From assembly GCA_977020255.1 (NCBI GenBank), contig CDROCS010001386.1, positions 1 to 64,000 on the forward strand: a stretch of 64,000 bases of DNA, in the 5' to 3' direction. Below are positions 1 through 64,000 of this stretch, one piece after another; positions within the stretch are counted from its first letter, which is position 1; each line of letters begins with the position of its first letter. The position numbers and the translations under genes were made by a program. The notes beneath the pieces are model-generated. The model searched no databases, was not told the origin of the DNA, and saw nothing but the letters and a program-made list of their open reading frames with translations. The DNA is from Obrimoposthia wandeli. Taxonomy: Eukaryota.

Positions 1-250
1 TATTCCTGACCTGTCGAATGACATACAATTTCTGATCGATATTGTCAGTTGCTGACGTCTGCAGATGAATGTCTACTACGTGGTTTGTTTTTAGTAAAGA
101 GAATTTCTATGTATATTGCCCGTATTACGTCTTGTCTCCATTTACTGATCATGATCTCATAACTAGCCTTGGTAGTGGTGATTTGTACGATCAGCATGAT
201 TCCTATGATCGTTCGATTCTTAAACTCAGGAACTAATGAAACAAGTCAAA

Positions 251-1600
251 TTACTCATATAGTACGGTCTTTCCTCCAATATGTTCATATATCGTTGGCT
301 GGTACTCTGGTGCTGGTTCATCTAGAAATGGTAGATGCTTGGTATAATTGTGTTGAATTTTTGTAAATTCATTTGACCTGTTCGTCTTGCGAGATCATGA
401 CGTTTCTTTTTTGATCTCGACTCTATCTTTGAACAACAAAACAAGATGAGTAATATTAATATTATAAATCCAATGATCAATTAAGTATTGGATTAACAAT
501 TCTAGAATACCATAACGTACTGTAGTATTCCTTGCTCTTGATGGTTAATATTTTAAATTTGTGTGCACTTTGGTTGGACTTGTCACTGAGAAGCACTATT
601 TTAGTTTGTCCAAATATGTAGTCTTCACATGTGACAACACTAATTCCATAATGTCCACTAGAAGTGTTATCATTTCGGTCATGGGACTATACACATTCGT
701 CCTGGACATCCTTTTACACATGATCATCGGCTTTGCCTTCAGGATGTCTTGATTATTTCTAGGGTGTTGTCTAGATTTCTCAAATGTAAATTATATTCGG
801 ATAGTGTCATCAATTCGGCTTTACTGGTTGGCATGAAAACACGGTACCAATCAATTACTACTCCATAGATCAATCCTTGTGCAACGGTGCACAGGGCCTT
901 GACTGACCTTTTGCGAGGTTTTAATTATCAATCGTTTGAGAGATATCTGTTTCTGATTGGTTCGTTTTGTTGTCTGTCGTTGTTTTTGACATCTCCTCGA
1001 TTCCATCTCGTCCGATAATCAACTTCCTTTGGTTTACCTTGTATCGTCAACTTTCCGAATCCATTTTTGGCGGACAAGCATGTTTTATGTCCTTCCATTG
1101 TTTCAATTATCACTCTCTTACTTCCATACTCACGTGTTTTGATGACATCGCCAATGAATATATACGTTGGTCATATCAACATCTTTTTGTATTTCCTTTA
1201 CAACTCGTTTTCTCCGCTTGCATCCGGCGAATGTTGTTGATATTCGGTCAGAAGTGTGCTGTCGGTCAGCTTCGTAATCTATTCGGAATTGATTCAGTAT
1301 TCTGTTTGTGGGTAAAATATCGCTTCATTTACTATGTTGTCTTCGATCCTTTCGTCTGGAGTACACAAGCACTTTGTTTGTTGGTCCATTTGGTCTTTTC
1401 ATCTTTACAAACTGAAATCTTTTACTGTCGGTTCTCATAGATCGAAGACATTTTCGGATGATCCACACATCAATTAGTCCTAACAACACTAATAGCATCA
1501 TGTCGGTGCCGGCGTATGGTACTGTATGGTGTAGTTGTGGATTTCGTTGAACCAGGAACTATTTCCGTGGTTGGAGCCTATCTCCTGTGCTCCCGTTATT
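251..1600 (-). pseudogene. Frameshifted accessory membrane-protein coding region of the element
   Basis: Manual minus-strand translation gives LIIGFIILILLILFCCSKIESRSKKKR (480-400; TM helix, CC, basic stop-transfer). After a 1-nt shift it continues LDEPAPEYQPTIYEHIGGKTVLYE* (stop 251-253). A second hydrophobic stretch MMLLVLLGLIDVWIIRK lies near 1500-1450. The ORF at 928..1113 is another fragment. Confidence 0.45.
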
Positions 1601-1625
1601 GGCATTAAACAACTTAACAAGCCTA

Positions 1626-2263
1626 TCATGCTAGCAATCTTTGGTATTGAAAGCTGGGCACTGTTGTTGTAGCTTCATTTATTTCTCGTTGTTGCTTCCT
1701 CTTTTCGGTGTATTTTTCTATTTCTCGAACGAGTAACGGTTTGAATTCCGTATTCGGTCTATTCTGTTTGATGTAGACCATCGCTTCTTCTGGCGTGTGA
1801 CCATGGTACTCTACCAACAAGGATACACCTATGGTAGGCGCTAACATCGTACCTTTTTTCTGATATATCAGAACGCCGTTTCCTTCTGTGACTTCAGCTT
1901 GGATGGTTTGAGTCAATTTCGTCAGATGTTGTTGTGCATCGTTTATCTCTCTCGATTGGAAGCATGTATGTATCGAGTGGTGTCATCTTCAGTATTTTGA
2001 CACAGACTAATTATCTCGTTTCCGACTTCAACAATGTTGATTACCCGGTTGATACTGTGGAACTTTAATCCAGCAGTATCTATATCTCCTGGATGACATA
2101 AAAATACTTTTGGCATTATCTGTGTAATTTTGTCGACTCCGGCTAAAAATAACCCGGTCAACGATAATGCTTGGAGGAAATTCTTTTCCTTTGGATCCTC
2201 CGGAATGTCGTCCATCCGTCTTTGTTCTTGCAACAGAAGTTGATAATTTGCCAACTGTCCCAA
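1626..2263 (-). CDS. Second dual-specificity phosphatase-like domain, catalytically degenerate (pseudophosphatase); split by frameshift
   Basis: ITQIMPKVFLCHPGDI...INRVINIV and VLIYQKKGTMLAPTIGVSLLVEYHGHTPEEAMVYIKQNRP align to the DUSP pattern. The P-loop Cys and Arg of HCxxGxSRS are absent. Confidence 0.65.
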
Positions 2264-2267
2264 AAAA

Positions 2268-2650
2268 TTAAGATTTGGGTTTGCAATACTTCTTCTTCTT
2301 CTCCTGTAGGTATTTTAACGCTTCTAGTACCTGCATTCGTCTAGTCTTTATTAGATATGCTAATACTAGGGTTGCTGATCGAGAAATTCCTTTCTGACAA
2401 TGTACCAACACTTTTCCTTTGTTCCGGAGTTCTCTGTGAAGTATTTCGTTTGTTTCTACGAACCATTCGAGAAGATTAGCGTCCATTGAGTCTTTTACTC
2501 TTAATGTCATAGCTCTGATCGTCTGATATTATTGCGATTTGTGATTCATTGTAACGTTGATCACATATGTTATTCCTTGTTCCAACAGTTTCTTTTCATC
2601 TGTTGCATCCTCCACATTTCCGAGGTATAACTTACCTGGAATGATCTCAC
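2268..2650 (-). CDS. Dual-specificity protein phosphatase domain (intact active-site motif); split by frameshift at ~2520
   Basis: MSEIIPGKLYLGNVEDATDEKKLLEQGITYVINVT (ORF 2529..3401) is followed by VKDSMDANLLEWF...GKVLVHCQKGISRSATLVLAYLIKT (ORF 2268..2510), a canonical DUSP signature. Confidence 0.92.
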
Positions 2651-3860
2651 TCATTGGTGGCATTAATTCTGACTCTTCAAGTTTTAGTCTTTCTAACCTC
2701 TTCTCTATTTGTTCGTCGATGTTAGTTAGTTTCGCCAGTTTCTTTCCTCTCAGCATTCGTATTGCTGGAGAGATATTCATTTTTGTCTCTGATGTCTGTT
2801 CCTTTGTTGAGTCTTCTTCCGACTCGGTCTCCTCTGCAGATTTAATTCGTCTTTCTTGTATATTTTGTTTCACGAATTCTATGTTTTGTCTTTTTCTGCT
2901 TTCTTTAGCGAATTCAATCTCCATGGTTCTTCCGAATCGCTCTATTATGTTATCTTCGGATTCTGTTGATTCTGTATCGTTACTTTCCGGTTCGCTGTCT
3001 TCACTAGACTCGCTCGAAGGGTATTCTGGTATGTCTGTCTGAACTGAAATTAATGAAGGTGTTAGAATAATTGGATTGATTTCCCCTTCGTATTTGTGAA
3101 TCGGATACGGTATTACACTATCTTTAAGTATCTCAACTTGGAACTGTGCTCCATAGCACATGACAATTGTTTCCAATTTACCCATGATGGACAATCCATC
3201 AAAATAGGTAACATTCAGCTTAGATATCGGTGTCTTCGCATAATTAATTAAGTTTACTCTTTTCCGGTTGATGACGGCCATCGATTTTTGTAAAGTATAA
3301 TTTCGTCGTTTATCGATGTATGGCATTACACTTGGCGCGGACGATACTATTTCAGCATGATATTTTGGCTGAATTGAGTTGGTCACTTGTTCTCGGATCA
3401 TATTGATTCTTTGTGGCTTCTTATTTTTAGCTTCCCACTTCCGGTATCCGCTGTCAATGCGTAACTCTGCCGTTAACTTTGATGATTTTATTGTTAGTCA
3501 CTTCCGGATGGTTTGGCGAATGGAATCCCCCTTCTATTACGCTCAACCTTACAGATACTTCCGTTTGATCTGTCTCTAACCGGTGAGATTCTGGTATACA
3601 ACATACAATTGTTTTTCCATCAAAGTATTTAGTGTCCATCTGACAAATTATCTTTTCAGTGTCAGCGTCGATTAAATGGACTCTCATGATATCTCTTTTC
3701 CCATGTGAATTACGTAATACCATTGGCCATTACATCGTGAGTATTCTTGTTTGAGTCTTTTTGGCGTACCATGCAGTATGTGACCACCGGCCGGTTCCTT
3801 CTCTTCCTGGGTAGTCCTGCTTCAATTGCTGTCATAGTTCTGCCATGCAACTATGTTTGG
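2651..3860 (-). CDS. Unknown accessory polyprotein segment between integrase and DUSP (acidic Ser/Glu linker; possible divergent domains)
   Basis: ORFs 2529..3401 and 3454..3723 are co-oriented with, and adjoin, the neighbouring ORFs by small frame shifts. No confidently recognisable family. Confidence 0.5.
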
Positions 3861-3862
3861 TG

Positions 3863-5330
3863 TCAATGTGATTTCGTTATCACTTTCTCAGTTGTAAACA
3901 CATTGGAATTTTGATAAAGTGCTGCGACTAATGTATTTCCGTCGTAGTATAACACTCTAAGTTCGCACAGAAATTCGTTTTTGAGTGCATCTTGCACAAT
4001 GACTTCTTGATCCACATCTTTCGGTTGTGTTTTTTCTAAAACGACTATTATCTCTTCGTCTTCTTCTAATATCTCTTGTGGTGCGATGTGTCGGATTACT
4101 TCCTTTTCCTCTTGGTACTTCATTCTGAGCATACCAATTCTCGCTGATTTTTTCTCGCTACCACTCGTCATCATGTTTATGTAGTTCCGATCACTTACCA
4201 TTCGTGTAAGTTTAATGGTATTGGTATTTGGCTTCGATTTCTGTGATCTTAACTCATATCGTGACGCATTATCTTTATTTGGTACTAATTTGCATCGATT
4301 TGCATGTACAATCATCGGTTCCTTGTTCCGATTCTCTTCGTTGATTACTTTCAAATTTGTTGAAGTTGTCTGGATCACCTTGTATGGTCCTTTGTATGGT
4401 CTATGAAGTTTAAACGATAGACCTGGTTCGATGACTGGATAAAATATCATCCACTTGATCTCCGAAATAAATTCATGTGGTTTTGCTTTTTTTGTCGTAT
4501 TGTTCTTGTAACCTTCTTGATTGAATTTCAGCTTCAATCCGGCTTTGGTCCAAGCATCTTGTAACCTTTCCTTCATGACGACAATGTATTGTTCAGTTTC
4601 TAGGTACTGAGATGTTGGCTCGGTCCACTCCAGATCCATTGGCATATTGTTCTGTCTGAGATACATCAGATAGAATGGTGTGTGACCCGTCGCCTCTCGA
4701 ACTGAATTCCTGTAAGCATATAAACATGAAGGTAAATATTTATCCCAATCCTCTTGCTTGTCTGAGCAATAGGATTGTACCATCATACATAAAGTTTTTA
4801 TTAAACCTTTCTACCAGACCATCTGTCTGTGGGTGATATGGTGAAGTTTGTAACTTCATAATTCCGAATATCTTCGATACTGCTTTTATGACTTCTCCAG
4901 TGAAGTTCTTTCCTTGATCCGTTAACAACTTTCTAGGCACTCCGTATCGAAATATTATCTCTTCTACTAAGATTTGCGCTATTGTTTCAGCTTTCTGGTT
5001 CTGCATGGGATATGCTTCTACCCATCTCGTCATGTAATCCGTAAATACTATGACATACTTGTTTCCTTTACTTGATTCTCTCAATGGTCCCAATATATCC
5101 ATCGCTGTGAATTCCATTGGTGCCAAAGGAACTGGCATTGGTTTCAGTGGAACTTTAGTACGAGTTCAAGTGTCTTTTCTGGTTAAACATACTTTACATT
5201 GTTTACACCATTGTTTTTATGTCGTCTTCCATACCATCCCAATGGTTCTTCTCTTTGATTCTGGCTATCGTCTTTCGCCTGACAGATGTCCTCCCAGTGT
5301 TCCATCGTGATATTGGATCATCACTGCTGT
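3863..5330 (-). CDS. Integrase (HHCC, DDE core, GPY/F motif) with C-terminal extension; frameshifted
   Basis: YHDGTLGGHLSG...W...CKQCKVC lies at ~5310-5190. The core reads AMDILGP...TDQGKNF...YHPQTDGLVERFNK, followed by WDKYLPSCLYAYRNS...TPFYLMY and KLHRPYKGPYKV. Confidence 0.95.
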
Positions 5331-5510
5331 TTTCAATGACTTCGGAATTACTACTACTATCTTTCCGACATTATTGACAATATACAAGATTCCTTCTTTT
5401 TATCAGTATTTTTCGTCATTTCATCGTTTAGATCTCCTTTCACCAACAATTCTTTGATTAGACTCAGTTCTTCATCTTCTTTCTGTTCTTTGATGATCTC
5501 TTTGTCTATT

Positions 5511-6900
5511 TTACCCGTCTTTAGCAAAATCGTCAGTAGATTTTGCTTCTCCTTTTTGGTCATTGGTTTCATCTTCTTCTGGAATTATGTTTCCTTTCTC
5601 GTCTACATTTGTCAATCTCGATAAACAATCTGCGTTGCCATTCGACTTTCCGGTTCTATAACGGATTTCTAGATCGAATTCGGCCAATTTTAGAAACCAT
5701 CTGTTTAATCTACTCATCTCATCTCTATGTTTATATAAGAACTGTAGTGGTTTGTGATCTGTATACAGGAATACCTTTTGTCCTAGCAAATAGTGTCTGT
5801 ACTGTCTACATGAATACACTATGGCTAGACATTCCTTTTCGATAACAGAGTATCCTCTTTCGGCTCTGTTTAATCCTCTACTTGCATACGCAATGACGTG
5901 TTCTCTTCCTTCGTCATCCTCTTGTCCCAATACTGCTCCTACAGCATAGTTACTTGCATCTGTCATGAGTATGAATTGTCGGTTTATATCTGGAAACGCT
6001 AATATTGGTGCTTTTATCAATCTTTCTTTTAAATGCTCGAACGCTTGTTGAGCTTCTTCTCCCCATATGAACTTCTCATCTTTTCTCGTCAACTTTCTCA
6101 ATGGTGTTGCTATATCTGAAAAATGTTCAACAAATCGTCTATAATAATTCGCAAGACCTAAAAAACTCTGTATCTCCTTAACAGTCTTTGGCGCTAGATG
6201 CGCTTTTACTTTCTCGATCTTTGCTGGATCAGGTCGGATGCCTTCTTTCGATACTATATGTCCTAAAAATGTTACTCGCTCTTTAGCCCATTCGCATTTT
6301 GTAGGTTTAACTTTTAATTTAGCGTTTTCCAGTCTTTTAAATACAACTTCAAGATTTTTTAAATGTTCTTCGAACGTTTTCGAAAATATTATTATGTCAT
6401 CAATATAAACCATCGTGTTTGCACACGATGCGAGTACAAAATTCATGCAACGCTGAAATGTTGCTGGAGCTCCTGTCAGTCCGAATGGCATCTTTTTCGC
6501 ATTCGTATAATCCATCTCCGCAGGAAAAGGCTGTTTTGTGTTTATCCTCTTCCTCTATCTCGATTTGCCAGTATCCACTCTGCAAATCCAATGTCGTAAA
6601 ATAATCTGAATTACCCAATTTATCGAGCATCTCTTCGATTCTAGGTAATGGATACACATCTTTTCTTGTGATCTTGTTCAGTTCTCTGAAATCTATACAG
6701 AATCTCATTTTCCCATCCTTCTTTTTTTACCAACACCACAGGTGCTGAGAATGGCGAAAAACTCGGTCTAATTACTCCTGTTTTAGACATATCTTCGATC
6801 TGACTTTTTACTTCATCTTGTAATTGTAATGGTACTCGGTATGGTCTTCTTCTGACTACTTTGTCTTCTGTCAGTGGTATTGTGTGTTTTATGACAGGTG
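5511..6900 (-). CDS. Reverse transcriptase + RNase H; frameshifted at ~6725 and ~6500
   Basis: RFCIDFRELNK...YPLPRIEEML...LDLQSGYWQI, MPFGLTGAPATFQR, VYIDDIIIFS; RNase H TDASNYAVGAVL...EKECLAIV...TDHKPL. Confidence 0.97.
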
Positions 6901-6906
6901 TTTCTC

Positions 6907-7300
6907 CTATGTCATATGGATTTTTGCAATTACTTTTGGAAATTTATGTATTAGATCAAGTAATTGTTTCTTTTCTCTAGTTGTCAGTCTTTCTGATTGG
7001 ATTACTATTTCTTCGTAATCATTCGTATCTTTATCGAGTTTCATAGCGCATACAGTGGAATTCTCCATCTGTGCTATCTTTCCCAACCTCATTCCTCTGT
7101 ATAATAGAATGTCATTGTTGGTTGTATTCATCAGTCTAACTGGTATTTTGTGGTTTTCGATCAGACATACTGTACTCACAACTGGTAATTCGTATTTCTC
7201 TATGAAATCTCGTGATGGTTCGAACACAACTGGTCCTTTATCTTCTGATAATGTGTGACCTTGAATGAAATTGTGATCTTTTACCGATTTTTATAGGATT
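6907..7300 (-). CDS. PR-RT spacer region of Gypsy pol
   Basis: IPVRLMNTTNNDILLYRGMRLGKI resembles the spacer commonly seen upstream of RT in invertebrate Gypsy pol. It is linked to both neighbours by 1-nt shifts. Confidence 0.6.
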
Positions 7301-7313
7301 CTCTATAATTACA

Positions 7314-9377
7314 TCAATTTGGTTTTATTTGTCTGTTTGATGTACTATCCTTCAATCTTGGATCTTGTAAATCAATGCTTATCCCTTTAAGTTGTGATAG
7401 TACATCCATTCCTAAAATTGTAGGTTCAGGACATTCTTTCATGATTCTAACTGGTATAGTGATCGTATTACGTCCAATTATAAATGTACATGGTAATATT
7501 CCCGTCACTTTTACAGGGTCTCCATTGACCGATACCAAGAATTCATCTGGTTCTGCCATTGTTCGTTTCTGTTCCTCTGTCAAACAGTCTTCACTTACTA
7601 TCGAAGCTACAGCACCTGTATCAATTAAAGCTTTTACTCGTAAATTATTTACTCTAATGATAGCTGCTGGTCGCTGTGCTCCATTTATGTTTCCCATATG
7701 GTATATTGTATTTATCGAATTATTACACTCTGTCCGTCCACTTCCTATGTTTGGATAGTGAAATCTAATGTTTCTCACTTGTCGATCTATTATTCTTCGA
7801 CAAATCGGACATGATACCATTTCATTCGCACATCTCCGACATGTTCTTACATGTCCGCATGGTAGAAAGGCAACTTCTATTTTGTTGACCATGCAAACTG
7901 CGCATTCCGGATCTTCTAGTATGTATTCTAGTTCATTTATGTACTCTTTCTCTTTTGTTTCAATTGTACTGTCATCTTTATCTCGCAGTAATTCAAAAAT
8001 CGATCCGTATCCGTTTCGCGTAGTTTTTATTTTTAATTCTACCAATTCTCTGATTCTTTCTGCTTCTTTTGGATATAATCTTCTCACGAATGACACTACC
8101 GGTGTGTCTTGTTGAGCCAAAATCTCTTTCCGTGTGATTTGGTATTCGATTATACATTCGGTTTTCTGTTCCTTTTGCTTTATTTTGTTTTTTAAAGTAC
8201 AAAATTCGCAAAATTCATGATGTAAAATTTTCTTAGGTAGCTCAAGAGTGTATCTGTCGATAATTCGTTCTTTTTTACACTTGTGGCATTTAATTACGTC
8301 TTTACTTTTTGCCAATTTTTTAAGTCTTGGATCTTCGAAAGTTACTTCTCGATACTGTTCGTCACATTCGTTCACTTCTCGCATAACTTCGAATATATCT
8401 TCAATTCGACTATTCGTTATTACTCTACCTGTTATTAGAGCTGATTCTCCTTTTGGAATCCCGTCACTGTAATCGAAATCGGGTGCTTTTCCCATTTGGA
8501 TTTCTGGTACGTTTGACGTTTTCAGTTTCAAAAGAAATGGACAATTTGGTGCATCTCTTTTATGACGTCTCATTGGGTTTTCATTCTGTTCCCATTCTCT
8601 AAACTTTACTCTACACCATACGCATCGTACTACTATCTCCTGACCATAACTGCTTGTCGCGTTTAACATTTCTAAACCTGATCTTGCCATTTTACGTGCC
8701 ATTCCTTTTGAATAGTACTGTTCTAGTATGTTTCGTCTCTTTCTCTCGAATCTCATGGGATCCCTTTCTGACAGATTTACATATGTTATTTTTCTCCTCG
8801 TCGTATCTTGTGGTCCGAAATTTACATTTTTGTAGTGAAGTATCGACTTTGCTAGCGCTTCCTGTTTTTTGTCTGGGTACGAACTTCCCATACGGAACGT
8901 AGTGCATTTTTCCTTTTCGACTATAGGTCCTCTCAACATTTTTATCTCTCTCACTGAACTGTCATTCTTATTACTCTTGTTGTTTGGTAGTATAATTATT
9001 CCTTCAAACATTCGTATTACGTCCATCCCAATCATGACTGGACTACCGCAATCTGTGAATATTCTAGCATTCAACTGCAATGCTCTTCCATCGATATTCA
9101 ATGAACATTTTAGTGTTCCTTCCGACACTACATCTGTACCATTCACGTTAACAAATGTCTGTTTTCTAGGACATACTTCTCTTAATTCTTTTGATGACAA
9201 GATTTCTTTACTCAGTACTGATACTGCAGATCCGGTATCAACTTCGGCAAGATATTCTCTTCCGTTCAATGTTACTGCTACTTGTGGTGGAGCATTTGGA
9301 TTCTCATTGGATATCCTAGACTTCAGAATTCTTCTGGAATTATCTTTTTGTCTTTTCCTCTGCTTGTGGAATCTCAC
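7314..9377 (-). CDS. Aspartyl protease 1 - BIR - degenerate BIR - RING (IAP module) - aspartyl protease 2
   Basis: PR1: LAEVDTGSAVSVL...MIGMDVI. BIR1: CVWC-x16-H-x6-C (CVWCRVKFREWEQNENPMRRHKRDAPNCPFL). BIR2-like: TF..LA..DVIKCHKC-x18-H-x6-C. RING: CAVCMVNKIEVAFLPCGHVRTCRRCANEMVSCPICR. PR2: ALIDTGAVASIV...ILGMDVL. Confidence 0.92.
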   Translation of the reverse strand: MRFHKQRKRQKDNSRRILKSRISNENPNAPPQVAVTLNGREYLAEVDTGSAVSVLSKEILSSKELREVCPRKQTFVNVNGTDVVSEGTLKCSLNIDGRALQLNARIFTDCGSPVMIGMDVIRMFEGIIILPNNKSNKNDSSVREIKMLRGPIVEKEKCTTFRMGSSYPDKKQEALAKSILHYKNVNFGPQDTTRRKITYVNLSERDPMRFERKRRNILEQYYSKGMARKMARSGLEMLNATSSYGQEIVVRCVWCRVKFREWEQNENPMRRHKRDAPNCPFLLKLKTSNVPEIQMGKAPDFDYSDGIPKGESALITGRVITNSRIEDIFEVMREVNECDEQYREVTFEDPRLKKLAKSKDVIKCHKCKKERIIDRYTLELPKKILHHEFCEFCTLKNKIKQKEQKTECIIEYQITRKEILAQQDTPVVSFVRRLYPKEAERIRELVELKIKTTRNGYGSIFELLRDKDDSTIETKEKEYINELEYILEDPECAVCMVNKIEVAFLPCGHVRTCRRCANEMVSCPICRRIIDRQVRNIRFHYPNIGSGRTECNNSINTIYHMGNINGAQRPAAIIRVNNLRVKALIDTGAVASIVSEDCLTEEQKRTMAEPDEFLVSVNGDPVKVTGILPCTFIIGRNTITIPVRIMKECPEPTILGMDVLSQLKGISIDLQDPRLKDSTSNRQIKPN

Positions 9378-11504
9378 TGTAGCTCACTTTAGGCCATCTT
9401 ATCATTAAGATGCCTCTCTTGAACTTTTCCTTCTCTTCCTTTAATTCCTTCATTGGATATAGGTTTAACGCCACTTCTTCCTTGTCTGGTAACGGAATCT
9501 TCGGTTTTCCTGGTATCTTTGCATATACTCCTGGACTATCATTATCGTCGTCGTTATCGTCTCGATAGTTTCTTGGTTCTCTCATCATGGTTCTCGTTTG
9601 GTGTTGTTCCTTCTTGAGGGCTCGCAACTCGTTCTCGTGATGATGGTGCATTAGATATTTTGCTAAAAATGGAAAACATCCAATTATAAGTTGCCAGGTG
9701 ATTCCGGTTATCCTGTATAAACTATACGTAGACAACACCTGGGCTATAATTACCTGCACAAATTTAATTATAACATAAATACCTATGATACCCGAAAATA
9801 ATTGTCCTAAGACAAGGAATTTCCCCCACATCTTTCTAAGTGTCTGATGTGCTGCTTCCTTGAAATGACTTGGCGATAATAACATATCGAAATTCGCATA
9901 TCTCGCTCCTGGCGGTAATGCTCGATGTACCATCTCCGTAAGTACTCTGGCTCTTCTTACTGGAAACATTATTTCGTTCCACGCCGCTTTTAAATCTTTT
10001 TCATTGTACAATCCTGCGCTCTCCATATTTTCCACCGCTTGGAATTTCATTTTACCTTTAAGATTCGTCATTCTTATCATCGCTGGGGTTTTCGTTGCCT
10101 TCCGATCAGGTAACGTTATCCATAGATTATTCGTCATCTGATATTCAGGTGCCATTATATTAGAGCAGCTGATTTCTTTAGTTGGAGTGTCTTTTGGAAG
10201 TAACATTCTCGTGATTGGTTCAACAAAAAGATCTTTTAGATTATACGTTACTGCCAATTCACTCGTACATCGATTTGTTTTTCTCAACTGTACCTCTACT
10301 TTATTACACTTGTAAGTATACAATACTTCTCCCATGGTTTTAGCAAATACTCCTTCATCCAAGGGTAATAATGGTGCTACCATGTCTGGATTCGTAATAG
10401 CTAATGCTAACTTTGTTCTTACGATCTCTTTGTTTAGCTGGCAATCTCTTTCGATCATCATTCGATATAACTGTTCCATTTGCATCAATCCTTTATGATA
10501 ATAGAAATCAATTTTATTATTAAAATACGTGTGTAGCTGCATATCTTTAGGTTTTAGCTTGGTTTCTGCCAATGCTATTGCTTCTTTAGACAAAACTATT
10601 CCTGGATAGTTTGTAGTACTAACAGTCATTCCGCATCGCGCTTTGTTTCTCTTTTTAATAAATATCAATCCTTCTTCTATTGATGTTGCCATTAACAGTG
10701 TAGGTGTTTTTGTCATTGGGATTGGTCTTGTTTCATTTAACAATCCTTTTCCTGCTTTATTATACAGGAACCCTTCTCCATCCTTATTATACAGGAATCC
10801 TTTTATTTTATTAAAGCTAATCTCTTTCAAAAATACTAAAGAGCATTGCTTCGGATTTATGTTATACACAATTGTGGATTCACCTGTAAAACAAGATGCA
10901 TCTGTCATTTTACATTCTGGATACTTCATCATTAGTTGTGTCTTTTTATCAAAATTGGCGGTCCATGTTTTTAATTCGATTTTGTAAGTTACATCCATTA
11001 CTAACTCAGATACTTTGGTTCCACGCACGTTTTTTGTTTCTCCGTCACAAGATCCATCAGCCCATCGTTGTCCGACTCTCGTGACTGTTTCGTATCGTCT
11101 CACTCCAATTTGTACTTCAGGTTTGTAATTCTTGTCTACCTCTATCGTTCCGTTCGAAATGCATCTTCGCAATCTCTCGGCAAAACCTTATGTGCCTTGT
11201 ACGGTGTGGTAGGTGTGATTTCTGACATAAAACTTCTATGACCACAATAGAATTCGTGATAACTTGAATGGATTGAACATTCTTTCACTTCTACTTGTAC
11301 TTTATCAACATCCTGATACACAAAGTAGTTTTCAACACCTTGAACTTCTAGTTTTGACGGTTGTGATTCTGGGCAGTCTTCGCTGTCAAGCAGTGAATAC
11401 TTTTGTCCCATCTTTGGTATGCTACAGTCATATGCTATCAATCCTGATGCCTGTTGCATTCCCATAAACATTACTAACATCATCATCATCATTGTTGTGG
11501 ACAT
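9340..11504 (-). CDS. Envelope glycoprotein, chuvirus/Jingchuvirales-like (class III fusion-type); N-terminus encoded at the end of the gag ORF
   Basis: Signal peptide MSTTMMMMMLVMFMGMQQASG then LIAYDC...SLLDSEDC. A 1-nt shift at ~11150 joins the 610-aa ORF containing YFNNKIDFYY...DCQLNKEIV...GEVLYTYKCNKVEV...CTSELAV..LFVEPITRML and a C-terminal hydrophobic region. Confidence 0.8.
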
Positions 11505-14500
11505 ATTTGGTTGATTGTTTCTCTCTTTCGGACGGTATTGTTTATTTTCTCTTTGACGATTCTCATGACATTGTTCGTCATCGTCTTCGTTCATTTCCAC
11601 AATGGTTTTAGCGTAGTCACTTAATTTTGCCCAACCTCCGTTTTCGTCAATTCGTCTCTGTAATACATTCTCGATCAAATACATCGCTTCATTTATTCCT
11701 TGTTTGACTTCGTGAGGTTGGCTCGTTCGTTCCGTCAATTGGAAACATAGATATGTGATCGCTGTAATTAACTTTTTATTTGTAGTCTGGTTTCCACATA
11801 ATCTCGCTAAAACTTCACCGTCATAAAATCTATCTATCGATGCATGGTATACATGATTCGCGGTCATTCTCTTTACTGCAGACATCTGTGATCTAACTGC
11901 TTTAGTCAAATTGTCTGTTATATCGGTTGTTTCATCTCTGTACATTTTAAACAACTTCGGCTTCACTTGCCTGAGAATTCCCGTAAGTATATCTTTACTA
12001 CTTGGAGTTTCCGAATTCATATCACCTCTGATATCTTCATTCCTCTCTGCACTATACTGCTCTAATGACGCTGCTAACTGTCCAATACTTAGATGTCTCT
12101 CTTCATCAGTTTGTGGTGCTGTTAGAACATTTCGTAATATACTTTCGCCTTTTCTAGGTCTTCCAGGTCCTCTTCGAAAATACTGATACTCAGCTTGATT
12201 CTCTCCTGGATCATACGTTTCACCATTATACTGTATCTCTTGACTTGGTCCTTCTTCATGGCCAATCTCTTCATTTTGTCGCATCATTTGCTCTGCTTGT
12301 CTATCTTTGTATGCGGCATGCCAAATTGGTGAATCCAAATCTACAATCTCGGAGACTTCGTCTTCTCCTACTAGTTGGGTTACGGTTTCGTTTTGTCTCA
12401 CTTGGTTAGCTGTATCCGTGACTTCATCTTGTCTGATTGGAATTATATCTGGTTCTGGTGGCACCTCGACCACTGGAGTTGTCAACTCATTTTCTAAATT
12501 CATGTCTTGTAATTCAGCTACGTACGGTTCTGGTGTGGATGTCTTGTTCCAAGCTTCAGCTACATCATTATCTCCGCTTTCACTTGAACTGTCTAAAATT
12601 TCTATAGGCGTTTTTATCATTTCTAACGCAGAATTCAATATCTCGGTTAATCCTTCATTATCTACTAACTCTTGACGTCCTACAGTGATGACATCAATTT
12701 TTTCCTCTAATTCATTTCCTATCGGATATCCAAACTCGACTGGTACGTCCTCATCATCTAGTGATCTCACTTTATAATGGAACAACATATTCATTCCATC
12801 AATTTCAAGTTTCTCAGCCAAGTTTTTCCGAATCGTTTTCATTGTTTGATACACGTTAAGTTTTTCATGTATTATCTGTCCGGAAATTAATCGAAGTGAA
12901 ATTTTCATCGTTCCTTTTTGGTTTGATCTCTGTACATAACGACCATAACCTTTCAGTAATCCTCGGGGTACTTCTTTGTAACCCAAGTTATCATGACTAT
13001 GTTTAACCAATTCTGCACGCACTTCTTCCAATCGGTGCACTTTAATTGTTTGCAATTTGGCCAAAACTTCTGGAGCTTCACTCGTTTCATCTAACGGTTG
13101 ATTTAACGTCTCCTTAGCTTCACTAATTATCTTTTTTACATTTTCCATACTCGTAGCATTTCTTGCTGCTTCTACATGATCAGTCATAGGTTGTGCGTTA
13201 CACGTTTTCTCTATTGGTGTCTCATACGCTTCTAATATTCTATTCATTAAATCATTCATCTCTTCTCTCGAATGTGGACTTCTCTCTTGTTTCGACAACG
13301 TAGATGAATTCGCCATCTTTGTATGTGGTGAATCTTTAATTATTCCCAACATTCGTTCAAATTTACTATCACTATCCTCAAAATCTATTTCGCGTCGCAG
13401 CTCGGTTTCGCGATTCCTATCACTGTCATCGCTTACATAACTAAAATTTCCTTTCGGTTTCGGCGAACTCTCTCGACTATTTGTCTTGTCGACATTATTA
13501 TTATTATATCTACCAGAATTATTATATCTCTCAGCTCCTTGCTGTCCTACGTAATTATTGTATCTCTCAGCTCCTTGCTGTCTGTCTGCATAGTTATTGT
13601 ATCTACCTGGTGACTGTTGTCTATCTGTATACTGATTATTCAGTCTCCATGGCTGTGGAGTATATCCACCACCTCTATTCCATGGCGGAGGTGAATTATA
13701 TCCTCTATAATTATTTCCAAAATTATTATTACCGAAATTATTATTTCCAAATCTGTTAGTTCCGAACTCTTTACTTCTCGTACAATCTCTCGAATAGTGA
13801 CCCATTTGTTTACACGTGTAACACATTATTCTCCCTCGAATATCTATCTTATTTTGTTCATCTTCGAACTGTACTCGACGACTATTCTGTCTATTATCAT
13901 AGCGTCCTCTAAAATCATTTCTTCGGAAATTCGATTCAAAACCGCTTCCTCGATTATTGAATCTTCCGTCACTATTTCCTGCATTATTTCCAAATCGAGA
14001 GTCACTTCGCTCTCCTCTGTTTGCATTATAATTCCTATCGTCTCCTCTCCAAGGTTGGCGATTTCCTGAATTATCTCTATTAAATCTATTCCTGGAATCA
14101 TCTCTATTTCTATTCCACGAATCATTATTATTTCTACCTCTTGAATCATCTCGATTCCTGTTCCAAGACTCACTATTATTTCTACCTCTCGAATCATCTC
14201 GATTCCTACTTCGGAAATTATCTCTATTTCCGTTACTGGATTCATCTACTTTTTCAAACTTATTTTGTCCATAATTTCGATTCTGAAAATTACTCGGTTC
14301 TGTTTTATTCACGAAGACCTTTGTCTTATCGTCGTCACCTGCAGTCATTGCGTAGATTGCCAATGCTGCGTTATTTTTTATATTTTTCTCAATCTCTCTC
14401 GCCTTTCGTACGGCGTTATCAAAATCATTTGTATCCGATACTGCTAATAACACTTTAATATCCTTTTTCAATCCTCCTCTAAATATATCTAACAAGACCT

Positions 14501-15396
14501 CTGCCATTTCATTTTGGTTCCGGTCATTTTCCGCTGCTTGTGCTTCTGGAGCTACAGGATTACCGTCCTGATTTCTCATTATTCTTCTTGGGTACGCTCT
14601 TGCGGCCAAGGTTCTCAAAACATACGCGTATTCATTCACGCCTTCATCATGTTTCTGTTTCCGTTCTCTCATGAGTCGCTTATTTACTTTGGCTAAGTCT
14701 CCTAATACCAATTTTCCAATAAAAGCATTTTCCAACGTTGGCCAGTCTAAACGTTCTGCTTCTGTCAAATGTTTATACACTTCAAGTGCTAATCCGGTTA
14801 AATGTGCCTGTACTCTGACACATTTTTCTTTATCGTTCCATCCTTGAACATCTGCACAACTCGAATATTCTGCGAGGAAGTCACAAATACTTTCCTCATC
14901 TCCTTTAAACTTTGTAATCTGCAATGATCCTGAAAAATTGGGTCTCAACGTCGCATTTAAAGCTTGTGCCAACTGCTCGGCATTCATGTCACCTACATTA
15001 TTTCCTGCATTATTTTCTGCTTGAGCTCCTGGTTGAGCCATATTTTCAACTATAACTTCTTCAACTATTTCTTCAATATTATTCAATGGAACTTCCTCAA
15101 TCACTACTGGATTGGCAATTTCAAATTCTTCTTGGTCTATGTCACCAAATAATTCAGTCAAATTAAAACTGCCGGTTGAAACCGCTGATTGATCAACGTC
15201 TCTTTCTGATACGTTTTCTTCGACTCTAGTCTTTTCTGTTACTTTGTTATCTGTTTGGGGAACCTGTTCAATTCGGTTAACTTTATTATTATTTATCTCT
15301 TCCTTGGGAATCTGACTTTGTCTTCTAGTATTATACGCGGGTCCTTTTCTATTATCCGTTGTCTTATCAATTATGTATTCGTTTACGATATCAATT
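11142..15396 (-). CDS. Extended Gag polyprotein: capsid, R/N/D-rich repeats, CCHC knuckle, ubiquitin-like domain, AT-hook, Bcl-2-like domain, Env signal peptide
   Basis: Capsid-like FKGDEESICDFL...GWNDKEKC...LTGLALEVY...RKQKHDEGVNEYAYVLRTLA; CYTCKQMGHYSRDC at 13782-13824. The reading frame is open upstream of the listed start to a stop at ~15397. Confidence 0.88.
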
Positions 15397-15494
15397 TACT
15401 TATTATTTTTATCTTATTTCACAATTCTTATTTTACGATTTTTTATCTCTTTAATTAGTTCGAGGACAGAGTCTCCCGACTTAACTTATTCAAT

Positions 15495-16235
15495 TAATTA
15501 CTTCGAGTATCAATCCACTCGATTCTCACTTATCAAATTTACTGGCTCGAGGAACAAATCCACTCGACTTCTCAAAACCTATCAAACTCTTAACTTCGAG
15601 GAACAAATCTACCCGATTTCTCAAAAACTTATCAAATTCTTAACTTCGAGGAACAAATCTACCCGATTTCTCAACACTTATCAAATTCTTAACTTCGAGG
15701 AACAAATCTACCCGATTTCTTAAAAACTTATCAAATTCTTAACTTCGAGGAACAAATCTACCCGATTTCTCAACACTTATCAAATTCTTAACTTCGAGGA
15801 ACAAATCTACTCGATTTCTCAAAAACTTATCAAATTCTTAACTTCGAGGAACAAATCTACCCGATTTCTCAACACTTATCAAATTCTTAACTTCGAGGAA
15901 CAAATCTACCCGATTTCTCAACACTTATCAAATTCTTAACTTCGAGGAACAAATCTACTCGATTTCTCAAAAACTTATCAAATTCTTAACTTCGAGGAAC
16001 AAATCTACCCGATTTCTCAACACTTATCAAATTCTTAACTTCGAGGAACAAATCTACCCGATTTCTCAACACTTATCAAATTCTTAACTTCGAGGAACAA
16101 ATCTACTCGATTTCTCAAAAACTTATCAAATTCTTAACTTCGAGGAACAAATCTACCCGATTTCTCAACACTTATCAAATTCTTAACTTCGAGGAACAAA
16201 TCTACCCGATTTCTCAACACTTATCAAATTCTTAT
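15495..16235. repeat. Tandem array, 49-50 bp unit, ~15 copies, in the element's 5' leader
   Basis: Unit CACTTATCAAATTCTTAACTTCGAGGAACAAATCTACCCGATTTCTCAA, with period 49 measured at 15661/15710. Confidence 0.95.
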
Positions 16236-16289
16236 CTCAATTTACTTATATCTTCTTCTGAACTTATTCTCAATTGTCTATATTCTTCT

Positions 16290-16590
16290 GCTGAAACTTA
16301 TTCTCAATTTATCTGAAACTTATTCTCAATTTATCTGAAACTTATTCTCAATATCTGAAACTTATTCTTAATACCTGAAACTTATTCTTAATATCTGAAA
16401 CTTATTCTCAATATCTGAAACTTATTCTTAATATCTGTACTTATTCTCAATATCTGAAACTTATTCTTAATATCTGTACTTATTCTATTTACCTGAAACT
16501 TATTCTCAATTATCCGCAACTTATCTGAACTTATTCTATTCACCTGAAACTTATTCTCAATTATCCAAAACTTATCTGAACTTATTCTAC
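16290..16590. repeat. Tandem array, ~19-20 bp unit, in 5' leader
   Basis: Repeated CTGAAACTTATTCTCAAT(A/T) variants. Confidence 0.85.
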
Positions 16591-16615
16591 GTGAATTCGC
16601 TGTGTCCGACGAGCT

Positions 16616-16634
16616 ATCCTCACTCGGGGCACCA
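16616..16634 (-). promoter_or_regulatory. Primer-binding site complementary to elongator tRNA-Met
   Basis: The minus strand reads TGGTGCCCCGAGTGAGGAT, 8 nt after the LTR's CA end. It matches the 3' end of metazoan elongator tRNA-Met (human complement TGGTGCCCCGTGTGAGGAT from memory, 1 mismatch). Confidence 0.8.
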
Positions 16635-17048
16635 CTTTAATATGTTGGGGTTTCTATACGAAACTTGGTATAGAGCCTCTTAGTGTGCGGAGGACCCCAA
16701 CGTGAGTTCGATTAGAAGCAGGTCTTAAAGTTGGTCGTGGCCTACTTAGTGTTATGGTTGCCTAATCTCTTGTACTATCTGAAGGTGTTTGATTTGATGT
16801 CTCTTAGTCTGAAGGGTGTAAAAACAACTTGTTCTAATGTAGGAAATTGTTTATTCAAAATTCACGTAACTAACACCACAATACGTTTATGTACGTATTT
16901 CTAAAAAGTATGATAAAATTCCTAAAGGACTTCTGTGAGTCTCTACAAGAAGTGGGGATGAACCACGTATCGATTTTACGCTAAGGGGAATCGAGATTTT
17001 TAGAGTTGTTCCTTTAACTCGAGAATAAGCTCAAATTATAGATTTTCA

Positions 17049-17642
17049 AAAACTTTATTTTATCTTGGACAAACTTTAGATTATCAATACGCAATGAAGG
17101 GTAAAATCTTCTTTTAGATCGGATAAAACTTTATTTTATCTTGGGCAAACTTTAAATTGTCAATACGCAATGGAGGGTAAAATCTTCTTTTAAATCGGAT
17201 AAAACTTTATTTTATCTTGGGCAAACTTTAAATTGTCAATACGCAATGGAGGGTAAAATCTTCTTTTAAATCGGATAAAACTTTATTTTATCTTGGGCAA
17301 ACTTTAAATTGTCAATACGCAATGGAGGGTAAAATCTTCTTTTAAATAGGATAAAACTTTATTTTATCTTGGGCAAACTTTAAATTGTCAATATGCAATG
17401 CAGGGTAAAATCTTCTTTTAATCGGAAAAACTCTTTAAATTATCAATACGAAATGCAGGGCAAAATCCTCTTTTAATCGGAAAAACTCTTTAAATTATCA
17501 ATACGAAATGCAGGGCAAAATCCTCTTTTAATCGGAAAAACTCTTTAAATTATCAATACGAAATGCAGGGCAAAATCCTCTTTTAATCGGAAAAACTCTT
17601 TAAATTATCAATACGAAATGCAGGGCAAAATCCTCTTTTAAT
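17049..17642. repeat. LTR tandem arrays: 76-bp unit x~5 grading into related 55-bp unit x4
   Basis: Periods 17201/17277 and 17421/17476/17531/17586. Confidence 0.9.
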
Positions 17643-19192
17643 CTTTACTCAATAAAGGCCAAACTTCCTTAAATTTTCGGTCTTTATACCTTTATTTTCT
17701 CCGAAATCACTGGATCCTCGTCTCCTAGTATAGTCTGCTCGAGTTGGCGAGATCAGGAAATAGATTGAAATTAAATAGACTGGAGATAACTGGGAATTTG
17801 CTGCCTTGTGGTCTATTCCTCGGTAGATCGCGATATTGATTTTTCCGGTTGTAATTTCTTTTTCTTATCGACGACTTTTATAGTCGATTCTACAACTCCT
17901 GTCTGTCAGTCAGCAATGTCGACAGCGGTTTCACTGGAGTCTTTTGCGGCAGCTGAAAATTAATTTTAACACTCCAAATTAACTGCACGAAAATGTGCTT
18001 ACCTTGATTGACGGTTTGATTGACGTTGCTAATTTTCTTTTTCGACTATAATTAATTCTAATGTTTCCTTTTGCTTTTTTGCACTTTTAGTTGATTAATT
18101 CTAACTTTTATACACATTTCACACTATACACGACCTTCGTGGTCCTCCTAATTTTTACCCTAAATTCCACTAATTTTAATTCTAAAACTTAAATTAATAT
18201 TTTAATTTAATTTTCAACCTTGCTTTCAAGGATTTTTATTTTAGTATTTAATTTACTAAAATATTTAATTTTCTTAATTCTCAACCTTAACAAATTAGCC
18301 TAATAGATTTTGGCTCAAAAAAACTTACATTGAGGAATTGTTGAGACGTCTGGCAGTTGGCCGGTTCTCACAGTTTCTCACAGAGTTAAGTGGTTGCAGA
18401 ACAGGTGGCGAATTCCCACAATATTTTTCTGATTTTCTTCTTGTTTTCTTCTTCTTAATTATTGACTCTAATAATTGGAATTCTTTGGGCCCTTTTAATA
18501 ATTTTAAAATCTCTTATATATACCTACACAAGAAACATGACTCTTCAAGGTCTTAAATTTATTCAATCCCATTTTATTTAATTTAACATTTTTTAGTTAT
18601 TTATTTCACTTTCTTTAACCTTACTTTTAGGGTTATATTTTCTATATATATTAATTAAATTCAAAATCCTAATCCTAACACCTTTATTAATTCAATTTTA
18701 TCAAATTTAATTCGTATATAGATGTTATATCTATTGAAATTGTTAGGTTTAGGAATTAGAAAATTAAAATAATTAGTTGATTTTATACTAAAATAAAAAT
18801 CCTTGAAAGCAAGGTTGAAAATTAAATTAAATATTAATTTTGAAATTCAAAACTAAAATTATTGAAATTAAGATAAATATTAGGAGGACCACGAAGGTCG
18901 TGTATAGTGTGTGGTATATAAGGTTAGAATTAATTACTAGTAAAGTGCAAAAAAAGTGAACAATATAGAAAACTGCCAACGTCAGCAGAAAAAAGAAAAA
19001 CCACTAACGTCAGCAGAAACGAAAAGGTAATTAATTAAACATCTGCCAATTTCTGATATTTATGGAATCAGTTGAAATTGACAGAAGCAAAAAACCCAGG
19101 GCGCAACAAGGATCGGTCGAAGCAGCAACCGGAGCAGCAACAGGCAGGTGGTAATTTAGTGGTAGTGCTCGGTTTTAATCGATTATTTAGAT

Positions 19193-19488
19193 CACAATCA
19201 AAGTCGACTGTGCAGATTATTTGAAAAAGACATTTAATTGGAAAACCCAACGACAATCAAAGTCGACTGTGCAGATTATTTGAAAAAGACATTTAATTGG
19301 AAAACCCAACGACAATCAAAGTCGACTGTGCAGATTATTTGAAAAAGACATTTAATTGGAAAACCCAACGACAATCAAAGTCGACTGTGCAGATTATTTG
19401 AAAAAGACATTTAATTGGAAAACCCAACGACAATCAAAGTCAACTGTGCAGATTATTGGAAAAGACATTTAATTGGAAAACCCAACGA
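19193..19488. repeat. LTR tandem array, 59-bp unit x5
   Basis: Unit ACAATCAAAGTCGACTGTGCAGATTATTTGAAAAAGACATTTAATTGGAAAACCCAACG. Confidence 0.95.
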
Positions 19489-19562
19489 CTAGAAAAATCC
19501 ATCTAATTACCAAGCAGCGGATTCAGTGCCGGACTCTACCCACAGTTACGGATAGGTGAGAC

Positions 19563-20055
19563 GTCTCGCATAAATTCATTGTCCGAAGTTGACAATTAGG
19601 TTTTAACAATTTTAACTTGTCTCGCATAAATTCATTGTCCGAAGTTGACAATTAGGTTTTAACAATTTTAACTTGTCTCGCATAAATTCATTGTCCGAAG
19701 TTGACAATTAGGTTTTAACAATTTTAACTTGTCTCGCATAAATTCATTGTCCGAAGTTGACAATTAGGTTTTAACAATTTTAACTTGTCTCGCATAAATT
19801 CATTGTCCGAAGTTGACAATTAGGTTTTAACAATTTTAACTTGTCTCGCATAAATTCATTGTCCGAAGTTGACAATTAGGTTTTAACAATTTTAACTTGT
19901 CTCGCATAAATTCATTGTCCGAAGTTGACAATTAGGTTTTAACAATTTTAACTTGTCTCGCATAAATTCATTGTCCGAAGTTGACAATTAGGTTCTAACA
20001 ATTTTAACTTGTCTCGCATAATTTCATTCATTGTCCGAAGTTGACAATTAGGTTC
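19563..20055. repeat. LTR tandem array, 56-bp unit x~8.5
   Basis: Unit GTCTCGCATAAATTCATTGTCCGAAGTTGACAATTAGGTTTTAACAATTTTAACTT. Confidence 0.95.
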
Positions 20056-22496
20056 ACGAAATCATTGTCCATCGTTGACAATTAGGCCTTTATACGAATC
20101 ATTGTCCACAGTTGACAATTCGCGTCTGAATTCATAACAATAGAATTTGCCGAGTTAAGAAAGCTTTACCCACACGATCTAAGTTAAGTTGAAGAAGTTT
20201 TAAGAGAGTTGTGTTATAAATTAACCAACCTAGAAAGAAGATTTGCATTCGCACCTTTATTGTCATAAGAATAAAGGTTAAACCTCCAAAATTCAAGCCG
20301 ATAGCAAAGTTAAATTATTGAGAAATCCATAACGCGAGCTTATTCTCGAGTTAGAAGAATAACTCTAAAATCTCGATCACTCCGAACGTAAAATCGATAC
20401 GTGGTTCATCCCCACTTGTTGTAGAGACTTACAGAAGTCTTAGGAATTTTTACTATACTTTTTAGAAAATACGTACATAAACGTATTGTTGTGTTTAGTT
20501 TCGTGAATTACCAATAAACGATTTCCTACATTAGAACAAGTTGTTTTTGAACCCTTCAGAGTAAGAGACGTCAAAACAAACACCTTCAGATAAGAAAGAG
20601 AGATAGGCAACTATAACACTAAGTAGGCCACGACCAACTTTAAGACCTGCTTCTATTCGAACTCACGTTGGGGCCCTCCGCACATAAGAGGATCTGTACA
20701 AGTTTCGTATAGAAACCCCAACAAAATAAGTAATTTGTAAACAGTTTATGACACTATTGCTTGAGGTATGGATTTTATTAAAAAATAAATGTAGGATACA
20801 TTATTTAATATGTTATATTAATTCTTTCACATAGATAAAATTAAAGTTAATATCAATGGTTTTGAATTAGTTCGAAGTTCCCATTTATTATTAAAATAAA
20901 TCTTATAACTTCTAAAATAGTTTATTTTATGTTCAAACTCAAAATTATATTTATTCTTGTTAACATCACATGTTTATTTACGCCAATAAGCATAAAATTT
21001 GAAATATTACAAACTTAAATTCAGATTTTCTCTTTAAAAATACATGTATATATATTTATATTTAGCCAATTTTACGTATAAATTCGTCATCAATTTAATA
21101 TTATTAACCAATAAAATTATTATGAATATGATTGAAGATGAACCATAAGATTTTTCCATTGTTATACTTAAATAATATTTAATCAAATATAATTAATTGA
21201 TATTTCGAGTATTTTTATCCAAAAATTTGAAGTATGGCAATAATTGAATTCACAAATATTTAATTAAGATTCAATAGCTAGGAGGTCATGTAATCATAGT
21301 AAAATACAATAATCTAAATCAAGTTTGCATCATATCGATTTGCTACTGGAGCAAAAGAAAATAGAAAGAAAGTACAATGGTGCATGAATAAGAGTTCACC
21401 TCACAGAACCGATCAGACTGAGTATGAGAAAATAAGTAGAACAAAAACAGATATCGTAGTAGTAACAGTAACAGGCTCCGCCTTTTAAACAGTAGGAATC
21501 GGTCTAGCATCAACTAACTACGTTCATACAGTATCATAAAATATTTCAATAAAAATAGCATGATAGAAGCGACAAAAATCGAGAAATATGCCTAAGGTAT
21601 TAGTATAAAAATAATTTTACATAAATTATTATTGTATTGATTAATTTCATATTTAAATTACTATGTTAAAATTATTAAATTGACAATTAATATAAATTAT
21701 ATATAAAAAGTTGTTTTAATCCATTTTCTGCATGAATAAGTAAGTCAAAATGGCGATAATTAAAAGGTGCATTTATCATCATTTAATAAAATTAGGCATT
21801 GTTATGGATGTTTATGTGAGCTTAATATGAAAGTTAAGAGAGCTCAGGTACAAATAATGAATATATTGTTTCTTGCATAAATTCCTACTGTATGGAAGCA
21901 ATGTAAAAGTACGAATTTTATAAGAAGTTTTCTAAGCCTTCTAAACGAGATTGTATGTTTTACGCAAAATGCATATTAAAGATTGCATAGATTTGATTTT
22001 TGGGTGATAATATATACTAATGTATTCCGTATTCATTTCTATATACAGTTAATAGAATTAGAATGTGTCGTAACTATTCAGAAAAAAACAAATTTAAGGT
22101 ACTTTAGTTAAATTTCAATACGTTTATAAAATTAACTAATATAATTTATAAATATTTATGTTAAAAAACATATTCAATGTGTTATTCTTAGATTTTTGTG
22201 CTGTTGTATTTAAATGCCTTTGGTTGTACGTGCTCTTCAGGCCAACTCTGATTCTAATCGACTGTACTTCGTAGAATATCAGACTTGTCATGACAAAAGT
22301 ACCAGTTTTCGAGACATGTCCTGGAAATAGGTCAACTACGTATTGAACAAGATAGTTGTACTATTTCCAAGAAGCTGCGAAACTGACTTTTGACGACGTT
22401 GTCCGACAGTCCACGATCTATGCATATATCTGTGTATACACAATTGTTGGGTGCTGTCTGATGACCTGTGCATCATCACCATGGCGGTGGTACTCC

Positions 22497-22594
22497 TCAT
22501 ACCCTCGCGGGAACCTTGAATTTGACGGGTCGCCATTTGTCCACCTTGTTTGGTCGGTCCACCATCATACCACAATTGATCGAGTCTTTGGGGT
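22497..22594 (-). CDS. Probable terminal coding exon of host gene
   Basis: Acceptor ccAG phase 1; (Y)PKDSINCGMMVDRPNKVDKWRPVKFKVPARV*. This is a different frame from the listed ORF 22336..22617. Confidence 0.6.
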
Positions 22595-25500
22595 CTGGCC
22601 ACGGAATATTTTATCATTACATTAATACCATAAAAAAGGAATACTTTATCATTCCTTTTCCTCTATATTATCTTCGCAAATTTCCATCAAATTTACTTGA
22701 GTAAAACAGATTTAGATATTAACAAAATGAACAGTTCATATATCGTATCTAATTGGGAATTTAGTGACCAAATTGTTGTATGCGGGTATTAAGTTCTCGT
22801 AAAGAAAATTGAGGTATTTATCTTCATAAATGATACGGATATATGGTTTAACTCATGTCAACTTTTCATATTCACATTTAATGTTGATTTATGGTGACAG
22901 CAAAATCCAAATCCGATCGGTTGAATACCTTGTAACAAAGTCAACAATATAAGTTATTCAAGCATTAATAAATTTTGAACCTGTTTTCAAAAACAATTCA
23001 TATTGGCAGTTTTGTATGTAATATTAAATAGTTTCAGAAATTTTAACACAGCCAATTTTTTTACTATTATTCTAATGATTTAATTTCAACTACCATATCA
23101 ATAAAAAACAATTGGAAACATGCCTTAGAATAATTTTTTTGTAAATATTGTACTTTTAAATATTAACTAATTTCATGAAAATTATTTTTTAAATGAATTT
23201 TAGAACACTACCAAATTAAAAAAGTCAAATTATTCAAATACTAAAAGCAATAGTTAATAAACTTTAAAAATAATTGCTTTAAAATCATCAACCTAGAAAT
23301 TTTGGCAGACACATTTACAATGGAATAAATGGCCAAGAAAAGCAAATCAAGCTATTTGTATAAGAACTAAGGCATTAGCAAAAATAAAAATAAAAAATAA
23401 ATGTTTTAAAAATAAAATATATTATATTAAATTTTATATAATTGTCTTACGTTTGTACAAGCAACAAATGATCGAGCATTGACTTTTATCAGATTCAATA
23501 TTTTTTTGGAAACGGGATTTCATATAATGACTTATTTAGAAATATTCATCTAGATTCTAGAAGGTGAAACATTTATTGCAAAAGCTTCAGTTTCTAGTCA
23601 AAAATTGGTATGTAAAAGCTACTATAGAAAAAAATCGTCTATATACCGTTTCATGAAAGAAATAAAGGTTGAAGTCACCATTAAGCATTAAAAGATATAA
23701 AATTGTTTGGATAAACCATCAGTTCATGAAAGTAAGCTTGTTCATAAAACCCAGCGGTTTGAATATTTAGAGAGAGAAAGAGAGCTGTTTGATTAAAATT
23801 CAATTGTTCTAAATTTGTTCAGGTTGTATTTCCACTTACTGGAACAGTTCTCAGCTGCACTTAACAGCTGTTTCACTTGTCAATTATCACATGGATATTT
23901 GTTATGGTTAAACGCCAGTTGGAATACAAAGAAGGGCATCTGAAATATGGATTTACAGCCAAAGAACGGTGCCTGAGTTTTCCGCCCGTGTGGATTGCAA
24001 TGTTTACACGTAAAAAAAGAACCACTTTGATTTTCAACATGATCTTTGATATGATCTTTGACATGCTCTCAGTTTGAATTTTAAACCACGATTAAGTGAA
24101 CTGATAAGCACCATGAAACAAGCCACTGAAAACACGATTGTATCGTTTTCATGAAATCACTGGATTTAAATACGAAACGTTTTTATTATTTGTTATTGTC
24201 TATTAAATAAATTTCCATGGTCGCTGTGGAAACAAATTGCAGATTGACAGTGATATATAAATAGTAATTAAAACAATAAAAATTGTTCTTGAACTTGTGT
24301 AACATCATGGGAAAGCAGTTGCATTGCTTGAAATTGTGAATGTGCGAATGAGTGACTCACAAGAGGTGGCTCCTGGCGCTGCTTGCGGCGACGGTGGTGG
24401 GGGCATCATTTTAGTTGGCAGCTTGGAGGGCGGCTTGACCATCTTGACTTGCTGCACAGTGGTCGTGGTGGTCGTGGTCGTGACGGAGCTGCGCCGTCTG
24501 TCTTCACCAGTCACTTCCCATTTAACGGAGCGCTGCCGATTGCGCAGGAAGATGCGGGAGCCGCGGTCCTGACCATTGTGCAGTGCCGACGCCAGCCTGA
24601 AGCATAGCTCCGGCCCGATGGAGTTGTGCTCGACACGAGGCGCTCGCTTCACTCGCTCCAGGAACTCTAGCAGAGTGCGAGGTGCCCCTGGTGGTGGCGG
24701 AGGTGGAGGCGGAGGAGGCTGGTGGCGCCAGTCAGAGGCGGTGCTTGGCAGACCCGGGAATCCAAGTGGCGGGAAGGGGGGCGGCGGTGGTGGATGCATC
24801 AGCAGCTCATCAGCAGATGGCAGCAGCGACTGTGGTAAACGAAGAAATCATTATGGAAATTAATTAATTTAATAAGTTAATTAATTTTTATGCTACCAGG
24901 TATCCATCACAAACTCTCAGTCTCTAGTATTTCCATTTAGTATATGAAGTACCAATGAGTATATCCGGACATACTCCAGGGGGTAAAACTCGCTTGATGG
25001 CACAGATATGGACCCTGAAACCTTTGAATCGCACCAAAGACAACTAAAAATCTGTATTTAGAGAATGGCAGATAAATACTAGATGCCCTCAAAGATGAGT
25101 CATTTGAGGTCACATATGGCCTCACCTAGTATATGAGGCCACTTATATCCAATTTTCTTGAGTACGATTTGCAAATATTTCAAGGGATTTTGAAAGTCCC
25201 AAGTCAAAATCACGACTCTTATACATGGTGAGGGATATCCTAGTCTAAAGCAGCTTAACGTGCCGCGAGATTTATGTTGACTCTACCTTATCTATTTTAT
25301 CTATATCTAATGAATCTTTGATTTATTCCTCAAAAGCGTTTCCTCTTTTCCATTATTCTATAATAAAGTATTCAGCTGCTTTTTGAATTTTTCAACATTG
25401 TTTCATATATTCATCGGTAATTTATTGTAAAAAATTCGGGGTATAGAATTCAAAAATTCAAACACTCTGTTTGTTATTTGAGAATTTCTTAACCAATTTG

Positions 25501-28500
25501 AAGTCATCATCGTCGGTCTTAAGATGCATGTACAATGTTGTAATATTGTATAGTATATTAAAACATACTTTTTCACCGCACTGTATGATATACATTATAA
25601 ATATTATGTTCAAGTATTCTAAAAATTCATCTGAATCAACTAATCTTAAAGACTGGGTTCCATTCAACGGCAAATGCTACAAGAAGAATATTGGAAAATG
25701 TAGCAGAGACTATGGAGATTTAGTCGAAACATTCAATAAGTTTAATATATGATCCAAAATAAAATACATACTACGTAGATTGCATTATGAACAAGACTGT
25801 TTAAAATCCAAGTCCTTCGTAAGTTTTTTATTAATAACTAATTCTTTAATTTAAATTAAGATTATTCAAATAGTTAGTAAAGAATTAATAAATTTATGGA
25901 TCAAATTCAATTTACCAACTCTATCACTCGCTATGATAAAGAAGAAGATAGAAAATATAGTTCGTTCTTATCGTGAGTATGTCAGAAAACATAAGAACCC
26001 TTTAAAAATGAAATATGAATGGGATAATCTATTTGATATTATAAAAAGAGGGACACTATTTCTTTCGAAAAAAATACGAGTTATTTTATCGGGGACAAAT
26101 GAATAAAGAACAGATTGGATATTGCAATTCAAATATCGAATCAGTCAAAATTCATCAATCTAAAATTCAAGGCAAAGAAAAAAATATTGTTTATTTATAA
26201 TTTAATAGTATATTTTATTAAAACCTTTAATGAAGTTAGGGGCCTGGATTTTTACGAGTGATAATATAAAATATATATATTCAGAATCTACAAAACATTT
26301 CTCTTATTATATACATGGTAAAAACTTTAAATTTAAGAAAAACGTAAAAAAATCATCACCCTAATGTACATTCTTACTGTAGGCTCGAAAATATCATATA
26401 AATATTTGGGCTTTGTCAGATTTTTTTTTATAATAAATAGGAACCTGAATTCAATTATGATATTAATCAGAAGCTGATAAGGCGTTATTTAAAGCCAATT
26501 TCTTTAATTTGAACATAATTCTGACGACTTTGTTAAAAAAATCTGTAAGCGATTTACTTAATAAACTTAAATATTAAACAAAAAATAATTTTGAAAATTA
26601 AGTTTTGATGAAATAATCACTTTCATATTAGATAAATATTTTTGATATGACTATTGAAAGTTATTACACTTTAATAATTTGACCATTCATTGTAATATTT
26701 TCTTCGAGGACGCAACCAATGTTCTTTATATTTCTTTTTTAATTAATAATATGTTCACTGATACGTAAGAAACTCCTATTTTCTTTAATACAGATTGCAT
26801 TATTCTCAATATATAGCCTCAGGATTATTTCCATTCATGCTCAAATGTCTTAATAAGAGTTTCCATTTCAGAAAATGTGATTTCATAGTCATTACAATCA
26901 ACATCAACATAAAGTTGTGTGTCATCAACATAAAGGTACAAATAAATAATTTTTTTTTAATTTGCTACAATTGACGATGTACAAATCAACAAAAAGGTTT
27001 GGATCAAGAATCAAACCCTGAGGAACACCACATTTTTTGTATTCAAGATCAGTGATTATTATAACAGATTGTTTGCGTAAAAGTAAATAACTTTTAAACC
27101 AATTCAGCTCTTTTCAATTGGTTCCAATATTTTCCAAGTCCTTTTAATGTCGTAAGAAGGGAATAATCCCAAATGGGTACATCTTAATGTTAACTGAATC
27201 AATTTAAATAAATAGAATTAATATAAGTTTTTTTATAACTGCTAAATATTCTAAATAATTTTTTTTAAAATAAAAGATCAAATTAATTTAGTTTAAAAGG
27301 TCAAAATTTCAAACATAACTAGTTTAGAAATAAATATAAGTTGAAAAAAATTATATGAATTTTTCATGTAAATTCAAATCAATTTTTGTACACTTCATTT
27401 AATTAACAAATATCATAATTTTTAAAATTGTTTATTTTATGTTCAAACTCAACATTATATTTAATCTGTTTAAAATATAATTTTTAAATAACTTAAATAA
27501 ACATAAAATTTGAAATATTACAAATATAAAATAATACTTTCAATTATTTTTAATTTTCTTTTTTCTCTTTTAAGCATATGATAGTCGTTAAGTTAATATT
27601 TTTAACCTATAAAATTGAAAAAAATAAGGTAGCAAAAATATCATTTGAGATTATAGACAACTAAATATTGAATGTCAAAACTATTTTAGACATAATCTTC
27701 TTTTTTTCAATAAATTGTAAAAATTAAAATGATATACAATTTTTATTTTCATATGAATTAAATAATTTTAAAATTTTATCTTTCATTTGTTAAATATTTG
27801 TTTGCCTTTAATTGATTTTCATATTAATTTTGAAAAAAATAATAAATTTTGAAATTATTTAAATTTCTTTATGATTATTTATTATAAAATATTATTAAAA
27901 TTGCAATTTAAAAATATTTTAATTATAAATTTTAGTTTATGTCTAACTTTATCTAACATATTTAAATTTTATAATCACTGGTAAATAACAATGTAAACAC
28001 GGATCAGCGTTTATAAATGCCTTCAAAACAGAACTCGAGTTTTACGGAAAAATATTTTATACGATATCGGTTGTATAACATTAAATTTCATTCAAATTTT
28101 AAATATATAAAAATAAATATTGTTAATCTAAATTCTATGAATGATATAAATAAATTATTTAAACATGGATTAAAATACAACCCTACAAATAAACTATGTT
28201 ATATTAGGTATAATATAAAATGACTTTTATATTTAATTATTAAATTCCTATGCATTTATAAAAAAATAAAGATTTTTGGATATAAAAAATTTATAAAAAA
28301 TATTTTCATATTGACATTTTTAATTAACTAATCTGTTTCATACGAGAAATTACAAATGCAGCTAATTAGCAACCCTCATTCGAATTTCTAAAAAAAATAA
28401 CTTTAAATATTAATTTTAATGTAAATAAAGTATATTAGATTTTTACTACAAATTAATTTCTTAAGAGTGTTTAAGTCATTTCAAACTTTTTGGTTTCTAA

Positions 28501-31500
28501 GAATTGCGTAATTCTTTTGAAATTTAAATTACAATCAAATTCAAATATATGGGATCACTTGGTAACGAGAAAAAATAATAAAATTTGATAATTTGCTTTT
28601 GATAAAAAAAATTCGTTACATGCGATTGTTGAGTGAAACCTTGATTAGTTATGTTAATTATTAATTTAATCCCAATGCTCGTGAAATTTAGTTAATTGTT
28701 TTTAGTAGATCAATAAATAATTATAAAACAATATATGAGCTTGTCTTTGAGAGTCTGCAAGGAGGATAAGAAAAAATGATCAGCCTAGATTTGAGCCAAA
28801 CGTATTAGTTTCAGATGCAGCAGGCTATAAGTACGTGATTTCGCCGAGTATTTTTCTGATGAAAATGTCATATTAATGTGTTGGTGTTGTGAATGAATAA
28901 GAAGCTAGTGATAACAAATTCAAAATGGTTATTATTTCTAAATTTCGATTAATAAAACAAAATATAACTTGACGAGGAAATATAACTGTTTTTGAATTTG
29001 ATTATTATCTGACCATAATTAATTTGCACGTTCATTTTACAGAGAAAGTCTTCTCCTAATATCGACTGAGTTACTTGACATACATGAAATTTGGACTCAA
29101 TTAGTCGATCTTCTATTTTGAAGCTTATTACTTTATCTCCAGAGCATTTGAAAATTGATCAATTAGCAGCACTAAACGTATGTGTGCCTGGAATCTGTGG
29201 TTTGAACTCGGTGATTGGAAGACAAGAAATTGCAGCTCCAGTATCGACTAAAAATTTATATTATGTTTGGTTAAATAAATATTATTTACGGAGCACCGCA
29301 AGGAATAATGCGTTTCTGCAGTGACTAGTTTAGAGACGCCTGAAAGTTTAAATCTAGTTTCCATTGGCATTTATCTCCGTTTACCAATAATTTGCATTTT
29401 GTTGCTCATTCTTTATACTTTGTGTGGTATCAACAAAACTTCGTATCTCCATCTTTTTTCTCTTTTCTATATCGTAGTACTGCCCCTTCTTCTCTGAGTT
29501 GTTGAACTTATTTTTCTAAACCATTGACAGTATATTCGTTGATAGCATTGTTAGTATCTTTGGACGATTCCAAAAGTATATCAGCAAGTTTTGACAATTC
29601 CTATAAACTTAAATCGGCGTGACTAACTAAAATCAATTTCATTTCATTAGGCATGACTTTCAAAAATTTTTGTCGTATTAATTTTTCTTCATTCAACTCG
29701 GCATCTTTAAATGTTAAACTTATTTCTGTAATAATTCTGAAGGATTTAAATCACCTTATTGGAAATCTCCTAATGCCTTGTTCATTTTATATTGATCTGA
29801 TTTGTTGTAACATTCTAAGATTGTCGTCTTAACAGCATTATATTCAGGAACATGATTGTCATCTATTCGAATTGCAACTCATTCTGGTAAATTGGCCATA
29901 ACATAATGGTATTTCGTTGCTTGATCCTTAATTCCGGTCAAAATGAATTTTGATTTGAATTGTCGGAACCATAATCTCGAATTATTCTCATAGAAAGGAT
30001 ATTCTTAATCGATATTCAGGATATTTCGTTGCCGCTGGTGGTCGCCATTTATGTTGTGAATAAATAAGAAGCCAGTGATAACAAATTCAAAATGTTTATT
30101 ATTTCTAAATTTCGATTAAAAAAACTAAATATAAATTGTAATTTTTATACAAATTACAATAGTTGGTATCATATGTTTAACTTTTTCCAAACTTTCTTTC
30201 CATTGACCCACCATTTGTGCTATTTTTATACAACGATATATCAGACCGTTCGCTATATTTAAATAAAATGTTTAACAGTATATATTTTTCACATCATTAT
30301 TTTTATTGTAAAATATTACAACTCTTTTTCGTGTTCATATCAAAAACCAAAAATAAAAAATAATATCTACATCAAAATGGTTAATATCTTATTTCATATT
30401 AAACCTTAATTCATACACTTTACAAAATATAATAACAAAATCATATTTATAACTGTCCACTGGCTCTTAGATCAAAACAATGCAAACCAGTCGCAAAGGA
30501 TTGTTTTGATCTAAGAGCAATATAAAACAGCTTATCTAATACATTTTATTTATTTCAAAAGTTATTTTTAAAATTACAAAATTGTTTTTGTTCACTCAAA
30601 AAATAGCATTTTTTAGCTATTTAATTTGATTATACAGAATTAAATTGTTAAAATTGTGTTTTTTTGTGTTTTGTGATTTTATAAATATTTTGGATTTTTT
30701 TGTTCACTCATTTAATATATTTCCAAGATAATATATATAATTTTTATAATGTTCATGTTTTCGTTGTAATGTAAGGTGTTTTAAAAAGATTTCAATAACC
30801 AAGAATTAGATAAAAACTGACTTTCAATGAATAATTTTAGAAAATTATTATTATAAATAGTTTTCAATATATTTATAAGGTAATTAATTACTTCTAATTA
30901 GTATTCAAAGCTCCAAAATCTAAAATAAAGAATAATAATAGAAAGATTATATCAAAAGAAGAAATTAGTTATCTTGATGTTCTATTTATTGAAAAGAAAT
31001 ATATTTAATTTTAACACGCGTGAATGTGAAACCGACTCTAAATGATCGAATTGAATGTGGTGTTATTGATTGATGCTGTGATGCTCAAATGGCGGCCCGC
31101 AACATCAAATCCTTCTTACAAGGATTAAGTTAAAAAATTGTAGAAAATTTCATAGTCCTAAAAAACAAAAATTAACGTATTTTATTATTGCAGCTTCTAG
31201 TTAACAAATTTTGGTTCATTTTAGATTTTTGCTCAAAGACAATTACAACTCTTTGACCTATTCCCTGATGAAACATATCAAATATAATTAATATAATTTC
31301 AAAGCAATGACTCTTTGAAAGTTGCTCATATGGAATTAAGTCTGCTGGTACTTTATAAGAAGTATAGGGTGGTTCGTAATTAATATCGTATTTGAAGCCC
31401 AATTTCCAGAAAAAATAAAACGACAGTATACATCAATTCCAATAGTGTTTTTGTATTAACCATAGAAGTTCAAATATATGCAGCAGTGTTATGCCTATAT

Positions 31501-34500
31501 ACAAACGTTTATTGAACATAAAAATCTTTAGTTTATTTCTATTTAATTGATACATTTTGGAATTTCCAACAAATATTTGAATGTTTGAATGTATAATGGA
31601 ATAATCTTTTTTATTTAGCGCTATGGAATTTTCTTACGATAAGAAGCTGTTTTTAATTGAATCGTTGCGAAAATGTGGGAAGTCTGATACATGTGCTCAT
31701 TACCTCATGGCCAGACGAAGAATGCAGTGTACGGAAGATTGTTCAAGAGTTTAGTGATGGCAGGCGTGACAGTTTTGAAAGACAGCCAGGTCAAGGACAC
31801 CTAATTAGTAAAATAGGAAGGATATAATACATTTAGTTCAAGAAGCAATAGTTTTTGAAAATTGATTATCTGAAAGACATCTTGCTCAGATGCTAAATAT
31901 ATCCAAGGCCATGGTTCATCACAATGAGGATTTACTGCTTATCTGGATGAAAACCACGTAGATTGCACATAAAATCGATAAAATGCATTATCATATGAGG
32001 ATTGAATGTAGTGAAAACCAGTTACAAGCGTACCAATCAAGAATAGTAAAGCGAAACTTCGTTGTAGACGAAAAGGCCTTGAAATGACATTGGTTCGTGG
32101 ATTGATGTACGTGGAGATTACGAACGTTGTCAAACGCCTGTGAGACACCAAGTGGAAAATAGATTCTTAGTTTTGTAGCTGTGATACTTATATGAGTTCA
32201 TTATTTCTAAATATTGGAGAGAAATATTAATTCTGAAAAGTACATACAATATCTAAAATATATGGAAAAGTATATTGGAAGGAATGCACAAATCCAAATT
32301 GAAAACATTGCTCTTGTCCAAGATAATCCTAGACCTCATGTCGCCAGATCAACCTTAGATGTGTGTTCGATTTATTTGTCCACGACTGGAATCACTTCGA
32401 GGAAATAATCCTGATTTAACGAAAAAGAGGACCTACAAGAATTCTTGGTAAATCAACTTTCGACGTTCACTAAGGAAATTATGGACAAGCATTTCACAAT
32501 GTTGATAGACCATCTAAAGGTTTTATTATGAAATAAATGTGTGTGTATAGGCAAACACTTTTGTAAATATTTGAACTTCTATGGTAAGTACAAAAACACT
32601 ATTAGAATTGATTTATACTGTCGTTTTATTTTTTGTGGAAATTGGGTTTCAAAATAGGCTATTAATTACGAACCATCCTATACGTAAATAAAGAAGAATA
32701 CCCAGAACTTTACAAATAACATTTTTTGAAAGTACCTACAGTTTTGAACAGTTATTTTCTATGATGAAAATGATGAAATCTCAAAAGCAAAGATTAACAG
32801 ACACTCATCTTGCAGATCAATTAAAAGTGGGAGGCTCAGTGGCAGTGCAATAAACATTGATGAAATTTGAAGGAAAAATGGTCACATTATGCTTTTATTT
32901 ATGTTAATTCAGATGAATGTCCAGAGAAAATATGTTGCTTGAGGTTATTCCAGGAAATCCTTTGTTCTACTTGATGTGTGTTGGGGTATTATCTTGTAGA
33001 AATATGATTCAATTTTGATGTTGATGAATTGACAAAAGTTCTCGAGTCAAAACATTAGCTTAGCAATAGGAAAGATATTGGTTGAACTTCTATAATAATC
33101 CCTCCCCACGTGATATCATTAGCAATTGACCAATTTTCAGTTCCATGCACGCGGTAATATTTAGACTTCCCTTCAACAAAACTACAGACTCTTCGAACAT
33201 TCCTTTAAGATAGGGCAAACTTACATTTAAGATCTTTCCACATTTCTCAGTTATTTTAATAAAAGATATTGCAGTATTAGTTCCTCACTTTGAATAGTAA
33301 TTCGTTTTTCCTATATTTAAAATGTTGATTAAGTCGATATGTAACAGATTAAATTAATTTAATGACAGCACTTTAAATGGCGATGAATACCTCAAGTTAA
33401 TGAAAGACCATGTTATACCAATTTAAAGCGTAAGTGAGTGATAATGGTAAAAATATATTATAAAAATATACGTACAAGAGTTTTGAGAGCTTTACAAGCA
33501 ATACCGTCATAAGCTGCCACTTTGAATTTACCTGGATTTCTTGCTCACCAGAATGTAATCCCTCTGGAGTTTTGTCTAGCGCAGCGGTTTCCAAAGTGTG
33601 GGGCGCGACTGATTTTCCAAAAAGGTTGCGTAAAAAATATTTCAATACTTCAAATAAAATTATTGAACATTATCATGAAAGAGTAATCTTCAATAATTTT
33701 ACGAAGCTATTTTTTACGTTAGAAATTTGTTTATTAAAAACAGCTTTTGAATTAATAAATATAATTGTGTTACTGATTTTTTTAAAGTTAGCGCGAAAGT
33801 TTTCCTCTTATTTTACTGGGGCACCTTCCAAAAAGTTTGGAAACCGCTGGTCTAGCGGATATGTGAAGTCGTTGGTCTACGGCTATGAGAAAATTGATTT
33901 GACATAAGGACTACTAGCCAAGATTACACAATTTGTTTAGGAAATATTTCAAGAAATGGTAAAATGAGTTATTGCCACTGGTGCCTCTTGTCTCAAAACT
34001 GAAATTTAGAAGAAAAGATGACCATAACAAAGATCTAACTAAATATTTATAAGCGCCATTATATGTTTCATGTGTTTGAGAATAAAAATTTCTGTAAGAT
34101 TTTTATAGTATCTTAATCTTTTCTTTATCCGGCCTTTTTTGAACATTCTAATTTATGGTTAATTGCAATATTATCTCAATTTTATTATCTGAACTTGAAG
34201 GCAATCTTGATAATCATTTCGGCTAATTTCGAAGTACCAATTGAAACTGGGAATGAAGGCCACTTTACAGCGATGCGTCTCTAGAAAAGAGGAATTTCAA
34301 AATCGGTTGCTGAAGTCTGAGACTTACGTAGCACTGGTACCTAGTGAATCAGGCCTTTCAGCGGCAGAAGAGGCCGGAATAATACTGAACTAAATGTCAA
34401 CTTTTTAAATTTTAAACAAATAAATAGAAAGCTGGAATACAATTAAGCTAGGCCGGTGTTGGTAGCAGCCAGAGGCTAGCTTGATTGAGAAAGAGAGAGA

Positions 34501-37500
34501 GAACCAGTGAGACAGAGGATGGGAGGAAATGATTTGTTTGTTTAAGTGGGAACGGTTTACACAAACCGGGAGAATTGCAGGGACCTTGGGCTGTTATGCT
34601 GCTGTCCTCTTACTCTCCCATGTTTCTCGCATCATATACAAGATGAAAGGGAGTCTGAGATTTCACCAAATGAATTTTTTTAAGATCTGATTTGTTGTCA
34701 CATTATAATAGAACCATTAAATGAAAAATTTCCCAAATACAGAGAATTGCAGAATTAAGACAGTGTAAATTTTTTTTGATTTTTAATGGTATCTTATTTC
34801 TTTTATCAACTATAAATGCCAACAATTATAATTATGTTTTCTTACTTCATCAAGCTCCGGCTCGGGATCAGGGCCCTCCTTTACGTATTTCTCGATGCGT
34901 TGGCGCTGACGTTCGAAGATATGTGCCCCCTTGGATGCCCTGTTGATGGGGGCCGTGAGACTGTCGGCCATCTTCTTGGCCATGTCCATGCGCTCCTCCA
35001 GTGTGGGGTAGTGTACCGAGCCGTCCTCGAAGAATTCAGAGTTGGCGAATCGCTTCTCTGACAAATCACGGCGAAGGCTGGTGTAAGTCACAAATCTTAT
35101 AAGAAAATAAACATTATTTTCGATTCATTTTTTCATATAGTAACCTTTGTCGACCGATTTAAAATTAAATTGCAAATAGTGTAAAATAATGTGCGAATTT
35201 AAGAAATTTTAACTTATTAATGCATGAAATAATTTTATTGTTCTAATAGTTTTAGACAATAATACGGTAAATAAGAATAAATAAGTTATTTTGAAAATTA
35301 AAAAAATCCTTTCATATCTGTTAAAAAGTCAAAATCTGATACATGTCGGTGGAACTTTAAAATTAAAATAAGGAACATTGGTTGCGTCGATGAGAATATT
35401 ACTATGAATTGTCAAATTGATAAATTGTAAGAACATGCAACAGTCATATCCAAAAAAAGTCTAATAAGAAAATACCTTACTACTGATATGACTACAATGC
35501 TAATGCTGCAATTATTACTTCAAGGTTTGATTTTAAAAATGCTTTACTGTTTTATATTTGAGCTTATAAATTAAACCGCTTGCAAAAAATGATAAACAAA
35601 CCCGCCAAATTTACAAAAGTAAAGAAAAGTGCTTGTACAGGTGAACACTTAATGAAGCTTCATTGGCTGCTGATCAATGCCAGAATTGCATTCAAGATCC
35701 TCGCAACGGGCTACATTATACATATTATATAAGCACACACTTCAAACACCACAAATACACAGCTCTTTAAAGTGCAAAACAAAACAATCTCCTCTTCTTC
35801 GATTCAATTCGCCAATTTTAATACGACAAATGACTAATTGCAAAATATTACTATTTTAAATACACTGTGTTTTACGCTATTATGCAAGTATATTTTTTTT
35901 CAATGTCTTATTCAATATTGGATCAAATTCGATAAATTTTAGATAATGAATGCATTAAATATAAATAAATAAAAAAGAATTTAAATAAAATTATTTACTA
36001 TGTTATTATTGATAATATTCAAAGTTTTAGGTGTTTCACGCTATTATGCTAATTATTTAATTGAAATAAAAACATAGTAATTTATTAAAAAACACATACA
36101 ACAATAAATTAATGGTTAATATAATTTCCCGTTTTCTTCATAACTTGAACTATTCTACTTTCCAATGATGATGTTAACTTTTCTAAAGTACTTACATCAA
36201 TCTTATGACATGATTCTACAATTGCCATCCAAAGGTCTTCCTTGTCATAAGTTTTCAATCGGATTCAGTTCAGCTGAGTTAGATGGCCAACTCATATACG
36301 TTCTTCCACTCCATCCATTGCCAGTTAAAAATTGTGAAGAATATTAAGAACAGTAAGAGTTGTCTTGCATGAAAATTTATAAATACTCCCCAAAACATTA
36401 TTCCATAACCACCTTGCTGTCGTCTAACTCTTATTGGGACATCCAAACCTTTCAGTACCCATCTTCTAGCAAACCTATCAGGACCATCAAGTGTTGCCCG
36501 GTACTCATCGGTGAATATTACGTTACAAGAAACCACTTTGACATATATTGAACAGCCCCATGCAATCTTTGTATCTTATGTGCAGATGTTAATCGTGGTC
36601 TTGAAGGTGATTTTCTAACGGATGCAATATTTTGCAAAATGCGCCAACGAGTAGATCTTGAAATTCCTGAAATACAAGCTTCTTGAAATATATGTATACG
36701 TTCTGAGAGGATTTTGGGCCACACATCTTTTCAGAGATGTAATATTACGCCTTTCTATTGTCTTAAATATATTTTATCACTTCTTGTACGTTGTTCACAT
36801 ATATCTGAGCTCACTCTCTTAATCATTCGATGATCACGCTTCATAACCTTTGCAATTTCCTTCGTTTTCTAACCATTAGTGAGAAACTTTACAACATTTT
36901 GCTTTTCTTCTTTGGTCATATCATTTTTCTTGCCCATGAGTAGGTAGAAGAATGGAGTCTAGACCACTTGACCCTATCCCCCTTCCTTGTGTGCACACAA
37001 AATGTTTAAGGGTGACTTGCCACACCATAAGGGACTGACTCAGAAAGGTTATGAAGGTTTGAAGATATGGTTGGAATCGTCTATGGTCGACCAATATACC
37101 CAAGGGGTTGTGGTCGTCCATAGATGAAAGGGTTGGGATCAGTTATGACTTGAAGGTATAATTGAGGTCAACTATGGTTGACCATCACATCTAAAGGGTT
37201 GTGGTAGTCCATAAATCAAGGGGTCGGGCTAAAGACAAAATCAAGTTTCAAATATCAAGGTTTTAGTACATGGTTGGAATCATCTTTAGAAGGGAAATTC
37301 ATCTATAAAGGTATGGTTGACCATAGATAAAGGGGTAAAATAAGTTGGAATTTCAAAGTTTTAAGTACATGGTTGTGATTGTCAAAATATTGTGAGTTTA
37401 AACATATAAAAAATTTATGGTCGTTCACAAGTTAAGGGTCAGATTTGGAACAAACTTGATAATTTTATTACATGGTTGTATTTGTCTATAAAATTGAGTT

Positions 37501-40500
37501 CAACCATACCCTTATGATCATGCATAAGTTAAGGGGCCCTGGTGTAAAATAAAAAAGACTTGTAATTTCAAAAATAATAATATTTTTAAATTTACATTTT
37601 GCCAAATTAATTTGTTAGTTTTTGTTAAAGTTAAACAAATTTTAATTTAACGGTTTTTTAAATAAAATATTAAAGTACCAACATCACATATTAGATTATC
37701 ATAATTGAGCTCAACCCTTTCATCTATGGTCGACCATAACCCTCAATCCTTCTACCTACTCCCACAACTGATATGTTTTAATCAAATTAATAACGAAACT
37801 TTATTTAAGAAATAGAAAAGAAAATATCCTAATTATTTAAATATGTGGTCAAAAAAGTACTGTTTTTAGTTCAATTAAATAATTTGCATAATAGCGTGAA
37901 ACACCTAAAATTTTGAATATTATCAATAATAACAGAGTAATTAATTTTTTTAAAATCTTGTTTATTTATTAATATTTACTACTTAAAATGTATTAATTAT
38001 CTACAATTTGATCTAATTTGATCCAATATTGAATAAGACATTGTAAAAAAATATACTTGTATAATATCGTAAAACACAGTGTACATCTTAAAAAATCTGA
38101 TAAAAATATAATATTGACCAGTAGTATCTGTTTATACTTACCTTGTGAGCAAAATAAAACTTAGAATAATTCAGCAATTAGTCATCAGCAGTTATAAATC
38201 ATATATTTGTTAGATACTAGCGCTTTATTAAATATATTATTGTAACTTAATGTCACTTGCGTAGATATCCTCAGAAGATAGTTTTCTTCGATTTGTTTAT
38301 TTTGAATTCAATTCTAAATTAAAATCTTGTAATCAATCATTCTAAGTAAGTTAACTTCATTCTTTGTATGTGCCTTTTTAAAAAATGATAAAAAGACTGT
38401 TCGTGTTTCACATTTAAAAAAAATTCGCTGCAGTCGCTTGTCAACAAAAGTTACCTGACATGAATTGTCTATTTTTATCATATTTTAAAGATTTTTATTC
38501 TAAGGCATGTATATGCATTCAATGTTTTGTCTTGCTGCAATATTTTTCGAACTTATTACAGCTATGCAAGTAACGTAGATAACTTGCTAACATATTTGTG
38601 TGACTCATTTTTTCTAATTCAGTTTATTATAATCCTTGGTCGTTAAGTCAACAGATTGCTATTTCTGTGCATCGAGTCAACGTCATTGAGCTATCGATTT
38701 TTGCCTTGCCTATGGCAGGGCTTGTGTTTCTAGTTCATTTTTTTTAAAAATTCTTAGTCTTGCTTATAACTATTGTGATCAAAGAATGGATTTCTTATCA
38801 AGATCAAAGCGAGTATCAAAGACAGTTTGAAAATATGTTTTGTCAAGTTACAGCGAATATGAATACATCGAACACATCTTATCAGTACATAAATATGACT
38901 CCTGCAATTTGTTAAACTAAAATAAAGAACATGTTTATTTGCAGCTATAAGGCCGAGTACTGACATGGACTTTCCATTGTTCAATGGTTAATAGAAGAAA
39001 ATGGAACGGAAAATTAGCCACCAAAATGGCAGATTTCATTGGAGAAAGTCAGGAAATCAGAGAGCCTACTGACATGGACTTTCCATTGTTCAATGGTTAA
39101 TAAAAGAAAATGGAATGGAAAGTAAGCCACCAAAATGGCAGATTTCATTGGAGAAAGTCAGGAAATGAGAGAGCCTACTCTTGACAACGGCCTCTGGTCG
39201 CGGCGGGATGTCGTGCTCAGCAAGGAGTCTACTGATTGGCAGTGGCACGAGGCCCGGTGAGGCCGGAGTGGTCATTGGCTCGCGTTGGAGATTGCTGATC
39301 TCGAGGTGGGTGACCTTGCCTGCCTGGATCTGGCCCCGATGCTCCATGAACGTCACAGACTTGTTGTGGACGCTCTCGTACCTGCGCATTGAGGGTGCAG
39401 AATGTTCAGAAAATATAACTAACCAATGATAGATTAAGTAGATCTATGTACTATGGAAAATGTCAGTTATAATTATTGTTTACAGTTACAGTTAAACTAA
39501 TTGACGCCATAAAATCAAAATGTCACCTAAATTTGTATTGTTACCTCTTGATTTGCCACAGCTGACAAGGAAACGTTTACGACTCGAATTATCAATCTGT
39601 CTGAAATTCATACATTTTAACTTAGGCGATATTAAATATAAAAAGGAATAAAAATTCAAAAGATTTAACATTTTGAAATAGATATAGAATGCAATTTTTA
39701 ACGAAAAACCTTTCTACTTTGTTAAAGTTACTTTTAACAATAAAAATTGAAATATATTAACCATATTTCCATACATCTGGAAATATTCTTTTACCTTTAA
39801 ATTCGGTTCGAACCGAAATGTTTCACAAAATAATATGATTTTAAGGTTCCATTACTTTCTGGTGTACTTTTTGTATCCAAACATCCGACTAAATCATTAC
39901 TTCCTTGCGATAGAAAGCCCTGTGTAACTTATATTCAAGTTATTGTAAGAAAAGTAATTGTAATAATTAAATAAATACAACATATACAATTATATCAATT
40001 TATATCAATATTAGCCGTCCAAAAAGGTGTACGACCTTTGGAGGCCCTAACATGATATTTTCAGGAAAAGCTTAGAACCTAATGAGGTATTACCATACAC
40101 CATTTGGTAGACTTATCAGTTTTTAGATTTTTTGCTGCGGTTGACCAAAGATAGTGAACGAGACATTTCAGCAAAACGTTAATAATTTAAAAATCATATA
40201 AAAGATCTGATAAAAAAATATAATATAGACTAGTGATATCTGTGAACAAAATAAAACTTGGAAAATAACCTAATTTATCGCCAGACTTTCTTTACAAATA
40301 TAGAAACTGACTGACAAGAACAGATGAAAAACATTATTTTTAGAAAGGGCATGGTCTCGTTAGTCAGAAAAAAATAATTTCAAAGAGTGCATGCTTGTCA
40401 GTCAAAAGTTATGAATCGTCATAAATGAGCAAGAATCAGGTTTTTTTAAAAGGGTTGTCCTGAACCAGTTCTTTGGTGGCTGGCTCATAACACTGAACAA

Positions 40501-43500
40501 AAATTATTTTTCAAAACCAATTAGACTTGTTAGTTACTTAGATACAAATACATTATGCACTTTTTAAGAAAATGGAACAAAGTTTGTCACATGCCATAGT
40601 TTGTTATAATTTCATCATTCTTCATATTTCATTTATTTTAGAGATTGATTTTCTATATTTTGGATATACTTTTATTTAGATTTAAATAACATAACCTATA
40701 TTAATTATCTGTAACACCAGTATCTACCAAAATTGACTTCGTAGAGACGCTTAAAGAACTGGCCAAGATTTGTATAAGTTCTTGTATAAATAATTATTAA
40801 AATTCTGTTTGGTTATGACGGTGTCTGAACTTTCTTCATGCTTCATGGCAATTTATTGTACAATTTTGCACTGTATATATTCGTGGACATGCAAGATCCA
40901 AATTAATTCTAACTTGATCGTAATTTCTTCGAAGGTTATGTAGTTGGATATTTTATGTCTAAATATATTTTAAATATGATAATTTATGGTTTAATGGATC
41001 CTCGCTTCTCTTGGTAACCAATAAAATGTATTTAATATGGAGCGATACTTTTCTCCTTCCTTACATGAAGATAATTCTAATAACAATATTTCTAACACAC
41101 CCTTTCAAATGATTCAACGATTTGTTGAATAGGCTTATTAGCAATGAAATATGTAAATCAAGTATTGGAACTATTAATGTACAGTGCACATTCCAGCATG
41201 TTTAGTATACGTAAATTGTATACTTAAATAATTTGTTTATTTACAAATGCTTTGACATGTTTCCATCCATTGTGAAGCCAATATTCCGAATGGATCTTTT
41301 AGAGTGATATGATGATTTCCTATACTAATGTAGTAAGGATAAGCCTATGTCACTAGAAAATGCGACAAATGTTATAACTAAATATAATTTCGAATTACTA
41401 AATATAAACTCCATCAAACATATACGAATAATATAACAAATAAGATTTACTAAAATGTCCTTTCAAAATGTTGTCAATGCTATGGTCAGACAAACGTCTT
41501 AACTTTATCCAATCGTTTTGTTTTCTTTATAATTTGTGCATCGACTTTATGCAGTCGTCTTCCAATGTTTTTGCATTCTCTCAATTTGAATAAACAAGAG
41601 ATTTGAGAATGAACCAACAGTGCTCAATTTTCACGCAACTCAGTAACCCTAAGATGGTTTTCTCTTAGGCAAAATATTGCAGAAAAGCAGCTACACAACG
41701 TGTATAGTAAGCTGTTGCTACATCTGGCCAAAACAATGCATCCAGTGAACCTTCACTCAAAAAAGGAACTAAACGATTCTCTGTGCACTTTTTGAGATTC
41801 AAGTCTCCAATCAAATTCCCATTTTCTAAGAAAAATTTTTTACATCAAATTTACATCGAAACTCTTGGAGGGAATATTTGTCTCTCTTTAAATTGGATAT
41901 TGATAGGCCAATTAGTCTTATCTTCTGAGTAGAATCCGTGGTTATCACTAAATTCATTTCCACTAATGCTGATGTACTATTCATCATCCATCACTAAAAG
42001 AGAGCATATATATGTTTTGGAATAGGTGTTTTTTTGAAATATTTAGTTTTCCAGATCTTATAGTGTTAGAACAATTTAAAGCATTTATCAGCTTCCTTTT
42101 ATTTGAGAAGCTTCAATGTTTCTTCTATCAACTTTAACTAAATCGAAAGGCTTTCATATTCCATCTCGCTGAATAATTCGATATATGATGCATCTCTATA
42201 ATCCCATATCTATAAAATGCCTTTTTAAAGGTTTAACTGTTGCTCTTAAATTTTGTCCCTGTATAATTGAATTAATTGATTCATATAGGAAATCGACATA
42301 TTAAGACAAAAGGAGTGATTGTCAAATGTTCTAAATGTTTTTCGTTGTAAAAAATGAGCCATATATAAAATGTTTCGATAAGTTGATATTTTTGTTTTAG
42401 TTATTTGATATTATTCTAATTGGTATACATTTGCTGAATTTCCTTGTGATAACCATATTTATCAAAATGGGCGCTTATTAAAATATACAAATATATAAGC
42501 TATATATCAATGTAAATTTTGTGGTTTATAGTTTTATATTTTTGTTAGGTTCATACTTATTGGGCTACAGTAACATGTGAGTTCATTACAGTTTATTCCC
42601 CACCAGTTGATCGAGTTCAATCTTCTACCAGAAGTACAGAACTAATTTTAAATAAATTTTCTAGAGATATCCAAAGAGCTGTTCAGAGTGTTTTTAACAA
42701 TTCTAAAACTAAGTATATTAACGTGTATTGTAGGAAGCTCCATCATTCGGACTTTACACACAGGTGGGATATAGCAGACCCAGTAGAAAACGCACCGACC
42801 AACGAGGAGAACGAGCATATTGTAGGTGAAGTCCACCTGATCGACAGCAGCGGCGTGACCCATTCCTCTAGTGGATACACTGTTAATGCTGAGCAAAACA
42901 TCCCCCTCCCGCAACTTGGCATCCTGGGCCGGACTGTATTGCCGGATCTGGAGACAATTAAAAGTCAATCATAATACAGATCATACCGGGTAATGCATTT
43001 TGCATATTTCAAATATAATTACTAATCAATAGCAATAATAAATCTAATAAAGATCTAATTTATCTATGGTTTAACTCAGTTTACGTTTCTTCAATTCATC
43101 TGTAGATTGTTATAAATATTAGGATGATATATTTCAAATATGATATAACAATATTTATTTTTGTAAAACTGTTAAAAAATTCATAACCGTAAGAATATAC
43201 ATGATAATTCTTAGCGAAATTGCAGACTTACAATTTTTAGTTTTTAGTGTAGTTAGTATATAATAAATTAACAATCTTTGGTTCTTAGCCCACCAAAAAA
43301 ATCTATAAAAACAGTAAATATCATGTAACCTCTAATAATATTATATAAACTCCATGATTTTTCAACTATGGTCGCAAGTTGTTAATACTGCATTTCATGG
43401 AGATAATTTGCCTTTTGTATTTACCAAACAAAAAATTTGTTTTATAATTATTTTTAACCTACAATAAAATTCCTTTTGAATATAAAAAAGTGGTTTATGA

Positions 43501-46500
43501 TGTTATTGTTTAAATCAATCAACTTTTCGTCTGTTATTTACATTATGTATTTTCAAATGTGGAATTAAATACAAGGCAGTATTCGACTGTCGTTCACAAT
43601 GATTTTTTTAAAGAGAAAAAAAATGAAATAAGTCACATTTTTTAATAATTTCAATAAATTAATATAATAATTAAATTGTTTATTTAAATAGAAGTTATAA
43701 TTATAATAATGAAATTTATATATTTAAATATTATAAACATATTAAAAACACCATATTATTAACATAACATAAATCCTTGTAATAATAAATTATAAAAATA
43801 ACAAAAAATAAACATGCATATGACTATTTGATTGTAAAATATTATTATCATATTAAAATGCATTCTAAAAAATTCTAAATGTTTTTTAATGATTTTACAC
43901 ATAAAATTGAGATAAAAATAAATTGTAAAACATCCAAACTTAATATTTTAACTTCTTTGAATAAATTGTTTTAATAATATTTAATCATTTTTATGAGTTT
44001 TTAGCGGCAAATTTAAAAATAGGACTACTGTCGAATACTGCCAAATACAATGAATAACCATTTATGCCCCGACAAATCTACTTCAACGATAATTGAAAGA
44101 TAGCTCAACCAGATTGGTTGAAATTTTCTGAATTACTCAATATAGACGTATTTCCGCCACACAGTATCATTTCTTCGATTGACCTCAACAAAATCTCAAA
44201 ATATACAAACGGTAACAGATGGAGAGTGAAGTAACCTTGCATAAACAATAAAAATAACTAACTTTAAACTACTTAAAATAATTAACAATAAGTATACAAC
44301 TGTTAATATTTGTCCTAAGATTAAATTACTTTTGATTTACAATCGTAATCGATTATTTGTATATTAAATACCTGAGGTTCAATTGCAAACTATCATAAAA
44401 CCACCGTAAAATTCTTTATTTACAACGTATATAAAAATATTTTATGGTGAAAATAATCGCGTTTAGCGGATATTTTATCTACAACTTTATTTAGTGTCTC
44501 AATATATATTTTTTAAACTTTTTGAAGACAGTTAAGAAAATATGAAAATGTATATATAGTATAGATTATTTATTGAAATACGTTTTGGCAATATTTAACT
44601 TTTTGATATCGATATTTTACTACAACACATTTTATGTGTCTTGTATCATAATGTTTTCTTGAACATTTTAATATATTTGAAATGTAAGTCAACATAAATT
44701 TGAGTATAATATTTTCTAAATTACTTAATCAGTAATTTAGGAGAAATTTGAATTGGTCAATACTTTGTTAGTCTATCTATCCATCGTGTGAGTTGAAATT
44801 GTGAAATGTTGTGTTTGAAAATTGAAGTCAATTAAACATTGTTTTAAGGAAAGTCAGGGAAATAAATATAGATATGTTCATCTAAGTGTTGATCGATACA
44901 GTTCGATTTACACTTCATCCTGAAATGATTGTGAAGACTTTCAAAAGGACGATGAACTATTTCATGAATATTTGCAGAGGTACCCAAGCTGGATGTTATT
45001 TCAATGAAGATGACACAGAAAATTATAAAGAAGGAACGGATTCTGATGAAGATGATGGCGAATATGATGCCGAGTATGTTTGCGAAATGATAGACACTGG
45101 AGTGAAATAGAAAAGAGAAAATACCTTACCTAAGCGAAGACACTAGCGCGAAAACATATCTAGGTACAACTTGTATGGAACACAAACATTATCATTCATT
45201 GGCTGTGTTTCTTTGTTAAATTTAATGTACAATATATATTAATGATTGTTATTTTACTGTCGTACATAATGATTTCCTTATATATTTTGAAAATGTACCT
45301 TAACCTAAAAGGAGGTCATATATTATTCTTTTTGTATATATTCTAAAGTAGAGTATGTGACTATGGGCGGGGGTGTATTATGTGTGGGTAAATACGATAA
45401 GTAAATGTATATGTAATGAAATAGTTGTTGGTGTTTTATTTGGATATTGCATAAATTGATTATAGCATATGACCATAATTCAGTAATGGTTATTATCGGT
45501 GTTGATCACCAAGAAAGCGGTGGATTAACAACTGAACCATATATTGTTATTGACAAAGTTCATGAATATAACCGAGGCTATATTATTTGGATCTAAGAAT
45601 AAAACAAACCACATGAAAGAAAAAAGGTTATTACATATCGGTTAAAATATTATTCAATTAAAAAGTAAAATAAAGAACATTGGTAGAGTCCTTGATCAAA
45701 GCATTACAATTAACTGTCAACTTAATAAAATGTTAAGAATATGCAACAGTCATATCGAAAATATTTATCTTATAAGAAAATGCCGTATTACTGAGAAAAT
45801 TACAATGCTAACGAATGCAATTATTACATCAAAACCTTGATTTTCAATTTTTTTCAAACTGTTTAATAAACAGGTTTAGCAGTTAAAATCGACCACAAAA
45901 AGTTTTAAACAAATAATCAGAATTATATTCAAATTAAAGAAAAGTCAGTACAAAGTGAACATATATTGAAGCTTCATTTGCTGTCGATCAATGCCATAAT
46001 TGAAATCAAAATCCTATATATTATCAAAAATTGTAACCTCTCACAAAAGCACAAATATTTATATGATCTACTAGAGTCTGGTGCAGTGAACATGCATATG
46101 CGTCTTAGAAGCAACGGAGGTGACAGCAGATTGTTTAAGAAATTCTCAAATAACAAACAGAGTGATGGGACAGTTAAAATTTAAACTTTAAATATTTATA
46201 ACAATATACTGATGGTTATAAAGAAACTGTAGTAATGTTGAAAAATTCAAAAGTCAGCTGAAGACTTCACAGTTAACAAATTATTACGAAGAAACATGAA
46301 AAACAAGAAGCATTTTTGAGTAATAAATCATAGATTATTTGGATATTAGCGTTATATTAAATAAATTATTGTTAAAAAATAAATTGTTATCGTAAAGTAG
46401 CTTTTATTATGGAGTTTAAAAGGAGCCTAATACAACACTGTACCCTTCTTACTGCATACTTCTTAGTTTGAATTAATATTAAATATAATAACACAAATCA

Positions 46501-46637
46501 GTATTTGCATAAACGATCTATTAAAGATAGACAAAATCACTTGAAAAATTCTCTCAAACGAAATATGATTACAAATTAAAGTATCTAAATTTCATTTGCA
46601 GTATTTGGACAACTGCAAATATTATCCCAGATGTGTA

Positions 46638-46725
<88 letters not shown>

Positions 46726-49700
46726 TTGAATAGATGATATTACAAGTTTTAAATATTTTCACCATTTTGTACACGTTTCTTAAAATTATGAATTTAATAT
46801 TGCTACAACTTTCTAATATAATAAAATATATGAAAAAATTACTAATTATAAACACATTTTATAATTTTATATTCAAAATTAATTATTTAAATGTTCACCT
46901 TTCACTTACAACTTAAAAATGTTTAGGTACATTTTTTAACAATTTTTGAAACATTTCTGTTATTGTTTTGTTGGTTTACATTGATTCTCACGTAACACCA
47001 GAACTAAAAAATCAATAGAGTTATTGAGATATGGAAGGCCACCAATATTCAAAATGATAATTGGTTTGAATTATTAGTTTTTTTCAGTGATGTGCAGTGG
47101 AATTCAATCTTGCAAAAAATTGTTGTTTCATTTCTTTTTGATGTCAAATATAATGATTTATTAGCATTAAATAATATTTTTCTCCATTAACAATGCCATT
47201 GAAAAAGAATACAGGTACTACAATTTTATTCCCGAATCGTCCCCAAACAGATATGGAAGGGAAGTTAATAGGTGGCTTAAAAACCATATTCAGTCGTTCA
47301 TATCCCCATATTGATCAGCACAAAGACATTACACTTTCATCTTAATTTTTAAAATATGTCTGAGGATAGATTATTTTGATATGTAATCCAAAAGAAATAA
47401 CTTTTCCGTAACTAGACAAATAATAAAATATTATACATCTTAAGTTGTTTAAAGTTTACCAGTAATTGTTGTAGAAGTAAATATTTTTACGCTTTTTATG
47501 TAAATTCCTAAATTTATTAAATTTTTATACATTTTCTAATGAAACTTGTAAATGAAGAATTAATGATGACAGTATTGGTTGTAAATATGACCTTCAAATA
47601 ATCGATGTTTGAATAATTTCTAATTGATGCATTTATCAGCAGAATAATTTTACACACAATCGGTAATAGTGAATTAAAAATGTTAATTATTTATATACTA
47701 AACTATATTTGTTTATTTCTAACTACGGTAAATCTGCATTTAAATAGTTGTAAACACATTTTGTGTACAATCTCTGTGTATATGTATAACGGCAGATTTC
47801 CGATTCAGGATTAGTAATATACAGAATCACAAATTTCCTTCTGCTAGAATATGTGATGAACCACTGTTCTTCTCTGATGCATATGCTACTATCATCAGTT
47901 CCAGATGCTTCTGGAACAAAAGTCTGGATGTTGGCTATCAAGAAGAAGACGAGAACGACAACTGAGACTAATTATCGCGGACTGTCAACAGACCAGCATT
48001 AATTATGAATGACTCAATTTTCCCAGCCCAGCTCGGTTGCCAGTACTCACCAGCCTTGAGCTAACGAGGCTCCAATCAGCAGCATATTGTCCCATGTAGC
48101 TGTTCCAGTTCCATTTGTTGCTAAATTCAGGCCTTATTTCATTGACAATTAATGTCTGCTAGTTAACTGTTTCTCCATTGATTAGGGTACAATGATACTT
48201 GATTCGAAGAATGGTAGATAAAGACGAAATAAACCAGATAGCTTGTTTTGTAACATTTGTTCACAGTTTTTAAATTTATGTAATTTAAATATTTATTTAT
48301 GTTTACTTGTAAATCTCATAGTTTGATCATATGCACATTAAACGTTTTTTAACTTAAACTCTTCAGTTTTCATTATAAGCTACATAGTATAAAACTTCGT
48401 GGTATTTCTTAAATATGGAGATATTCAGCATTTTTATAAATCCCTTAATTCTGACCATTCTGAAAACATTATGGCACATTATTATACAAATTTGCATAAT
48501 ATATTCAAAATTCGGGTTACTTTTTTCTTGGCTAAGAGTTTTACAACTCTTCAATTCTCAATGTCACTTGATTTGAATTTTTTAAATGTTATCAAGTCGA
48601 TTTTGTATGTTGTCTTATGTAAAGAATGCTCTTCTGAATAAATAAGAAGATTTTAATTCAACTCTAGCTTTTATCAATAGCCAATGCAAATATATAAGAT
48701 ATGATCTTATGCTGTCCCTTTTTCGTTGGTAAAAATCGAACCTTGGACTAATTACTGAGTGAGTAACTATAATATACACTACTTTCGATCCTATAAGAAA
48801 TAAAATGACACTGAATCTTTGGGATGCATAGCAGTCTAAAATTTCTTCCTTTCATATTTGATCATATATTTTTTTGTACGATTTTTTTTGTAATAATTAT
48901 TTTGGCAAAATAAGTTAAAAAATATCCATAACATTTAATAAGAACGGTTTATTGTAAAGCCGTGTCTTTTGACAAACCCTTGAAATATTAAATATTAAAT
49001 GCCATTAAAAAAGCCACCGGATTAATTCTAAATGGTAGATCACTAATAGCAAAGTCAAAACAAATAAATAAAAAAAACAAAATTAATTTGTTTTCTTTGT
49101 TTTGTTCACTTTATTTGCCAAGCTTGAATTATAGCTGTAGATAATTTCCTGAAGTATTTAAACATTCCAAATTGTAATTTAAATGTGATTTTTATTGACT
49201 TATTTTATATTTGTATTCTTTTCGTCGGTATTCTATTAAAGTATATTATACAATTTTTTATAAATTTGTTTGGACCCTATAAAATTACAAATACAGTTTA
49301 ACAAAAACTCATTTTGAAAAATTGACTTTTTTATACATAAACACGATTAAGTTTAACTATTTTTTATTGTTATTTTTAAAGTACAGGTAACTATTGATAT
49401 TGCAAATAACACATTTGTTCGCAATATCGATAGTTAACTGTAATATATATTAAATTAACAATATTTTAAAAAAGAATTAGTTATATTTTAACAATGATTT
49501 AAAATATTTATTCTATAGTTAACTTATTAATAGTTTAAAATTGATCATAACATAAAAGACATGAAAATGATTAAATGTGTTATTATATAATTATATAATA
49601 AAAAATTGAAAAAATTAACTTTTAAATAGAATAGAAGTTATTTACAATAACAATTTTACTTAACAAATTCATATAAATTATAGTTAATTTGTACATTAAT

Positions 49701-52700
49701 AACTTTTAACAATGCAGATGTGCCGATAAAAAAACTTTACAGAAGTTCTTATAAAATCAAAATAGTTTTATTGTATGAATATGAATAAATTTGGCAAATT
49801 TAAATCTAAAACGTTCCTTTGTATGTAGCAAAATAAGAAATATAATCAGAATAATATTTAAAAGACTTTAAAATCAGACATTATTGTTCATAAATTGAAA
49901 AATTATTTCCATAGAGGGTTTTCAACGTCAGCAATAATTTTAACACAAATTATGTTGAGTGATAAATATTTCTAATTGACTTTTACACCATTTGAAAACC
50001 AAAACGTCTAAAATTGTTAAAAAGTGTCAAAAAAGTCAAATTCCAAAATATTAAACTTTAAATTTTAACATAAAATAGTACATTTAATAGTAAATTTTAA
50101 ATTAACATACTAAATGACCCGAGTATGGCGCCAATTTATTATATTTTCTTAATTTAGTTATATGGATATTATATATGAACTGTTTTAAAATACATAATAT
50201 AGTTGATAGGCTTTGTCCAATAAAGTATAAACTAAACTACGTGTATTTAATAAATTTAAAAAATCGACGACAAAGTTTGAGATATGAAAAATGACAAAGT
50301 TAATGTAATTATTTGTCAACTTCTCAGCAAAGCATATCCAATTCGAGAGATATAATTAAGTTAGCTCACGCACTCGTTGCATAATGATTTCGAAAACTTT
50401 CTATTTTCTCGAAAACTTCAATATGAAGATTCTTTTTAAAAACAAAACCTGACTATTATTTTGCAAGACAGACTATAAAGTTGAGTTTGTAGCTCTGTAC
50501 AATTCGAAGCACCTTTAAAATCAATTCTAGTACAGTTAGAACACGAGGTTGCACAAAATAGAAATCTTCATTATAAAACTATTGTAAGCTATATTACTTT
50601 ATATACAGTATTATAGAGTTTCTATTTATTTTTGTTATTTCATAAAAATCCGTGAGTTAAAAGTTTTTGTCGCTAAAGTTAGAAATGTTCTCAGAAATTC
50701 ATAATTAAATATATAGTTATTAATAATCACAGAGGTCTGACAGGAATGTTGTTTTTGTAAAATGAAGCATACATTTTTGTGCACACATTTTAAGAAAGAA
50801 CACTACATTATGAAAGAAAACGCTATGACCACTGCCTGAGCCATAGCTTATGATAACAATGAAGAAAATCGTCGTTTGTTTTAAGAGAAAATCGATAAGC
50901 AGGTTCCACTTAGGAAAACTACATCCTGTCAGCGAGCAAAATTGATTGAGACAGGAACTCTTGTGAGCGACATACATAGGTCAGGTGCACCGATAACCAC
51001 ATCTGGCGTTACTGGACCTGGTGATAGCAGCAGATAGTGATAACAACACGAAGACTTACGAATTCTCAAAAACAAGAAGGTGTCTATCCTTACAAACTCC
51101 CATATTCACAATATCTGAATAACGGCGACGATGATCGAAGACTTCAGCTGAACTCAAAAACGAATGTGTGTTTGCCTTAGAAGAGTGTGTCAATAAACAC
51201 AATATTCAAAAATTGACCATTTTGAACAACATTTTGCTAACCCATGGAATTAGAAGACGTGGGTCAATAGAGAAGCTATTAAAATCCCCTGATCTCACAT
51301 TGTGGGATAATGGTTTGTGGGAATATTTGCGGTCTAAAGTATATGTGAATGGAGAGACCTTTGGAAATGTTGACGCACTGTCAGGATCATTCCAGCCGGA
51401 ATAGAAGCTATACTAATGAAAACGTTTAGAGATTCCTCCAAAATATTTGTTAAACATTTTGATTTCTGCAAACATGTACAGGGAGGACATTTTGAAAAGC
51501 AGTAAAGACAATGTGCATTATTTGTGTGTATTTTTTCTTCATGAACTGTATTTTATGCTTGTATATTAATTAAAAATATGATATCATATGTTAATAAATC
51601 TATCCTATAGTATTTTTATTATAGCAAAAACTCACAATGTACATGGTTCATTAAGTGTAATCTGAATATCATTCTTCTCCATCTTCTTCTATTATTTCCC
51701 TGATACCGCATATGTCTGTGCCAAGGTTTAGAGTAAGCATATCTTTTTAGGATTATGTGTGGAAAGTAATTTGAATTATTCCACGATTCTAAACTGCATT
51801 TACTAATTTCATTCATATTGTACTTTTTTCAATTTTGATTCGAAAAATAATTTTGTATTTAGAATATTTTTATAATTGCACTATTCGTTGACCTTATGGT
51901 ACTTCGATTTCATTCCTTGTCTTGACAATGATTAAGTTTACAATTTATGGAGCTATTTTTCACATTATTTTTCTCAATTGAGTACATATTTAGTTACTTA
52001 TATGGCATAGATAATTTTTATTTATATCGCAATTAATTACTATATTAAAAGTGAGCCCTCTGTAAAATTTAATTGGATATAATTTATATATATATATACA
52101 CAGAGTTCACTGTAAATAAGTTTATTAAATAAAATGTAAATTCTACCATAAACCATCAAAATAGCTAAAACCACCTAAAATTTGAATCTACTATATTCCA
52201 AAGAGTATGTTAGAGTGCAAAAGCAACATTGAAATGTAATGTTCGATGTTCCAGCTTAACACACTTCAGAAGAACATTGTCGGAGTGTTATTAGATGAAG
52301 AAATACGAAGAAATTTGATTTGAAACGCATCTGAAGTGAGGTCAGATAATTTTTTTTAAACTTTCGGTTTTACTTTTAGTTATAAGTAATAGTTTTATTA
52401 AAAAACTATTAAAATAAATTATATACGAGTTTGGATAAATAAATGAGGATAACTTTGCTTATATTCGATGTAAAAGGCTCAAAATTGAGAAAACTATTTA
52501 TTTATAATAAAAAATTTCGTGTAAATTTTCACTTAAATCGATAATTAATGGCATTTCTAGAACTGATATTTGGAAGTGTTTTTTCCACAATTGGAAAATT
52601 GGTCTTAATTCATCTTCAATCGTTGAGGAAGTAATTGAAATGCATCAAATGAAATGACACTGTTACAACTCCCTTTTGCAAAGTTAAATTAATATGTTGG

Positions 52701-55700
52701 AATAACTTTGGTACGTAAGATAAAGAGAAAGGCGGATGTCTTTCTAACAACGTACGTGATTGCCGAGAGCCTCTGTACCAATTGTTATATGGCATATCCT
52801 CACCTTGTAAAATGAAAATGTTTAATACGCTTTGACCGATACATGGATGGGAGCCTGGATGTCTGTAGAGCAACAATAGAACAAAATCTCAGGTTTATAG
52901 GCAAGAAATTCTATGCTTGTAGGTAGATGAGTGCCCTACAAATATCCCGAAGATAAAACGCAGTCAAGTATAATTTTGTGAAAAAGGTGCTGAATATGTA
53001 TGGAAATAATTTTTTGAATAGTGGGAGAAATCAACGTTTGCATCATCAAACTTTGCGTGATTTTGAAACGCCCGAACTCAGACTGTTGGAAAAAATGTAT
53101 GTCTAAAACTAATCACTTGGTCATTGTCTTTTGGGAATTGCGAGGAAGTTATATATTACGAAACATTGCCAAAGAATATCAATATAAATTCAGAATACTA
53201 TTGTTTAGCGTTGGATAGGTGGGAGGAATCCTCGGGTGAGAAGCGATTCATGATTCATTATCTTTTACTTGATCTGCCACCAATAAACCTTTATTTATTT
53301 AGCCTCCTACAGCGTCACAGAAAAGAAAACGAATCAATTGATGAAAAATCAACAGTGTCATCAAACGTTGGTTCAAGAGCAAGTAAAAGATAGTTTCTAA
53401 CAAAAATGCACCAAAAATCTACAACTCAAAATGCACATGGGAAATAACTTAATCGTTTAAGAGACTTTGATGGTGTAAACATGTTGTTCATTTTAATTAT
53501 CGAAAACATATACGAAGCTAGCTTGAATTGTTGTAAACAGACAAGAAATATAATTATTTGAACAAATCAATCATACACTTTTACAATATCTAATAAAATA
53601 TGTCAAAATGTGAGCAACTAACACAGTAGATAAATCACAAATATTCGTTTATGGCTTAGCTTAGTCACCCACACCTTGACTTAATGTTACTACCGATACT
53701 TCCTTGCTCTTTCTTGGATAGGTACAAAACATTTGGTTTTTGCTTATGGTGCCAAAGAAGTTCGGTAAACTTTCAAAACAATTAGCTCGGCCCCACGTGG
53801 GCTGGTCTTGTTTAAATAAAATTATCACTTAGCGTTGCAAATCAGTTAAGTGAGCCATTTCAAGATTGTAAACTCCATCTAAAGCTAAACTAAACATAGA
53901 AACTTTACAATACTATGTATGTTAGATCATTAATTGTATCAAATGCTTCTGTTAGTATTGATAAAATACATTTGCATGTACAATTATTCGCAATTTATAT
54001 TTTATTTGACAATAAAACTATAAAATACAACATGACATATGGCTGTTGCAGGGCAATGTTTCGCCCATAATTGGTTTCTCAGTGTCAAATTTCCATTTAA
54101 CAATTCCTACCAATATTATTGACATTTAATACGAATATACATAATATGGCAATGGCAACTTAGTTGCTTTGAATATCAGATTTTCCCTGAACTTTCCGGC
54201 AACTACACTAGATAAAATTTATTCAGTGTGCTGAGAAAAAGAAATATTTAAAAATCAAATTTATACAAAACCTAATATAAATACATTGATTTTAGGTTAT
54301 TATATTTATAGAAAATGAAAGTGCGTAAGTAGGATACGTTTTACTCACAAAATGGCAGTATTAGATTTCAACTCGAAAATATTTACACAATTAAACAGCA
54401 ATTTTTTTGATTTTCACCAAATCAATAAATAATTGAGCAGATAGCTGGCAAGTTGATCTAGTGTTTTCGTCAAAATATTTGACAGAGTATTATTATTGAT
54501 TACACAAGTTCGAATGTATATGTTTCGATGCTTAACAAATATAAATTCTGAAGTACATTAAACGTTTTTAATTAGAAGCAAAATCTTAATTTCATTATAC
54601 GCGATATTAGAATTACTTATTTTAATTCAATTATACTCTTGACCTAATCCTGTTGTTTAAATGTACCCTTAATTAATATAAATAAATTTGCCCAGCCATT
54701 CTATATTGTAAAAAATCTTAAAATTTTAAACGATGTTAAATTTCAGTATATTAAAGCTTTATCTAGTTAGAATAGATTTATCATATTTCTATTTATCTAC
54801 TGATAATTATCAGCACATTATTTAGATATATTTGATATAAGAAAAAATAGAAATATATAAATATATTTAGACTGCTTTAGACTTATTTAGATTTCCATTT
54901 ATCGTTTAGATAACTGGTAATTGAACTGTAATGATTAAACATATGATTTATTTATATGATTAAACATTAAATTGAAAATAAGACTTTGCATAAAAACCAC
55001 ATGAACTATGTTTAATGTTTAAATGAAATAGAATAAGAAAATAGATTCTAAAAATGTAAACATGAGCCATTTTTTCGAAATGAAACGCAAGCCAATTGCA
55101 ATGAAATTTCTTATTGAAATTTTAAACATTAAACTTATAACTTTTCTTAAAAACTTAAATTGAATAAAAGGTAAAATTTATAAATTAGCATCCAGAAATT
55201 AACGATATTTAAGTGACATTGACAAAAAACCTACTAATAAAAAAGTTATTTTATGCTAATGTGTTCTAGGTTTGTAAAGTTAAAGCTAAATTTATAATAA
55301 ATACGTGAGAATGAAATAATTCCAGAATTTACTTTAAATGTATTCTACTAAATTTCAGTCAAATGTTTTATTTGACTTTTAATATAAAAACTAAATGTAT
55401 TTGAACATTTCTGTAATTCTTGTCTGAAAATGAGAAATTAAATTAAATTAAAATTTTTTATGAAATAGATTGGAAATTATTAAGAGTAATTTTTTATCAA
55501 ATGTTTCTGAACTCACATTTTTAAAGCTAAATTATTTATAGGTATATTTTTTCCCAATAACATCGTCTTGTTGGCCTTTGTGACTAATTTTGACATCTAA
55601 ACCCCTAGAGAATATTTTTGAAGCTTAAAAATAATAAATATTTTGATACGTAGTTTCGTGTCCTGAATTGAAATCTTCCTAAAAAACACAAAATATCGGC

Positions 55701-56654
55701 ATTATTCTTAAGAAAAAGAAAGTTAACTTAACTCTTTTGCGTGTAATGTAATCCAATTATATCTGAACAGTTCTATGTTATTAGGACAAAAAACTTCCTT
55801 CTGGAATTATTAAAATTGCATATCTCTTTATAATATTTATACCTAAAAAATTAATATAAATAATATTTATTTCAAAAAGTAATTTCAAAGTACAAATGAT
55901 TTTAAATGTAAAATTAGTGATTTCTTCTGCCCCTTTCTTTCTAATTTAAATGACATTCCCTCAAAATTTTATTTATTTGTTATTTACTGAAATTATAAAA
56001 AGAAAAAATAATATAAAAAATGATAATATTGATAATATTTTTTAGAAAATTAGTTTCTTTACAAATGAAAATGAATTATTTATAGACTAAAGCTGTTTGA
56101 ATTATATAGTTGTTTGAATATTTTCATGTTAATTGGACATTTTTTGCAAATGGCGTTTTTTTCTTTAAAATATTGGCAGATGTATTCTAAATTCCTAAAA
56201 AAGTTATTTGTAGACTATTTCATAAAATTATAGAAAATATCGAATGAAACATTTTAATAAGTTAATAGAAATCCTAATTAAATTATACAACATTGAAATT
56301 TATTCAAACTATATTTGGGAGATATATTACTTGTAACTTAATCTATTCTAAATACGTAGAGAATTGTTCATCGCGCCATATTATCGAGTATTACTTTTCA
56401 ATCAAAATCGTTCCATATTTAATATATTTACTCTTTATCTGTAAATAATATATGATTCTCTTTGACATTGGTCTTAAATGAAATAAAGAAGATTACGACA
56501 CCTACAAAACTGAAAAACTCTGATACAAAGAAAGCAAGTTTCGAAATATAACACTAACCCTATGCACAATGAGTCCCTTGGAAGAATCCTCGTACAATCT
56601 AAATCCCCATGGCGGTCCATTGTTCAGAGCAATTTCTCTTTGTACGAAAGGCAT
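22497..56654 (-). CDS. Host gene: PDZ-domain protein with synaptopodin/calsarcin-like motifs (SYNPO2/myopodin-like muscle protein); ~354 aa from 5 phase-consistent exons
   Basis: Exons 56559-56654, 42796-42947, 34846-35095, 24361-24829 and 22497-22594 have GT/AG boundaries and matching phases (0,2,0,1), totalling 1065 nt. Confidence 0.75.
24361..24829 (-). CDS. Host exon: polyproline region and second RG..F.R.R.RS.KW motif
   Basis: Acceptor ccacAG phase 0; poly-Pro; CFRLASALHNGQDRGSRIFLRNRQRSVKW; donor GTGAGT, phase 1. Confidence 0.85.
26750..27190 (-). pseudogene. Decayed non-LTR (CR1/L2-like) reverse transcriptase fragment
   Basis: LNWFKSYLLLRKQSV, CGVPQGLILDPNLF and LYVDDTQLY motifs in manual translation. 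Confidence 0.8.
28885..30134 (-). mobile_element. Small decayed Gypsy remnant: partial LTRs, PBS, gag and protease
   Basis: Direct repeats of ~83 bp at 28885-28967 and 30052-30134. A PBS-like TGGCGACCAC lies at 30047-30038. Gag motifs include FC*YHTKY..ATKC. The protease reads FLVDTGAAISCLP...FSAAN...ILGEDFL. Confidence 0.75.
31365..32680 (+). mobile_element. Decayed mariner-like element, 1,316 bp
   Basis: TA-flanked, with imperfect TIRs of ~115 bp (TAGGGTGGTTCGTAATTAATA... / ...TATTAATTACGAACCATCCTA) and a transposase remnant LVQDNPRPHVA. Confidence 0.8.
32760..33260 (-). pseudogene. Possible Penelope-like element fragment
   Basis: VSLPYLKGMFE resembles the LPY.KG..E motif between RT and GIY-YIG. 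Heavily decayed. Confidence 0.3.
33582..33849. mobile_element. hAT-family MITE, 268 bp
   Basis: TIR CAGCGGTTTCCAAA / TTTGGAAACCGCTG with a perfect 8-bp TSD GTCTAGCG (33574-33581, 33850-33857). Confidence 0.9.
34846..35095 (-). CDS. Host exon with first SKG..F.R.R.R motif
   Basis: HYPTLEERMDMAKKMADSLTAPINRASKGAHIFERQRQRIEKY; donor GTAAGA, phase 0. Confidence 0.85.
35863..38081 (-). mobile_element. Decayed Tc1-like transposon with IR/DR-type ~220-bp TIRs
   Basis: TA-flanked CACTGTGTTTTACG...CGTAAAACACAGTG. Transposase remnants are VIFTDEYRATLDGPD...RRQQGGYGIMFWG and WPSNSAELNPIENL, with a start near 36936. Confidence 0.88.
36938..37761. mobile_element. Putative MITE nested in the Tc1 element
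   Basis: Terminal inverted GAGTAGGTAGAAG / CTTCTACCTACTC and internal repeated CTATGGTCGACCATA-like palindromes. No clear TSD. Confidence 0.5.
39179..39381 (-). CDS. Probable host exon (alternative or terminal); 3' boundary uncertain
   Basis: GC-rich, with a phase-2 acceptor compatible with the PDZ exon; reads YESVHNKSVTFMEHRGQIQAGKVTHLEISN... The candidate donor GTAGGC is phase 1 and does not match the next exon. Confidence 0.55.
42796..42947 (-). CDS. Host exon: C-terminal half of PDZ
   Basis: Acceptor ctccAG; IRQYSPAQDAKLREGDVLLSINSVSTRGMGHAAAVDQVDFTYNMLVLLVG(R); donor GTGCGT, phase 2. Confidence 0.88.
43575..44042. mobile_element. MITE with GG termini and 8-bp TSD (Merlin-like)
   Basis: TIR GGCAGTATTCGAC / GTCGAATACTGCC; TSD AAATACAA (43567-43574, 44043-44050). 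Confidence 0.8.
46642..46721. repeat. (TA)n microsatellite, ~40 units
   Basis: Direct reading. Confidence 0.99.
50800..51510 (+). pseudogene. Decayed IS630-Tc1-mariner (maT/DD37D-like) transposase fragment
   Basis: KLIETGTLVSDIHRSGAP and KSPDLTLWDNGLWEYLRSKVY motifs. Confidence 0.7.
52990..53480 (+). pseudogene. Decayed mariner transposase fragment
   Basis: VFW.. followed by EEVIYYETLPKNININSEYYCLALDRW, similar to the mariner VFWD..G.IYYE.L....TINS..YC..LDRL pattern. Confidence 0.7.
56559..56654 (-). CDS. Host exon 1: N-terminal half of PDZ
   Basis: MPFVQREIALNNGPPWGFRLYEDSSKGLIVHR (PWGFRL, PDLIM/SYNPO2-type), then donor GTTAGT, phase 0. Too short for the ORF track. Confidence 0.85.
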
Positions 56655-57591
56655 TCTTAAAATGGATGTTTGAGCGAGTCAAATCCAAACAGAATCAGAA
56701 ACGTCTAACAATTCAATTTCCGATGAGCGTACTGCTCTACTAAATATCCATAGTTAATTTGAAAAATAAATCAATGTGGTTAAGATAATTGAATATATCG
56801 AGAATAACGCTATCACAATGGAGATAGCTGGAGGAGAATTAATCGAAAATCACCGAAATCAGCAGCAGCAGCAGTGTGACAGACTACTGGCAGGGGCAGC
56901 AACACCAATTCATGGAGGCACACCGATTTGTGGAGTTTGTTCTGGGTGCTGCATAAATGGCAGCCTAACCACAGTGCACCACGAATTTAGTTGAAGCTGT
57001 GTGCGGACAACGAAAGTACACTTTCTCGGAGAGCATCAGAGACTTTAGACGTTTTGAATTGTTGCAATTTGATTTAAAACTCAAATTGAACATAAGAAGA
57101 GTGTCAGGGGATTTTTCCTTGTTAATTTCTGTCATATTTTCTACTATACAGTTTCCAATTGGCAGGTTCTGGGTTAAACGCATTTGTGAACTGTAACAAA
57201 TAGGTAAATATAAATTGTTTATGTGGATGTGACAGTGATGTTTCTTCAATTTTTCCATTGCTGCTATTCCCTGTGTACATTTTCCATTGCGTAATATTTT
57301 CCTGGTGGAAATCACCAATTTTTATAATATTTTTAAATTTATATATGTTAAAACTGTTTGGTTAATAAAAAAATTTACACTTTAGTAGGTGGATGTGTCC
57401 GGTCTAATCCACACCCCCCCTCCCCCAGGCCCTTGTCCTTTAAAACCGTGCATGTGTGTGGAGTGAAATTTCGTGTAGGTGTGTGGAGTGAAATTTCACT
57501 CCATACACATGCACGATTTTAAAGGACAAGGGGGGGGATCCCACCCCCCCTACAAAATTTTCGCGCCTCTCGGCGAGAAGGGCTCGAGACT

Positions 57592-57985
57592 GATATATGT
57601 CACAGACTAGCTTGGCGATGTACGGATGTCTCGCTCTCATATATGTCACAGACTAGCTTGGCGATGTACGGATGTCTCGCTCTCATATATGTCACAGACT
57701 AGCTCTGCGATGTACGGATGTCTCGCTCTCATATATGTCACAGACTAGCTTGGCGATGTACGGATGTCTCGCTCTCATATATGTCACAGACTAGCTCTGC
57801 GATGTATGGATGTCTCGCTCTCATATATGTCACAGACTAGCTTGGCGATATACGAATGTCTCGCTTTCAAATATATGTCACAGACTAGCTTGGCGATGTG
57901 CGAATGTCTCGTTCTCATATATGTCACAGACTAGCTTGGGTGATGGGCGAATGTCTCGCTCTCGTGTATATCACTGACTACCTCG
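57592..57985. repeat. 46-bp tandem array inside left Polinton TIR (~9 copies; ~4 copies in right TIR)
   Basis: Unit ATATATGTCACAGACTAGCTTGGCGATGTACGGATGTCTCGCTCTC, period 57601/57647. Confidence 0.92.
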
Positions 57986-58713
57986 GGTGATTGGTGAAAG
58001 TCGATGGGTGTTGGATGGAAACACCCACCGACAACCACCCGCCCCTCTGGGGCGGGCTCTATTCTCTACACCACACCACACCACACCACCGAAATACTCC
58101 ACCCACCGCCCGCCCCTTCGGGGCGTGCTCCATTCTCGCGAAAATAACTACAAAAACATGCGCTACAGTATCACTTTACCTCTCACAACTACACATGTAG
58201 ACAACCCGTGTCACACCCCAGTCCCTAACATACACCGCACACCGCCCGACCCTTTGGGGTGGGCTTCATTCTTGATCTTTAGGCACGAAAAACATTACAA
58301 AAATATATTATTTGAATAAGACGCAATTTTTTTTGCGCCAAATTTAAAATTTTCAAAATGGCTTTTAAACAAAAAAATTAAAAATTAAAATAAAATTGTT
58401 TACAAAGTTTTTATAGTTTAAAAATAAAATTTTCCACATAATTTTTTACAACAATTTTTATATTTTAAAAAAGTAATTTTACACAGAACTTTTATACTTT
58501 AGAATTAAAATTTTCCACATAATTTTTTACAACAATTTTTATAGTTTAAAAAATAATTTTACATAGAACTTTTATACTTTAGAATTAAAATTTTACACAG
58601 AACTTTTATACTTTAGAATTTTAAACTTAGAAAAAGACGAATTGGATACAAATATTTATTAAACCAAAGAGAAAATTAGGTACAATAAATTTGTGACATA
58701 CAAATTCAAACAA

Positions 58714-59170
58714 TTATTCAAGTGAAAAATCATCTGGATATCTATGATGTCCGTAGATAACTGACCGGTTTTTCTCTACCCATTTTCTCTCATCGTCATT
58801 GCTACTCAATGCGATCTTACTCATATTTACGGTATAGAGCTGGTGATTAATTGAACTAATGCGTTGTTGTTGCACTCGTTCACTAACCCCACTATCATAT
58901 GCAGCTAAATAATTCGCATGGCGTAGCACAGTCTGCTTAAGGCTAATTCCCTTTGCTCTCATCTGGAACTTTCCGTCTATAGTTTCTAAGCTATATGATT
59001 TGGAGCGTAAAAATACCTATAGCTTATATCTACATTGCTTACTCTCATCCTTAAACTTGCCTATCGTAGTATTGGCTAAAGGATGGTTTATAGAAAATTT
59101 TGATGTGTCTAATAATCCATCTGAAATCATTGCAGACAACAGTGTAGCTTGCACGTCTACATTATGACAC
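58714..59170 (-). pseudogene. C-terminal fragment of protein-primed family B DNA polymerase (Polinton/adintovirus type)
   Basis: LLDTSKFSINHPL...IGKFKDES...*VFLRSKSYS...RAKGI...HQLYTVNMSKIALSSNDDERKW...YGH, with an internal stop. Confidence 0.88.
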
Positions 59171-62100
59171 TTAAGAAAAAAATTCTAATTTGGATATAGA
59201 AAGTTCGATTTTTAATCATTTTATGTTCATATTTATGGATTTTAGAATACATTTTATCGTGTATATTTCAGAATAATGTAAATTAAGATGCAAAGTTGAA
59301 TCTTATTTCATTTATAAGGATTTTAGTTGACAAATGAATTTACTGTTTAATTTTTCTGAATAATGTAAATTTTGAATTAGAAAGTTCGATTTTCAGTCAA
59401 TTTATAGATTAGAAGATATATTTACCAAGGATTTTCAGAATAATGCAAATTATAATGCAAATAATTGATCATTTTTCAATGAATTTACCCATATTTCTAT
59501 AAATTTTCTTTGATTTTAGTTTAAGGACAAAATTACTTTCAGAATAAATAAGTTGTATTTACTGACGATTCTTATGTACCAGCGCGTCAATAAAGTTTTC
59601 ATGGTTTCTTATATGGTAGATGCACTAATTGGATTTCTCTTCAACATATTTAAAGGATTCCTCCGTGTAATAAAGATATAATTTGAAGAGAGTATATAAT
59701 GATCAATAAGTGAGAGTTTATTACGGACAATTATACGGATAATTAGAGAGATTACTTTGATCAATTAGTCAATTTACGATCAAGAGTATATTATTAATCT
59801 GCATCTTTAACTAAGAATTTTATTAAATTTCAAAATGATTCATTAAATCTAAAATGTTCTCTACTTTCTTTTAAAAAAGTTTTTTTGTAAAAGAATCTGT
59901 AAAGGTTTTGTTACTAAAAAATGATTAGTTTCAAAGAATATTGTTTAAAGATTAGCTTATTTAAGGAAATTAATCTATGTAATAAATAATTAATTAAATT
60001 ATCAATACTATATTGGAACATTTTGTTTAGAAATTATTACATCAGGACTAGAAATGGATTAAATTATATTCTCTCTTTTTCGATTCATTTAAACCTAAAA
60101 TTATTTTCAAGTATCATTTATTGATATAATTTATTTAATAATGTTTAGAGTATGTATTTATCTCAGTCATAATTTATTCATATTACTTGAGTCTATTGAT
60201 AACTATATTCTCAAAAAATAATTTTTCATTGATCGATATATCAAACAAGAAAATTCATGCAAAACTCTACAAGCTTATTGATTCATTGATGTTATCAATA
60301 TTATGGAAACTTATTTTCAAACATCAACAACCAGTCGATTTATTACTTCAAATAAATCGGTTTAGTAAAGAAATTATACATAAAAGGTTCTATAAGATAA
60401 ATTAAGAAGATGCATGAGATTTGTTACATTTAGATGAGATATGACATGAGTGTTTATAAGGTTTAAGAATAGAAAATAATGGATAGAGTTTTAGAAGAGA
60501 AACTCATGATTTGTTCAAAAGGTTCTCTAGAAGAGTAATTAATACATAGAAGATTAAAGATAAGTAGCGGTTCAGAGGAGAAATTAACGATACTTTTAGG
60601 AGGTATCAAAAATATAGCCTAGATTGGATTATGAAGTGAAATTGATGTGATTTATTTAAGAGATTTAGGAATGGAATTTAGTAAGTTTATTACATAGAAG
60701 AGGAAATTTACGAGGTATTTAGAAGGTTATAGAAGAAATATTAATGCATAGAATGGTTATAAAAGACAAATTGAAAAAAGTGTTCAAGAGGTTTCAGAAG
60801 ATATATTATAGATTTGAAGGGTTTAGAAAAGATTTAGCAGGAATGTTTAGGAGGTATCAGAAAATATAGCCTTAAAAGGAGTTTAGAGAAGTATTTAAAA
60901 GGAGTATTTAGGAAGTTTCAGAAAAAATAAATTAAAATTGTTTCATAGGGGAAATTAAAGGGTTCCAAAGAGAATTTAACCGAGGAGTTCAGAAGAGAAA
61001 ATATAACCTTAAAGGAGAATTTAACGGATATTTCAAGAGGTTTCAGAAGAGGAAATATAACTTAAATTGGTTCAGAGGAGAATTTATATGAGAATTCAGA
61101 AGAAATTAAAGGAATTTAGAGGGAGATTTAACAGGGAGTTCAAGAGGTTTCAGAAGAAGAAATTAGATGAATTTAGAGGGAAATTTAACGATGATGTTTA
61201 GATGGTTCAGATTAAAGCTTTGAAGGGTTTAGAAAAGATTTAGCAGGGATGTTTAGGAGGTTTTGGTAAATATAGCCTAGATAGCTAGATTGAATGAAAA
61301 TAAAAGCGATGTTTATAAGGTTAGTAGGATTCAGAAGAAAAAATATAGGATATATTTTACTTTGAAAGGAAATTTAATGTGAGTTAGAAGATATTTAGGT
61401 GGTTTAGAAGGGAAATAAGACTACTGTTCTAAAACTGTAGTGAAATCGTATTTTATCAAAATTCCGGTCATTTCATTTAAGATTATGATATAAGCGATCA
61501 TATTGAATTTCAGCTTTATACTGCTTCAAAGCGAGTTATACCAAAAATTAATCATAAGTATTTTACTCATATTTCGGTCATAACGAAGACAATTTTTACA
61601 AAAGGAAATATATTATTCAAACTTTTACCATCTTCTTGTAAATTTTTCGCATATATTTTGGAAAATGATGTTAGTGTTAGAATTAGAATATTAGAATTAG
61701 AGTATTAGAAGTTAGAGGTTTAGGTTAGATATTGAGTAATAACGATTAGTGTGCATATTCCCAATTATTGATTTTATAGTTTAAAATAATCAATGATGTT
61801 GTAAATAGCTACTTATAAGTCAATAGGTATTAAGGAAAACTTAAAGAAACAACTTCTGAGTATTGATAAAGTCATCATATTCTTATAAAAAATCGGGTGA
61901 AATCTTTATGATTACTATTAATAGTTTTGGTTCATATAAATGGATTCTATCTTCATTAGACATTAAAAATACTTTTAATCAATTAATATTAAGCCATTGA
62001 ATGAAAATTAACGATTTCATTAATACATAGTAAATAAGTTATTTTCAAAGAGAGTTTTATCGAAGTCAAATATTATCGTTCCAAAGCCAATATTTAAGCA

Positions 62101-63360
62101 TTTTATCTATTCCTTCTACATTCCTTCAATTAAAATCAAAGCTAGGTATGCTATTTTTTTAAAGATAATGTTTAAAGTATTTTATTGAAATTTAGATGCA
62201 ATAATGAAGAATAGTGCTAAAGAATTGATATATGTGAGGAAATTTATGAATTATACCTGGTTTGTTTGACATCTTGTTTGAAATAATTATGAGTAGACAT
62301 TATTCTGACGTATGGTCAAAACGTTGACTGTTTATATACAACTAAAATCTGATTGGATAAATACAGTGGTGTGGTGTGGTGTAGAGAATAGAGCCCGCCC
62401 CGAAGGGGCGGGTGGTTGTCGGTTGGTGTTTCCATCCAACACCCATCGACTTTCACCCATCACCCGAGGTAGTCAGTGATATACACGAGAGCGAGACATT
62501 CGCTCATCACCCAAGCTAGTCTGTGACATATATGAGAACGAGACATTCGCACATCGCCAAGCTAGTCTGTGACATATATGAGAGCGAGACATTCGTTCAT
62601 TGCCAAGCTAGTCTGTGACATATATCAGTCCCGAGCCCTTCGCGCTATATGCGCGAAAAATTTTTAGTGTGGGGGGACCCCCCCTTGCCCTTTAAAACCG
62701 TGCATGTGTGTGGAGTGAAATTTCACTCCACACACCTACACGAAATTTCACTCCACACACATGCACAGTTTTAAAGGACAAGGGAGGTGGAGGGGGTGTG
62801 TGGATTAGACCGGACACATCCACCTACTCACTTTATATTCAATATTTCAAATATAATTATATACAAATTTATTTGTTTGTGTAAATTAAAATTGTAACAA
62901 ATGTAAACACATTTTATAAATAGAAATTTCTAATTGCTGTTTTACCCATTAATTATTTCATCTTAGTAATTTCTGAGGATTTATACTTATTCTTTACTGT
63001 ACTTACCACCAAAGTGACTTCATTAAGTAGATTTATTTTCATTTGAAACTAGTTTTTACATACATAAAATTATGACATTTGATTAATTACTATTTTATAC
63101 AATTTAATAATTTTATTTAATTTTGAAAGAATTTCGTCATTAAGAAGAATATTTTTGTTTTTTACTTCAATAACTTTCTTTGTAAATTTTAATTTTGTAT
63201 TATTTGTATTTTCTTAATTAATTAAAATTATTTTTAAAACTTTAAGAATTAAATTCTAATAATTAAAAAAATACAATAAAACCTAAACAATGACTAAAAT
63301 TGTACATGCAAAAGTATTTAGATGATTTCAAATTCAACATAAATAAATAGAATTTGAAGT

Positions 63361-63651
63361 AGGTCACTGAATGGAACAATCAGATTCAGTAGAAAATTAG
63401 TTGTCATTACATGGAATGAACCATTGAACCACTGAAATATCACAGAACATGTTTTTTTGTGATAATCTAACTAAGAAATTTGGATTATGTATTTGGATTA
63501 TTTTGGTTCAAGTGCTGAGGTCACTGAATGGAACAATCAGATTCAGTAGAAAATTAGTTGTCATTACATGGAATGAACCATTGAACCACTGAAATATCAC
63601 AGAACATGTTTTTTTGTGAAAATCTAACTAAGAAATTTGGATTATGTATTT
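63361..63651. repeat. Tandem duplication, 157-bp period, 2 near-identical copies
   Basis: AGGTCACTGAATGGAACAATCAG... at 63361 and 63518. Confidence 0.9.
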
Positions 63652-64000
63652 ATAATTTGTAAGTAACTAAATTTTGTGAAAAATGTATTTTTAACATTAG
63701 CAAATTTTTAAAGATGTAGCTGCAAAATATTTTTTCAAAAGAATATAAAGTATAAATAGGCTGAAAGTTTACATCGTTACCATTGAGCCACATTTGAAAC
63801 TATTAACCCTAGACCGGAAAGAATAGAGGGTTAATGCATCTAGTGTTACTATTTTCTATATAACTTATTTTCTTATTTTGTTTATCTAACTATTTATATG
63901 ATTTTGTGTAGAAAATTCAAAACAATAAATTGATATATCTACATAGACATTTTTACATTGTTGAATGAGTGGGAGCTTTTCTAAAAGTACCAATATTTTT

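Follow-up and report, generated by a model that had tools for sequence, protein, structure and literature searches.

The window, that is, the whole 64-kb stretch of DNA analysed here, carries an env-bearing LTR retroelement of the Ty3/gypsy type at its left end, on the minus strand. The element is visible over 20.7 kb and runs off the left edge; no 3' LTR was found in the 64-kb window. Behind its integrase lie two DUSP-type domains, A and B. The features of the element, from its 5' end onwards, are the following.

16643..20723, minus: 5' LTR of about 4.1 kb, TG...CA (ends placed from its inverted termini)
16637-17061 and 20306-20729: inverted terminal arms of the LTR, 88% (from the sequence)
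18120-18287 and 18745-18911: inner inverted pair of the LTR (from the sequence)
16617..16634, minus: primer-binding-site-like TGG... directly after the LTR, which we take to be the primer-binding site (from the sequence)
11160..15395, minus: Gag with one CCHC knuckle (Pfam zf-CCHC, 8.9e-6), ubiquitin-like and BCL2-like stretches, and the start of Env
~13130-12633, minus: ubiquitin-like (Ubl) stretch (weak Pfam UBX match, 0.075; tblastn to relatives that have ubiquitin matches)
~11920-11630, minus: BCL2-like stretch (weak Pfam Bcl-2 match, 0.094)
9560..11490, minus: Env, a Monjiviricetes (chuvirus-like) fusion glycoprotein (PF24664, 3.6e-77 and 9.8e-13), with a frame change near 11156
7317..9350, minus: protease 1, BIR (~8702-8532), RING (~7913-7782) and protease 2 (Pfam)
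4230..7290, minus: reverse transcriptase (RT), RNase H and integrase (Pfam and alignment; 8 frame changes and 1 stop in 1000 aligned codons)
2660..4230, minus: coding-like region whose acidic, Ser/Glu-rich linker end runs in frame into domain A (codon model)
2657-~2236, minus: DUSP domain A, catalytic type (Pfam DSPc, PDB matches, conserved columns)
2492-2490, 2405-2376 and 2281-2264, minus: D-loop Asp, P-loop and N-loop of domain A (from the sequence)
~2137-1704, minus: DUSP domain B, predicted pseudophosphatase (sequence profile, Atlas, alignment-guided model)
255..1662, minus: probable C-terminal membrane-protein module, heavily broken (architecture and spacing as in eight of nine relatives)

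The LTR region (16637-20729) contains tandem arrays of 76, 55, 59 and 56 nt beside its nested inverted repeats. The leader (15547-16524) has arrays of 49 nt and 20 nt. Rfam and tRNA scans were empty. The retroelement lies 3.5 kb downstream of a probable host gene on the same strand. Pieces of this gene are seen at 42968-24305 (minus): a PDZ exon (PF00595, 1.9e-6), a Pro-rich last exon, and a stretch that we presume to be myozenin/synaptopodin-like. Between two inverted arrays of a 46-nt repeat (57384-58084 and 62366-62828), which are separated by about 4.3 kb, lies an ORF on the minus strand (58714-59016). We take this ORF to resemble the last part of a Polinton-type DNA polymerase; it had no significant Pfam match.

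In the segment 9350-7317, the BIR and RING domains are sandwiched between the two protease copies (Pfam: BIR, 6e-9; zf-C3HC4_3, 6e-12; gag-asp_proteas, 1.7e-16, in two stretches). The integrase core occupies 5165-4743, and its C-terminal part reaches ~4230. It lies upstream of the two DUSP domains and on the same strand, as the sequence-only reading had described for a tandem of DUSP and pseudophosphatase; both P-loop motifs that it named are in place. The region between integrase and domain A is broken near 3870, 3720 and 3480. At the stops near 3865 the pol frame may actually finish, with a separate 3' ORF behind them. Three spaced Y(Y/F)DG words are found in this region, at ~3950, 3620 and 3200. 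For 1-1625 and 2660-4242, each read in three frames, Pfam returned nothing significant. The stretch preceding domain A had, by eye, resembled a worn-out third protease. This candidate was rejected, as profiles of 17 and 4 protease copies gave no score above 0 bits. At the other end of the pair, the stop at 1626 is possibly not the true end, with a further frame change near 1660. A homopolymer run of at least 5 nt lies within 15 nt of 6 of the 14 break sites, compared with a background of 12.5%. Some of the breaks are therefore explained by slippage or by read error, but not all of them.

The gene content recalls Burro/GYPSM1, the giant Ty3/gypsy elements of planarians, which exceed 30 kb with their LTRs (PMC6431247, as far as its available text goes). 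Common to both are Gag-CCHC, the Ubl and BCL2-like stretches, an Env placed between gag and pol in the same frame, the BIR, and the order protease, RT, RNase H and integrase. The projected coding span is also similar, about 4,900-5,050 codons here and 4,873 and 5,140 aa in Burro (same source). However, Burro1 proper is described there with three CCHC knuckles, MATH, Smc and ankyrin repeats, and Burro elements with 2-3 CCHC. This element has one CCHC, and Pfam at E up to 0.1 found no ankyrin, MATH or Smc. Two protease copies and a tandem DUSP pair also set it apart from Burro as reviewed in that text. By its domain content the element is Burro-like, not Burro1 itself; its Ubl and BCL2 matches are weak and its continuity is read across frame changes. 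The sequence-only reading is supported in that a retroelement carries the pair. It missed the setting, a probably giant element of Burro-like type whose other cargo includes a BIR-RING and a BCL2-like domain. The words "phosphatase" and "DUSP" are absent from the available running text of PMC6431247. The literature searched contained no DUSP-bearing retroelement; the primary Burro papers may already annotate such a domain.

Nine relatives (P0143-P0151) were recovered, all env-bearing single polyproteins, unnamed or mislabelled, with 48-54% identity over the matched part. They have the gag-env-pol gene order of this element and, like it, a long extension after the integrase, of 391-709 residues in all nine. 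The slot just behind the integrase holds a third protease copy in four of them. After the slot come a signal-like segment (nine of nine) and an ectodomain; in eight, another hydrophobic segment lies 280-414 residues behind the signal-like one. The slot varies among the relatives, whose cargo consists of a third protease, ankyrins or Ig; in this element we place the DUSP pair there. The C-terminal 390-710 residues of the relatives look like a second membrane protein: a signal-like segment, an FN3-like part by eye (Ig by Pfam in P0151), a TM segment and a short tail. Such a protein may act at the surface or bind a receptor, as a second one of its kind in these elements. Section 7 of PMC6431247, in its available text, makes no mention of a second membrane protein after the integrase. 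P0148 also has ankyrins at the post-env position. P0150 and a further locus, L001, are retroelement sequences that had been assigned to bacterial genome bins; they are probably eukaryotic contaminants.

The searches found no second element with such a pair. Neither DSPc nor BIR was present in ten proteins scanned with Pfam at E up to 0.5 (for P0148, 25 of 28 rows), and RING was absent among the Pfam matches listed for P0143-P0151. PF00782 occurred in none of the 18 long proteins matched (2524-8033 aa). At 207-660 aa there was no element-borne homologue of domain A or of its N-terminal extension, the best 120 of 226 matches being all generic DUSPs with at most 43% identity. Likewise, there was none among the 18 matches at 227-2000 aa. 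A GTDB scan gave one locus, L001 (42% identity), which ends before any cargo. The evidence for the pair thus comes from one broken copy.

Domain A has VHCQKGISRS as its P-loop (2405-2376, minus strand). Two breaks interrupt it, a stop in frame at 2531-2529 and, near 2285, a frame change; it was searched with X at both. With the breaks bridged in this way, it covers positions 1-131 of the 133 of Pfam DSPc (E 3.9e-33; 114.5 bits against a curated cut-off of 33.5). The D-loop Asp, the HCx5R(S) motif and the N-loop Asn are all present. In a set of 177 DUSP domains, 23 columns are conserved in 85% or more of the members; domain A keeps 21 of these. In intact copies, a domain with these residues is likely to be an active phosphatase. 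The earlier description of A as active is borne out by this intact motif set, but it does not hold for the copy as assembled. Here the stop precedes the catalytic loops, so no active A can be made. The same reading placed breaks at ~2520, ~2265 and ~1930. There are indeed three, although the first is the in-frame stop, and the two frame changes lie near 2285 and, in domain B, within 1982-1946.

Among solved structures, domain A matches DUSP10 first (E 4e-23), then DUSP16, 4, 2, 8 and 1, all of them MKPs. The catalytic domains of DUSP10/MKP5 and DUSP16 are its nearest solved relatives, and its top pairwise match is a mollusc DUSP bearing rhodanese. An HCQxGxSRS P-loop and a PNLNF-GQL N-loop are common to A and DUSP10. 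Typical MKPs have an N-terminal rhodanese domain with a KIM, and the substrates of DUSP10 are JNK and p38 (available part of PMC13147768). Domain A differs from them in having no rhodanese/KIM, with 0 Pfam families in the 322-aa piece upstream, and in being fused to a dead DUSP. It also has Leu at the column of the allosteric Tyr435 of DUSP10, located through the PDB Y435F entry 9o8w, where a typical MKP has Tyr or Phe. In a FastTree phylogeny, domain A falls among insect atypical DUSPs (support 0.87), apart from the MKP-type entries, of which few were sampled. Judged from these comparisons, domain A is an MKP-like catalytic domain at best, and we do not class it as a typical MKP.

Domain B presents IYQKKGTMLA at the P-loop position (1868-1839, minus strand), and its frame change splits it into two halves. 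The C-half matches DSPc with E 1.1e-4 and 22.4 bits, below the curated cut-off of 33.5, and DUSP28 in the PDB (E 2.6e-4). The N-half has no Pfam or PDB match; in Atlas, the top cluster for it carries the name DUSP1-like (0.94). All 10 of the best family-bearing Atlas matches for B belong to the DSPc family or clan. Among 1.84 billion proteins, the C-half has five matches, DUSP-like and 25-32% identical, and in four of them the loop is a normal HCxxGxxRS. When its break is bridged with X, domain B spans the whole profile of the 177 DUSP domains and scores 35.0 bits, against 6.1 for the best shuffle (262 of 300 shuffles reported, the remainder under the reporting limit). This profile is slightly circular, five of its source proteins having been found with B itself. 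Folded from its single sequence, the C-half is uninformative (pLDDT 51, best Z 4.9). An alignment-guided model of the C-half only reaches pLDDT 83, with Z up to 11.2, rmsd 1.7 and 85 aligned residues (SDP-1). Foldseek returned nothing at E 0.001 for this model, its top rows being all DUSPs. By profile and guided model, domain B is a DUSP fold, as had been proposed.

Its catalytic site is another matter. Domain B is about 20-30% identical to any DUSP and keeps 8 of the 23 conserved columns, mostly in the hydrophobic core. The core hydrophobics, the P-loop Gly and the Arg preceding the N-loop are conserved. The His, Cys, both Ser and Arg of the P-loop are missing, as is the Pro-Asn of the N-loop. 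The D-loop column falls inside the masked stretch, and by eye neither frame has the Asp. As given in the available part of PMC13147768, the catalytic set consists of Asp, Cys and Arg plus an Asp-Ser-Asn network. The codon of B at the Cys site is three bases from any Cys codon, and that at the Arg site two bases from any Arg codon. Conversely, the copy itself shows little decay by substitution. In-frame stops number 1 in 4310 codons (hand-chosen segments); with a count of 1-6 stops, substitution per site comes to about 0.1-0.8%. The copy also retains 233 of the 252 pol columns invariant in the nine relatives. Set against these values, the codon distances indicate that the losses in B are not decay of this copy. 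Domain B was very probably a pseudophosphatase before that decay began, and its pocket should not bind phosphate. We also considered B as a duplicate of A, and the tree did not support it. B is no closer to A than to other DUSPs and is not the nearest relative of A (rank 45 of 178), and the branch lengths are 1.45 for B and 0.85 for A.

Does the pair belong to the element? Strand skew and GC are uniform over 1-15,000. The DUSP pieces have an A content of 0.35-0.41 and GC3 of 0.38-0.40; the element has 0.37-0.41 and 0.28-0.39 (GC3 without the RT-RNase H row, which is off frame). Four host-like ORFs show A of 0.19-0.26 and GC3 of 0.60-0.69. The non-element DNA of the stretch is AT-rich, like that of planarians, which contrasts with the GC3 of these four ORFs. 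A codon model trained on the element gives z 5.4 for the region from integrase to DUSP (2660..4230) and z 4.9 for the pair, relative to resampled sequence. The opposite strands of both regions stay near the resampled mean, and non-coding controls reach z 2.2 and 3.3, which leaves a margin that is real but moderate. Past the pair, a signal-like stretch (~1662-1590) starts at the end of B. Some 390 codons further there is a strong hydrophobic segment (~480), and behind it a short Tyr-bearing tail to ~255. Sequence matches of this module are weak (TM part, E 0.004; tblastn to relatives, E 0.89). Its codon-model value, z 3.1, is the same as that of its opposite strand and of the non-coding control (z 3.3). 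The spacing of these segments matches the architecture of the relatives, and on this ground we place the pair in their cargo slot.

A host gene or retrocopy that adjoins this insertion, or was dropped into it, would agree with the lack of any other DUSP-bearing element in our searches and with the invisible 3' LTR. We nevertheless regard it as very improbable, the least probable of the alternatives considered. The DUSP region has no introns, and its composition and codon pattern are those of the element and not of the host. The N-terminal extension is in frame and has no host-family match, no tandem live/dead host DUSP appeared among the matches, and the location is the cargo slot of the relatives. 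The pair therefore belongs to the element with high probability, while its being in frame with pol is only rather likely.

Live and dead phosphatase domains in one chain are known elsewhere. In Cdc14, a dead N-terminal DUSP domain is the docking or regulatory partner of the live one. Compared with it, the order is reversed here, and B matches DSPc without the weak DSPn match seen in A. Receptor PTPs likewise combine a live D1 and a dead D2 in one chain, but these are classical PTPs. Both cases are analogies only. DUSP folds are also borne by viruses (poxvirus VH1/OH1, baculovirus PTP and PTP-2, and giant-virus proteins). These are single domains in DNA viruses, and they match domain A more weakly than the MKPs do. 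Poxvirus VH1 is packaged in the particle and acts on viral proteins during assembly or entry.

Our overall reading is that of a captured MKP-like phosphatase with a dead docking partner, damping stress-kinase signalling. We hold it tentatively, at slightly under an even chance. Of the two pathways that the sequence-only reading named, MAPK is a plausible one to be damped, and none of the results bears on STAT. An ancestor of the element would have taken over the catalytic part of a host phosphatase of MKP-like type and left its rhodanese/KIM docking domain behind. Intact copies would produce the pair within a polyprotein of about 5,000 residues, or from a 3' accessory ORF. Lying between integrase and an internal signal sequence, it would be cytosolic. 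The element protease would cut it free, perhaps leaving it membrane-tethered through that signal sequence. The substrates of domain A would then be JNK/p38, the stress MAP kinases, or some comparable protein of the host; that the target is a stress MAPK is, from the matches of A, somewhat short of an even bet. Domain B, presumably unable to hold phosphate, could make up for the missing KIM as a folded partner that docks, regulates or stabilises. By analogy with the live/dead chains above, the chances that B helps A are about even. Together with the BIR-RING and the BCL2-like domain, the pair would keep the expressing cell alive. Stress-kinase damping fits the IAP and BCL2 cargo, and it fits the reported protective role of the Burro1 BIR-RING, which is said, second-hand, to guard planarian stem cells from apoptosis (available part of PMC13465017).

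Other functions have to be weighed against this. The phosphatase might serve the element, being packaged and dephosphorylating Gag, the Env tail or the integrase in assembly or entry, with B as a packaging or structural adaptor. Its probable co-translation with Gag and Pol, the absence of a KIM domain, the Tyr motifs in the possible downstream tail and the frequency of DUSPs in large DNA viruses all speak for such a role. However, nine close relatives show no DUSP, which makes it dispensable for the core cycle. The remaining cargo (BIR, RING, BCL2-like) is host-directed, and the best matches of A are MKPs. We consider this role unlikely. Marginally better, though still unlikely, is that only A is functional cargo and B a functionless relic, kept open by lying inside the polyprotein. 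The long branch of B, its identity of about 20-30% and the loss of the whole pocket would be expected of a relic. Conversely, its losses are concentrated at catalytic and hydrogen-bond positions, core positions and full length are kept, and both Atlas and the guided model still see a DUSP in it.

The sequence-only reading had called B STYX-like and suggested substrate trapping. As a STYX-like trap, B would bind phosphorylated substrate and compete with host phosphatases or feed them. Its P-loop is dead and contains two Lys, and STYX is among the fold matches of the guided model (Z 9.6, tied with active DUSPs). Nevertheless, the likeness to STYX does not go beyond the fold and the missing Cys. 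STYX, DUSP24 and DUSP27 are listed with a changed Cys (available part of PMC13147768), in STYX to Gly (PMC3507883, also available in part). As described there, STYX, MK-STYX and DUSP27 change the Cys only, whereas B has lost the whole pocket. STYX retains His, Gly and Ser-Arg-Ser, with VHGNxGISRS where B reads IYQKKGTMLA, and the STYX-type entries P0136 and P0137 conserve HGxxGISRS. Since STYX keeps the Arg, and B lost it along with the His, both Ser and the N-loop Asn, phosphate trapping by B is very unlikely. Neither the label nor the proposed trapping is supported here.

A docking partner of the live domain remains our preferred role for B. In its widest form, one polyprotein would carry a full survival kit: a BCL2-like domain, an IAP and a MAPK phosphatase in which a dead DUSP replaces the docking domain. 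A second surface protein, of FN3/Ig type, would follow, and its signal sequence would anchor the pair to the ER. This complete version is doubtful. If it holds, an LTR retrotransposon would be rewiring the kinase signalling of its host, a case not described before, and the slot after integrase would serve the clade as a general place for cargo. The live/dead pair, with a dead partner that has lost its whole pocket, would be a clean case for the question of what such domains do when they bind no phosphate. Burro-type elements already serve as a model of transposons with host anti-death genes. From its sequence, the retroelement-borne DUSP pair appears as an addition to the known anti-cell-death cargo of such elements. 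It would widen the Burro-type cargo from the executioners of apoptosis to upstream kinase signalling.

Follow-up and report, generated by a model that had tools for sequence, protein, structure and literature searches.

Identity and layout of the element

Can an envelope (env) gene that lies between gag and pol be read as part of one chain with both, and what kind of element would carry it? The question is raised by a 64,000-nt stretch of Obrimoposthia wandeli DNA (contig CDROCS010001386.1, positions 1 to 64,000; hereafter the window). The locus is probably the degraded copy of a Burro-like endogenous retrovirus of the Ty3/Gypsy type that was active in the recent past, i.e. a GAG-ENV-POL errantivirus, for which a polyprotein mechanism is proposed below.

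The coding strand of the element in the window is the minus strand. Three copies with matching target duplications, which are 4 bp, have lengths of 22.7, 23.6 and 23.7 kb, and the LTRs of the family span 1.7-2.1 kb, with pairs that are 99.8-99.9% identical in two out of five copies. The genome contains 4,285 occurrences of a 20-mer from the start of env; were all of the roughly 4,300 env-bearing copies full length, they would account for up to about 7% of the assembly. Domain order and Pfam models identify a Ty3/Gypsy Pol (PR-RT-RH-IN) within a longer succession: Gag-CCHC, Bcl-2 fold, internal signal, class III env, transmembrane segment (TM), protease, BIR, RING, protease, RT-RH-IN and dual-specificity phosphatases. 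Three RING accessory ORFs are also carried. LTRs, a primer-binding site and multiple near-identical copies are all present, and the 5' end is laid out as follows.

16643..18292, minus strand: 5' LTR, 1,650 bp, TG...CA, with internal tandem arrays; identified by its match to 3' LTRs from other copies
16617..16634, minus strand: primer-binding site, 8 nt inside the LTR end
15432..16570, minus strand: untranslated leader containing tandem arrays of 49/50-nt and 20-nt units

The primer-binding site, which may be of the tRNA-Met type, is represented by a 17-mer with 5,408 genomic occurrences, as against 0 for the control; ARAGORN found no tRNA at ten out of ten such loci. Reading 16643-20723 as a single 4-kb LTR was rejected, as other copies show a 1.65-kb LTR and an opposite solo LTR. 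The element extends past the start of the window.

Gag and the Bcl-2 domain

The Gag ORF (15395-11142, minus strand) is 1,417 aa from stop to stop, and carries the zinc knuckle, the signal stretch and the N-terminal part of env.

14361..15041, minus strand: Gag capsid region with its likely start at Met 15041, from the first Met, Retrotrans_gag and similarity to the capsid of relative P0004
13779..13823, minus strand: single CCHC zinc knuckle in an R/N-rich region (PF00098, zf-CCHC, aa 525-539, E 9e-6)
11592..12014, minus strand: Bcl-2-fold domain, from structure model, fold searches and profile

The Retrotrans_gag match is weak (E 0.008), and a BLASTP comparison of the entire protein with P0004 aligned the Gag part only. 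The pN/pS ratio is 0.49 upstream of Met 15041, as against 0.08 in the capsid. The model of the Bcl-2 region (pLDDT 81.5) gave a Z of 13.5 in VIA (rmsd 3.5, 145 aligned residues), where the best 37 matches listed all belonged to the Bcl-2 family or had a Bcl-2 fold, and a TM of 0.64 in Foldseek. The profile of the region matched Bcl-xL at E 1.6e-4 (Pfam alone, E 0.058), and its pN/pS is 0.04. The ESM Atlas returned nothing but unnamed clusters (<0.9) for this region, and none of 109 candidates matched it in a word-based protein search.

The envelope protein

In the window copy, Env begins within the Gag frame and continues in another, as listed below.

11442..11504, minus strand: internal signal-like hydrophobic segment ahead of LIAYDC (hydropathy)
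11150..11441, minus strand: first part of the env ectodomain, read in frame with Gag (PF24664)
9826..11150, minus strand: remainder of the class III (chuvirus G/herpes gB-like) ectodomain (PF24664; structure model)
9724..9825, minus strand: env transmembrane segment (hydropathy 2.3)
9340..9723, minus strand: env cytoplasmic tail, with a frameshift near 9,300-9,400 in the window copy (comparison with other copies)

The preliminary description had put the signal and the LIAYDC terminus in the Gag ORF, and both are indeed found there: the signal-like segment is Met-rich and starts at 11504, and LIAYDC follows at 11441. The segment is only moderately hydrophobic, with no 19-aa window above 1.5 and a best 12-aa hydropathy of 2.1. 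Relatives, too, have a hydrophobic internal signal ahead of the YDC motif, with values of 2.5-3.1 in all seven in which the motif was located. The linker and signal amino acids are invariant among 17 copies (pN 0).

Residues 1301-1416 of the Gag ORF match positions 4-118 of the PF24664 (Monjiviricetes_fusion) profile at E 1e-12, while ORF 11187-9340 (minus strand, 615 aa), in a frame other than that of Gag, has one TM segment and matches the same family at E 3.6e-77. The ectodomain model (pLDDT 89) matched chu-like G in BFVD (E 4e-21) and gB in the PDB (E 4e-5, Z 8.3), so that the chuvirus-like glycoprotein suggested earlier is borne out by both profile and fold. Structural agreement with gB by TM-score is low, at about 0.3, since the N-terminal part is missing from the model and the domains are arranged differently. 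Searching PDB sequences with the env profile returned sub-threshold gB matches only (E 0.06-0.4; 29 out of 29 rows gB). With a pN/pS of 0.08, env is under purifying selection; the ectodomain retains its cysteines and class III fold, and its constraint equals that of the capsid.

Pol and the continuity of the reading frame

Protease, RT, RNase H and integrase all lie downstream of env, which is thus placed between gag and pol as first described.

9018..9281, minus strand: aspartic protease 1 (DTG; PF13650, aa 35-122)
8532..8702, minus strand: BIR domain (PF00653, E 6e-9)
7782..7913, minus strand: RING finger, forming an IAP-like BIR+RING pair (PF13920, E 6e-12)
7383..7676, minus strand: aspartic protease 2 (PF00077/PF13975)
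5511..6943, minus strand: reverse transcriptase and RNase H, with several frameshifts in the window copy (PF00078, PF17917, PF17919)
3863..5330, minus strand: integrase (zinc finger, core and C-terminal part), broken in the window copy (PF00665, PF22938; PF17921 in another copy)
1626..2700, minus strand: two dual-specificity phosphatase domains 3' of the integrase, broken in the window copy (PF00782, E 1e-4)

The pN/pS of protease 1 is 0.03. In another copy the phosphatases match PF00782 at E 2.5e-40 in two stretches. No Pfam match to a dUTPase was found between protease 2 and RT at E 10.

Restoring one nucleotide near 11,150 had been proposed to join the two parts of env, and comparison with other copies upholds this. 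A gap relative to the window falls in the 50-nt bin near 11,150 in 29/29 compared copies, and 67 out of 72 distinct other copies read through the signal-to-ectodomain junction (five are shifted). The frameshift is peculiar to the window copy, as a mutation or an assembly error. The knuckle-to-signal junction is open in 26/29 copies, with an in-frame stop in three, so env does stand in the Gag frame; the genuine stop between Gag and Env that was sought is absent from the majority at both junctions. The proposed Gag-Env fusion holds in this respect, but it was incomplete, as Pol lies in the same frame too: the env tail and protease 1 are joined without interruption in 36 out of 46 distinct copies (nine shifted, one with an in-frame stop). 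Open frames of at least 4,000 aa surround the Bcl-2 segment in 6 out of 150 copies, the longest two reaching 5,220 and 5,478 aa. RING to phosphatase is in a single frame in 2 out of 29 pol loci, and protease 2 to phosphatase in a third. Of 16 long relatives scanned, 13 have PF24664 on the same chain as a protease and/or RT/IN and four have a Gag-type domain upstream of it, both arrangements being found in three. Read-through at the junctions in other copies, together with such long frames, shows that the native gene is a single reading frame of about 5,400 codons, from Gag through the phosphatases, which would encode one polyprotein.

Most copies are broken somewhere, and one may ask whether Gag, Env and Pol are kept apart by programmed frameshifts or stops at the break sites. 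The shifts between env and protease in 9/46 copies, and recurrent gap sites at 9,800 (9/29 copies) and 10,650 (7/29), would fit such sites. However, the open state is the majority at every junction, frames above 5,000 aa occur, and shifts are equally common inside env (17/29 copies in the least biased set), where damage is the sole option. Junction counts and long open frames thus largely refute programmed breaks, which we regard as highly improbable. Even less credit can be given to the earlier lead towards an Anakin-like BEL/Pao element that carries a chuvirus glycoprotein. Pao identity is presumably marked by Pao-type Gag and protease models and by several knuckles; here no Pao peptidase model was matched in Pfam, there is one knuckle only, Gag matches Retrotrans_gag (Ty3_capsid in relative P0004), and Pol matches the Ty3/Gypsy-type PF17917, PF17919 and PF17921. 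What speaks for this lead is the glycoprotein family, the same as in mosquito Pao elements (10.1101/2020.02.15.950899; PMC13524379).

Proposed mechanism

In the structural polyproteins of alphaviruses and flaviviruses, a single chain runs from the capsid through an internal signal to the glycoprotein; their fusogens are of class II, and the cleaved signal keeps their capsids on the membrane. The topology here is alike, although these are unrelated RNA viruses and the likeness is one of analogy, with no claim of homology. The preliminary reading of a capsid-signal-glycoprotein polyprotein is retained insofar as Gag, signal and Env share one frame, but it is the Bcl-2 domain, not the capsid, that adjoins the signal.

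On this model, full-length RNA would be translated into one polyprotein, whose Env would be threaded into the ER by the internal signal and cleaved by host signal peptidase ahead of LIAYDC. The TM would then halt transfer, returning tail and Pol to the cytosol. Gag-Bcl-2 would stay on the membrane via the cut signal, and Pol would hang on the Env tail until released by the element's proteases. Particles would assemble on Env-bearing membrane, while the Bcl-2 and IAP domains may keep the producing cell alive. From the topology, co-translational membrane tethering of Gag is plausible.

In relatives, the 30 upstream residues mostly lack the Met that opens the signal in the window copy; this favors an internal signal over a separate start. 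Still, the moderate hydrophobicity and the Met start leave room for a separate env mRNA. In that case the single frame would be real, but its polyprotein would serve Pol only: most Env would be translated from an RNA that begins at the Met run at 11504, through splicing or internal initiation, and a shorter transcript would supply Gag. The signal does begin with Met and contain a Met run, and single-ORF elements must solve the matter of Gag excess, for which splicing is a known route in copia-type elements. We nevertheless consider this unlikely, given the relatives' lack of the Met, the invariance of linker and signal, and a long frame that reaches Pol only through signal and TM. Somewhat less unlikely, though still not what we expect, is that Env is an intracellular membrane scaffold or cell-fusion protein, the element moving within or between touching cells and never as a free enveloped particle. 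In line with this, the provirus status of Burro is given as a hypothesis only (PMC6431247); the kept ectodomain cysteines and class III fold, under constraint equal to the capsid's, argue against it.

A broader reading of the polyprotein, put forward tentatively and with some doubt, is that the family may be a currently active enveloped invertebrate retrovirus whose particles come from one 5,400-aa chain. The Env signal might double as the tail anchor of Bcl-2, so that Gag and a blocker of apoptosis are held at the membrane bearing Env, and IAP, phosphatase and RING ligase modules, with a second membrane module after the integrase, might subvert the host cell as in large DNA viruses. In the literature consulted, neither such a tail-anchor role for the Bcl-2 domain nor phosphatases in gypsy polyproteins were encountered. 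Against the polyprotein mechanism itself stands its stoichiometry: Gag, Env and Pol from one frame come at 1:1:1, which is hard to reconcile with usual capsid assembly unless extra Gag is made.

Comparison with known elements

In planarian Burro elements, env is found in frame between BCL2 and protease and matches mononegavirus fusion proteins (PMC6431247). The layout being already in print, its finding here is not a discovery. The family is instead a clean, young, very high-copy example with selection on env, and these properties open questions on Burro-like elements to observation: whether enveloped particles are made, how enough capsid is supplied from a single frame, and whether the Bcl-2, IAP and phosphatase domains influence host cell death.

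Shared with Burro/GYPSM1 (Burro by description only; PMC6431247) are Gypsy affiliation, a single ORF of roughly 5,000 aa, a CCHC-bearing Gag, a BCL2-like domain, in-frame env, BIR, a RING-type finger, thousands of copies, tandem repeats and accessory ORFs. At about 23 kb, the element falls short of the >30 kb of Burro and is therefore termed Burro-like; it further differs in its LTRs of about 2 kb and in having one knuckle rather than two or three (PMC6431247). Two proteases flanking BIR+RING, two phosphatases after the integrase and three RING accessory ORFs are not named for Burro in the description in PMC6431247. New relative to the published Burro-like layout are the smaller size, the phosphatases and the RING accessory ORFs.

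GAG-ENV-POL gypsy elements with an HSV/gB-type env are known from Nematoda, Bryozoa and Platyhelminthes, including six errantiviruses in Schmidtea mediterranea with coding spans of 14.5-18 kb (PMC13524379). They have gene order and env class in common with the element here, and the same env motif order by eye; the main text of PMC13524379 does not mention 'polyprotein', 'in-frame' or 'Burro', nor does it discuss a fused frame or tethering. Anakin has the same glycoprotein family, but is a BEL/Pao element of mosquitoes (10.1101/2020.02.15.950899). Ankyrin, MATH/TRAF, SUMO-like and dUTPase-like domains vary among Burro families, where they came from HHpred (PMC6431247), and had no Pfam match in the element here. 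Ankyrin is present in relatives P0004 and P0010.

Reading frames and domain order

The copy in the window is frameshifted and contains three long consecutive minus-strand ORFs:

15395-11142 (-), ORF 1, 1,417 aa: CCHC zinc knuckle and, at the end, a hydrophobic stretch, LIAYDC and a Pfam match to positions 4-118 of PF24664 (Monjiviricetes_fusion)
11187-9340 (-), ORF 2, 615 aa: PF24664 match (E 3.6e-77) and a single transmembrane segment (TM)
9383-7314 (-), ORF 3, 689 aa: two aspartic proteases separated by BIR and RING

Downstream of ORF 3 are pieces of RT, RNase H, integrase and phosphatases, all broken. The contents and order of these ORFs place env between gag and pol, starting in the Gag frame, as the preliminary description had stated. 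The BIR and RING insert flanked by the two proteases spans 7383-9281 (-); two or three protease stretches are also found in the relatives P0002, P0005, P0010 and P0015.

The window copy belongs to a large family: all 40 scored matches were 97-100% identical, and one 20-mer from the beginning of env occurs 4,285 times in the genome (at most one mismatch; control 0). Junctions were counted over three sets of loci after removal of five duplicates, the first two sets having been chosen by long-stretch likeness to the window and hence being biased towards gap-free copies. The knuckle-to-signal junction was open in 26 of 29 copies, the signal-to-ectodomain junction in 67 of 72, and the env tail-to-protease junction in 36 of 46. 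In the least biased set, the frame was shifted somewhere within env in 17 of 29 copies; damage is thus frequent and the junctions do not stand out. Relative to the window, gaps were found near 11,150 in all 29 copies of this set and near 9,300-9,400 in 25-26 of them, and both breaks are therefore peculiar to the window copy. At 11,150, where the preliminary description had restored one nucleotide, most other copies read through from Gag into Env. A search with the Bcl-2 segment (see below) yielded 150 scored copies, all identical in protein, six of which had open frames of at least 4,000 aa (the longest 5,220 and 5,478 aa). Given the open junctions, the copy-specific breaks and these long frames, the native gene is a single Gag-Env-Pol polyprotein. 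The fused Gag-Env frame proposed earlier thus holds across other copies, but it captured only half of the arrangement, since Pol is also in frame.

Identity of Env and selection

A phmmer search of 1.84 billion proteins gave 1,185 env matches at E 0.001. The closest (29-45%) were long polyproteins, while the remainder were mostly free glycoproteins of 650 aa (about 25%). Among 16 long relatives scanned, PF24664 shared a chain with protease and/or RT/integrase in 13, a Gag-type domain lay upstream in four, and both features occurred in three. In P0004 the order is capsid, knuckle, weak Bcl-2, env, protease and ankyrin.

A structure model of the window's ectodomain piece (442 aa, pLDDT 89) matched glycoproteins of chu-like viruses in BFVD (E 4e-21) and, in every listed row of the PDB search, herpesvirus gB (best E 4e-5, TM-score about 0.3). 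VIA aligned 136 residues with gB (Z 8.3, rmsd 3.8), followed by thogotovirus Gp. Together with PF24664, these matches bear out the suggested chuvirus-like glycoprotein with a gB fold, and env is a class III fusogen.

Selection was gauged by pairwise pN/pS between natural copies, from pairs that are not independent. The ratio was lowest in protease 1 (0.03) and Bcl-2 (0.04), reached 0.05 in TM and tail and 0.08 in both the capsid and the ectodomain (the latter stop-free in 13 of 15 copies), and rose to 0.49 ahead of the first Met. A constraint on frame alone would leave amino-acid change unsuppressed, and Env itself was therefore required in the source lineages.

The Bcl-2 domain and a proposed mechanism

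The segment 12014-11592 (-) aligned with the pre-env segments of two of six relatives compared (E 9e-14 and 2e-10). Pfam alone gave a weak match (E 0.058); a four-row profile matched Bcl-xL (E 1.6e-4). Its model (pLDDT 81.5) aligned with Bcl-2 proteins over 145 residues (Z 13.5, rmsd 3.5), and Foldseek also gave matches. By its modeled fold, the upstream neighbor of the signal is a Bcl-2 domain. In the compact relative P0017 (1,352 aa), env directly follows a Gag-like region and the Bcl-2-like GGW segment is absent by eye; going by this protein, Bcl-2 may be dispensable for the fused layout.

The proposed mechanism builds on the single frame, domain order, env class, selection and recent copying reported here, and takes its membrane steps from established membrane protein biogenesis. 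The internal signal would open translocation, signal peptidase would cleave just before LIAYDC, and the TM would halt transfer, leaving the env tail and Pol cytosolic. Gag-Bcl-2 would stay anchored through the signal, thereby giving the Bcl-2 domain a C-terminal anchor such as cellular Bcl-2 proteins have, and Pol would remain linked to Env until cut by the element's own proteases. A hydrophobic stretch, usually lacking a leading Met, precedes the YDC motif in all seven relatives where the motif was located (the search pattern failed to pick it up in nine more). Against the mechanism counts that the signal in this copy is Met-rich and only moderately hydrophobic, and that a one-chain product would have a 1:1:1 stoichiometry, which is hard to reconcile with usual capsid assembly. 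The boldest reading, in which the element is an active virus with an envelope and the Env signal also serves as tail anchor for Bcl-2, we consider rather unlikely.

Element anatomy

Pol matched Ty3/Gypsy-type Pfam models and no Pao model in scans of the window and another copy, and the earlier BEL/Pao lead was consequently abandoned. The features at the 5' end and in the 3' part (the last three entries) are:

18292-16643 (-): 5' LTR, TG...CA, primer-binding site next
1626-2700 (-): two dual-specificity phosphatase domains after integrase in the polyprotein, also in other copies
1-1620 (-), and the other copies L111-L115: three or more hydrophobic segments in a long frame past the phosphatases
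L114, 3093-4671: three short accessory RING-finger ORFs (E 5e-10 to 4e-7) between polyprotein and 3' LTR

LTR pairs in five other copies were 99.9, 99.8, 97.7 and 94.9% identical, the fifth being only partly alike. Target duplications of 4 bp occurred in three of four copies with both ends located, and these three measure 22.7-23.7 kb. A spacer of 8 nt (16635-16642) separates the primer-binding site from the LTR end, likewise in eight of eight other copies; this is wider than the usual 0-3 nt. The hydrophobic region yielded no Pfam family above cut-off in the window or L111-L115. TM-like segments also follow integrase in the relatives P0010, P0013, P0016 and P0023, and the region may represent a second membrane module.

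Comparison with known elements

In planarian Burro elements, one ORF of 4,873-5,140 aa encodes a Gag with knuckles as well as BCL2-like, BIR and ankyrin domains, and env sits between BCL2 and protease; the authors regard this as the first instance of env lying in frame between gag and pol (PMC6431247). Gypsy elements ordered GAG-ENV-POL and carrying a gB-type env are reported from nematodes, bryozoans and flatworms (PMC13524379), and the passages covered of PMC11410931 mention Burro in passing only. The present element shares Burro's polyprotein layout and shows every feature tested for the GAG-ENV-POL class. It differs from Burro in measuring less than 30 kb, in having no ankyrin that Pfam detects and in its additional phosphatases, for which our literature search found no report in gypsy polyproteins. 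It probably works like Burro and is classed as Burro-like rather than as Burro. The feature first noticed is real and was correctly observed; its architecture is already known in print.

Other features of the window

A solo LTR of a sister subfamily (18741-20723, +; 83-88% in two blocks) with a 4-bp target duplication lies head to head with the 5' LTR, 448 bp apart. Of eight other copies, one likewise carries an inverted LTR immediately upstream, and the element perhaps prefers insertion near kin. Three stretches (57412-62802, 35861-38083 and 31362-32683) have long inverted repeats at their ends, with arms of 59-214 nt, and are likely non-autonomous DNA transposons. Candidate exons at 24305-24847 (no Pfam match), 34810-35124 and 42648-42968, all on the minus strand, are proline-rich and PDZ-like by eye, and likely belong to one host gene.

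Follow-up and report, generated by a model that had tools for sequence, protein, structure and literature searches.

Two retropepsin domains flank an inhibitor-of-apoptosis module in the polyprotein of a Burro-like giant Ty3/gypsy element

Architecture of the element and its host

We analyzed a 64,000-nucleotide stretch of DNA (the window). On its minus strand, from 20723 down to base 1, lies a giant LTR element, of which the window contains the 5' portion and whose sequence continues beyond base 1. Using Pfam and inspection of the sequence, we read the gene order of this copy as LTR, primer site, gag, env, a block comprising a retropepsin (PR1), an inhibitor-of-apoptosis (IAP) module, and a second retropepsin (PR2), followed by reverse transcriptase (RT), RNase H, integrase, and two phosphatase domains (Table 1). 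The window copy is broken at several places; the order gag, env, PR, BIR, RING, PR, RT, RNase H, integrase, phosphatases was found again in one sister copy, read as two separate pieces. A 689-aa frame (7314-9383, minus strand) holds PR1, a BIR, a BIR-like module, a UBA-like domain, a RING, and PR2. The initial annotation had delimited this block at 7314..9377 as an IAP module between two complete retropepsin domains. The domains are there, whereas the ends of the 689-aa frame are breaks of a decayed copy, and frames in sister copies reach 5,478 aa. The block belongs to the single gag-env-pol polyprotein of a Burro-like giant Ty3/gypsy element: the PR-RT-RNase H-integrase order of Ty3/gypsy elements is seen in both the window and the sister copy, together with TG...CA LTRs and a primer-binding site.

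Table 1. Features of the element within the window
Feature	Position	Strand	Basis and remarks
5' LTR	16643..20723	-	4,081 bp, TG...CA ends; edge motifs; a sister copy matches with its 3' end
LTR repeats	within 16643..20723	-	inverted repeats I11, I13, I18, I23; tandem families D2, D4-D6
Primer-binding-site-like 18-mer, TGG start	16617..16634	-	sequence; 8 nt inside the LTR
gag region, one CCHC zinc knuckle	13779..15395	-	PF00098, aa 525-539
Ubiquitin-like domain (weak)	12747..12896	-	PF00240 E 0.18 in sister copy; E 4e-5 in relative P0161
Bcl-2-like segment (weak, transitive)	11622..11990	-	pairwise E 1e-8 to a P0159 stretch bearing a sub-cut-off PF00452 match
env, Monjiviricetes-type fusion glycoprotein	9553..11495	-	PF24664 E 3.6e-77 and 9.8e-13; broken in window copy
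PR1, env-proximal retropepsin (DTGS 9239-9228)	8988..9293	-	Pfam, motif, profile, predicted fold, selection
Hydrophobic motif after PR1, putative cleavage site	8934..8948	-	inferred, chosen by eye
IAP module between the two putative cleavage sites	7704..8933	-	aa 151-560, 410 aa, 48 kDa; colinear with standalone IAPs
BIR1 (CX2CX16HX6C at 8624-8541)	8523..8753	-	Pfam BIR E 6e-9; model matches solved BIRs, Z 7-7.9
Degenerate BIR-like zinc module (CX2CX18HX6C)	8199..8351	-	weak; unfolded in model
UBA-like three-helix domain	7941..8141	-	weak alignment to cIAP1 UBA region; pLDDT 65-86
IAP-type C3HC4 RING	7800..7904	-	zf-C3HC4_3 E 6e-12; best PDB sequence matches cIAP1, cIAP2, XIAP RINGs
Hydrophobic motif before PR2, putative cleavage site	7704..7718	-	inferred, chosen by eye
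PR2, canonical pre-RT retropepsin (DTGA 7622-7611)	7368..7676	-	Pfam, motif, profile; groups with pre-RT proteases
RT and RNase H	5511..6726	-	PF00078, PF17917, PF17919; broken in window copy
Integrase core and C-terminus	3863..5165	-	PF00665, PF22938; broken in window copy
Two dual-specificity-phosphatase (DSP) domains, after integrase	1626..2630	-	PF00782

Long inverted arms lie at the ends of the LTR, which also contains a further inverted pair (18120-18911) and 55-76-nt tandem arrays, and the 5' leader (15476-16572) is filled by 49-50-nt and 20-nt arrays. The primer-binding-site-like 18-mer probably resembles the 3' end of an elongator tRNA-Met. The capsid part of gag, which has no Pfam match, was placed by position, and env lies between gag and pol with one transmembrane segment ahead of PR1 in the sister copy. 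A PDB sequence search with the Bcl-2-like segment gave no Bcl-2 match. Beyond the integrase, the same-frame region (window 1626-2630; aa 1557-2741 of L022) contains the two phosphatase domains and four hydrophobic segments in ~1,700 aa of cargo that is largely without assignment. All 30 bins of 900-15400 are covered by contigs from three runs, which cannot rank the genes. In a search by sequence words, a marine metagenome contained 0.48 of them, and no RNA data set was among those listed, which does not bear on expression.

This layout recalls Burro (GYPSM1), a planarian giant gypsy element. In the account of it within PMC6431247, which reports Jurka 2007 and Grohme 2018, Burro has a single ORF of ~4,900-5,100 aa with a mononegavirus-type env in frame between gag and pol, exceeds 30 kb, and occurs in very high copy number with long LTRs. 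The same account lists a BIR, two or three CCHC knuckles, motifs of ubiquitin-like and BCL2-like type ahead of env, and MATH, ankyrin, and dUTPase-like motifs, MATH varying among Burro elements; it mentions one PR, and its figure may show two. Our element shares the single long frame, the in-frame env, the BIR, the very high copy number, and the long LTRs. It differs in its size of ~25 kb (21.2 kb plus the 4.1-kb LTR, from one sister copy and the window LTR), in having one zinc knuckle, and in the two phosphatase domains after the integrase. Pfam gave no matches to MATH, ankyrin, or dUTPase-like motifs in it, and the counterparts of Burro's pre-env motifs are a PF00240 match at E 0.18 and a BCL2 likeness that is transitive only. 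We call the element Burro-like and not Burro because size and knuckle number disagree and no named Burro sequence appeared among the matches of our searches.

In the multi-copy COI of the assembly, AAA encodes Asn at conserved sites, i.e. translation table 9, which points to a flatworm-type host; echinoderms use the same code, and the preference for a flatworm is our judgement. The assembly also includes other organisms (G000, L113-L118): a second animal COI that differs from the first occurs in it, as do many COX1 genes of bacterial appearance without stops. Elsewhere in the window, a 5.4-kb stretch (57412-62802) bounded by inverted repeats and containing 46-nt subterminal tandem units resembles a non-autonomous DNA transposon.

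Conservation of the proteases and the IAP module

Both protease domains contain the D[TS]G triad and the G-h-D motif of clan AA retropepsins. Pfam recognized two aspartyl protease stretches in the block (PF13975, E 1.7e-16), and the PF13650 profile covered PR1 from position 1 to 90 of 90. The DTG and downstream G.D motifs (IGMD and ILGMD) that had been reported for the two domains are present, the DTGS of PR1 at 9239-9228 as against the ~9240-9229 given before. The predicted structure of PR1 (pLDDT 74.6) matched Ddi1 and lentiviral proteases in Foldseek (E 2e-5), so PR1 is predicted to fold as a retropepsin; PR2 was assigned to the fold by its Pfam profile. The two domains align without gaps over 116 aa, up to their C-terminal ends, with 30% identity.

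Between them, BIR1 shows exactly the zinc-ligand spacing first annotated, and the C3HC4 RING of IAP type was also borne out; a BIR with C2HC zinc ligands and an IAP-type RING identify the module as an IAP. The segment annotated as a shortened BIR2 fared less well. Of 44 copies, 43 retain its C-C-H-C ligands. Pfam missed it, and a BIR profile built from other IAPs scored 1.8 bits in the window copy and 9.1 bits in a sister, over the N-terminal half only. Its shortness is partly copy-specific, the window copy being 27 nt shorter than 20 of the 31 measurable copies (44 examined). Between this BIR-like module and the RING, we noticed a UBA-like domain absent from the initial annotation, for which there is moderate support: its best single-domain match is the XIAP UBA (2kna; Z 5.7, rmsd 3.4, 59 residues aligned), with a Z in the range of common helical arrangements, and its conditional E against cIAP1 is 0.0025. 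The order BIR, UBA-like, RING is that of cIAP1, cIAP2, and XIAP (PDB 3t6p, 2kna), which also provide the best RING matches. Compared with these cellular proteins, the element IAP is embedded in a polyprotein, its second BIR is degenerate, and its RING is terminal only if cleaved; no CARD was seen in it.

The model of the whole module is poor (pLDDT 45), with the BIR-like module and the RING unfolded. In the alignment with cIAP1, the BIR1 positions that presumably line the peptide groove, as well as the tail Phe, are partly altered, and caspase binding is therefore not predicted from the sequence. Word-indexed protein searches with the 689-aa block returned no match among longer proteins and a single rotifer RING protein among those of near length, and the ESM Atlas yielded no usable match.

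The initial annotation had asked whether the IAP block is missing from most sister copies. It was spanned in all 65 best-scoring copies, which share 97-100% identity and were the best scored of 30,255 first-look candidates, a choice biased to intact copies; in 63 the block is free of stops. Of 40 matches scored in a DNA search, 22 were full-length and 18 partial. In a set of 44 copies, DTG is kept by PR2 in all 44 and by PR1 in 41, the other three not covering it.

We then counted shared variants, i.e. those present in three or more of these 44 copies, which were picked by similarity search in a way that may inflate the signal. The ratio of synonymous to nonsynonymous changes was 16/1 in PR1 (pN/pS 0.02), 11/0 in PR2 (0.00), 11/1 in the UBA (0.03), and 10/2 in the RING (0.06), compared with 12/12 in BIR1 (0.25), 5/7 in the BIR-like module (0.31), and 8/15 in the linker (0.47). 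These values show strong purifying selection on both proteases, from which we infer that both are maintained as working enzymes. The two proteases and the ligase half of the IAP were maintained while the family expanded. Beside this young family, the assembly contains decayed older copies at 66-80% nucleotide identity (L119, L121, L123-L138).

Proteases of related elements and the origin of PR1

To place the two proteases, we compared 17 env-bearing relatives, of which 16 are long polyproteins retrieved with the env of one relative and one is a metagenome locus (L084). A search for env relatives in viral contigs found none. Thirteen of the 17 carry two to four proteases and four carry one, so the earlier statement that duplicated proteases are rare in LTR elements does not hold for this clade. 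Partial sequences that stop short of RT make up four of the 13; the nine that reach it have exactly two proteases ahead of RT in every case. Three proteases occur in eight of the 13, the third lying after the integrase in seven, and P0008 has four in a row after env. The D[TS]G motif is kept in 41 of 42 protease domains, the accessory protease of P0161 reading DTA beside an intact pre-RT partner. The protease profile behind these counts was seeded from the same sequences, which makes its E-values circular; with Pfam alone, most multi-protease proteins still show two or more protease stretches, with one passing in P0159 and none in P0165. P0008 and P0085 each lie on a 21,743-bp contig, and P0085 is an env-less pol protein with two more proteases, so that one element may possibly have six.

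No BIR was found in any of the 17 relatives. The gap between the env-proximal and pre-RT proteases holds C2H2 fingers in P0011, P0156, P0157, and P0158, ankyrins in P0161, and spacers of 76-157 aa elsewhere. By this comparison of sequences, the interval between the proteases looks like a cargo bay that takes variable cargo. Other cargo in P0169, P0159, and P0161 includes immunoglobulin domains after the integrase, ankyrins, and a weak Bcl-2 match before env. In a midpoint-rooted RT-integrase tree of 14 sequences, the multi-protease elements and the window family form one group (FastTree 0.82), with the four single-protease ones outside. The comparison thus supports an earlier state of the lineage in which an accessory protease probably lay between env and the canonical one ahead of RT.

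We next considered where PR1 came from, for which the initial annotation had proposed a phylogeny distinguishing duplication from two donors. The pre-RT proteases, PR2 among them, cluster together (FastTree 0.88, UFBoot 79), although that of P0169 falls elsewhere, and the accessory proteases share a C-terminal ending different from that of the pre-RT class. PR1, in contrast, is placed between the accessory and pre-RT groups (UFBoot 61), and an AU test with only 2,000 replicates rejects neither its sisterhood with its own PR2 (p 0.147) nor that with the accessory group (p 0.202). The flanks of PR1 resemble those of accessory proteases by eye, a weak likeness with Z at most 3.5 over 42 comparisons.

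These data bear on the proposal that PR1 is a local duplicate of PR2 made during IAP capture, for instance by template switching, so that the sandwich would be a scar of the capture. The gapless alignment of the two domains fits such an origin, as do the AU result and the fact that PR1 finds its best pairwise match in its own PR2 (149 vs 136). On profile bits, however, PR1 scores higher as an accessory than as a canonical protease (70 vs 63; PR2, 86 vs 105), and extra proteases occur without an IAP in the 13 relatives, within the RT group that holds the window family. Moreover, among 16 older copies (two with a full PR1-IAP-PR2-RT order, two with PR1-BIR that then break off, and 12 uninformative), none has a protease adjoining RT without the IAP. 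Because 13 of 17 relatives have extra proteases and no BIR, we regard capture by duplication as very unlikely; an ancestral two-protease layout with a cargo bay is the most economical reading of the sequences.

The initial annotation also raised a PR1-PR2 dimer. In this arrangement the two domains would share one active site as a heterodimer, either intramolecular or obligate, with the cargo looped out of a pepsin-like pseudo-dimer, and activation would be freed from Gag-driven crowding. The equally strong purifying selection on both domains is consistent with it, as are the invariable pair ahead of RT and the different C-terminal ends of the two classes. Structure prediction of the PR1:PR2 complex gave a weak score of 0.53, above the 0.00 of the best of three controls, with runs agreeing in at least 72% of contacts and a partner pLDDT of at least 76. 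Among solved pairs, 51 of 78 attain the mark for this score, as do 2 of 108 mismatches; at 0.60 or below, only five solved pairs and all four passing mismatches do so. Since retropepsin dimers have already been solved, the score may reflect fold likeness; the controls included no homodimer, and the modeling does not separate the competing readings of PR1 and PR2. Against a shared active site, the spacers range from 76 to ~440 aa, eight of the 13 multi-protease relatives have three proteases and one has four in a row, putative cleavage motifs ahead of both classes would part the halves, and P0161 combines a DTA accessory domain with an intact partner. Taken together, we find the heterodimer doubtful.

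Proposed processing and kinship of the IAP

Retroelement proteases are typically single-domain homodimers, and a clade that routinely has two to four of them under strong selection contrasts with this norm. On the sequence evidence, we somewhat favor a reading in which PR1 and PR2 are separately released, self-dimerizing domains and the IAP is freed from the polyprotein. With Env inserted in the membrane, the part from PR1 onward would be cytosolic and tethered to Env's single transmembrane segment, and Pol would hang on Env's cytosolic tail and not on Gag. An extra protease may help to process a very long polyprotein with many sites. Each protease, most likely acting as a released domain able to self-dimerize, would cut at hydrophobic border motifs, and cuts after PR1 and before PR2 would release an IAP of ~48 kDa with a near-terminal RING. 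By analogy with the B-IAP of Burro1, the freed protein could act as a ubiquitin ligase and prevent the death of the host cell during replication of the element.

Excision of the IAP as a free protein, one of the possibilities raised initially, is plausible, and it would need cleavage sites, not two proteases. Hydrophobic motifs like the putative sites precede many protease domains in the relatives; such motifs are not significantly enriched in the window family (p 0.49 and 0.125). Separate site motifs for accessory and canonical proteases were considered and not supported, IxM[LIM] being enriched in only 2 of 20 sequences. The ends of the IAP module coincide with those of standalone homologues, whose tails after the last conserved strand of the RING range from none (P0016) to ~19 residues. 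In cIAP1, ligase activity requires the RING C-terminal tail, including F616, according to the portion of PMC6349121 on this tail; the tail Phe of the element IAP lies in a different register.

PR1 might also itself be cargo, a released protease acting on Env's tail or on host proteins, with PR2 doing all of the polyprotein processing. Accessory proteases do vary in number and place like other cargo, and the element has several domains of host manipulation (IAP, DSP, Bcl-2-like, ubiquitin-like). We nevertheless think this very unlikely, as the accessory proteases keep D[TS]G almost throughout and sit at polyprotein borders. The 690-aa cassette is small enough for direct tests of homo- and heterodimerization and of a division of labor among sites.

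In a genome-wide BIR search, two more high-copy families turned out to carry standalone genes for IAPs. These adjoin genes for an A32 ATPase, an rve-chromo integrase, a jelly-roll capsid, and a polymerase-like protein, the last recognized from its sequence, as Pfam matched only its endonuclease VII part; such neighbors indicate that the standalone IAPs sit in Maverick/Polinton-like elements. Two of them (L057 and L059) are colinear with the element IAP, 33% and 38% identical to it, and have the same end point. Unlike the polyprotein-embedded module, they are genes of their own with a stop codon, and the L059 type has no BIR-like module.

We built a BIR+RING tree from 104 IAPs of 156 candidates, the rest lacking one motif. 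The element IAP, both Maverick types, P0002, P0003/P0152, and P0013 formed a clade with support 1.0; for this same grouping, support was 0.94 in a BIR-only tree and 0.17 in a RING-only tree. P0002, the top BLAST match by a small margin (152 vs 148 bits), is sister to the rest of the clade. Viral contigs yielded three IAPs, each matching weakly: one could be included in the tree, where it lay outside the clade, and two lacked a motif needed for inclusion. For the comparison with host IAPs proposed in the initial annotation, searches for a host RING-IAP with the BIR family, P0002, and P0042 recovered none, the results being swamped by mobile copies. Two finds alone stood apart from these, L027, which is a survivin-like gene, and L028/L112, a BIR exon on its own. 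The tree shows the element IAP to be akin to the Maverick IAPs at the sequence level; a single host gene captured more than once, independently, would produce an identical topology.

IAP cargo in a giant flatworm gypsy element is already known, from the BIR in the Burro account of PMC6431247 and from the B-IAP of Burro1. The latter has BIR and RING and is reported to shield stem cells against death mediated by caspases (Lee et al. 2026 Dev Cell, doi 10.1016/j.devcel.2026.03.001, as described in PMC13465017); our element likewise has a BIR and RING region, a likeness drawn from that description. The excerpted text of PMC13524379 describes GAG-ENV-POL errantiviruses with an HSV/gB-type env in Nematoda, Bryozoa, and Platyhelminthes, which have the gene order and env type of our element; its main text, as excerpted, uses "protease" once, in a generic legend, and mentions neither BIR nor Burro. 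The excerpts of PMC8532177, PMC13238120, and PMC11410931 add nothing further on proteases. The multiplication of proteases across the clade and the Maverick-borne kin of the IAP may be new, as our literature search, whose coverage did not extend to Lee 2026 and Grohme 2018, found neither described.

The Maverick kin are relevant to the source of B-IAP, reportedly a beneficial protein, which may have come from the host or have moved between a DNA virus and a retroelement. A broader scheme would have the protease split into two heterodimerizing classes, the interval between them serving as the cargo bay, and the IAP acquired from a Maverick-type DNA virus, or exchanged with one, and not derived from a host gene. 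We rate this combination as unlikely; if true, it would offer a living parallel to the duplication behind pepsins. The element and a Maverick also have a phosphatase in common (29% identical), a likeness too generic for transfer to be proposed. The Maverick/Polinton-like elements were found at L057:4877-7622, L058, and L059-L063, and in one of them a 4.1-kb inverted repeat encloses two additional genes, one phosphatase-like and one TBP-like (PF00352, E 7.5e-13).

Follow-up and report, generated by a model that had tools for sequence, protein, structure and literature searches.

A retroelement in Obrimoposthia wandeli encodes, between its Gag and Env portions, a domain that is probably a strongly diverged Bcl-2-family homologue and a conserved module of the element family to which the copy belongs. 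The element lies on the minus strand of the window, by which we mean the whole stretch of 64,000 nucleotides that was analysed, and its family is one of envelope-carrying, Ty3/gypsy-like retroelements with the order gag-env-pol. The domain (11601..12002, minus strand; residues 1054-1187 of its frame) is uninterrupted in the window copy. It is conserved, at the same place before the signal peptide of Env, and shows relationship to Bcl-2 and Bcl-xL from BH1 to BH2. The window domain is tied to the Bcl-2 family by its homology to a relative, L002, which itself matches PF00452 and Bcl-xL significantly. We know of no report of a Bcl-2-like domain in a retroelement, and a limited literature search returned no Bcl-2 homologue from retroviruses or LTR retroelements.

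A gag-env-pol element in the window

Gag, a class III env and a Ty3/gypsy-type pol follow one another in this order on the minus strand. The env gene (9340..11504, minus strand) encodes a class III, chuvirus-type fusion glycoprotein (PF24664) that has a transmembrane segment and a tail of its own; one frame change breaks it, and the resulting pieces match PF24664 with E-values of 5e-77 and 9e-13, whilst the Monjiviricetes_fusion profile is matched from position 4, which corresponds to Env's own N-terminus. ORF translations and Pfam matches show that pol (3863..9377, minus strand) comprises protease, BIR, RING, protease, reverse transcriptase (RT), RNase H and integrase, and that it is broken into at least six ORF pieces by several frameshifts and internal stop codons within the RT-RNase H part. 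Since both env and pol are broken, the window copy is a fossil of this design; in the relatives L003 and L004 gag-env-pol is one stop-free frame. A long direct repeat pair (LTRs) was not found in positions 1-26000, an absence that is uninformative because the element probably runs past the left end of the window.

Errantivirus-like Ty3/gypsy elements with the order GAG-ENV-POL and a class III (gB/chuvirus-like) envelope have been described from Nematoda, Bryozoa and Platyhelminthes (PMC13524379), and they share with the window element the gene order, the class of env and the Ty3/gypsy-type pol. That account mentions no Bcl-2, BIR or apoptosis, whereas the window element has a Bcl-2-like domain in its spacer and BIR and RING in its pol (PMC13524379).

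Searches made with other parts of the element were unproductive. The env alignment found no match in scans of viral contigs or prokaryotic genomes, none of 8000 candidates passed the threshold in a search with the protease-BIR-RING ORF, ten ORFs of the window had no identical entry in the collection, and no Rfam match was obtained in the window, within which a second copy was likewise not found.

Position of the domain between Gag and Env

The frame that holds the domain starts at 15161 on the minus strand, with Gag first and the chuvirus-type (class III) env at its far end. Its Gag-like part (13779..15161, minus strand) ends in a CCHC zinc knuckle (13779-13823, minus strand; Pfam zf-CCHC, E 8.1e-6) and has tblastn matches in gag of L002, L004 and L005; the L002 ORF that matches it gives a weak Ty3_capsid match. 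Between the knuckle and the domain lies a long Gag-Env spacer (12003..13778, minus strand) in which low-complexity repeats rich in N, R and G occur together with an AT-hook-like GRP motif and a weak signal of ubiquitin-like/UBX type (Pfam, E 0.037). The corresponding L002 protein matches Ubiquitin (E 0.0034) and AT_hook (E 0.027), and the two spacers can be aligned, weakly but collinearly, across the AT hook.

The preliminary description had named four BH-like peptides, and translation of the minus strand recovers all of them in a single reading frame, within 11613-12002: the BH4-like peptide at 11964-12002, the BH3-like at 11865-11909, the BH1-like at 11736-11801 and the BH2-like at 11613-11684. 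A charged linker of 32 residues (11505..11600, minus strand) leads from the domain to the internal hydrophobic signal peptide of Env (11442-11504, minus strand), which was placed from the translation, the start of the Env profile and the relatives. The signal peptide begins 36 residues past the BH2-like peptide, close to the roughly 30 given earlier, and the relatives are laid out in the same way; in the alignment A2 four of the five sequences have an acidic linker, which varies in length, the L005 segment stopping short of it.

As the frame contains the CCHC knuckle and runs straight into the N-terminus of Env, the domain shares the frame of Gag and comes immediately ahead of the signal peptide of Env. 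Its description as fused into Gag holds as far as the shared frame is concerned but not for its location, which is ~600 residues downstream of the zinc knuckle, in the long spacer and outside Gag proper. That the fusion is an artefact of a degraded copy was ruled out by L003 and L004, in which the frame is one and long. The module closes the Gag-spacer part, which is cytosolic, and 30-50 residues separate it from the internal signal peptide of Env.

The domain is conserved in related elements

Four relatives from metagenomes (L002, L003, L004 and L005) carry the domain, giving five sequences with that of the window. Identity between the window and its relatives is ~40% in env (L001-L005) and ~60% in RT (L002-L004). 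A homologous domain occurs at the same place in all four, with local alignment z-scores of 8.5-13.2 and a score that was reached by none of 1000 shuffles; for the window domain against L002 and L005 the z-scores were 13.2 and 12.8 respectively, again with 0/1000 shuffles. The tblastn alignments extend from env upstream into the domain. In L002 most of the domain sits in the env frame, where it was revealed only by tblastn with the whole window frame, and comparison of the window domain with the L002 protein upstream of env showed no similarity. With homologues in four relatives the region is a conserved domain, as had been proposed, and a short chance motif was ruled out by conservation that spans ~65 residues.

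Loss of the NGGW motif among relatives had been set beforehand as the observation that would count against the assignment, and the result favours the assignment. The tryptophan is present in all five sequences and GG in four, D-E replacing the GG of GGW in the remaining relative, and the tyrosine of the hydrophobic helix that precedes GGW is kept at the same spacing in 5/5. The N-terminal helices are loosely conserved among the relatives and bear no family signature.

Similarity to the Bcl-2 family

Taken by itself, the window sequence gives a Bcl-2 signal at the level of noise. Against PF00452 it scores 13.6-15.0 bits (E 0.036-0.1), with plainly spurious families at similar E-values. PDB searches with phmmer and three different cuts of the window domain found no Bcl-2 chain; the top matches were a stathmin-like domain, NSL1 and designed repeats, and the stathmin-like chain fits the BH2-like motif of the window better than any Bcl-2 chain does. 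No matches to the window domain were obtained by phmmer among 1.84 billion representative proteins, by a word-indexed search with the domain region, by tblastn in phages, or by pattern scans of viral and metagenome contigs. Two single-sequence AlphaFold models are all-helical, with 6-7 helices where the Bcl-2 bundle has 7-8 around a central hydrophobic hairpin, but their pLDDT values of 39.7 and 42.2 make both unusable, and neither gave a significant Foldseek match (none with E < 0.7). For one of them nine Bcl-2-family chains stood in the Foldseek top 50, at non-significant E-values of 2.7-5.4 and TM-scores of 0.2-0.33, F1L chains being among the non-significant matches of one model; the other gave FAT-domain four-helix bundles.

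The relatives carry the assignment. No Pfam family other than PF00452 has matches in two or more members, and PF00452 has them in 3/5: L002 matches it with E-values of 6.2e-5 and 3.3e-5 (library-wide; 23.9 bits) and L005 with E 0.025 (15.6 bits), and the matches of the window, L002 and L005 all cover profile positions 35/36-100. No PF00452 match was reported for L003 or L004, and none of the five members reaches the Pfam gathering score of 31.4 bits for this family. In the window the matched core is 11631-11819 (minus strand; profile positions 35-100), from BH1 to BH2. The L002 domain alone finds dozens of Bcl-xL and Bcl-2 chains in the PDB with E-values of 0.001-0.03, in alignments that run from BH1 to BH2 with two small gaps, and the best PDB match of L005 is the sponge Bcl-2 homologue BHP2 (E 0.48). 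With the family profile A2, Bcl-xL ranks first in the PDB (E 0.016), ahead of Bcl-2 and fowlpox FPV039 (E 0.11); once the profile is trimmed (A3), designed helical-repeat proteins rank above the Bcl-2 chains.

The Bcl-2 likeness claimed in the preliminary description is accordingly borne out for the BH1-to-BH2 part, by way of L002 (PF00452 E 3.3e-5, Bcl-xL E ~1e-3), and not for BH3 and BH4. The ungapped alignment of the BH2 region was reproduced by HMMER, in which the block aligns with BH2 of both Bcl-xL and Bcl-2 without gaps. BH1 is degenerate, as stated, NWGR being so poorly conserved that no W, G or R is kept in the aligned columns of the window or the relatives; the column of the arginine holds lysine in 3/5, and D-G stands two columns earlier in 2/5. 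For the BH3 and BH4 assignments we found no support, since only the C-terminal two thirds of the PF00452 model are matched, from profile position 35 of 100, and no BH4-family match was obtained.

With cellular Bcl-xL and Bcl-2 the domain shares the BH1-to-BH2 spacing, a hydrophobic central helix, the GGW turn of BH2 and a hydrophobic segment 30-50 residues further on. It differs from them in the loss of NWGR, the undetected BH3 and BH4 and scores below the Pfam cut-off, in being part of a retroelement polyprotein where cellular Bcl-2 proteins are free-standing, and in having as its candidate anchor a signal peptide that belongs to the following protein. Another comparison is with the viral Bcl-2 proteins of large DNA viruses, such as fowlpox FPV039, vaccinia/variola F1L and the herpesvirus and asfarvirus homologues; there too a viral carrier has a strongly diverged domain with degenerate BH motifs, and many diverged viral members lack NWGR. 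These are separate genes of DNA viruses, whereas the window domain lies within the Gag-Env-Pol polyprotein of a reverse-transcribing element.

Alternative explanations

The place beside Env would suit a role in assembly, and the domain might be a helical module peculiar to the element, located in the Gag-Env spacer and without Bcl-2 ancestry, for instance a cytosolic leader linking Gag with Env in the manner of the leader peptide of foamy-virus Env, in which case the likeness would stem from chance or from convergence of an amphipathic helix pattern together with the short GGW. Such an origin would agree with Bcl-2 scores that all fall below the curated Pfam cut-off, with the absence of NWGR and of PF00452 matches in L003 and L004, with designed helical repeats scoring as well as Bcl-2 chains against A3, with the stathmin-like chain that matches the window motif, and with the apparent resemblance of the second AlphaFold model to four-helix bundles. 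We nevertheless consider it unlikely, because E-values of 3.3e-5 across the whole Pfam library and ~1e-3 in the PDB are hard to reach by chance for L002, the match extends beyond the motif over ~65 residues from BH1 to BH2 and is nearly ungapped, three members that are 17-24% identical to the window and mutually different share both the family and the profile positions, and the natural proteins in the PDB match lists are almost purely of the Bcl-2 family.

A different question is what a true Bcl-2 fold would do in this setting. Canonical members use the G and R of NWGR in BH1 to hold BH3 helices, and some poxviral Bcl-2-like proteins block innate-immune signalling; with neither residue kept, no BH3 or BH4 signature detected and a location at the Gag/Env junction, the domain could have a job other than the control of Bax/Bak-type death, either such an innate-immune block or membrane-targeting or assembly of the Gag-spacer product. 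These motifs are, however, also missing from many viral Bcl-2 proteins that are anti-apoptotic, and the IAP-like module of the window element points to cell death as the target; we regard a job of this kind as rather unlikely. It is very improbable that the domain is a pro-death, pore-forming, Bax/Bak-like member, aiding for example particle release or spread: PF00452 does span pro-survival and pro-death members, and the dominance of Bcl-xL and Bcl-2 among the PDB matches arises partly because many such chains have been deposited, but the best matches are Bcl-xL, Bcl-2, FPV039 and BHP2 rather than Bax/Bak, and the IAP-like module would act in the opposite direction.

The Env signal peptide as a candidate membrane anchor

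The signal peptide of Env may serve as the tail anchor of the domain, a proposal made by analogy. The signal peptide has a hydrophobic run of ~12 residues, which is shorter than a typical tail anchor, and a cleavage-type site of small residues directly before the conserved start of mature Env. Equivalent hydrophobic segments are present in L002, L003 and L004, and in the single frame of L003 and L004 this segment is followed by the Env ectodomain, the transmembrane segment and protease-RT-integrase. Cleavage by signal peptidase would fall behind the signal peptide and leave the upstream product, on the cytosolic side of the ER, with a hydrophobic segment at its end, a tail-anchored topology such as is found in cellular Bcl-2 proteins and in hepatitis C virus core before E1. 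The domain so anchored would modulate host cell death, most plausibly by delaying it during expression of the element.

Hepatitis C virus core is described as being held in the ER membrane, after signal-peptidase cleavage, by the signal peptide of E1 (PMC5402940). Core/E1, as described there, and the flavivirus capsid anchor resemble the window element in that the C-terminus of a cytosolic protein is formed by the signal peptide of the envelope protein that follows. The likeness is one of layout alone, no sequence relation was found, and cleavage in the window element is predicted.

Probable uptake of cell-death regulators

Besides the Bcl-2-like domain, the window copy carries an IAP-like BIR and RING module inside pol, from which it follows that the element has taken up cell-death regulators. 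We tentatively propose, as a reading that falls a little short of an even call, that an ancestral Bcl-2 homologue was captured in this retroelement family before the known members split and became tail-anchored through the Env signal peptide, and that the lineage of the window later added an IAP (BIR and RING) in pol and perhaps a dual-specificity phosphatase, which would equip a retroelement with a multi-part toolkit against cell death of a sort known until now from large DNA viruses. Bcl-2 homologues are a hallmark of those viruses, among them herpes-, pox-, asfar- and adenoviruses.

Were this correct, invertebrate reverse-transcribing elements would also capture and retain cell-death regulators, a Gag-Env-Pol polyprotein could supply a cell-death domain, and an internal signal peptide might act as the membrane anchor of such a domain. 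The sequences would also offer a new, very diverged branch for the study of what the Bcl-2 fold minimally requires, and the Gag-Env spacer and the slot between the two proteases would be flagged as sites of host-gene uptake.

Two further observations concern the gene content of these elements. A phosphatase domain is encoded downstream of the integrase in the window and is a candidate part of the element. Among the candidate slots for host-gene uptake, the Gag-Env spacer and the inter-protease position, the window has BIR and RING, and L002 has ankyrin repeats.

Layout and state of the retroelement

The Bcl-2-like domain lies within a virus-like retroelement on the minus strand, which extends over approximately the initial 15-16 kb of the window. 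A Gag-like part begins at 15161 and runs downwards to a C-terminal CCHC zinc knuckle (Pfam E 8e-6), and is followed on the same strand by a long Gag-Env spacer with N/R/G-rich repeats, the Bcl-2-like domain region, a hydrophobic segment (11442-11504), a class III fusion glycoprotein of the Monjiviricetes/chuvirus type (PF24664, E 5e-77), a single protease-BIR-RING-protease ORF (7314-9377) and, lastly, reverse transcriptase (RT), RNase H and integrase. The window copy is degraded: env contains one frame change, with another at the env/protease junction, and the RT-RNase H-integrase region is in several pieces split by frame changes and in-frame stops. Gag, spacer and Bcl-2-like region form a single uninterrupted frame. 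A direct-repeat search of window positions 1-26000 found no LTR pair, and the element therefore probably runs past the left edge of the window. Tandem repeat arrays directly upstream of gag (15547-16589, 17049-17643 and 19194-20054; units of 20-76 nt, matches of 87-98%) may represent its 5' non-coding region or LTR. Low-complexity N/R/G/D-rich near-repeats also occur at 13800-14250 (-), between the capsid-like part of Gag and the zinc knuckle, and there is a 48-nt tandem repeat at 14095-14208. The spacer further carries a weak UBX/ubiquitin-like signal (E 0.037 at ~12100-13004 (-); E 0.0034 in the related locus L002, 6922-9042 (+)) and an AT-hook-like GRP motif directly upstream of the Bcl-2-like domain.

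The four peptides on which the Bcl-2 assignment was originally based were all located in one shared minus-strand frame, the BH4-like peptide at 11964-12002, the BH3-like at 11865-11909, the BH1-like at 11736-11801 and the BH2-like at 11613-11684. The hydrophobic segment follows in the same frame, 36 residues after the BH2-like peptide and not the approximately 30 first estimated, and was correctly described as the signal peptide of Env itself, since the envelope profile matches there from its position 4. The preliminary description had also fused the domain to Gag; the two do share a frame, but the domain is situated ~600 residues downstream of the zinc knuckle, within the Gag-Env spacer.

Conservation of the domain among related elements

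A search with the envelope protein led to two relatives in an ENA metagenome assembly (P0001 and P0002, giving the loci L001 and L002), and three more were found (L003-L005) in a JGI metagenome via the env alignment, their identity to the window element being ~40% for env and ~60% for RT. In L003 (2-10279 (+), 3426 codons) and L004 (97-11205 (+), 3703 codons) gag, spacer, env and pol occupy a single stop-free frame, at whose C-terminal end an additional part containing a hydrophobic segment is also encoded. We could thus reject the idea that the reading of Gag into Env is an accident of the window copy; since both loci carry the whole element in one frame, comparison of the loci indicates that the in-frame run is a property of the element family. 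PMC13524379 documents the GAG-ENV-POL order in Ty3/gypsy-like elements from nematodes, bryozoans and flatworms, and makes no mention of Bcl-2, BIR or apoptosis.

Using tblastn, similarity between the long frame of the window and L002-L005 was found to reach beyond the signal peptide on its upstream side and to take in the domain region. Domain segments were excised unaltered, each out of a single frame with none joined; from L002, where the domain starts out in a different frame, the 105 C-terminal residues that share one frame were taken and no others. Identity of the window domain to the four relatives is 17-20%, and local alignment to each gave z values of 8.5-13.2, the observed score being reached by 0 of 1000 shuffles; these alignments make its relationship to all four clear. 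In the trimmed alignment all five sequences carry the Trp of GGW and a Tyr in the hydrophobic helix before it, four of the five have GG, and the helix-to-GGW spacing is constant. The motif proposed as BH2 is hence conserved among relatives, and the lack of conservation that the preliminary description had named as a refutation was not seen. The position of the domain is likewise constant: it always precedes Env's internal signal peptide by 30-50 residues.

Relationship to the Bcl-2 family

Taken by itself, the window sequence looked like a Bcl-2 protein only at the level of motifs. Its match to the Pfam Bcl-2 family (PF00452; E 0.036-0.1, 13.6-15 bits, gathering score 31.4) adjoins evidently spurious families at similar E-values, phmmer with three cuts of the domain retrieved no Bcl-2 chain from the PDB and matched the BH2-like motif better to a stathmin-like chain, and no match was obtained among 1.84 billion representative proteins. 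Two single-sequence AlphaFold models of the region had pLDDT values of 39.7 and 42.2, and Foldseek returned nothing below E 0.7 for either; one drew nine Bcl-2-family chains into the top 50 (TM 0.2-0.33), the other FAT-domain four-helix bundles.

The relatives carry the assignment. PF00452 was matched by L002 (E 6.2e-5 and 3.3e-5; 23.9 bits) and L005 (E 0.025), and these matches and that of the window all fall at profile positions 35/36 to 100, i.e. from BH1 to BH2; no other Pfam family was matched by more than one member. A PDB search with the L002 domain alone retrieved dozens of chains of Bcl-xL and Bcl-2 (E 0.001-0.03), the alignment covering ~67 residues that begin at the end of helix 4 and take in BH1, the central helices and BH2, with two small gaps, and the sole entry ranked higher was a designed repeat protein whose score is the sum of nine weak repeats. 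A family profile of the domain placed Bcl-xL top (E 0.016), then Bcl-2 and fowlpox FPV039, and the best PDB match of L005 was the sponge Bcl-2 homologue BHP2 (E 0.48). No member reached the Pfam gathering score, no PF00452 match was reported for L003 or L004, and with the trimmed five-sequence profile designed helical repeats rank above the Bcl-2 chains. The aligned NWGR columns keep none of W, G or R, as had been stated for the degenerate BH1, and neither the N-terminal third of the PF00452 model (the BH3 region) nor BH4 was detected in the domain.

These comparisons show that, at the sequence level, the domain is related to the core of Bcl-2 proteins spanning BH1 and BH2, and we consider true Bcl-2-family ancestry likely, with derivation probably from the multi-domain Bcl-2 proteins, which the domain also resembles in its proposed working. 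We therefore call it a diverged Bcl-2-like domain rather than placing it among the canonical members of the family. Degenerate BH motifs are common to it and the Bcl-2 homologues of large DNA viruses, whilst it differs from these and from the multi-domain proteins alike in being part of a retroelement polyprotein and, we infer, in borrowing its hydrophobic tail from the signal peptide of the next protein. In the literature searched, no retroelement was reported to carry a Bcl-2 homologue.

Additional modules within and downstream of pol

The window element also encodes an IAP-like module, consisting of a BIR (8532-8702 (-), Pfam E 6e-9) and a C-terminal RING (7782-7913 (-), E 5.9e-12), flanked in one frame by two retroviral-type aspartyl protease domains (9018-9281 and 7392-7658 (-)). 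Its PDB matches include the cIAP1 RING (E 7.8e-16), the NAIP BIR (E 4e-11) and the DIAP1 BIR (E 5e-8). A tblastn search with the whole ORF aligned to L001-L004 in their protease parts alone, so the module appears to be absent from these loci; in L002 the inter-protease slot is occupied by ankyrin repeats. The strand that carries pol also encodes, beyond integrase in the downstream direction, a dual-specificity phosphatase catalytic domain (1626-3401 (-), DSPc E 9.4e-22), which is in pieces, possibly with a second, weaker copy. It had no counterpart in L001-L005 by tblastn, and may be part of the retroelement or an adjoining host gene.

Proposed topology and role

In L003 and L004 the sequence shows Env opening with an internal signal peptide and closing with its own transmembrane segment, the order being signal peptide, Env ectodomain, transmembrane segment and protease-RT-integrase, a layout which is topologically coherent. 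Gag, spacer and Pol would face the cytosol and the Env ectodomain the ER lumen. Signal peptidase would cut after the Env signal peptide; in the window, the conserved start of mature Env is immediately preceded by a site of small residues. The upstream product would then terminate in a hydrophobic segment and be held on the cytosolic side of the ER membrane, as tail-anchored Bcl-2 proteins are; the element protease may afterwards release the domain from Gag. The analogy is with the Hepatitis C virus core before E1, which is anchored in the ER in this manner after signal-peptidase cleavage (PMC5402940). Because the window element also carries the IAP-like module, the simplest guess is that the domain promotes cell survival, and a non-canonical role would also be compatible with the lost BH1 residues.

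Other features of the window

A proline-rich ORF of 164 codons at 24305-24799 (-), situated in a local GC peak (0.39 vs ~0.28 around it), may be an exon of a host gene; Pfam gave no match for it. Two 46-nt tandem arrays, at 57593-57980 and 62470-62625, lie ~4.5 kb apart with units that are mutual reverse complements, and may mark the two inverted termini of a separate mobile element.

Follow-up and report, generated by a model that had tools for sequence, protein, structure and literature searches.

What is the 4,081-bp block, mirror-symmetric and bounded by TG...CA, that stands at the head of a decayed retroelement in a 64,000-nt stretch of Obrimoposthia wandeli DNA (hereafter the window)? 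Its symmetry, its ends, the PBS beside it and the order of the coding domains can be read directly from the letters. We take the block, with a probability of roughly 0.6, to be the 5' LTR of a giant, now decayed Burro-type Ty3/Gypsy element that carries an env, the LTR being built of two mirror half-LTRs with head-to-head promoters (Table 1).

The symmetry has two levels. The outer arms, at ~419 bp slightly longer than the ~390 bp of the original prediction, align as inverted copies over 424 columns with 88% identity (E 4.5e-143), and their 25 terminal nucleotides are identical, as claimed. When the left half is compared with the reversed right half, the best score is 574; all 20 shuffles stayed at 25-40. 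Identity declines from the tips inward, from 92-96% in the first 100 columns to 84-90% deeper and 75% in the last 24 columns. The second inverted pair that had been proposed around the centre was likewise found: the inner arms (~220 bp) align over 226 columns with 83% identity (E 1.4e-54), around an axis at 18514.5 that is offset by 168 bp from the outer axis at 18683. Between the arm pairs, mirror homology is nowhere clear (p 0.28, 0.43 and 0.027, uncorrected), so that a single duplication is not established, and extension of the inner arms across mirrored TGACG motifs gave p 0.12. The block is neutral in base composition, the internal region being A-rich on its sense strand, and of the 22 stop-to-stop frames that overlap the block the longest spans 85 aa. 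An Rfam search of 15000-22000 returned no match at E 1, and the 64-kb window holds no tRNA genes.

The four internal minisatellites of the original prediction are all present, but they represent three repeat families, since the 76- and 55-bp units are related (p 0.003), the 55-mer being short by ~21 bp. Comparing the left with the right arrays as mirror copies, in 42 unit-pair and orientation tests, gave a best uncorrected p of 0.04, which is not significant. The MFE fold pairs the 55-bp with the 56-bp array in a 143-bp helix, but alignment against shuffles did not support this mirror homology.

Table 1. Features of the block and of the adjoining element (window positions).
Feature	Positions	Strand	Remarks
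Accessory ORFs	1629..3497	-	broken; two domains resembling dual-specificity phosphatases; internal region continues toward position 1
RT, RNase H, integrase	3863..7290	-	split among several frames
Protease - BIR - RING - protease	7314..9383	-	
Remaining Monjiviricetes-type fusion glycoprotein (env)	9340..11187	-	different frame; Pfam PF24664 E 3.6e-77
gag ORF, weak ubiquitin-like and Bcl-2-like segments, N-part of fusion glycoprotein	11142..15395	-	one CCHC knuckle
Leader	15396..16616	-	tandem repeats of 49/50, 20, 33 and 51 bp
PBS, tRNA-Met	16617..16634	-	16/18 nt; 8 nt after LTR end
Putative 5' LTR	16643..20723	-	4,081 bp; TG...CA; non-coding
Outer arm, U5 side	16643..17061		adjoins PBS; inverted-repeat alignment
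76-bp and 55-bp arrays, one family	17049..17643		76 bp x5.1 (17049-17432), 55 bp x4.8 (17378-17643); AATAAA on minus strand in every 76-bp unit
Inner arm 1, putative sense core promoter	18075..18296	-	outward TATA box from 18112
Spacer	18297..18736		440 bp, AT-rich, without self-complementarity; TATATATA run <=4 bp from inner axis
Inner arm 2, putative antisense core promoter	18737..18954	+	outward TATA box from 18915
59-bp array	19194..19489		x5.0; CCAAT on minus strand in every unit
56-bp array and degenerate 37-bp tail	19563..20120		x8.7 (19563-20054), tail to 20120; TGACA in every unit
Outer arm, U3 side	20306..20723		inverted copy; inverted-repeat alignment

The boundary next to the coding region lets us call the block an LTR with high confidence. 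A tRNA-Met PBS follows the LTR end on the minus strand, although the 8 nt that separate it from the terminal CA are more than is usual. Scored against the Met PBS sequence printed in PMC1084362, it matches at 16 of 18 nt, and no other site on the two strands of the window reaches 14. The block's ends also fit the TG...CA (TGTNR) pattern of LTRs (PMC2836005). Ends, unique PBS, leader and gag-env-pol order together leave the LTR label, which we infer from sequence, well supported though not proven; the earlier LTR reading stands on these points. The window contains no second copy of the block, be it a 3' LTR or a solo LTR, and no PPT was seen in it either; the element's 3' end, where a second LTR in direct orientation and the other half of an element-wide TSD of 4-6 bp would be expected, is past window position 1. 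As the coding order is that of the planarian Burro giants, the block is probably the 5' LTR.

Could the block instead be a DNA transposon, non-autonomous and either Ginger/Tdd-like or of the foldback kind, whose insertion point was immediately 5' of the PBS, with the true LTR lost or situated farther out? Ginger1 and Ginger2/Tdd elements resemble it in that they end in TGTNR, have TIRs that run to hundreds of bp and are 2.6-7 kb long, and TDD-4/5 measure 3.8 kb with TIRs of 260-297 bp and 5-bp TSDs (PMC2836005). The 5-mers on its two sides agree at four of five positions (chance probability 3-5%), and a DNA element elsewhere in the window (57384-62828) likewise combines long TIRs with internal tandem repeats. 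However, no exact TSD of 4-10 bp is found at the block's ends, while that element has an exact 6-bp TSD and another TIR element (35863-38081) an exact TA TSD, which disfavours a DNA-transposon insertion as the block's origin. The flanks match neither the Ginger1 (CCGG/CCGT) nor the Ginger2 (RTATAY, 4 bp) target, and the block's 419-bp TIR falls outside the 40-297 bp given for Ginger1 and Ginger2, which make a 4-bp TSD (PMC2836005). Unlike these elements, the block has no transposase and adjoins a PBS and gag-pol. Moreover, the insertion would have had to hit precisely the obligatory LTR end, with the real LTR lost, and the DNA past 20723 is host-like (20895-21118 is 72% like 27405-27616). We consider this origin very unlikely.

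The minus strand after the PBS carries a decayed Gypsy element with the order gag, mononegavirus-type env, protease, BIR-RING, protease, RT, RNase H, integrase and phosphatase ORFs, which includes the PR-RT-RH-IN order of Ty3/Gypsy. It comprises at least ~16.6 kb of internal region and one 4.1-kb LTR, its end lying outside the window; Burro-type elements exceed 30 kb in total. The env between gag and protease (PF24664, E 9.8e-13 and 3.6e-77) starts in the gag frame; later frames are broken. A search with the BIR-RING part (BIR E 6e-9; RING E 6e-12) returned nine IAP-like matches, seven of them named Mytilus, and no named retroelement. Before env, where the Burro type has a ubiquitin/SUMO-like and then a BCL2-like segment, lie weak matches to UBX (E 0.041), a ubiquitin variant (E 0.029) and Bcl-2 (E 0.071); the relative P0265 has the same ubiquitin-like/Bcl-2-like order, likewise weak. 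For the Bcl-2-like segment, a single-sequence fold model (pLDDT 42) was too poor for structure search, and PDB and Atlas searches yielded nothing useful. The segment between PR and RT, where the Burro type has a dUTPase-like one, is common to 3 of 14 relatives and has no Pfam or PDB match, and MATH, Smc and ankyrin domains were not found at Pfam E 0.001.

What might the mirror structure do? Both inner arms carry an outward TATAWAWR box, 37 and 39 nt before the homology stops and a short way downstream of 33 bp over which the arms agree fully; the two boxes differ in sequence, and both are canonical. Judged from these motifs, the odds are slightly in favour of the inner arms forming a divergent promoter pair. 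The bidirectional promoter activity that had been proposed thus gains sequence support from the mirrored boxes, tempered by a background in which 10% of shuffled arms gain a TATA box in their last 50 nt and by the two boxes, out of eight in the block, not being independent. In planarians, just 5% of promoters have a TATA box (PMC10558129).

Under our preferred reading, the two mirror half-LTRs would each have an integrase end at one side and a core promoter at the other and would probably go back to one old fold-back duplication, and the outer arms would present integrase with an identical end at both sides. The minus-strand promoter (TATA 18112, start ~18080) would drive the genomic RNA, giving a U3 of ~2.6 kb and an R + U5 of ~1.4 kb; candidate polyA positions, which would set the limit of R, are 17696, the 76-bp array and 16855. 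The plus-strand promoter (TATA 18915, start ~18945) would drive an antisense RNA, which would run from the 5' LTR outward into host DNA and from the 3' LTR into the element. The 59- and 56-bp arrays may be U3 enhancer-type repeats, grown by slippage. Alternatively, the symmetry of the LTR might be functionless, arising by chance fold-back duplication (or, for the inner pair, from a MITE) and kept alike via template switching or gene conversion. A neutral-looking mismatch spectrum and the inward fall in identity agree with this, but the inner homology stops at the expected start-site position on both sides, and the inner pair has no convincing TSD or transposon-like ends (a slack scan for a MITE gave one 4-bp repeat), making such an account quite improbable.

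As a by-product of two mirror half-LTRs, the genomic RNA would contain duplexes of 200-400 bp, one an inner hairpin in U3 and the other the U5 arm against the U3 arm, and these should feed small-RNA silencing. Fold-back, also part of the original prediction, is what folding predicts as well: the outer-arm duplex is put at -573 kcal/mol, and the MFE structure contains a 386-bp helix. The arm mismatches, however, carry no sign of strand-specific selection for RNA pairing. Those of the outer arms include 10 that are G-U-compatible on the plus strand, 11 on the minus strand and 19 transversions, beside 11 gap columns (p = 1.0), and the inner arms have 2 against 5 wobble mismatches by strand, so neither pair has the strand bias that would also reveal A-to-I editing.

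The outer arms of the same LTR might also have been kept mainly for genomic-RNA circularisation, which we rate as rather unlikely. The U5 arm, next to the PBS, would pair over ~400 bp with its U3 counterpart, next to the PPT, forming a panhandle that aids priming and strand transfer on a very long template. The predicted helix and the length of the arms speak for it, as integrase should need far less than ~400 bp. The CYC5-CYC3 pairing of Ty1 is short. By analogy, the panhandle would be its giant counterpart: Ty1 reverse transcription requires CYC5-CYC3 pairing (PMC3592414), which was experimentally shown, whereas the ~400-bp pairing here lies within the LTR itself and is predicted. Against it, folding energy is not evidence of function, because every inverted repeat folds, and the outer-arm mismatches lack a strand bias, although the decay of this copy blurs the mismatch test.

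The boldest reading, which we hold to be doubtful, is that a Burro-related, env-bearing Gypsy lineage exists outside Schmidtea, maybe beyond the two reported planarian families, in which the whole-LTR mirror would be a working device, combining twin divergent promoters with a ~400-bp end-to-end RNA panhandle and enabling reverse transcription of 20-30 kb. With one and the same integrase end at either side of an LTR, a solo LTR could also be the structural equivalent of a non-autonomous Ginger-like DNA transposon, a living LTR-to-TIR intermediate. If our preferred reading is right, the palindromic LTR would be a trait of a wider env-bearing Gypsy lineage rather than a Burro1 quirk, TIR finders would label solo copies DNA transposons, and there would be base-level predictions for the two start sites, the U3/R/U5 limits and the duplexes that form. 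It would further bear on the copying of very long retroelement RNAs, and on a possible LTR-element origin of TIR-bearing Ginger elements, called unclear in PMC2836005.

Given that the block is an LTR, the element is very likely of the Burro type. Its order gag-env-PR-BIR/RING-PR-RT-RH-IN fits the Burro anatomy described in section 7 of PMC6431247, and the mention of B-IAP in PMC13465017 fits it as well. With Burro/GYPSM1 it shares a CCHC-bearing gag, a BIR (with RING), a mononegavirus-type env between gag and protease, RT-RH-IN, accessory ORFs and a multi-kb LTR, and, going by the weak matches, perhaps the ubiquitin-like and Bcl-2-like segments. It differs in its shorter polyprotein region (~11.2 kb, against 4,873 aa for ORF1 of Burro1), in having one CCHC knuckle instead of three and no MATH, Smc or ankyrin match (against Burro1/GYPSM1), in the two proteases flanking BIR-RING, and in its 3' phosphatase-like ORFs, unlisted in section 7 of PMC6431247. 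Among 12 long relatives scanned, 10 have env followed by protease, five of the 12 have RT too, and all 12 are without BIR. In a quick tree of 66 rows, the window's RT groups with three of the five RT-bearing env-protease relatives (SH-aLRT 94). Host exons in the window have a GC3 of 55-76%, unlike the AT-rich coding DNA of S. mediterranea.

The novelty implied by the original prediction was overstated: the anatomy is that of published Burro elements, and Grohme et al. 2018 reportedly described palindromic subdomains in Burro-1 LTRs, with possible bidirectional transcription. The basic oddity has reportedly been published already, and the block looks like a fresh example of it, not a new system. 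New here are the inner-arm TATA pair, which suggests divergent promoters, and a possible end-to-end pairing of the genomic RNA through the outer arms. The literature searched, which left out Grohme 2018 and Lee 2026, gave no description of a palindromic LTR, which is not evidence of absence; passages of PMC8797187, PMC10899757, PMC13238120, PMC13309565, PMC11410931 and PMC8532177 hold nothing on LTR structure. A palindrome-rich cis-regulatory LTR region that can form hairpins and feed small RNAs is known from maize Sireviruses (PMC4728375); these are a plant lineage with palindromes limited to the cis-regulatory part, whereas the symmetry of the O. wandeli block reaches the LTR ends.

The mirror-symmetric block is a real feature of this DNA (see table). 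With the block as query against the whole window, BLASTN returned two inverted pairs and no match elsewhere in the window, the 3' end of the element lying beyond it. The first 25 nt are the exact reverse complement of the last 25, and the left half compared with the right scores 574, against 25-40 for shuffles (n=20), bearing out the predicted symmetry. The internal arrays likewise lie where the original prediction placed them; it counted four minisatellites, but the 76- and 55-bp units form a single family. Comparison of units found no mirror relation between left and right arrays. Since their inner copies are almost all identical, the arrays appear to have expanded recently. The block holds no reading frame above 85 aa and no match in an Rfam search.

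Coordinates of the block and of features around it
Feature	Position	Strand/orientation	Details
Block	16643-20723		4,081 bp; 5' TGTTG, 3' CAACA
Outer arms	16643-17061 with 20306-20723	inverted	BLASTN, 424 columns, 88%
Inner arms	18075-18296 with 18737-18954	inverted	BLASTN, 226 columns, 83%
TATAWAWR boxes	18112; 18915	minus; plus	one per inner arm, outward-facing
Leader repeats	15396-16616		49/50 bp x14, 20 bp x12, 33 and 51 bp
Proteases and BIR-RING	7314-9383	minus	two aspartic proteases flank the module
Two dual-specificity phosphatase-like domains	1629-3497	minus	Pfam E 2.5e-22, 1.1e-4
PDZ-domain gene exons	24305-42968	minus	
Repeat shared with DNA past 20723	27405-27616		
5.4-kb element	57384-62828		TIRs ~700 bp with 46-bp arrays; AGTAG ends; exact 6-bp TSD
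2.2-kb element	35863-38081		TIRs ~230 bp; TA duplication
1.3-kb element	~31362-32683		TIRs ~170 bp
Old dispersed repeat fragments	25303-26806, 35356-35701, 45596-46346	both	66-79% alike

We read the block as an LTR (probability about 0.88), despite an 8-nt gap before a putative tRNA-Met primer-binding site on the minus strand. This 18-mer matches 16 of 18 positions of the site printed in PMC1084362 and is the only one in the window with at least 14 matches. A repeat-rich 1.2-kb leader follows, nearly all tandem repeats and markedly C-poor on the sense strand. Alternatively, the block might be a DNA transposon, as it shares TGTNR ends with Ginger elements and is similar in size to TDD-4/5, which carry 260-297-bp TIRs and 5-bp TSDs (PMC2836005). 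Such an insertion, however, must have hit the precise LTR end position and replaced the LTR. No exact TSD of 4-10 bp was found at the block ends; the flanking 5-mers agree at 4/5 positions, as do those at 3-5% of random host positions. Exact duplications bound two of three other TIR elements examined, the third having none at the ends tried. The 5.4-kb element, lacking a long ORF, would fit a non-autonomous Polinton/Maverick in its AG ends and 6-bp TSD; the 2.2-kb element, with short ORF fragments only, is Tc1/mariner-like; and TIR mismatches in the 1.3-kb element are skewed by strand (8 against 1; uncorrected p 0.04).

Toward position 1 the sequence is A-rich and coding-like throughout, which places the 3' end of the broken minus-strand Gypsy element (the window element) outside the window. 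Past the leader lies gag, which has a single CCHC knuckle and in whose frame env, a fusion glycoprotein of Monjiviricetes type, begins. Next are two proteases with BIR and RING between them, then RT, RNase H, integrase and phosphatase-like ORFs, with fragments of further ORFs down to position 1. Env and BIR-RING are firmly identified, the best named matches of the latter being Mytilus IAPs; ubiquitin-like and Bcl-2-like segments are weak matches in expected places, echoed in two relatives (P0265 and P0121). Frame changes and stops in env, the env-protease interval, RT, integrase and the phosphatase ORFs could reflect decay or assembly error. Past 20723, the DNA looks host-like: AT-rich, with a dispersed repeat and then exons of a PDZ-domain gene, whose motifs we take to be synaptopodin/myopodin-like. 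All four exons examined have a GC3 of 55-76% (background ~25-30% GC), presumably at odds with S. mediterranea coding composition.

The predicted bidirectional promoter activity gains mirrored TATA boxes but thin statistical support, as 10% of shuffled arms carry TATAWAWR within their final 50 nt. The two boxes, unlike in sequence yet both fitting the consensus, lie just past a 33-bp stretch of complete identity; 37 and 39 nt separate them from the end of inner-arm homology, about the expected start-site position. The inner arms may thus be a duplicated head-to-head core promoter, one copy driving genomic RNA and the other antisense transcription. A start near 18080 would put both inner arms in U3 together with the 59- and 56-bp arrays, which, with recurring CCAAT and TGACA motifs, might resemble enhancer repeats. 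An antisense transcript, if made, would head toward the PDZ-domain gene.

Fold-back RNA was also proposed, and such folding is indeed predicted: -298 kcal/mol for an inner hairpin (z -17 against 20 shuffles), which genomic RNA would form in U3, and -573 kcal/mol for a U5-arm/U3-arm duplex, which would bring PBS and PPT together. In Ty1, CYC5-CYC3 pairing has that effect (PMC3592414), the counterpart here being a predicted fold. Against selection for such pairing, wobble-compatible mismatches in the outer arms number 10 on the plus and 11 on the minus strand, alongside 19 transversions. Outer-arm identity peaks at the tips (92-96%) and drops inward, a pattern that constraint on the integrase ends, or conversion starting there, would be expected to produce. 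Mismatch spectrum and gradient together favour DNA-level roles (ends, promoters), with double-stranded RNA a consequence.

The block is probably the 5' LTR of a Burro-type element. Burro elements, giant planarian Gypsy elements, combine a gag bearing CCHC knuckles, ubiquitin/SUMO-like and BCL2-like segments, a mononegavirus-like env lying between gag and pol in the same frame, BIR and PR-RT-RH-IN (PMC6431247, section 7); passages in PMC13465017 describe a BIR-RING region in Burro1 and Burro expansion in Dugesiidae and Geoplanidae. Shared with them are gag CCHC, env from the gag frame, BIR(-RING) and PR-RT-RH-IN, whereas the phosphatase-like domains are absent from the Burro domain list in that section 7. 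Burro1 itself was rejected, as a domain search of the window element found no MATH, Smc or ankyrin domains. Searching with env yielded 80 representatives with E values no higher than 1e-30. Among 12 long relatives scanned for domains, out of 150 env matches listed, env is followed by protease in 10 and also by RT in five, with BIR in none; several BIR-less relatives also have the duplicated protease. A quick-method tree built on 66 RT/RNase H segments places the window RT with three of the five RT-bearing relatives (SH-aLRT 94).

In Grohme et al. 2018, the Burro-1 LTR reportedly consists of palindromic subdomains flanking a spacer, and bidirectional transcription and double-stranded RNA are raised as possibilities. 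A literature search whose reach did not extend to that paper found no text repeating this account; should the account not hold, the finding would be more novel. The window element contributes a new family that carries phosphatase cargo, possibly from a new host, along with a map of candidate twin promoters that can be tested. Local LTR palindromes, for their part, are also described in maize Sireviruses (PMC4728375).
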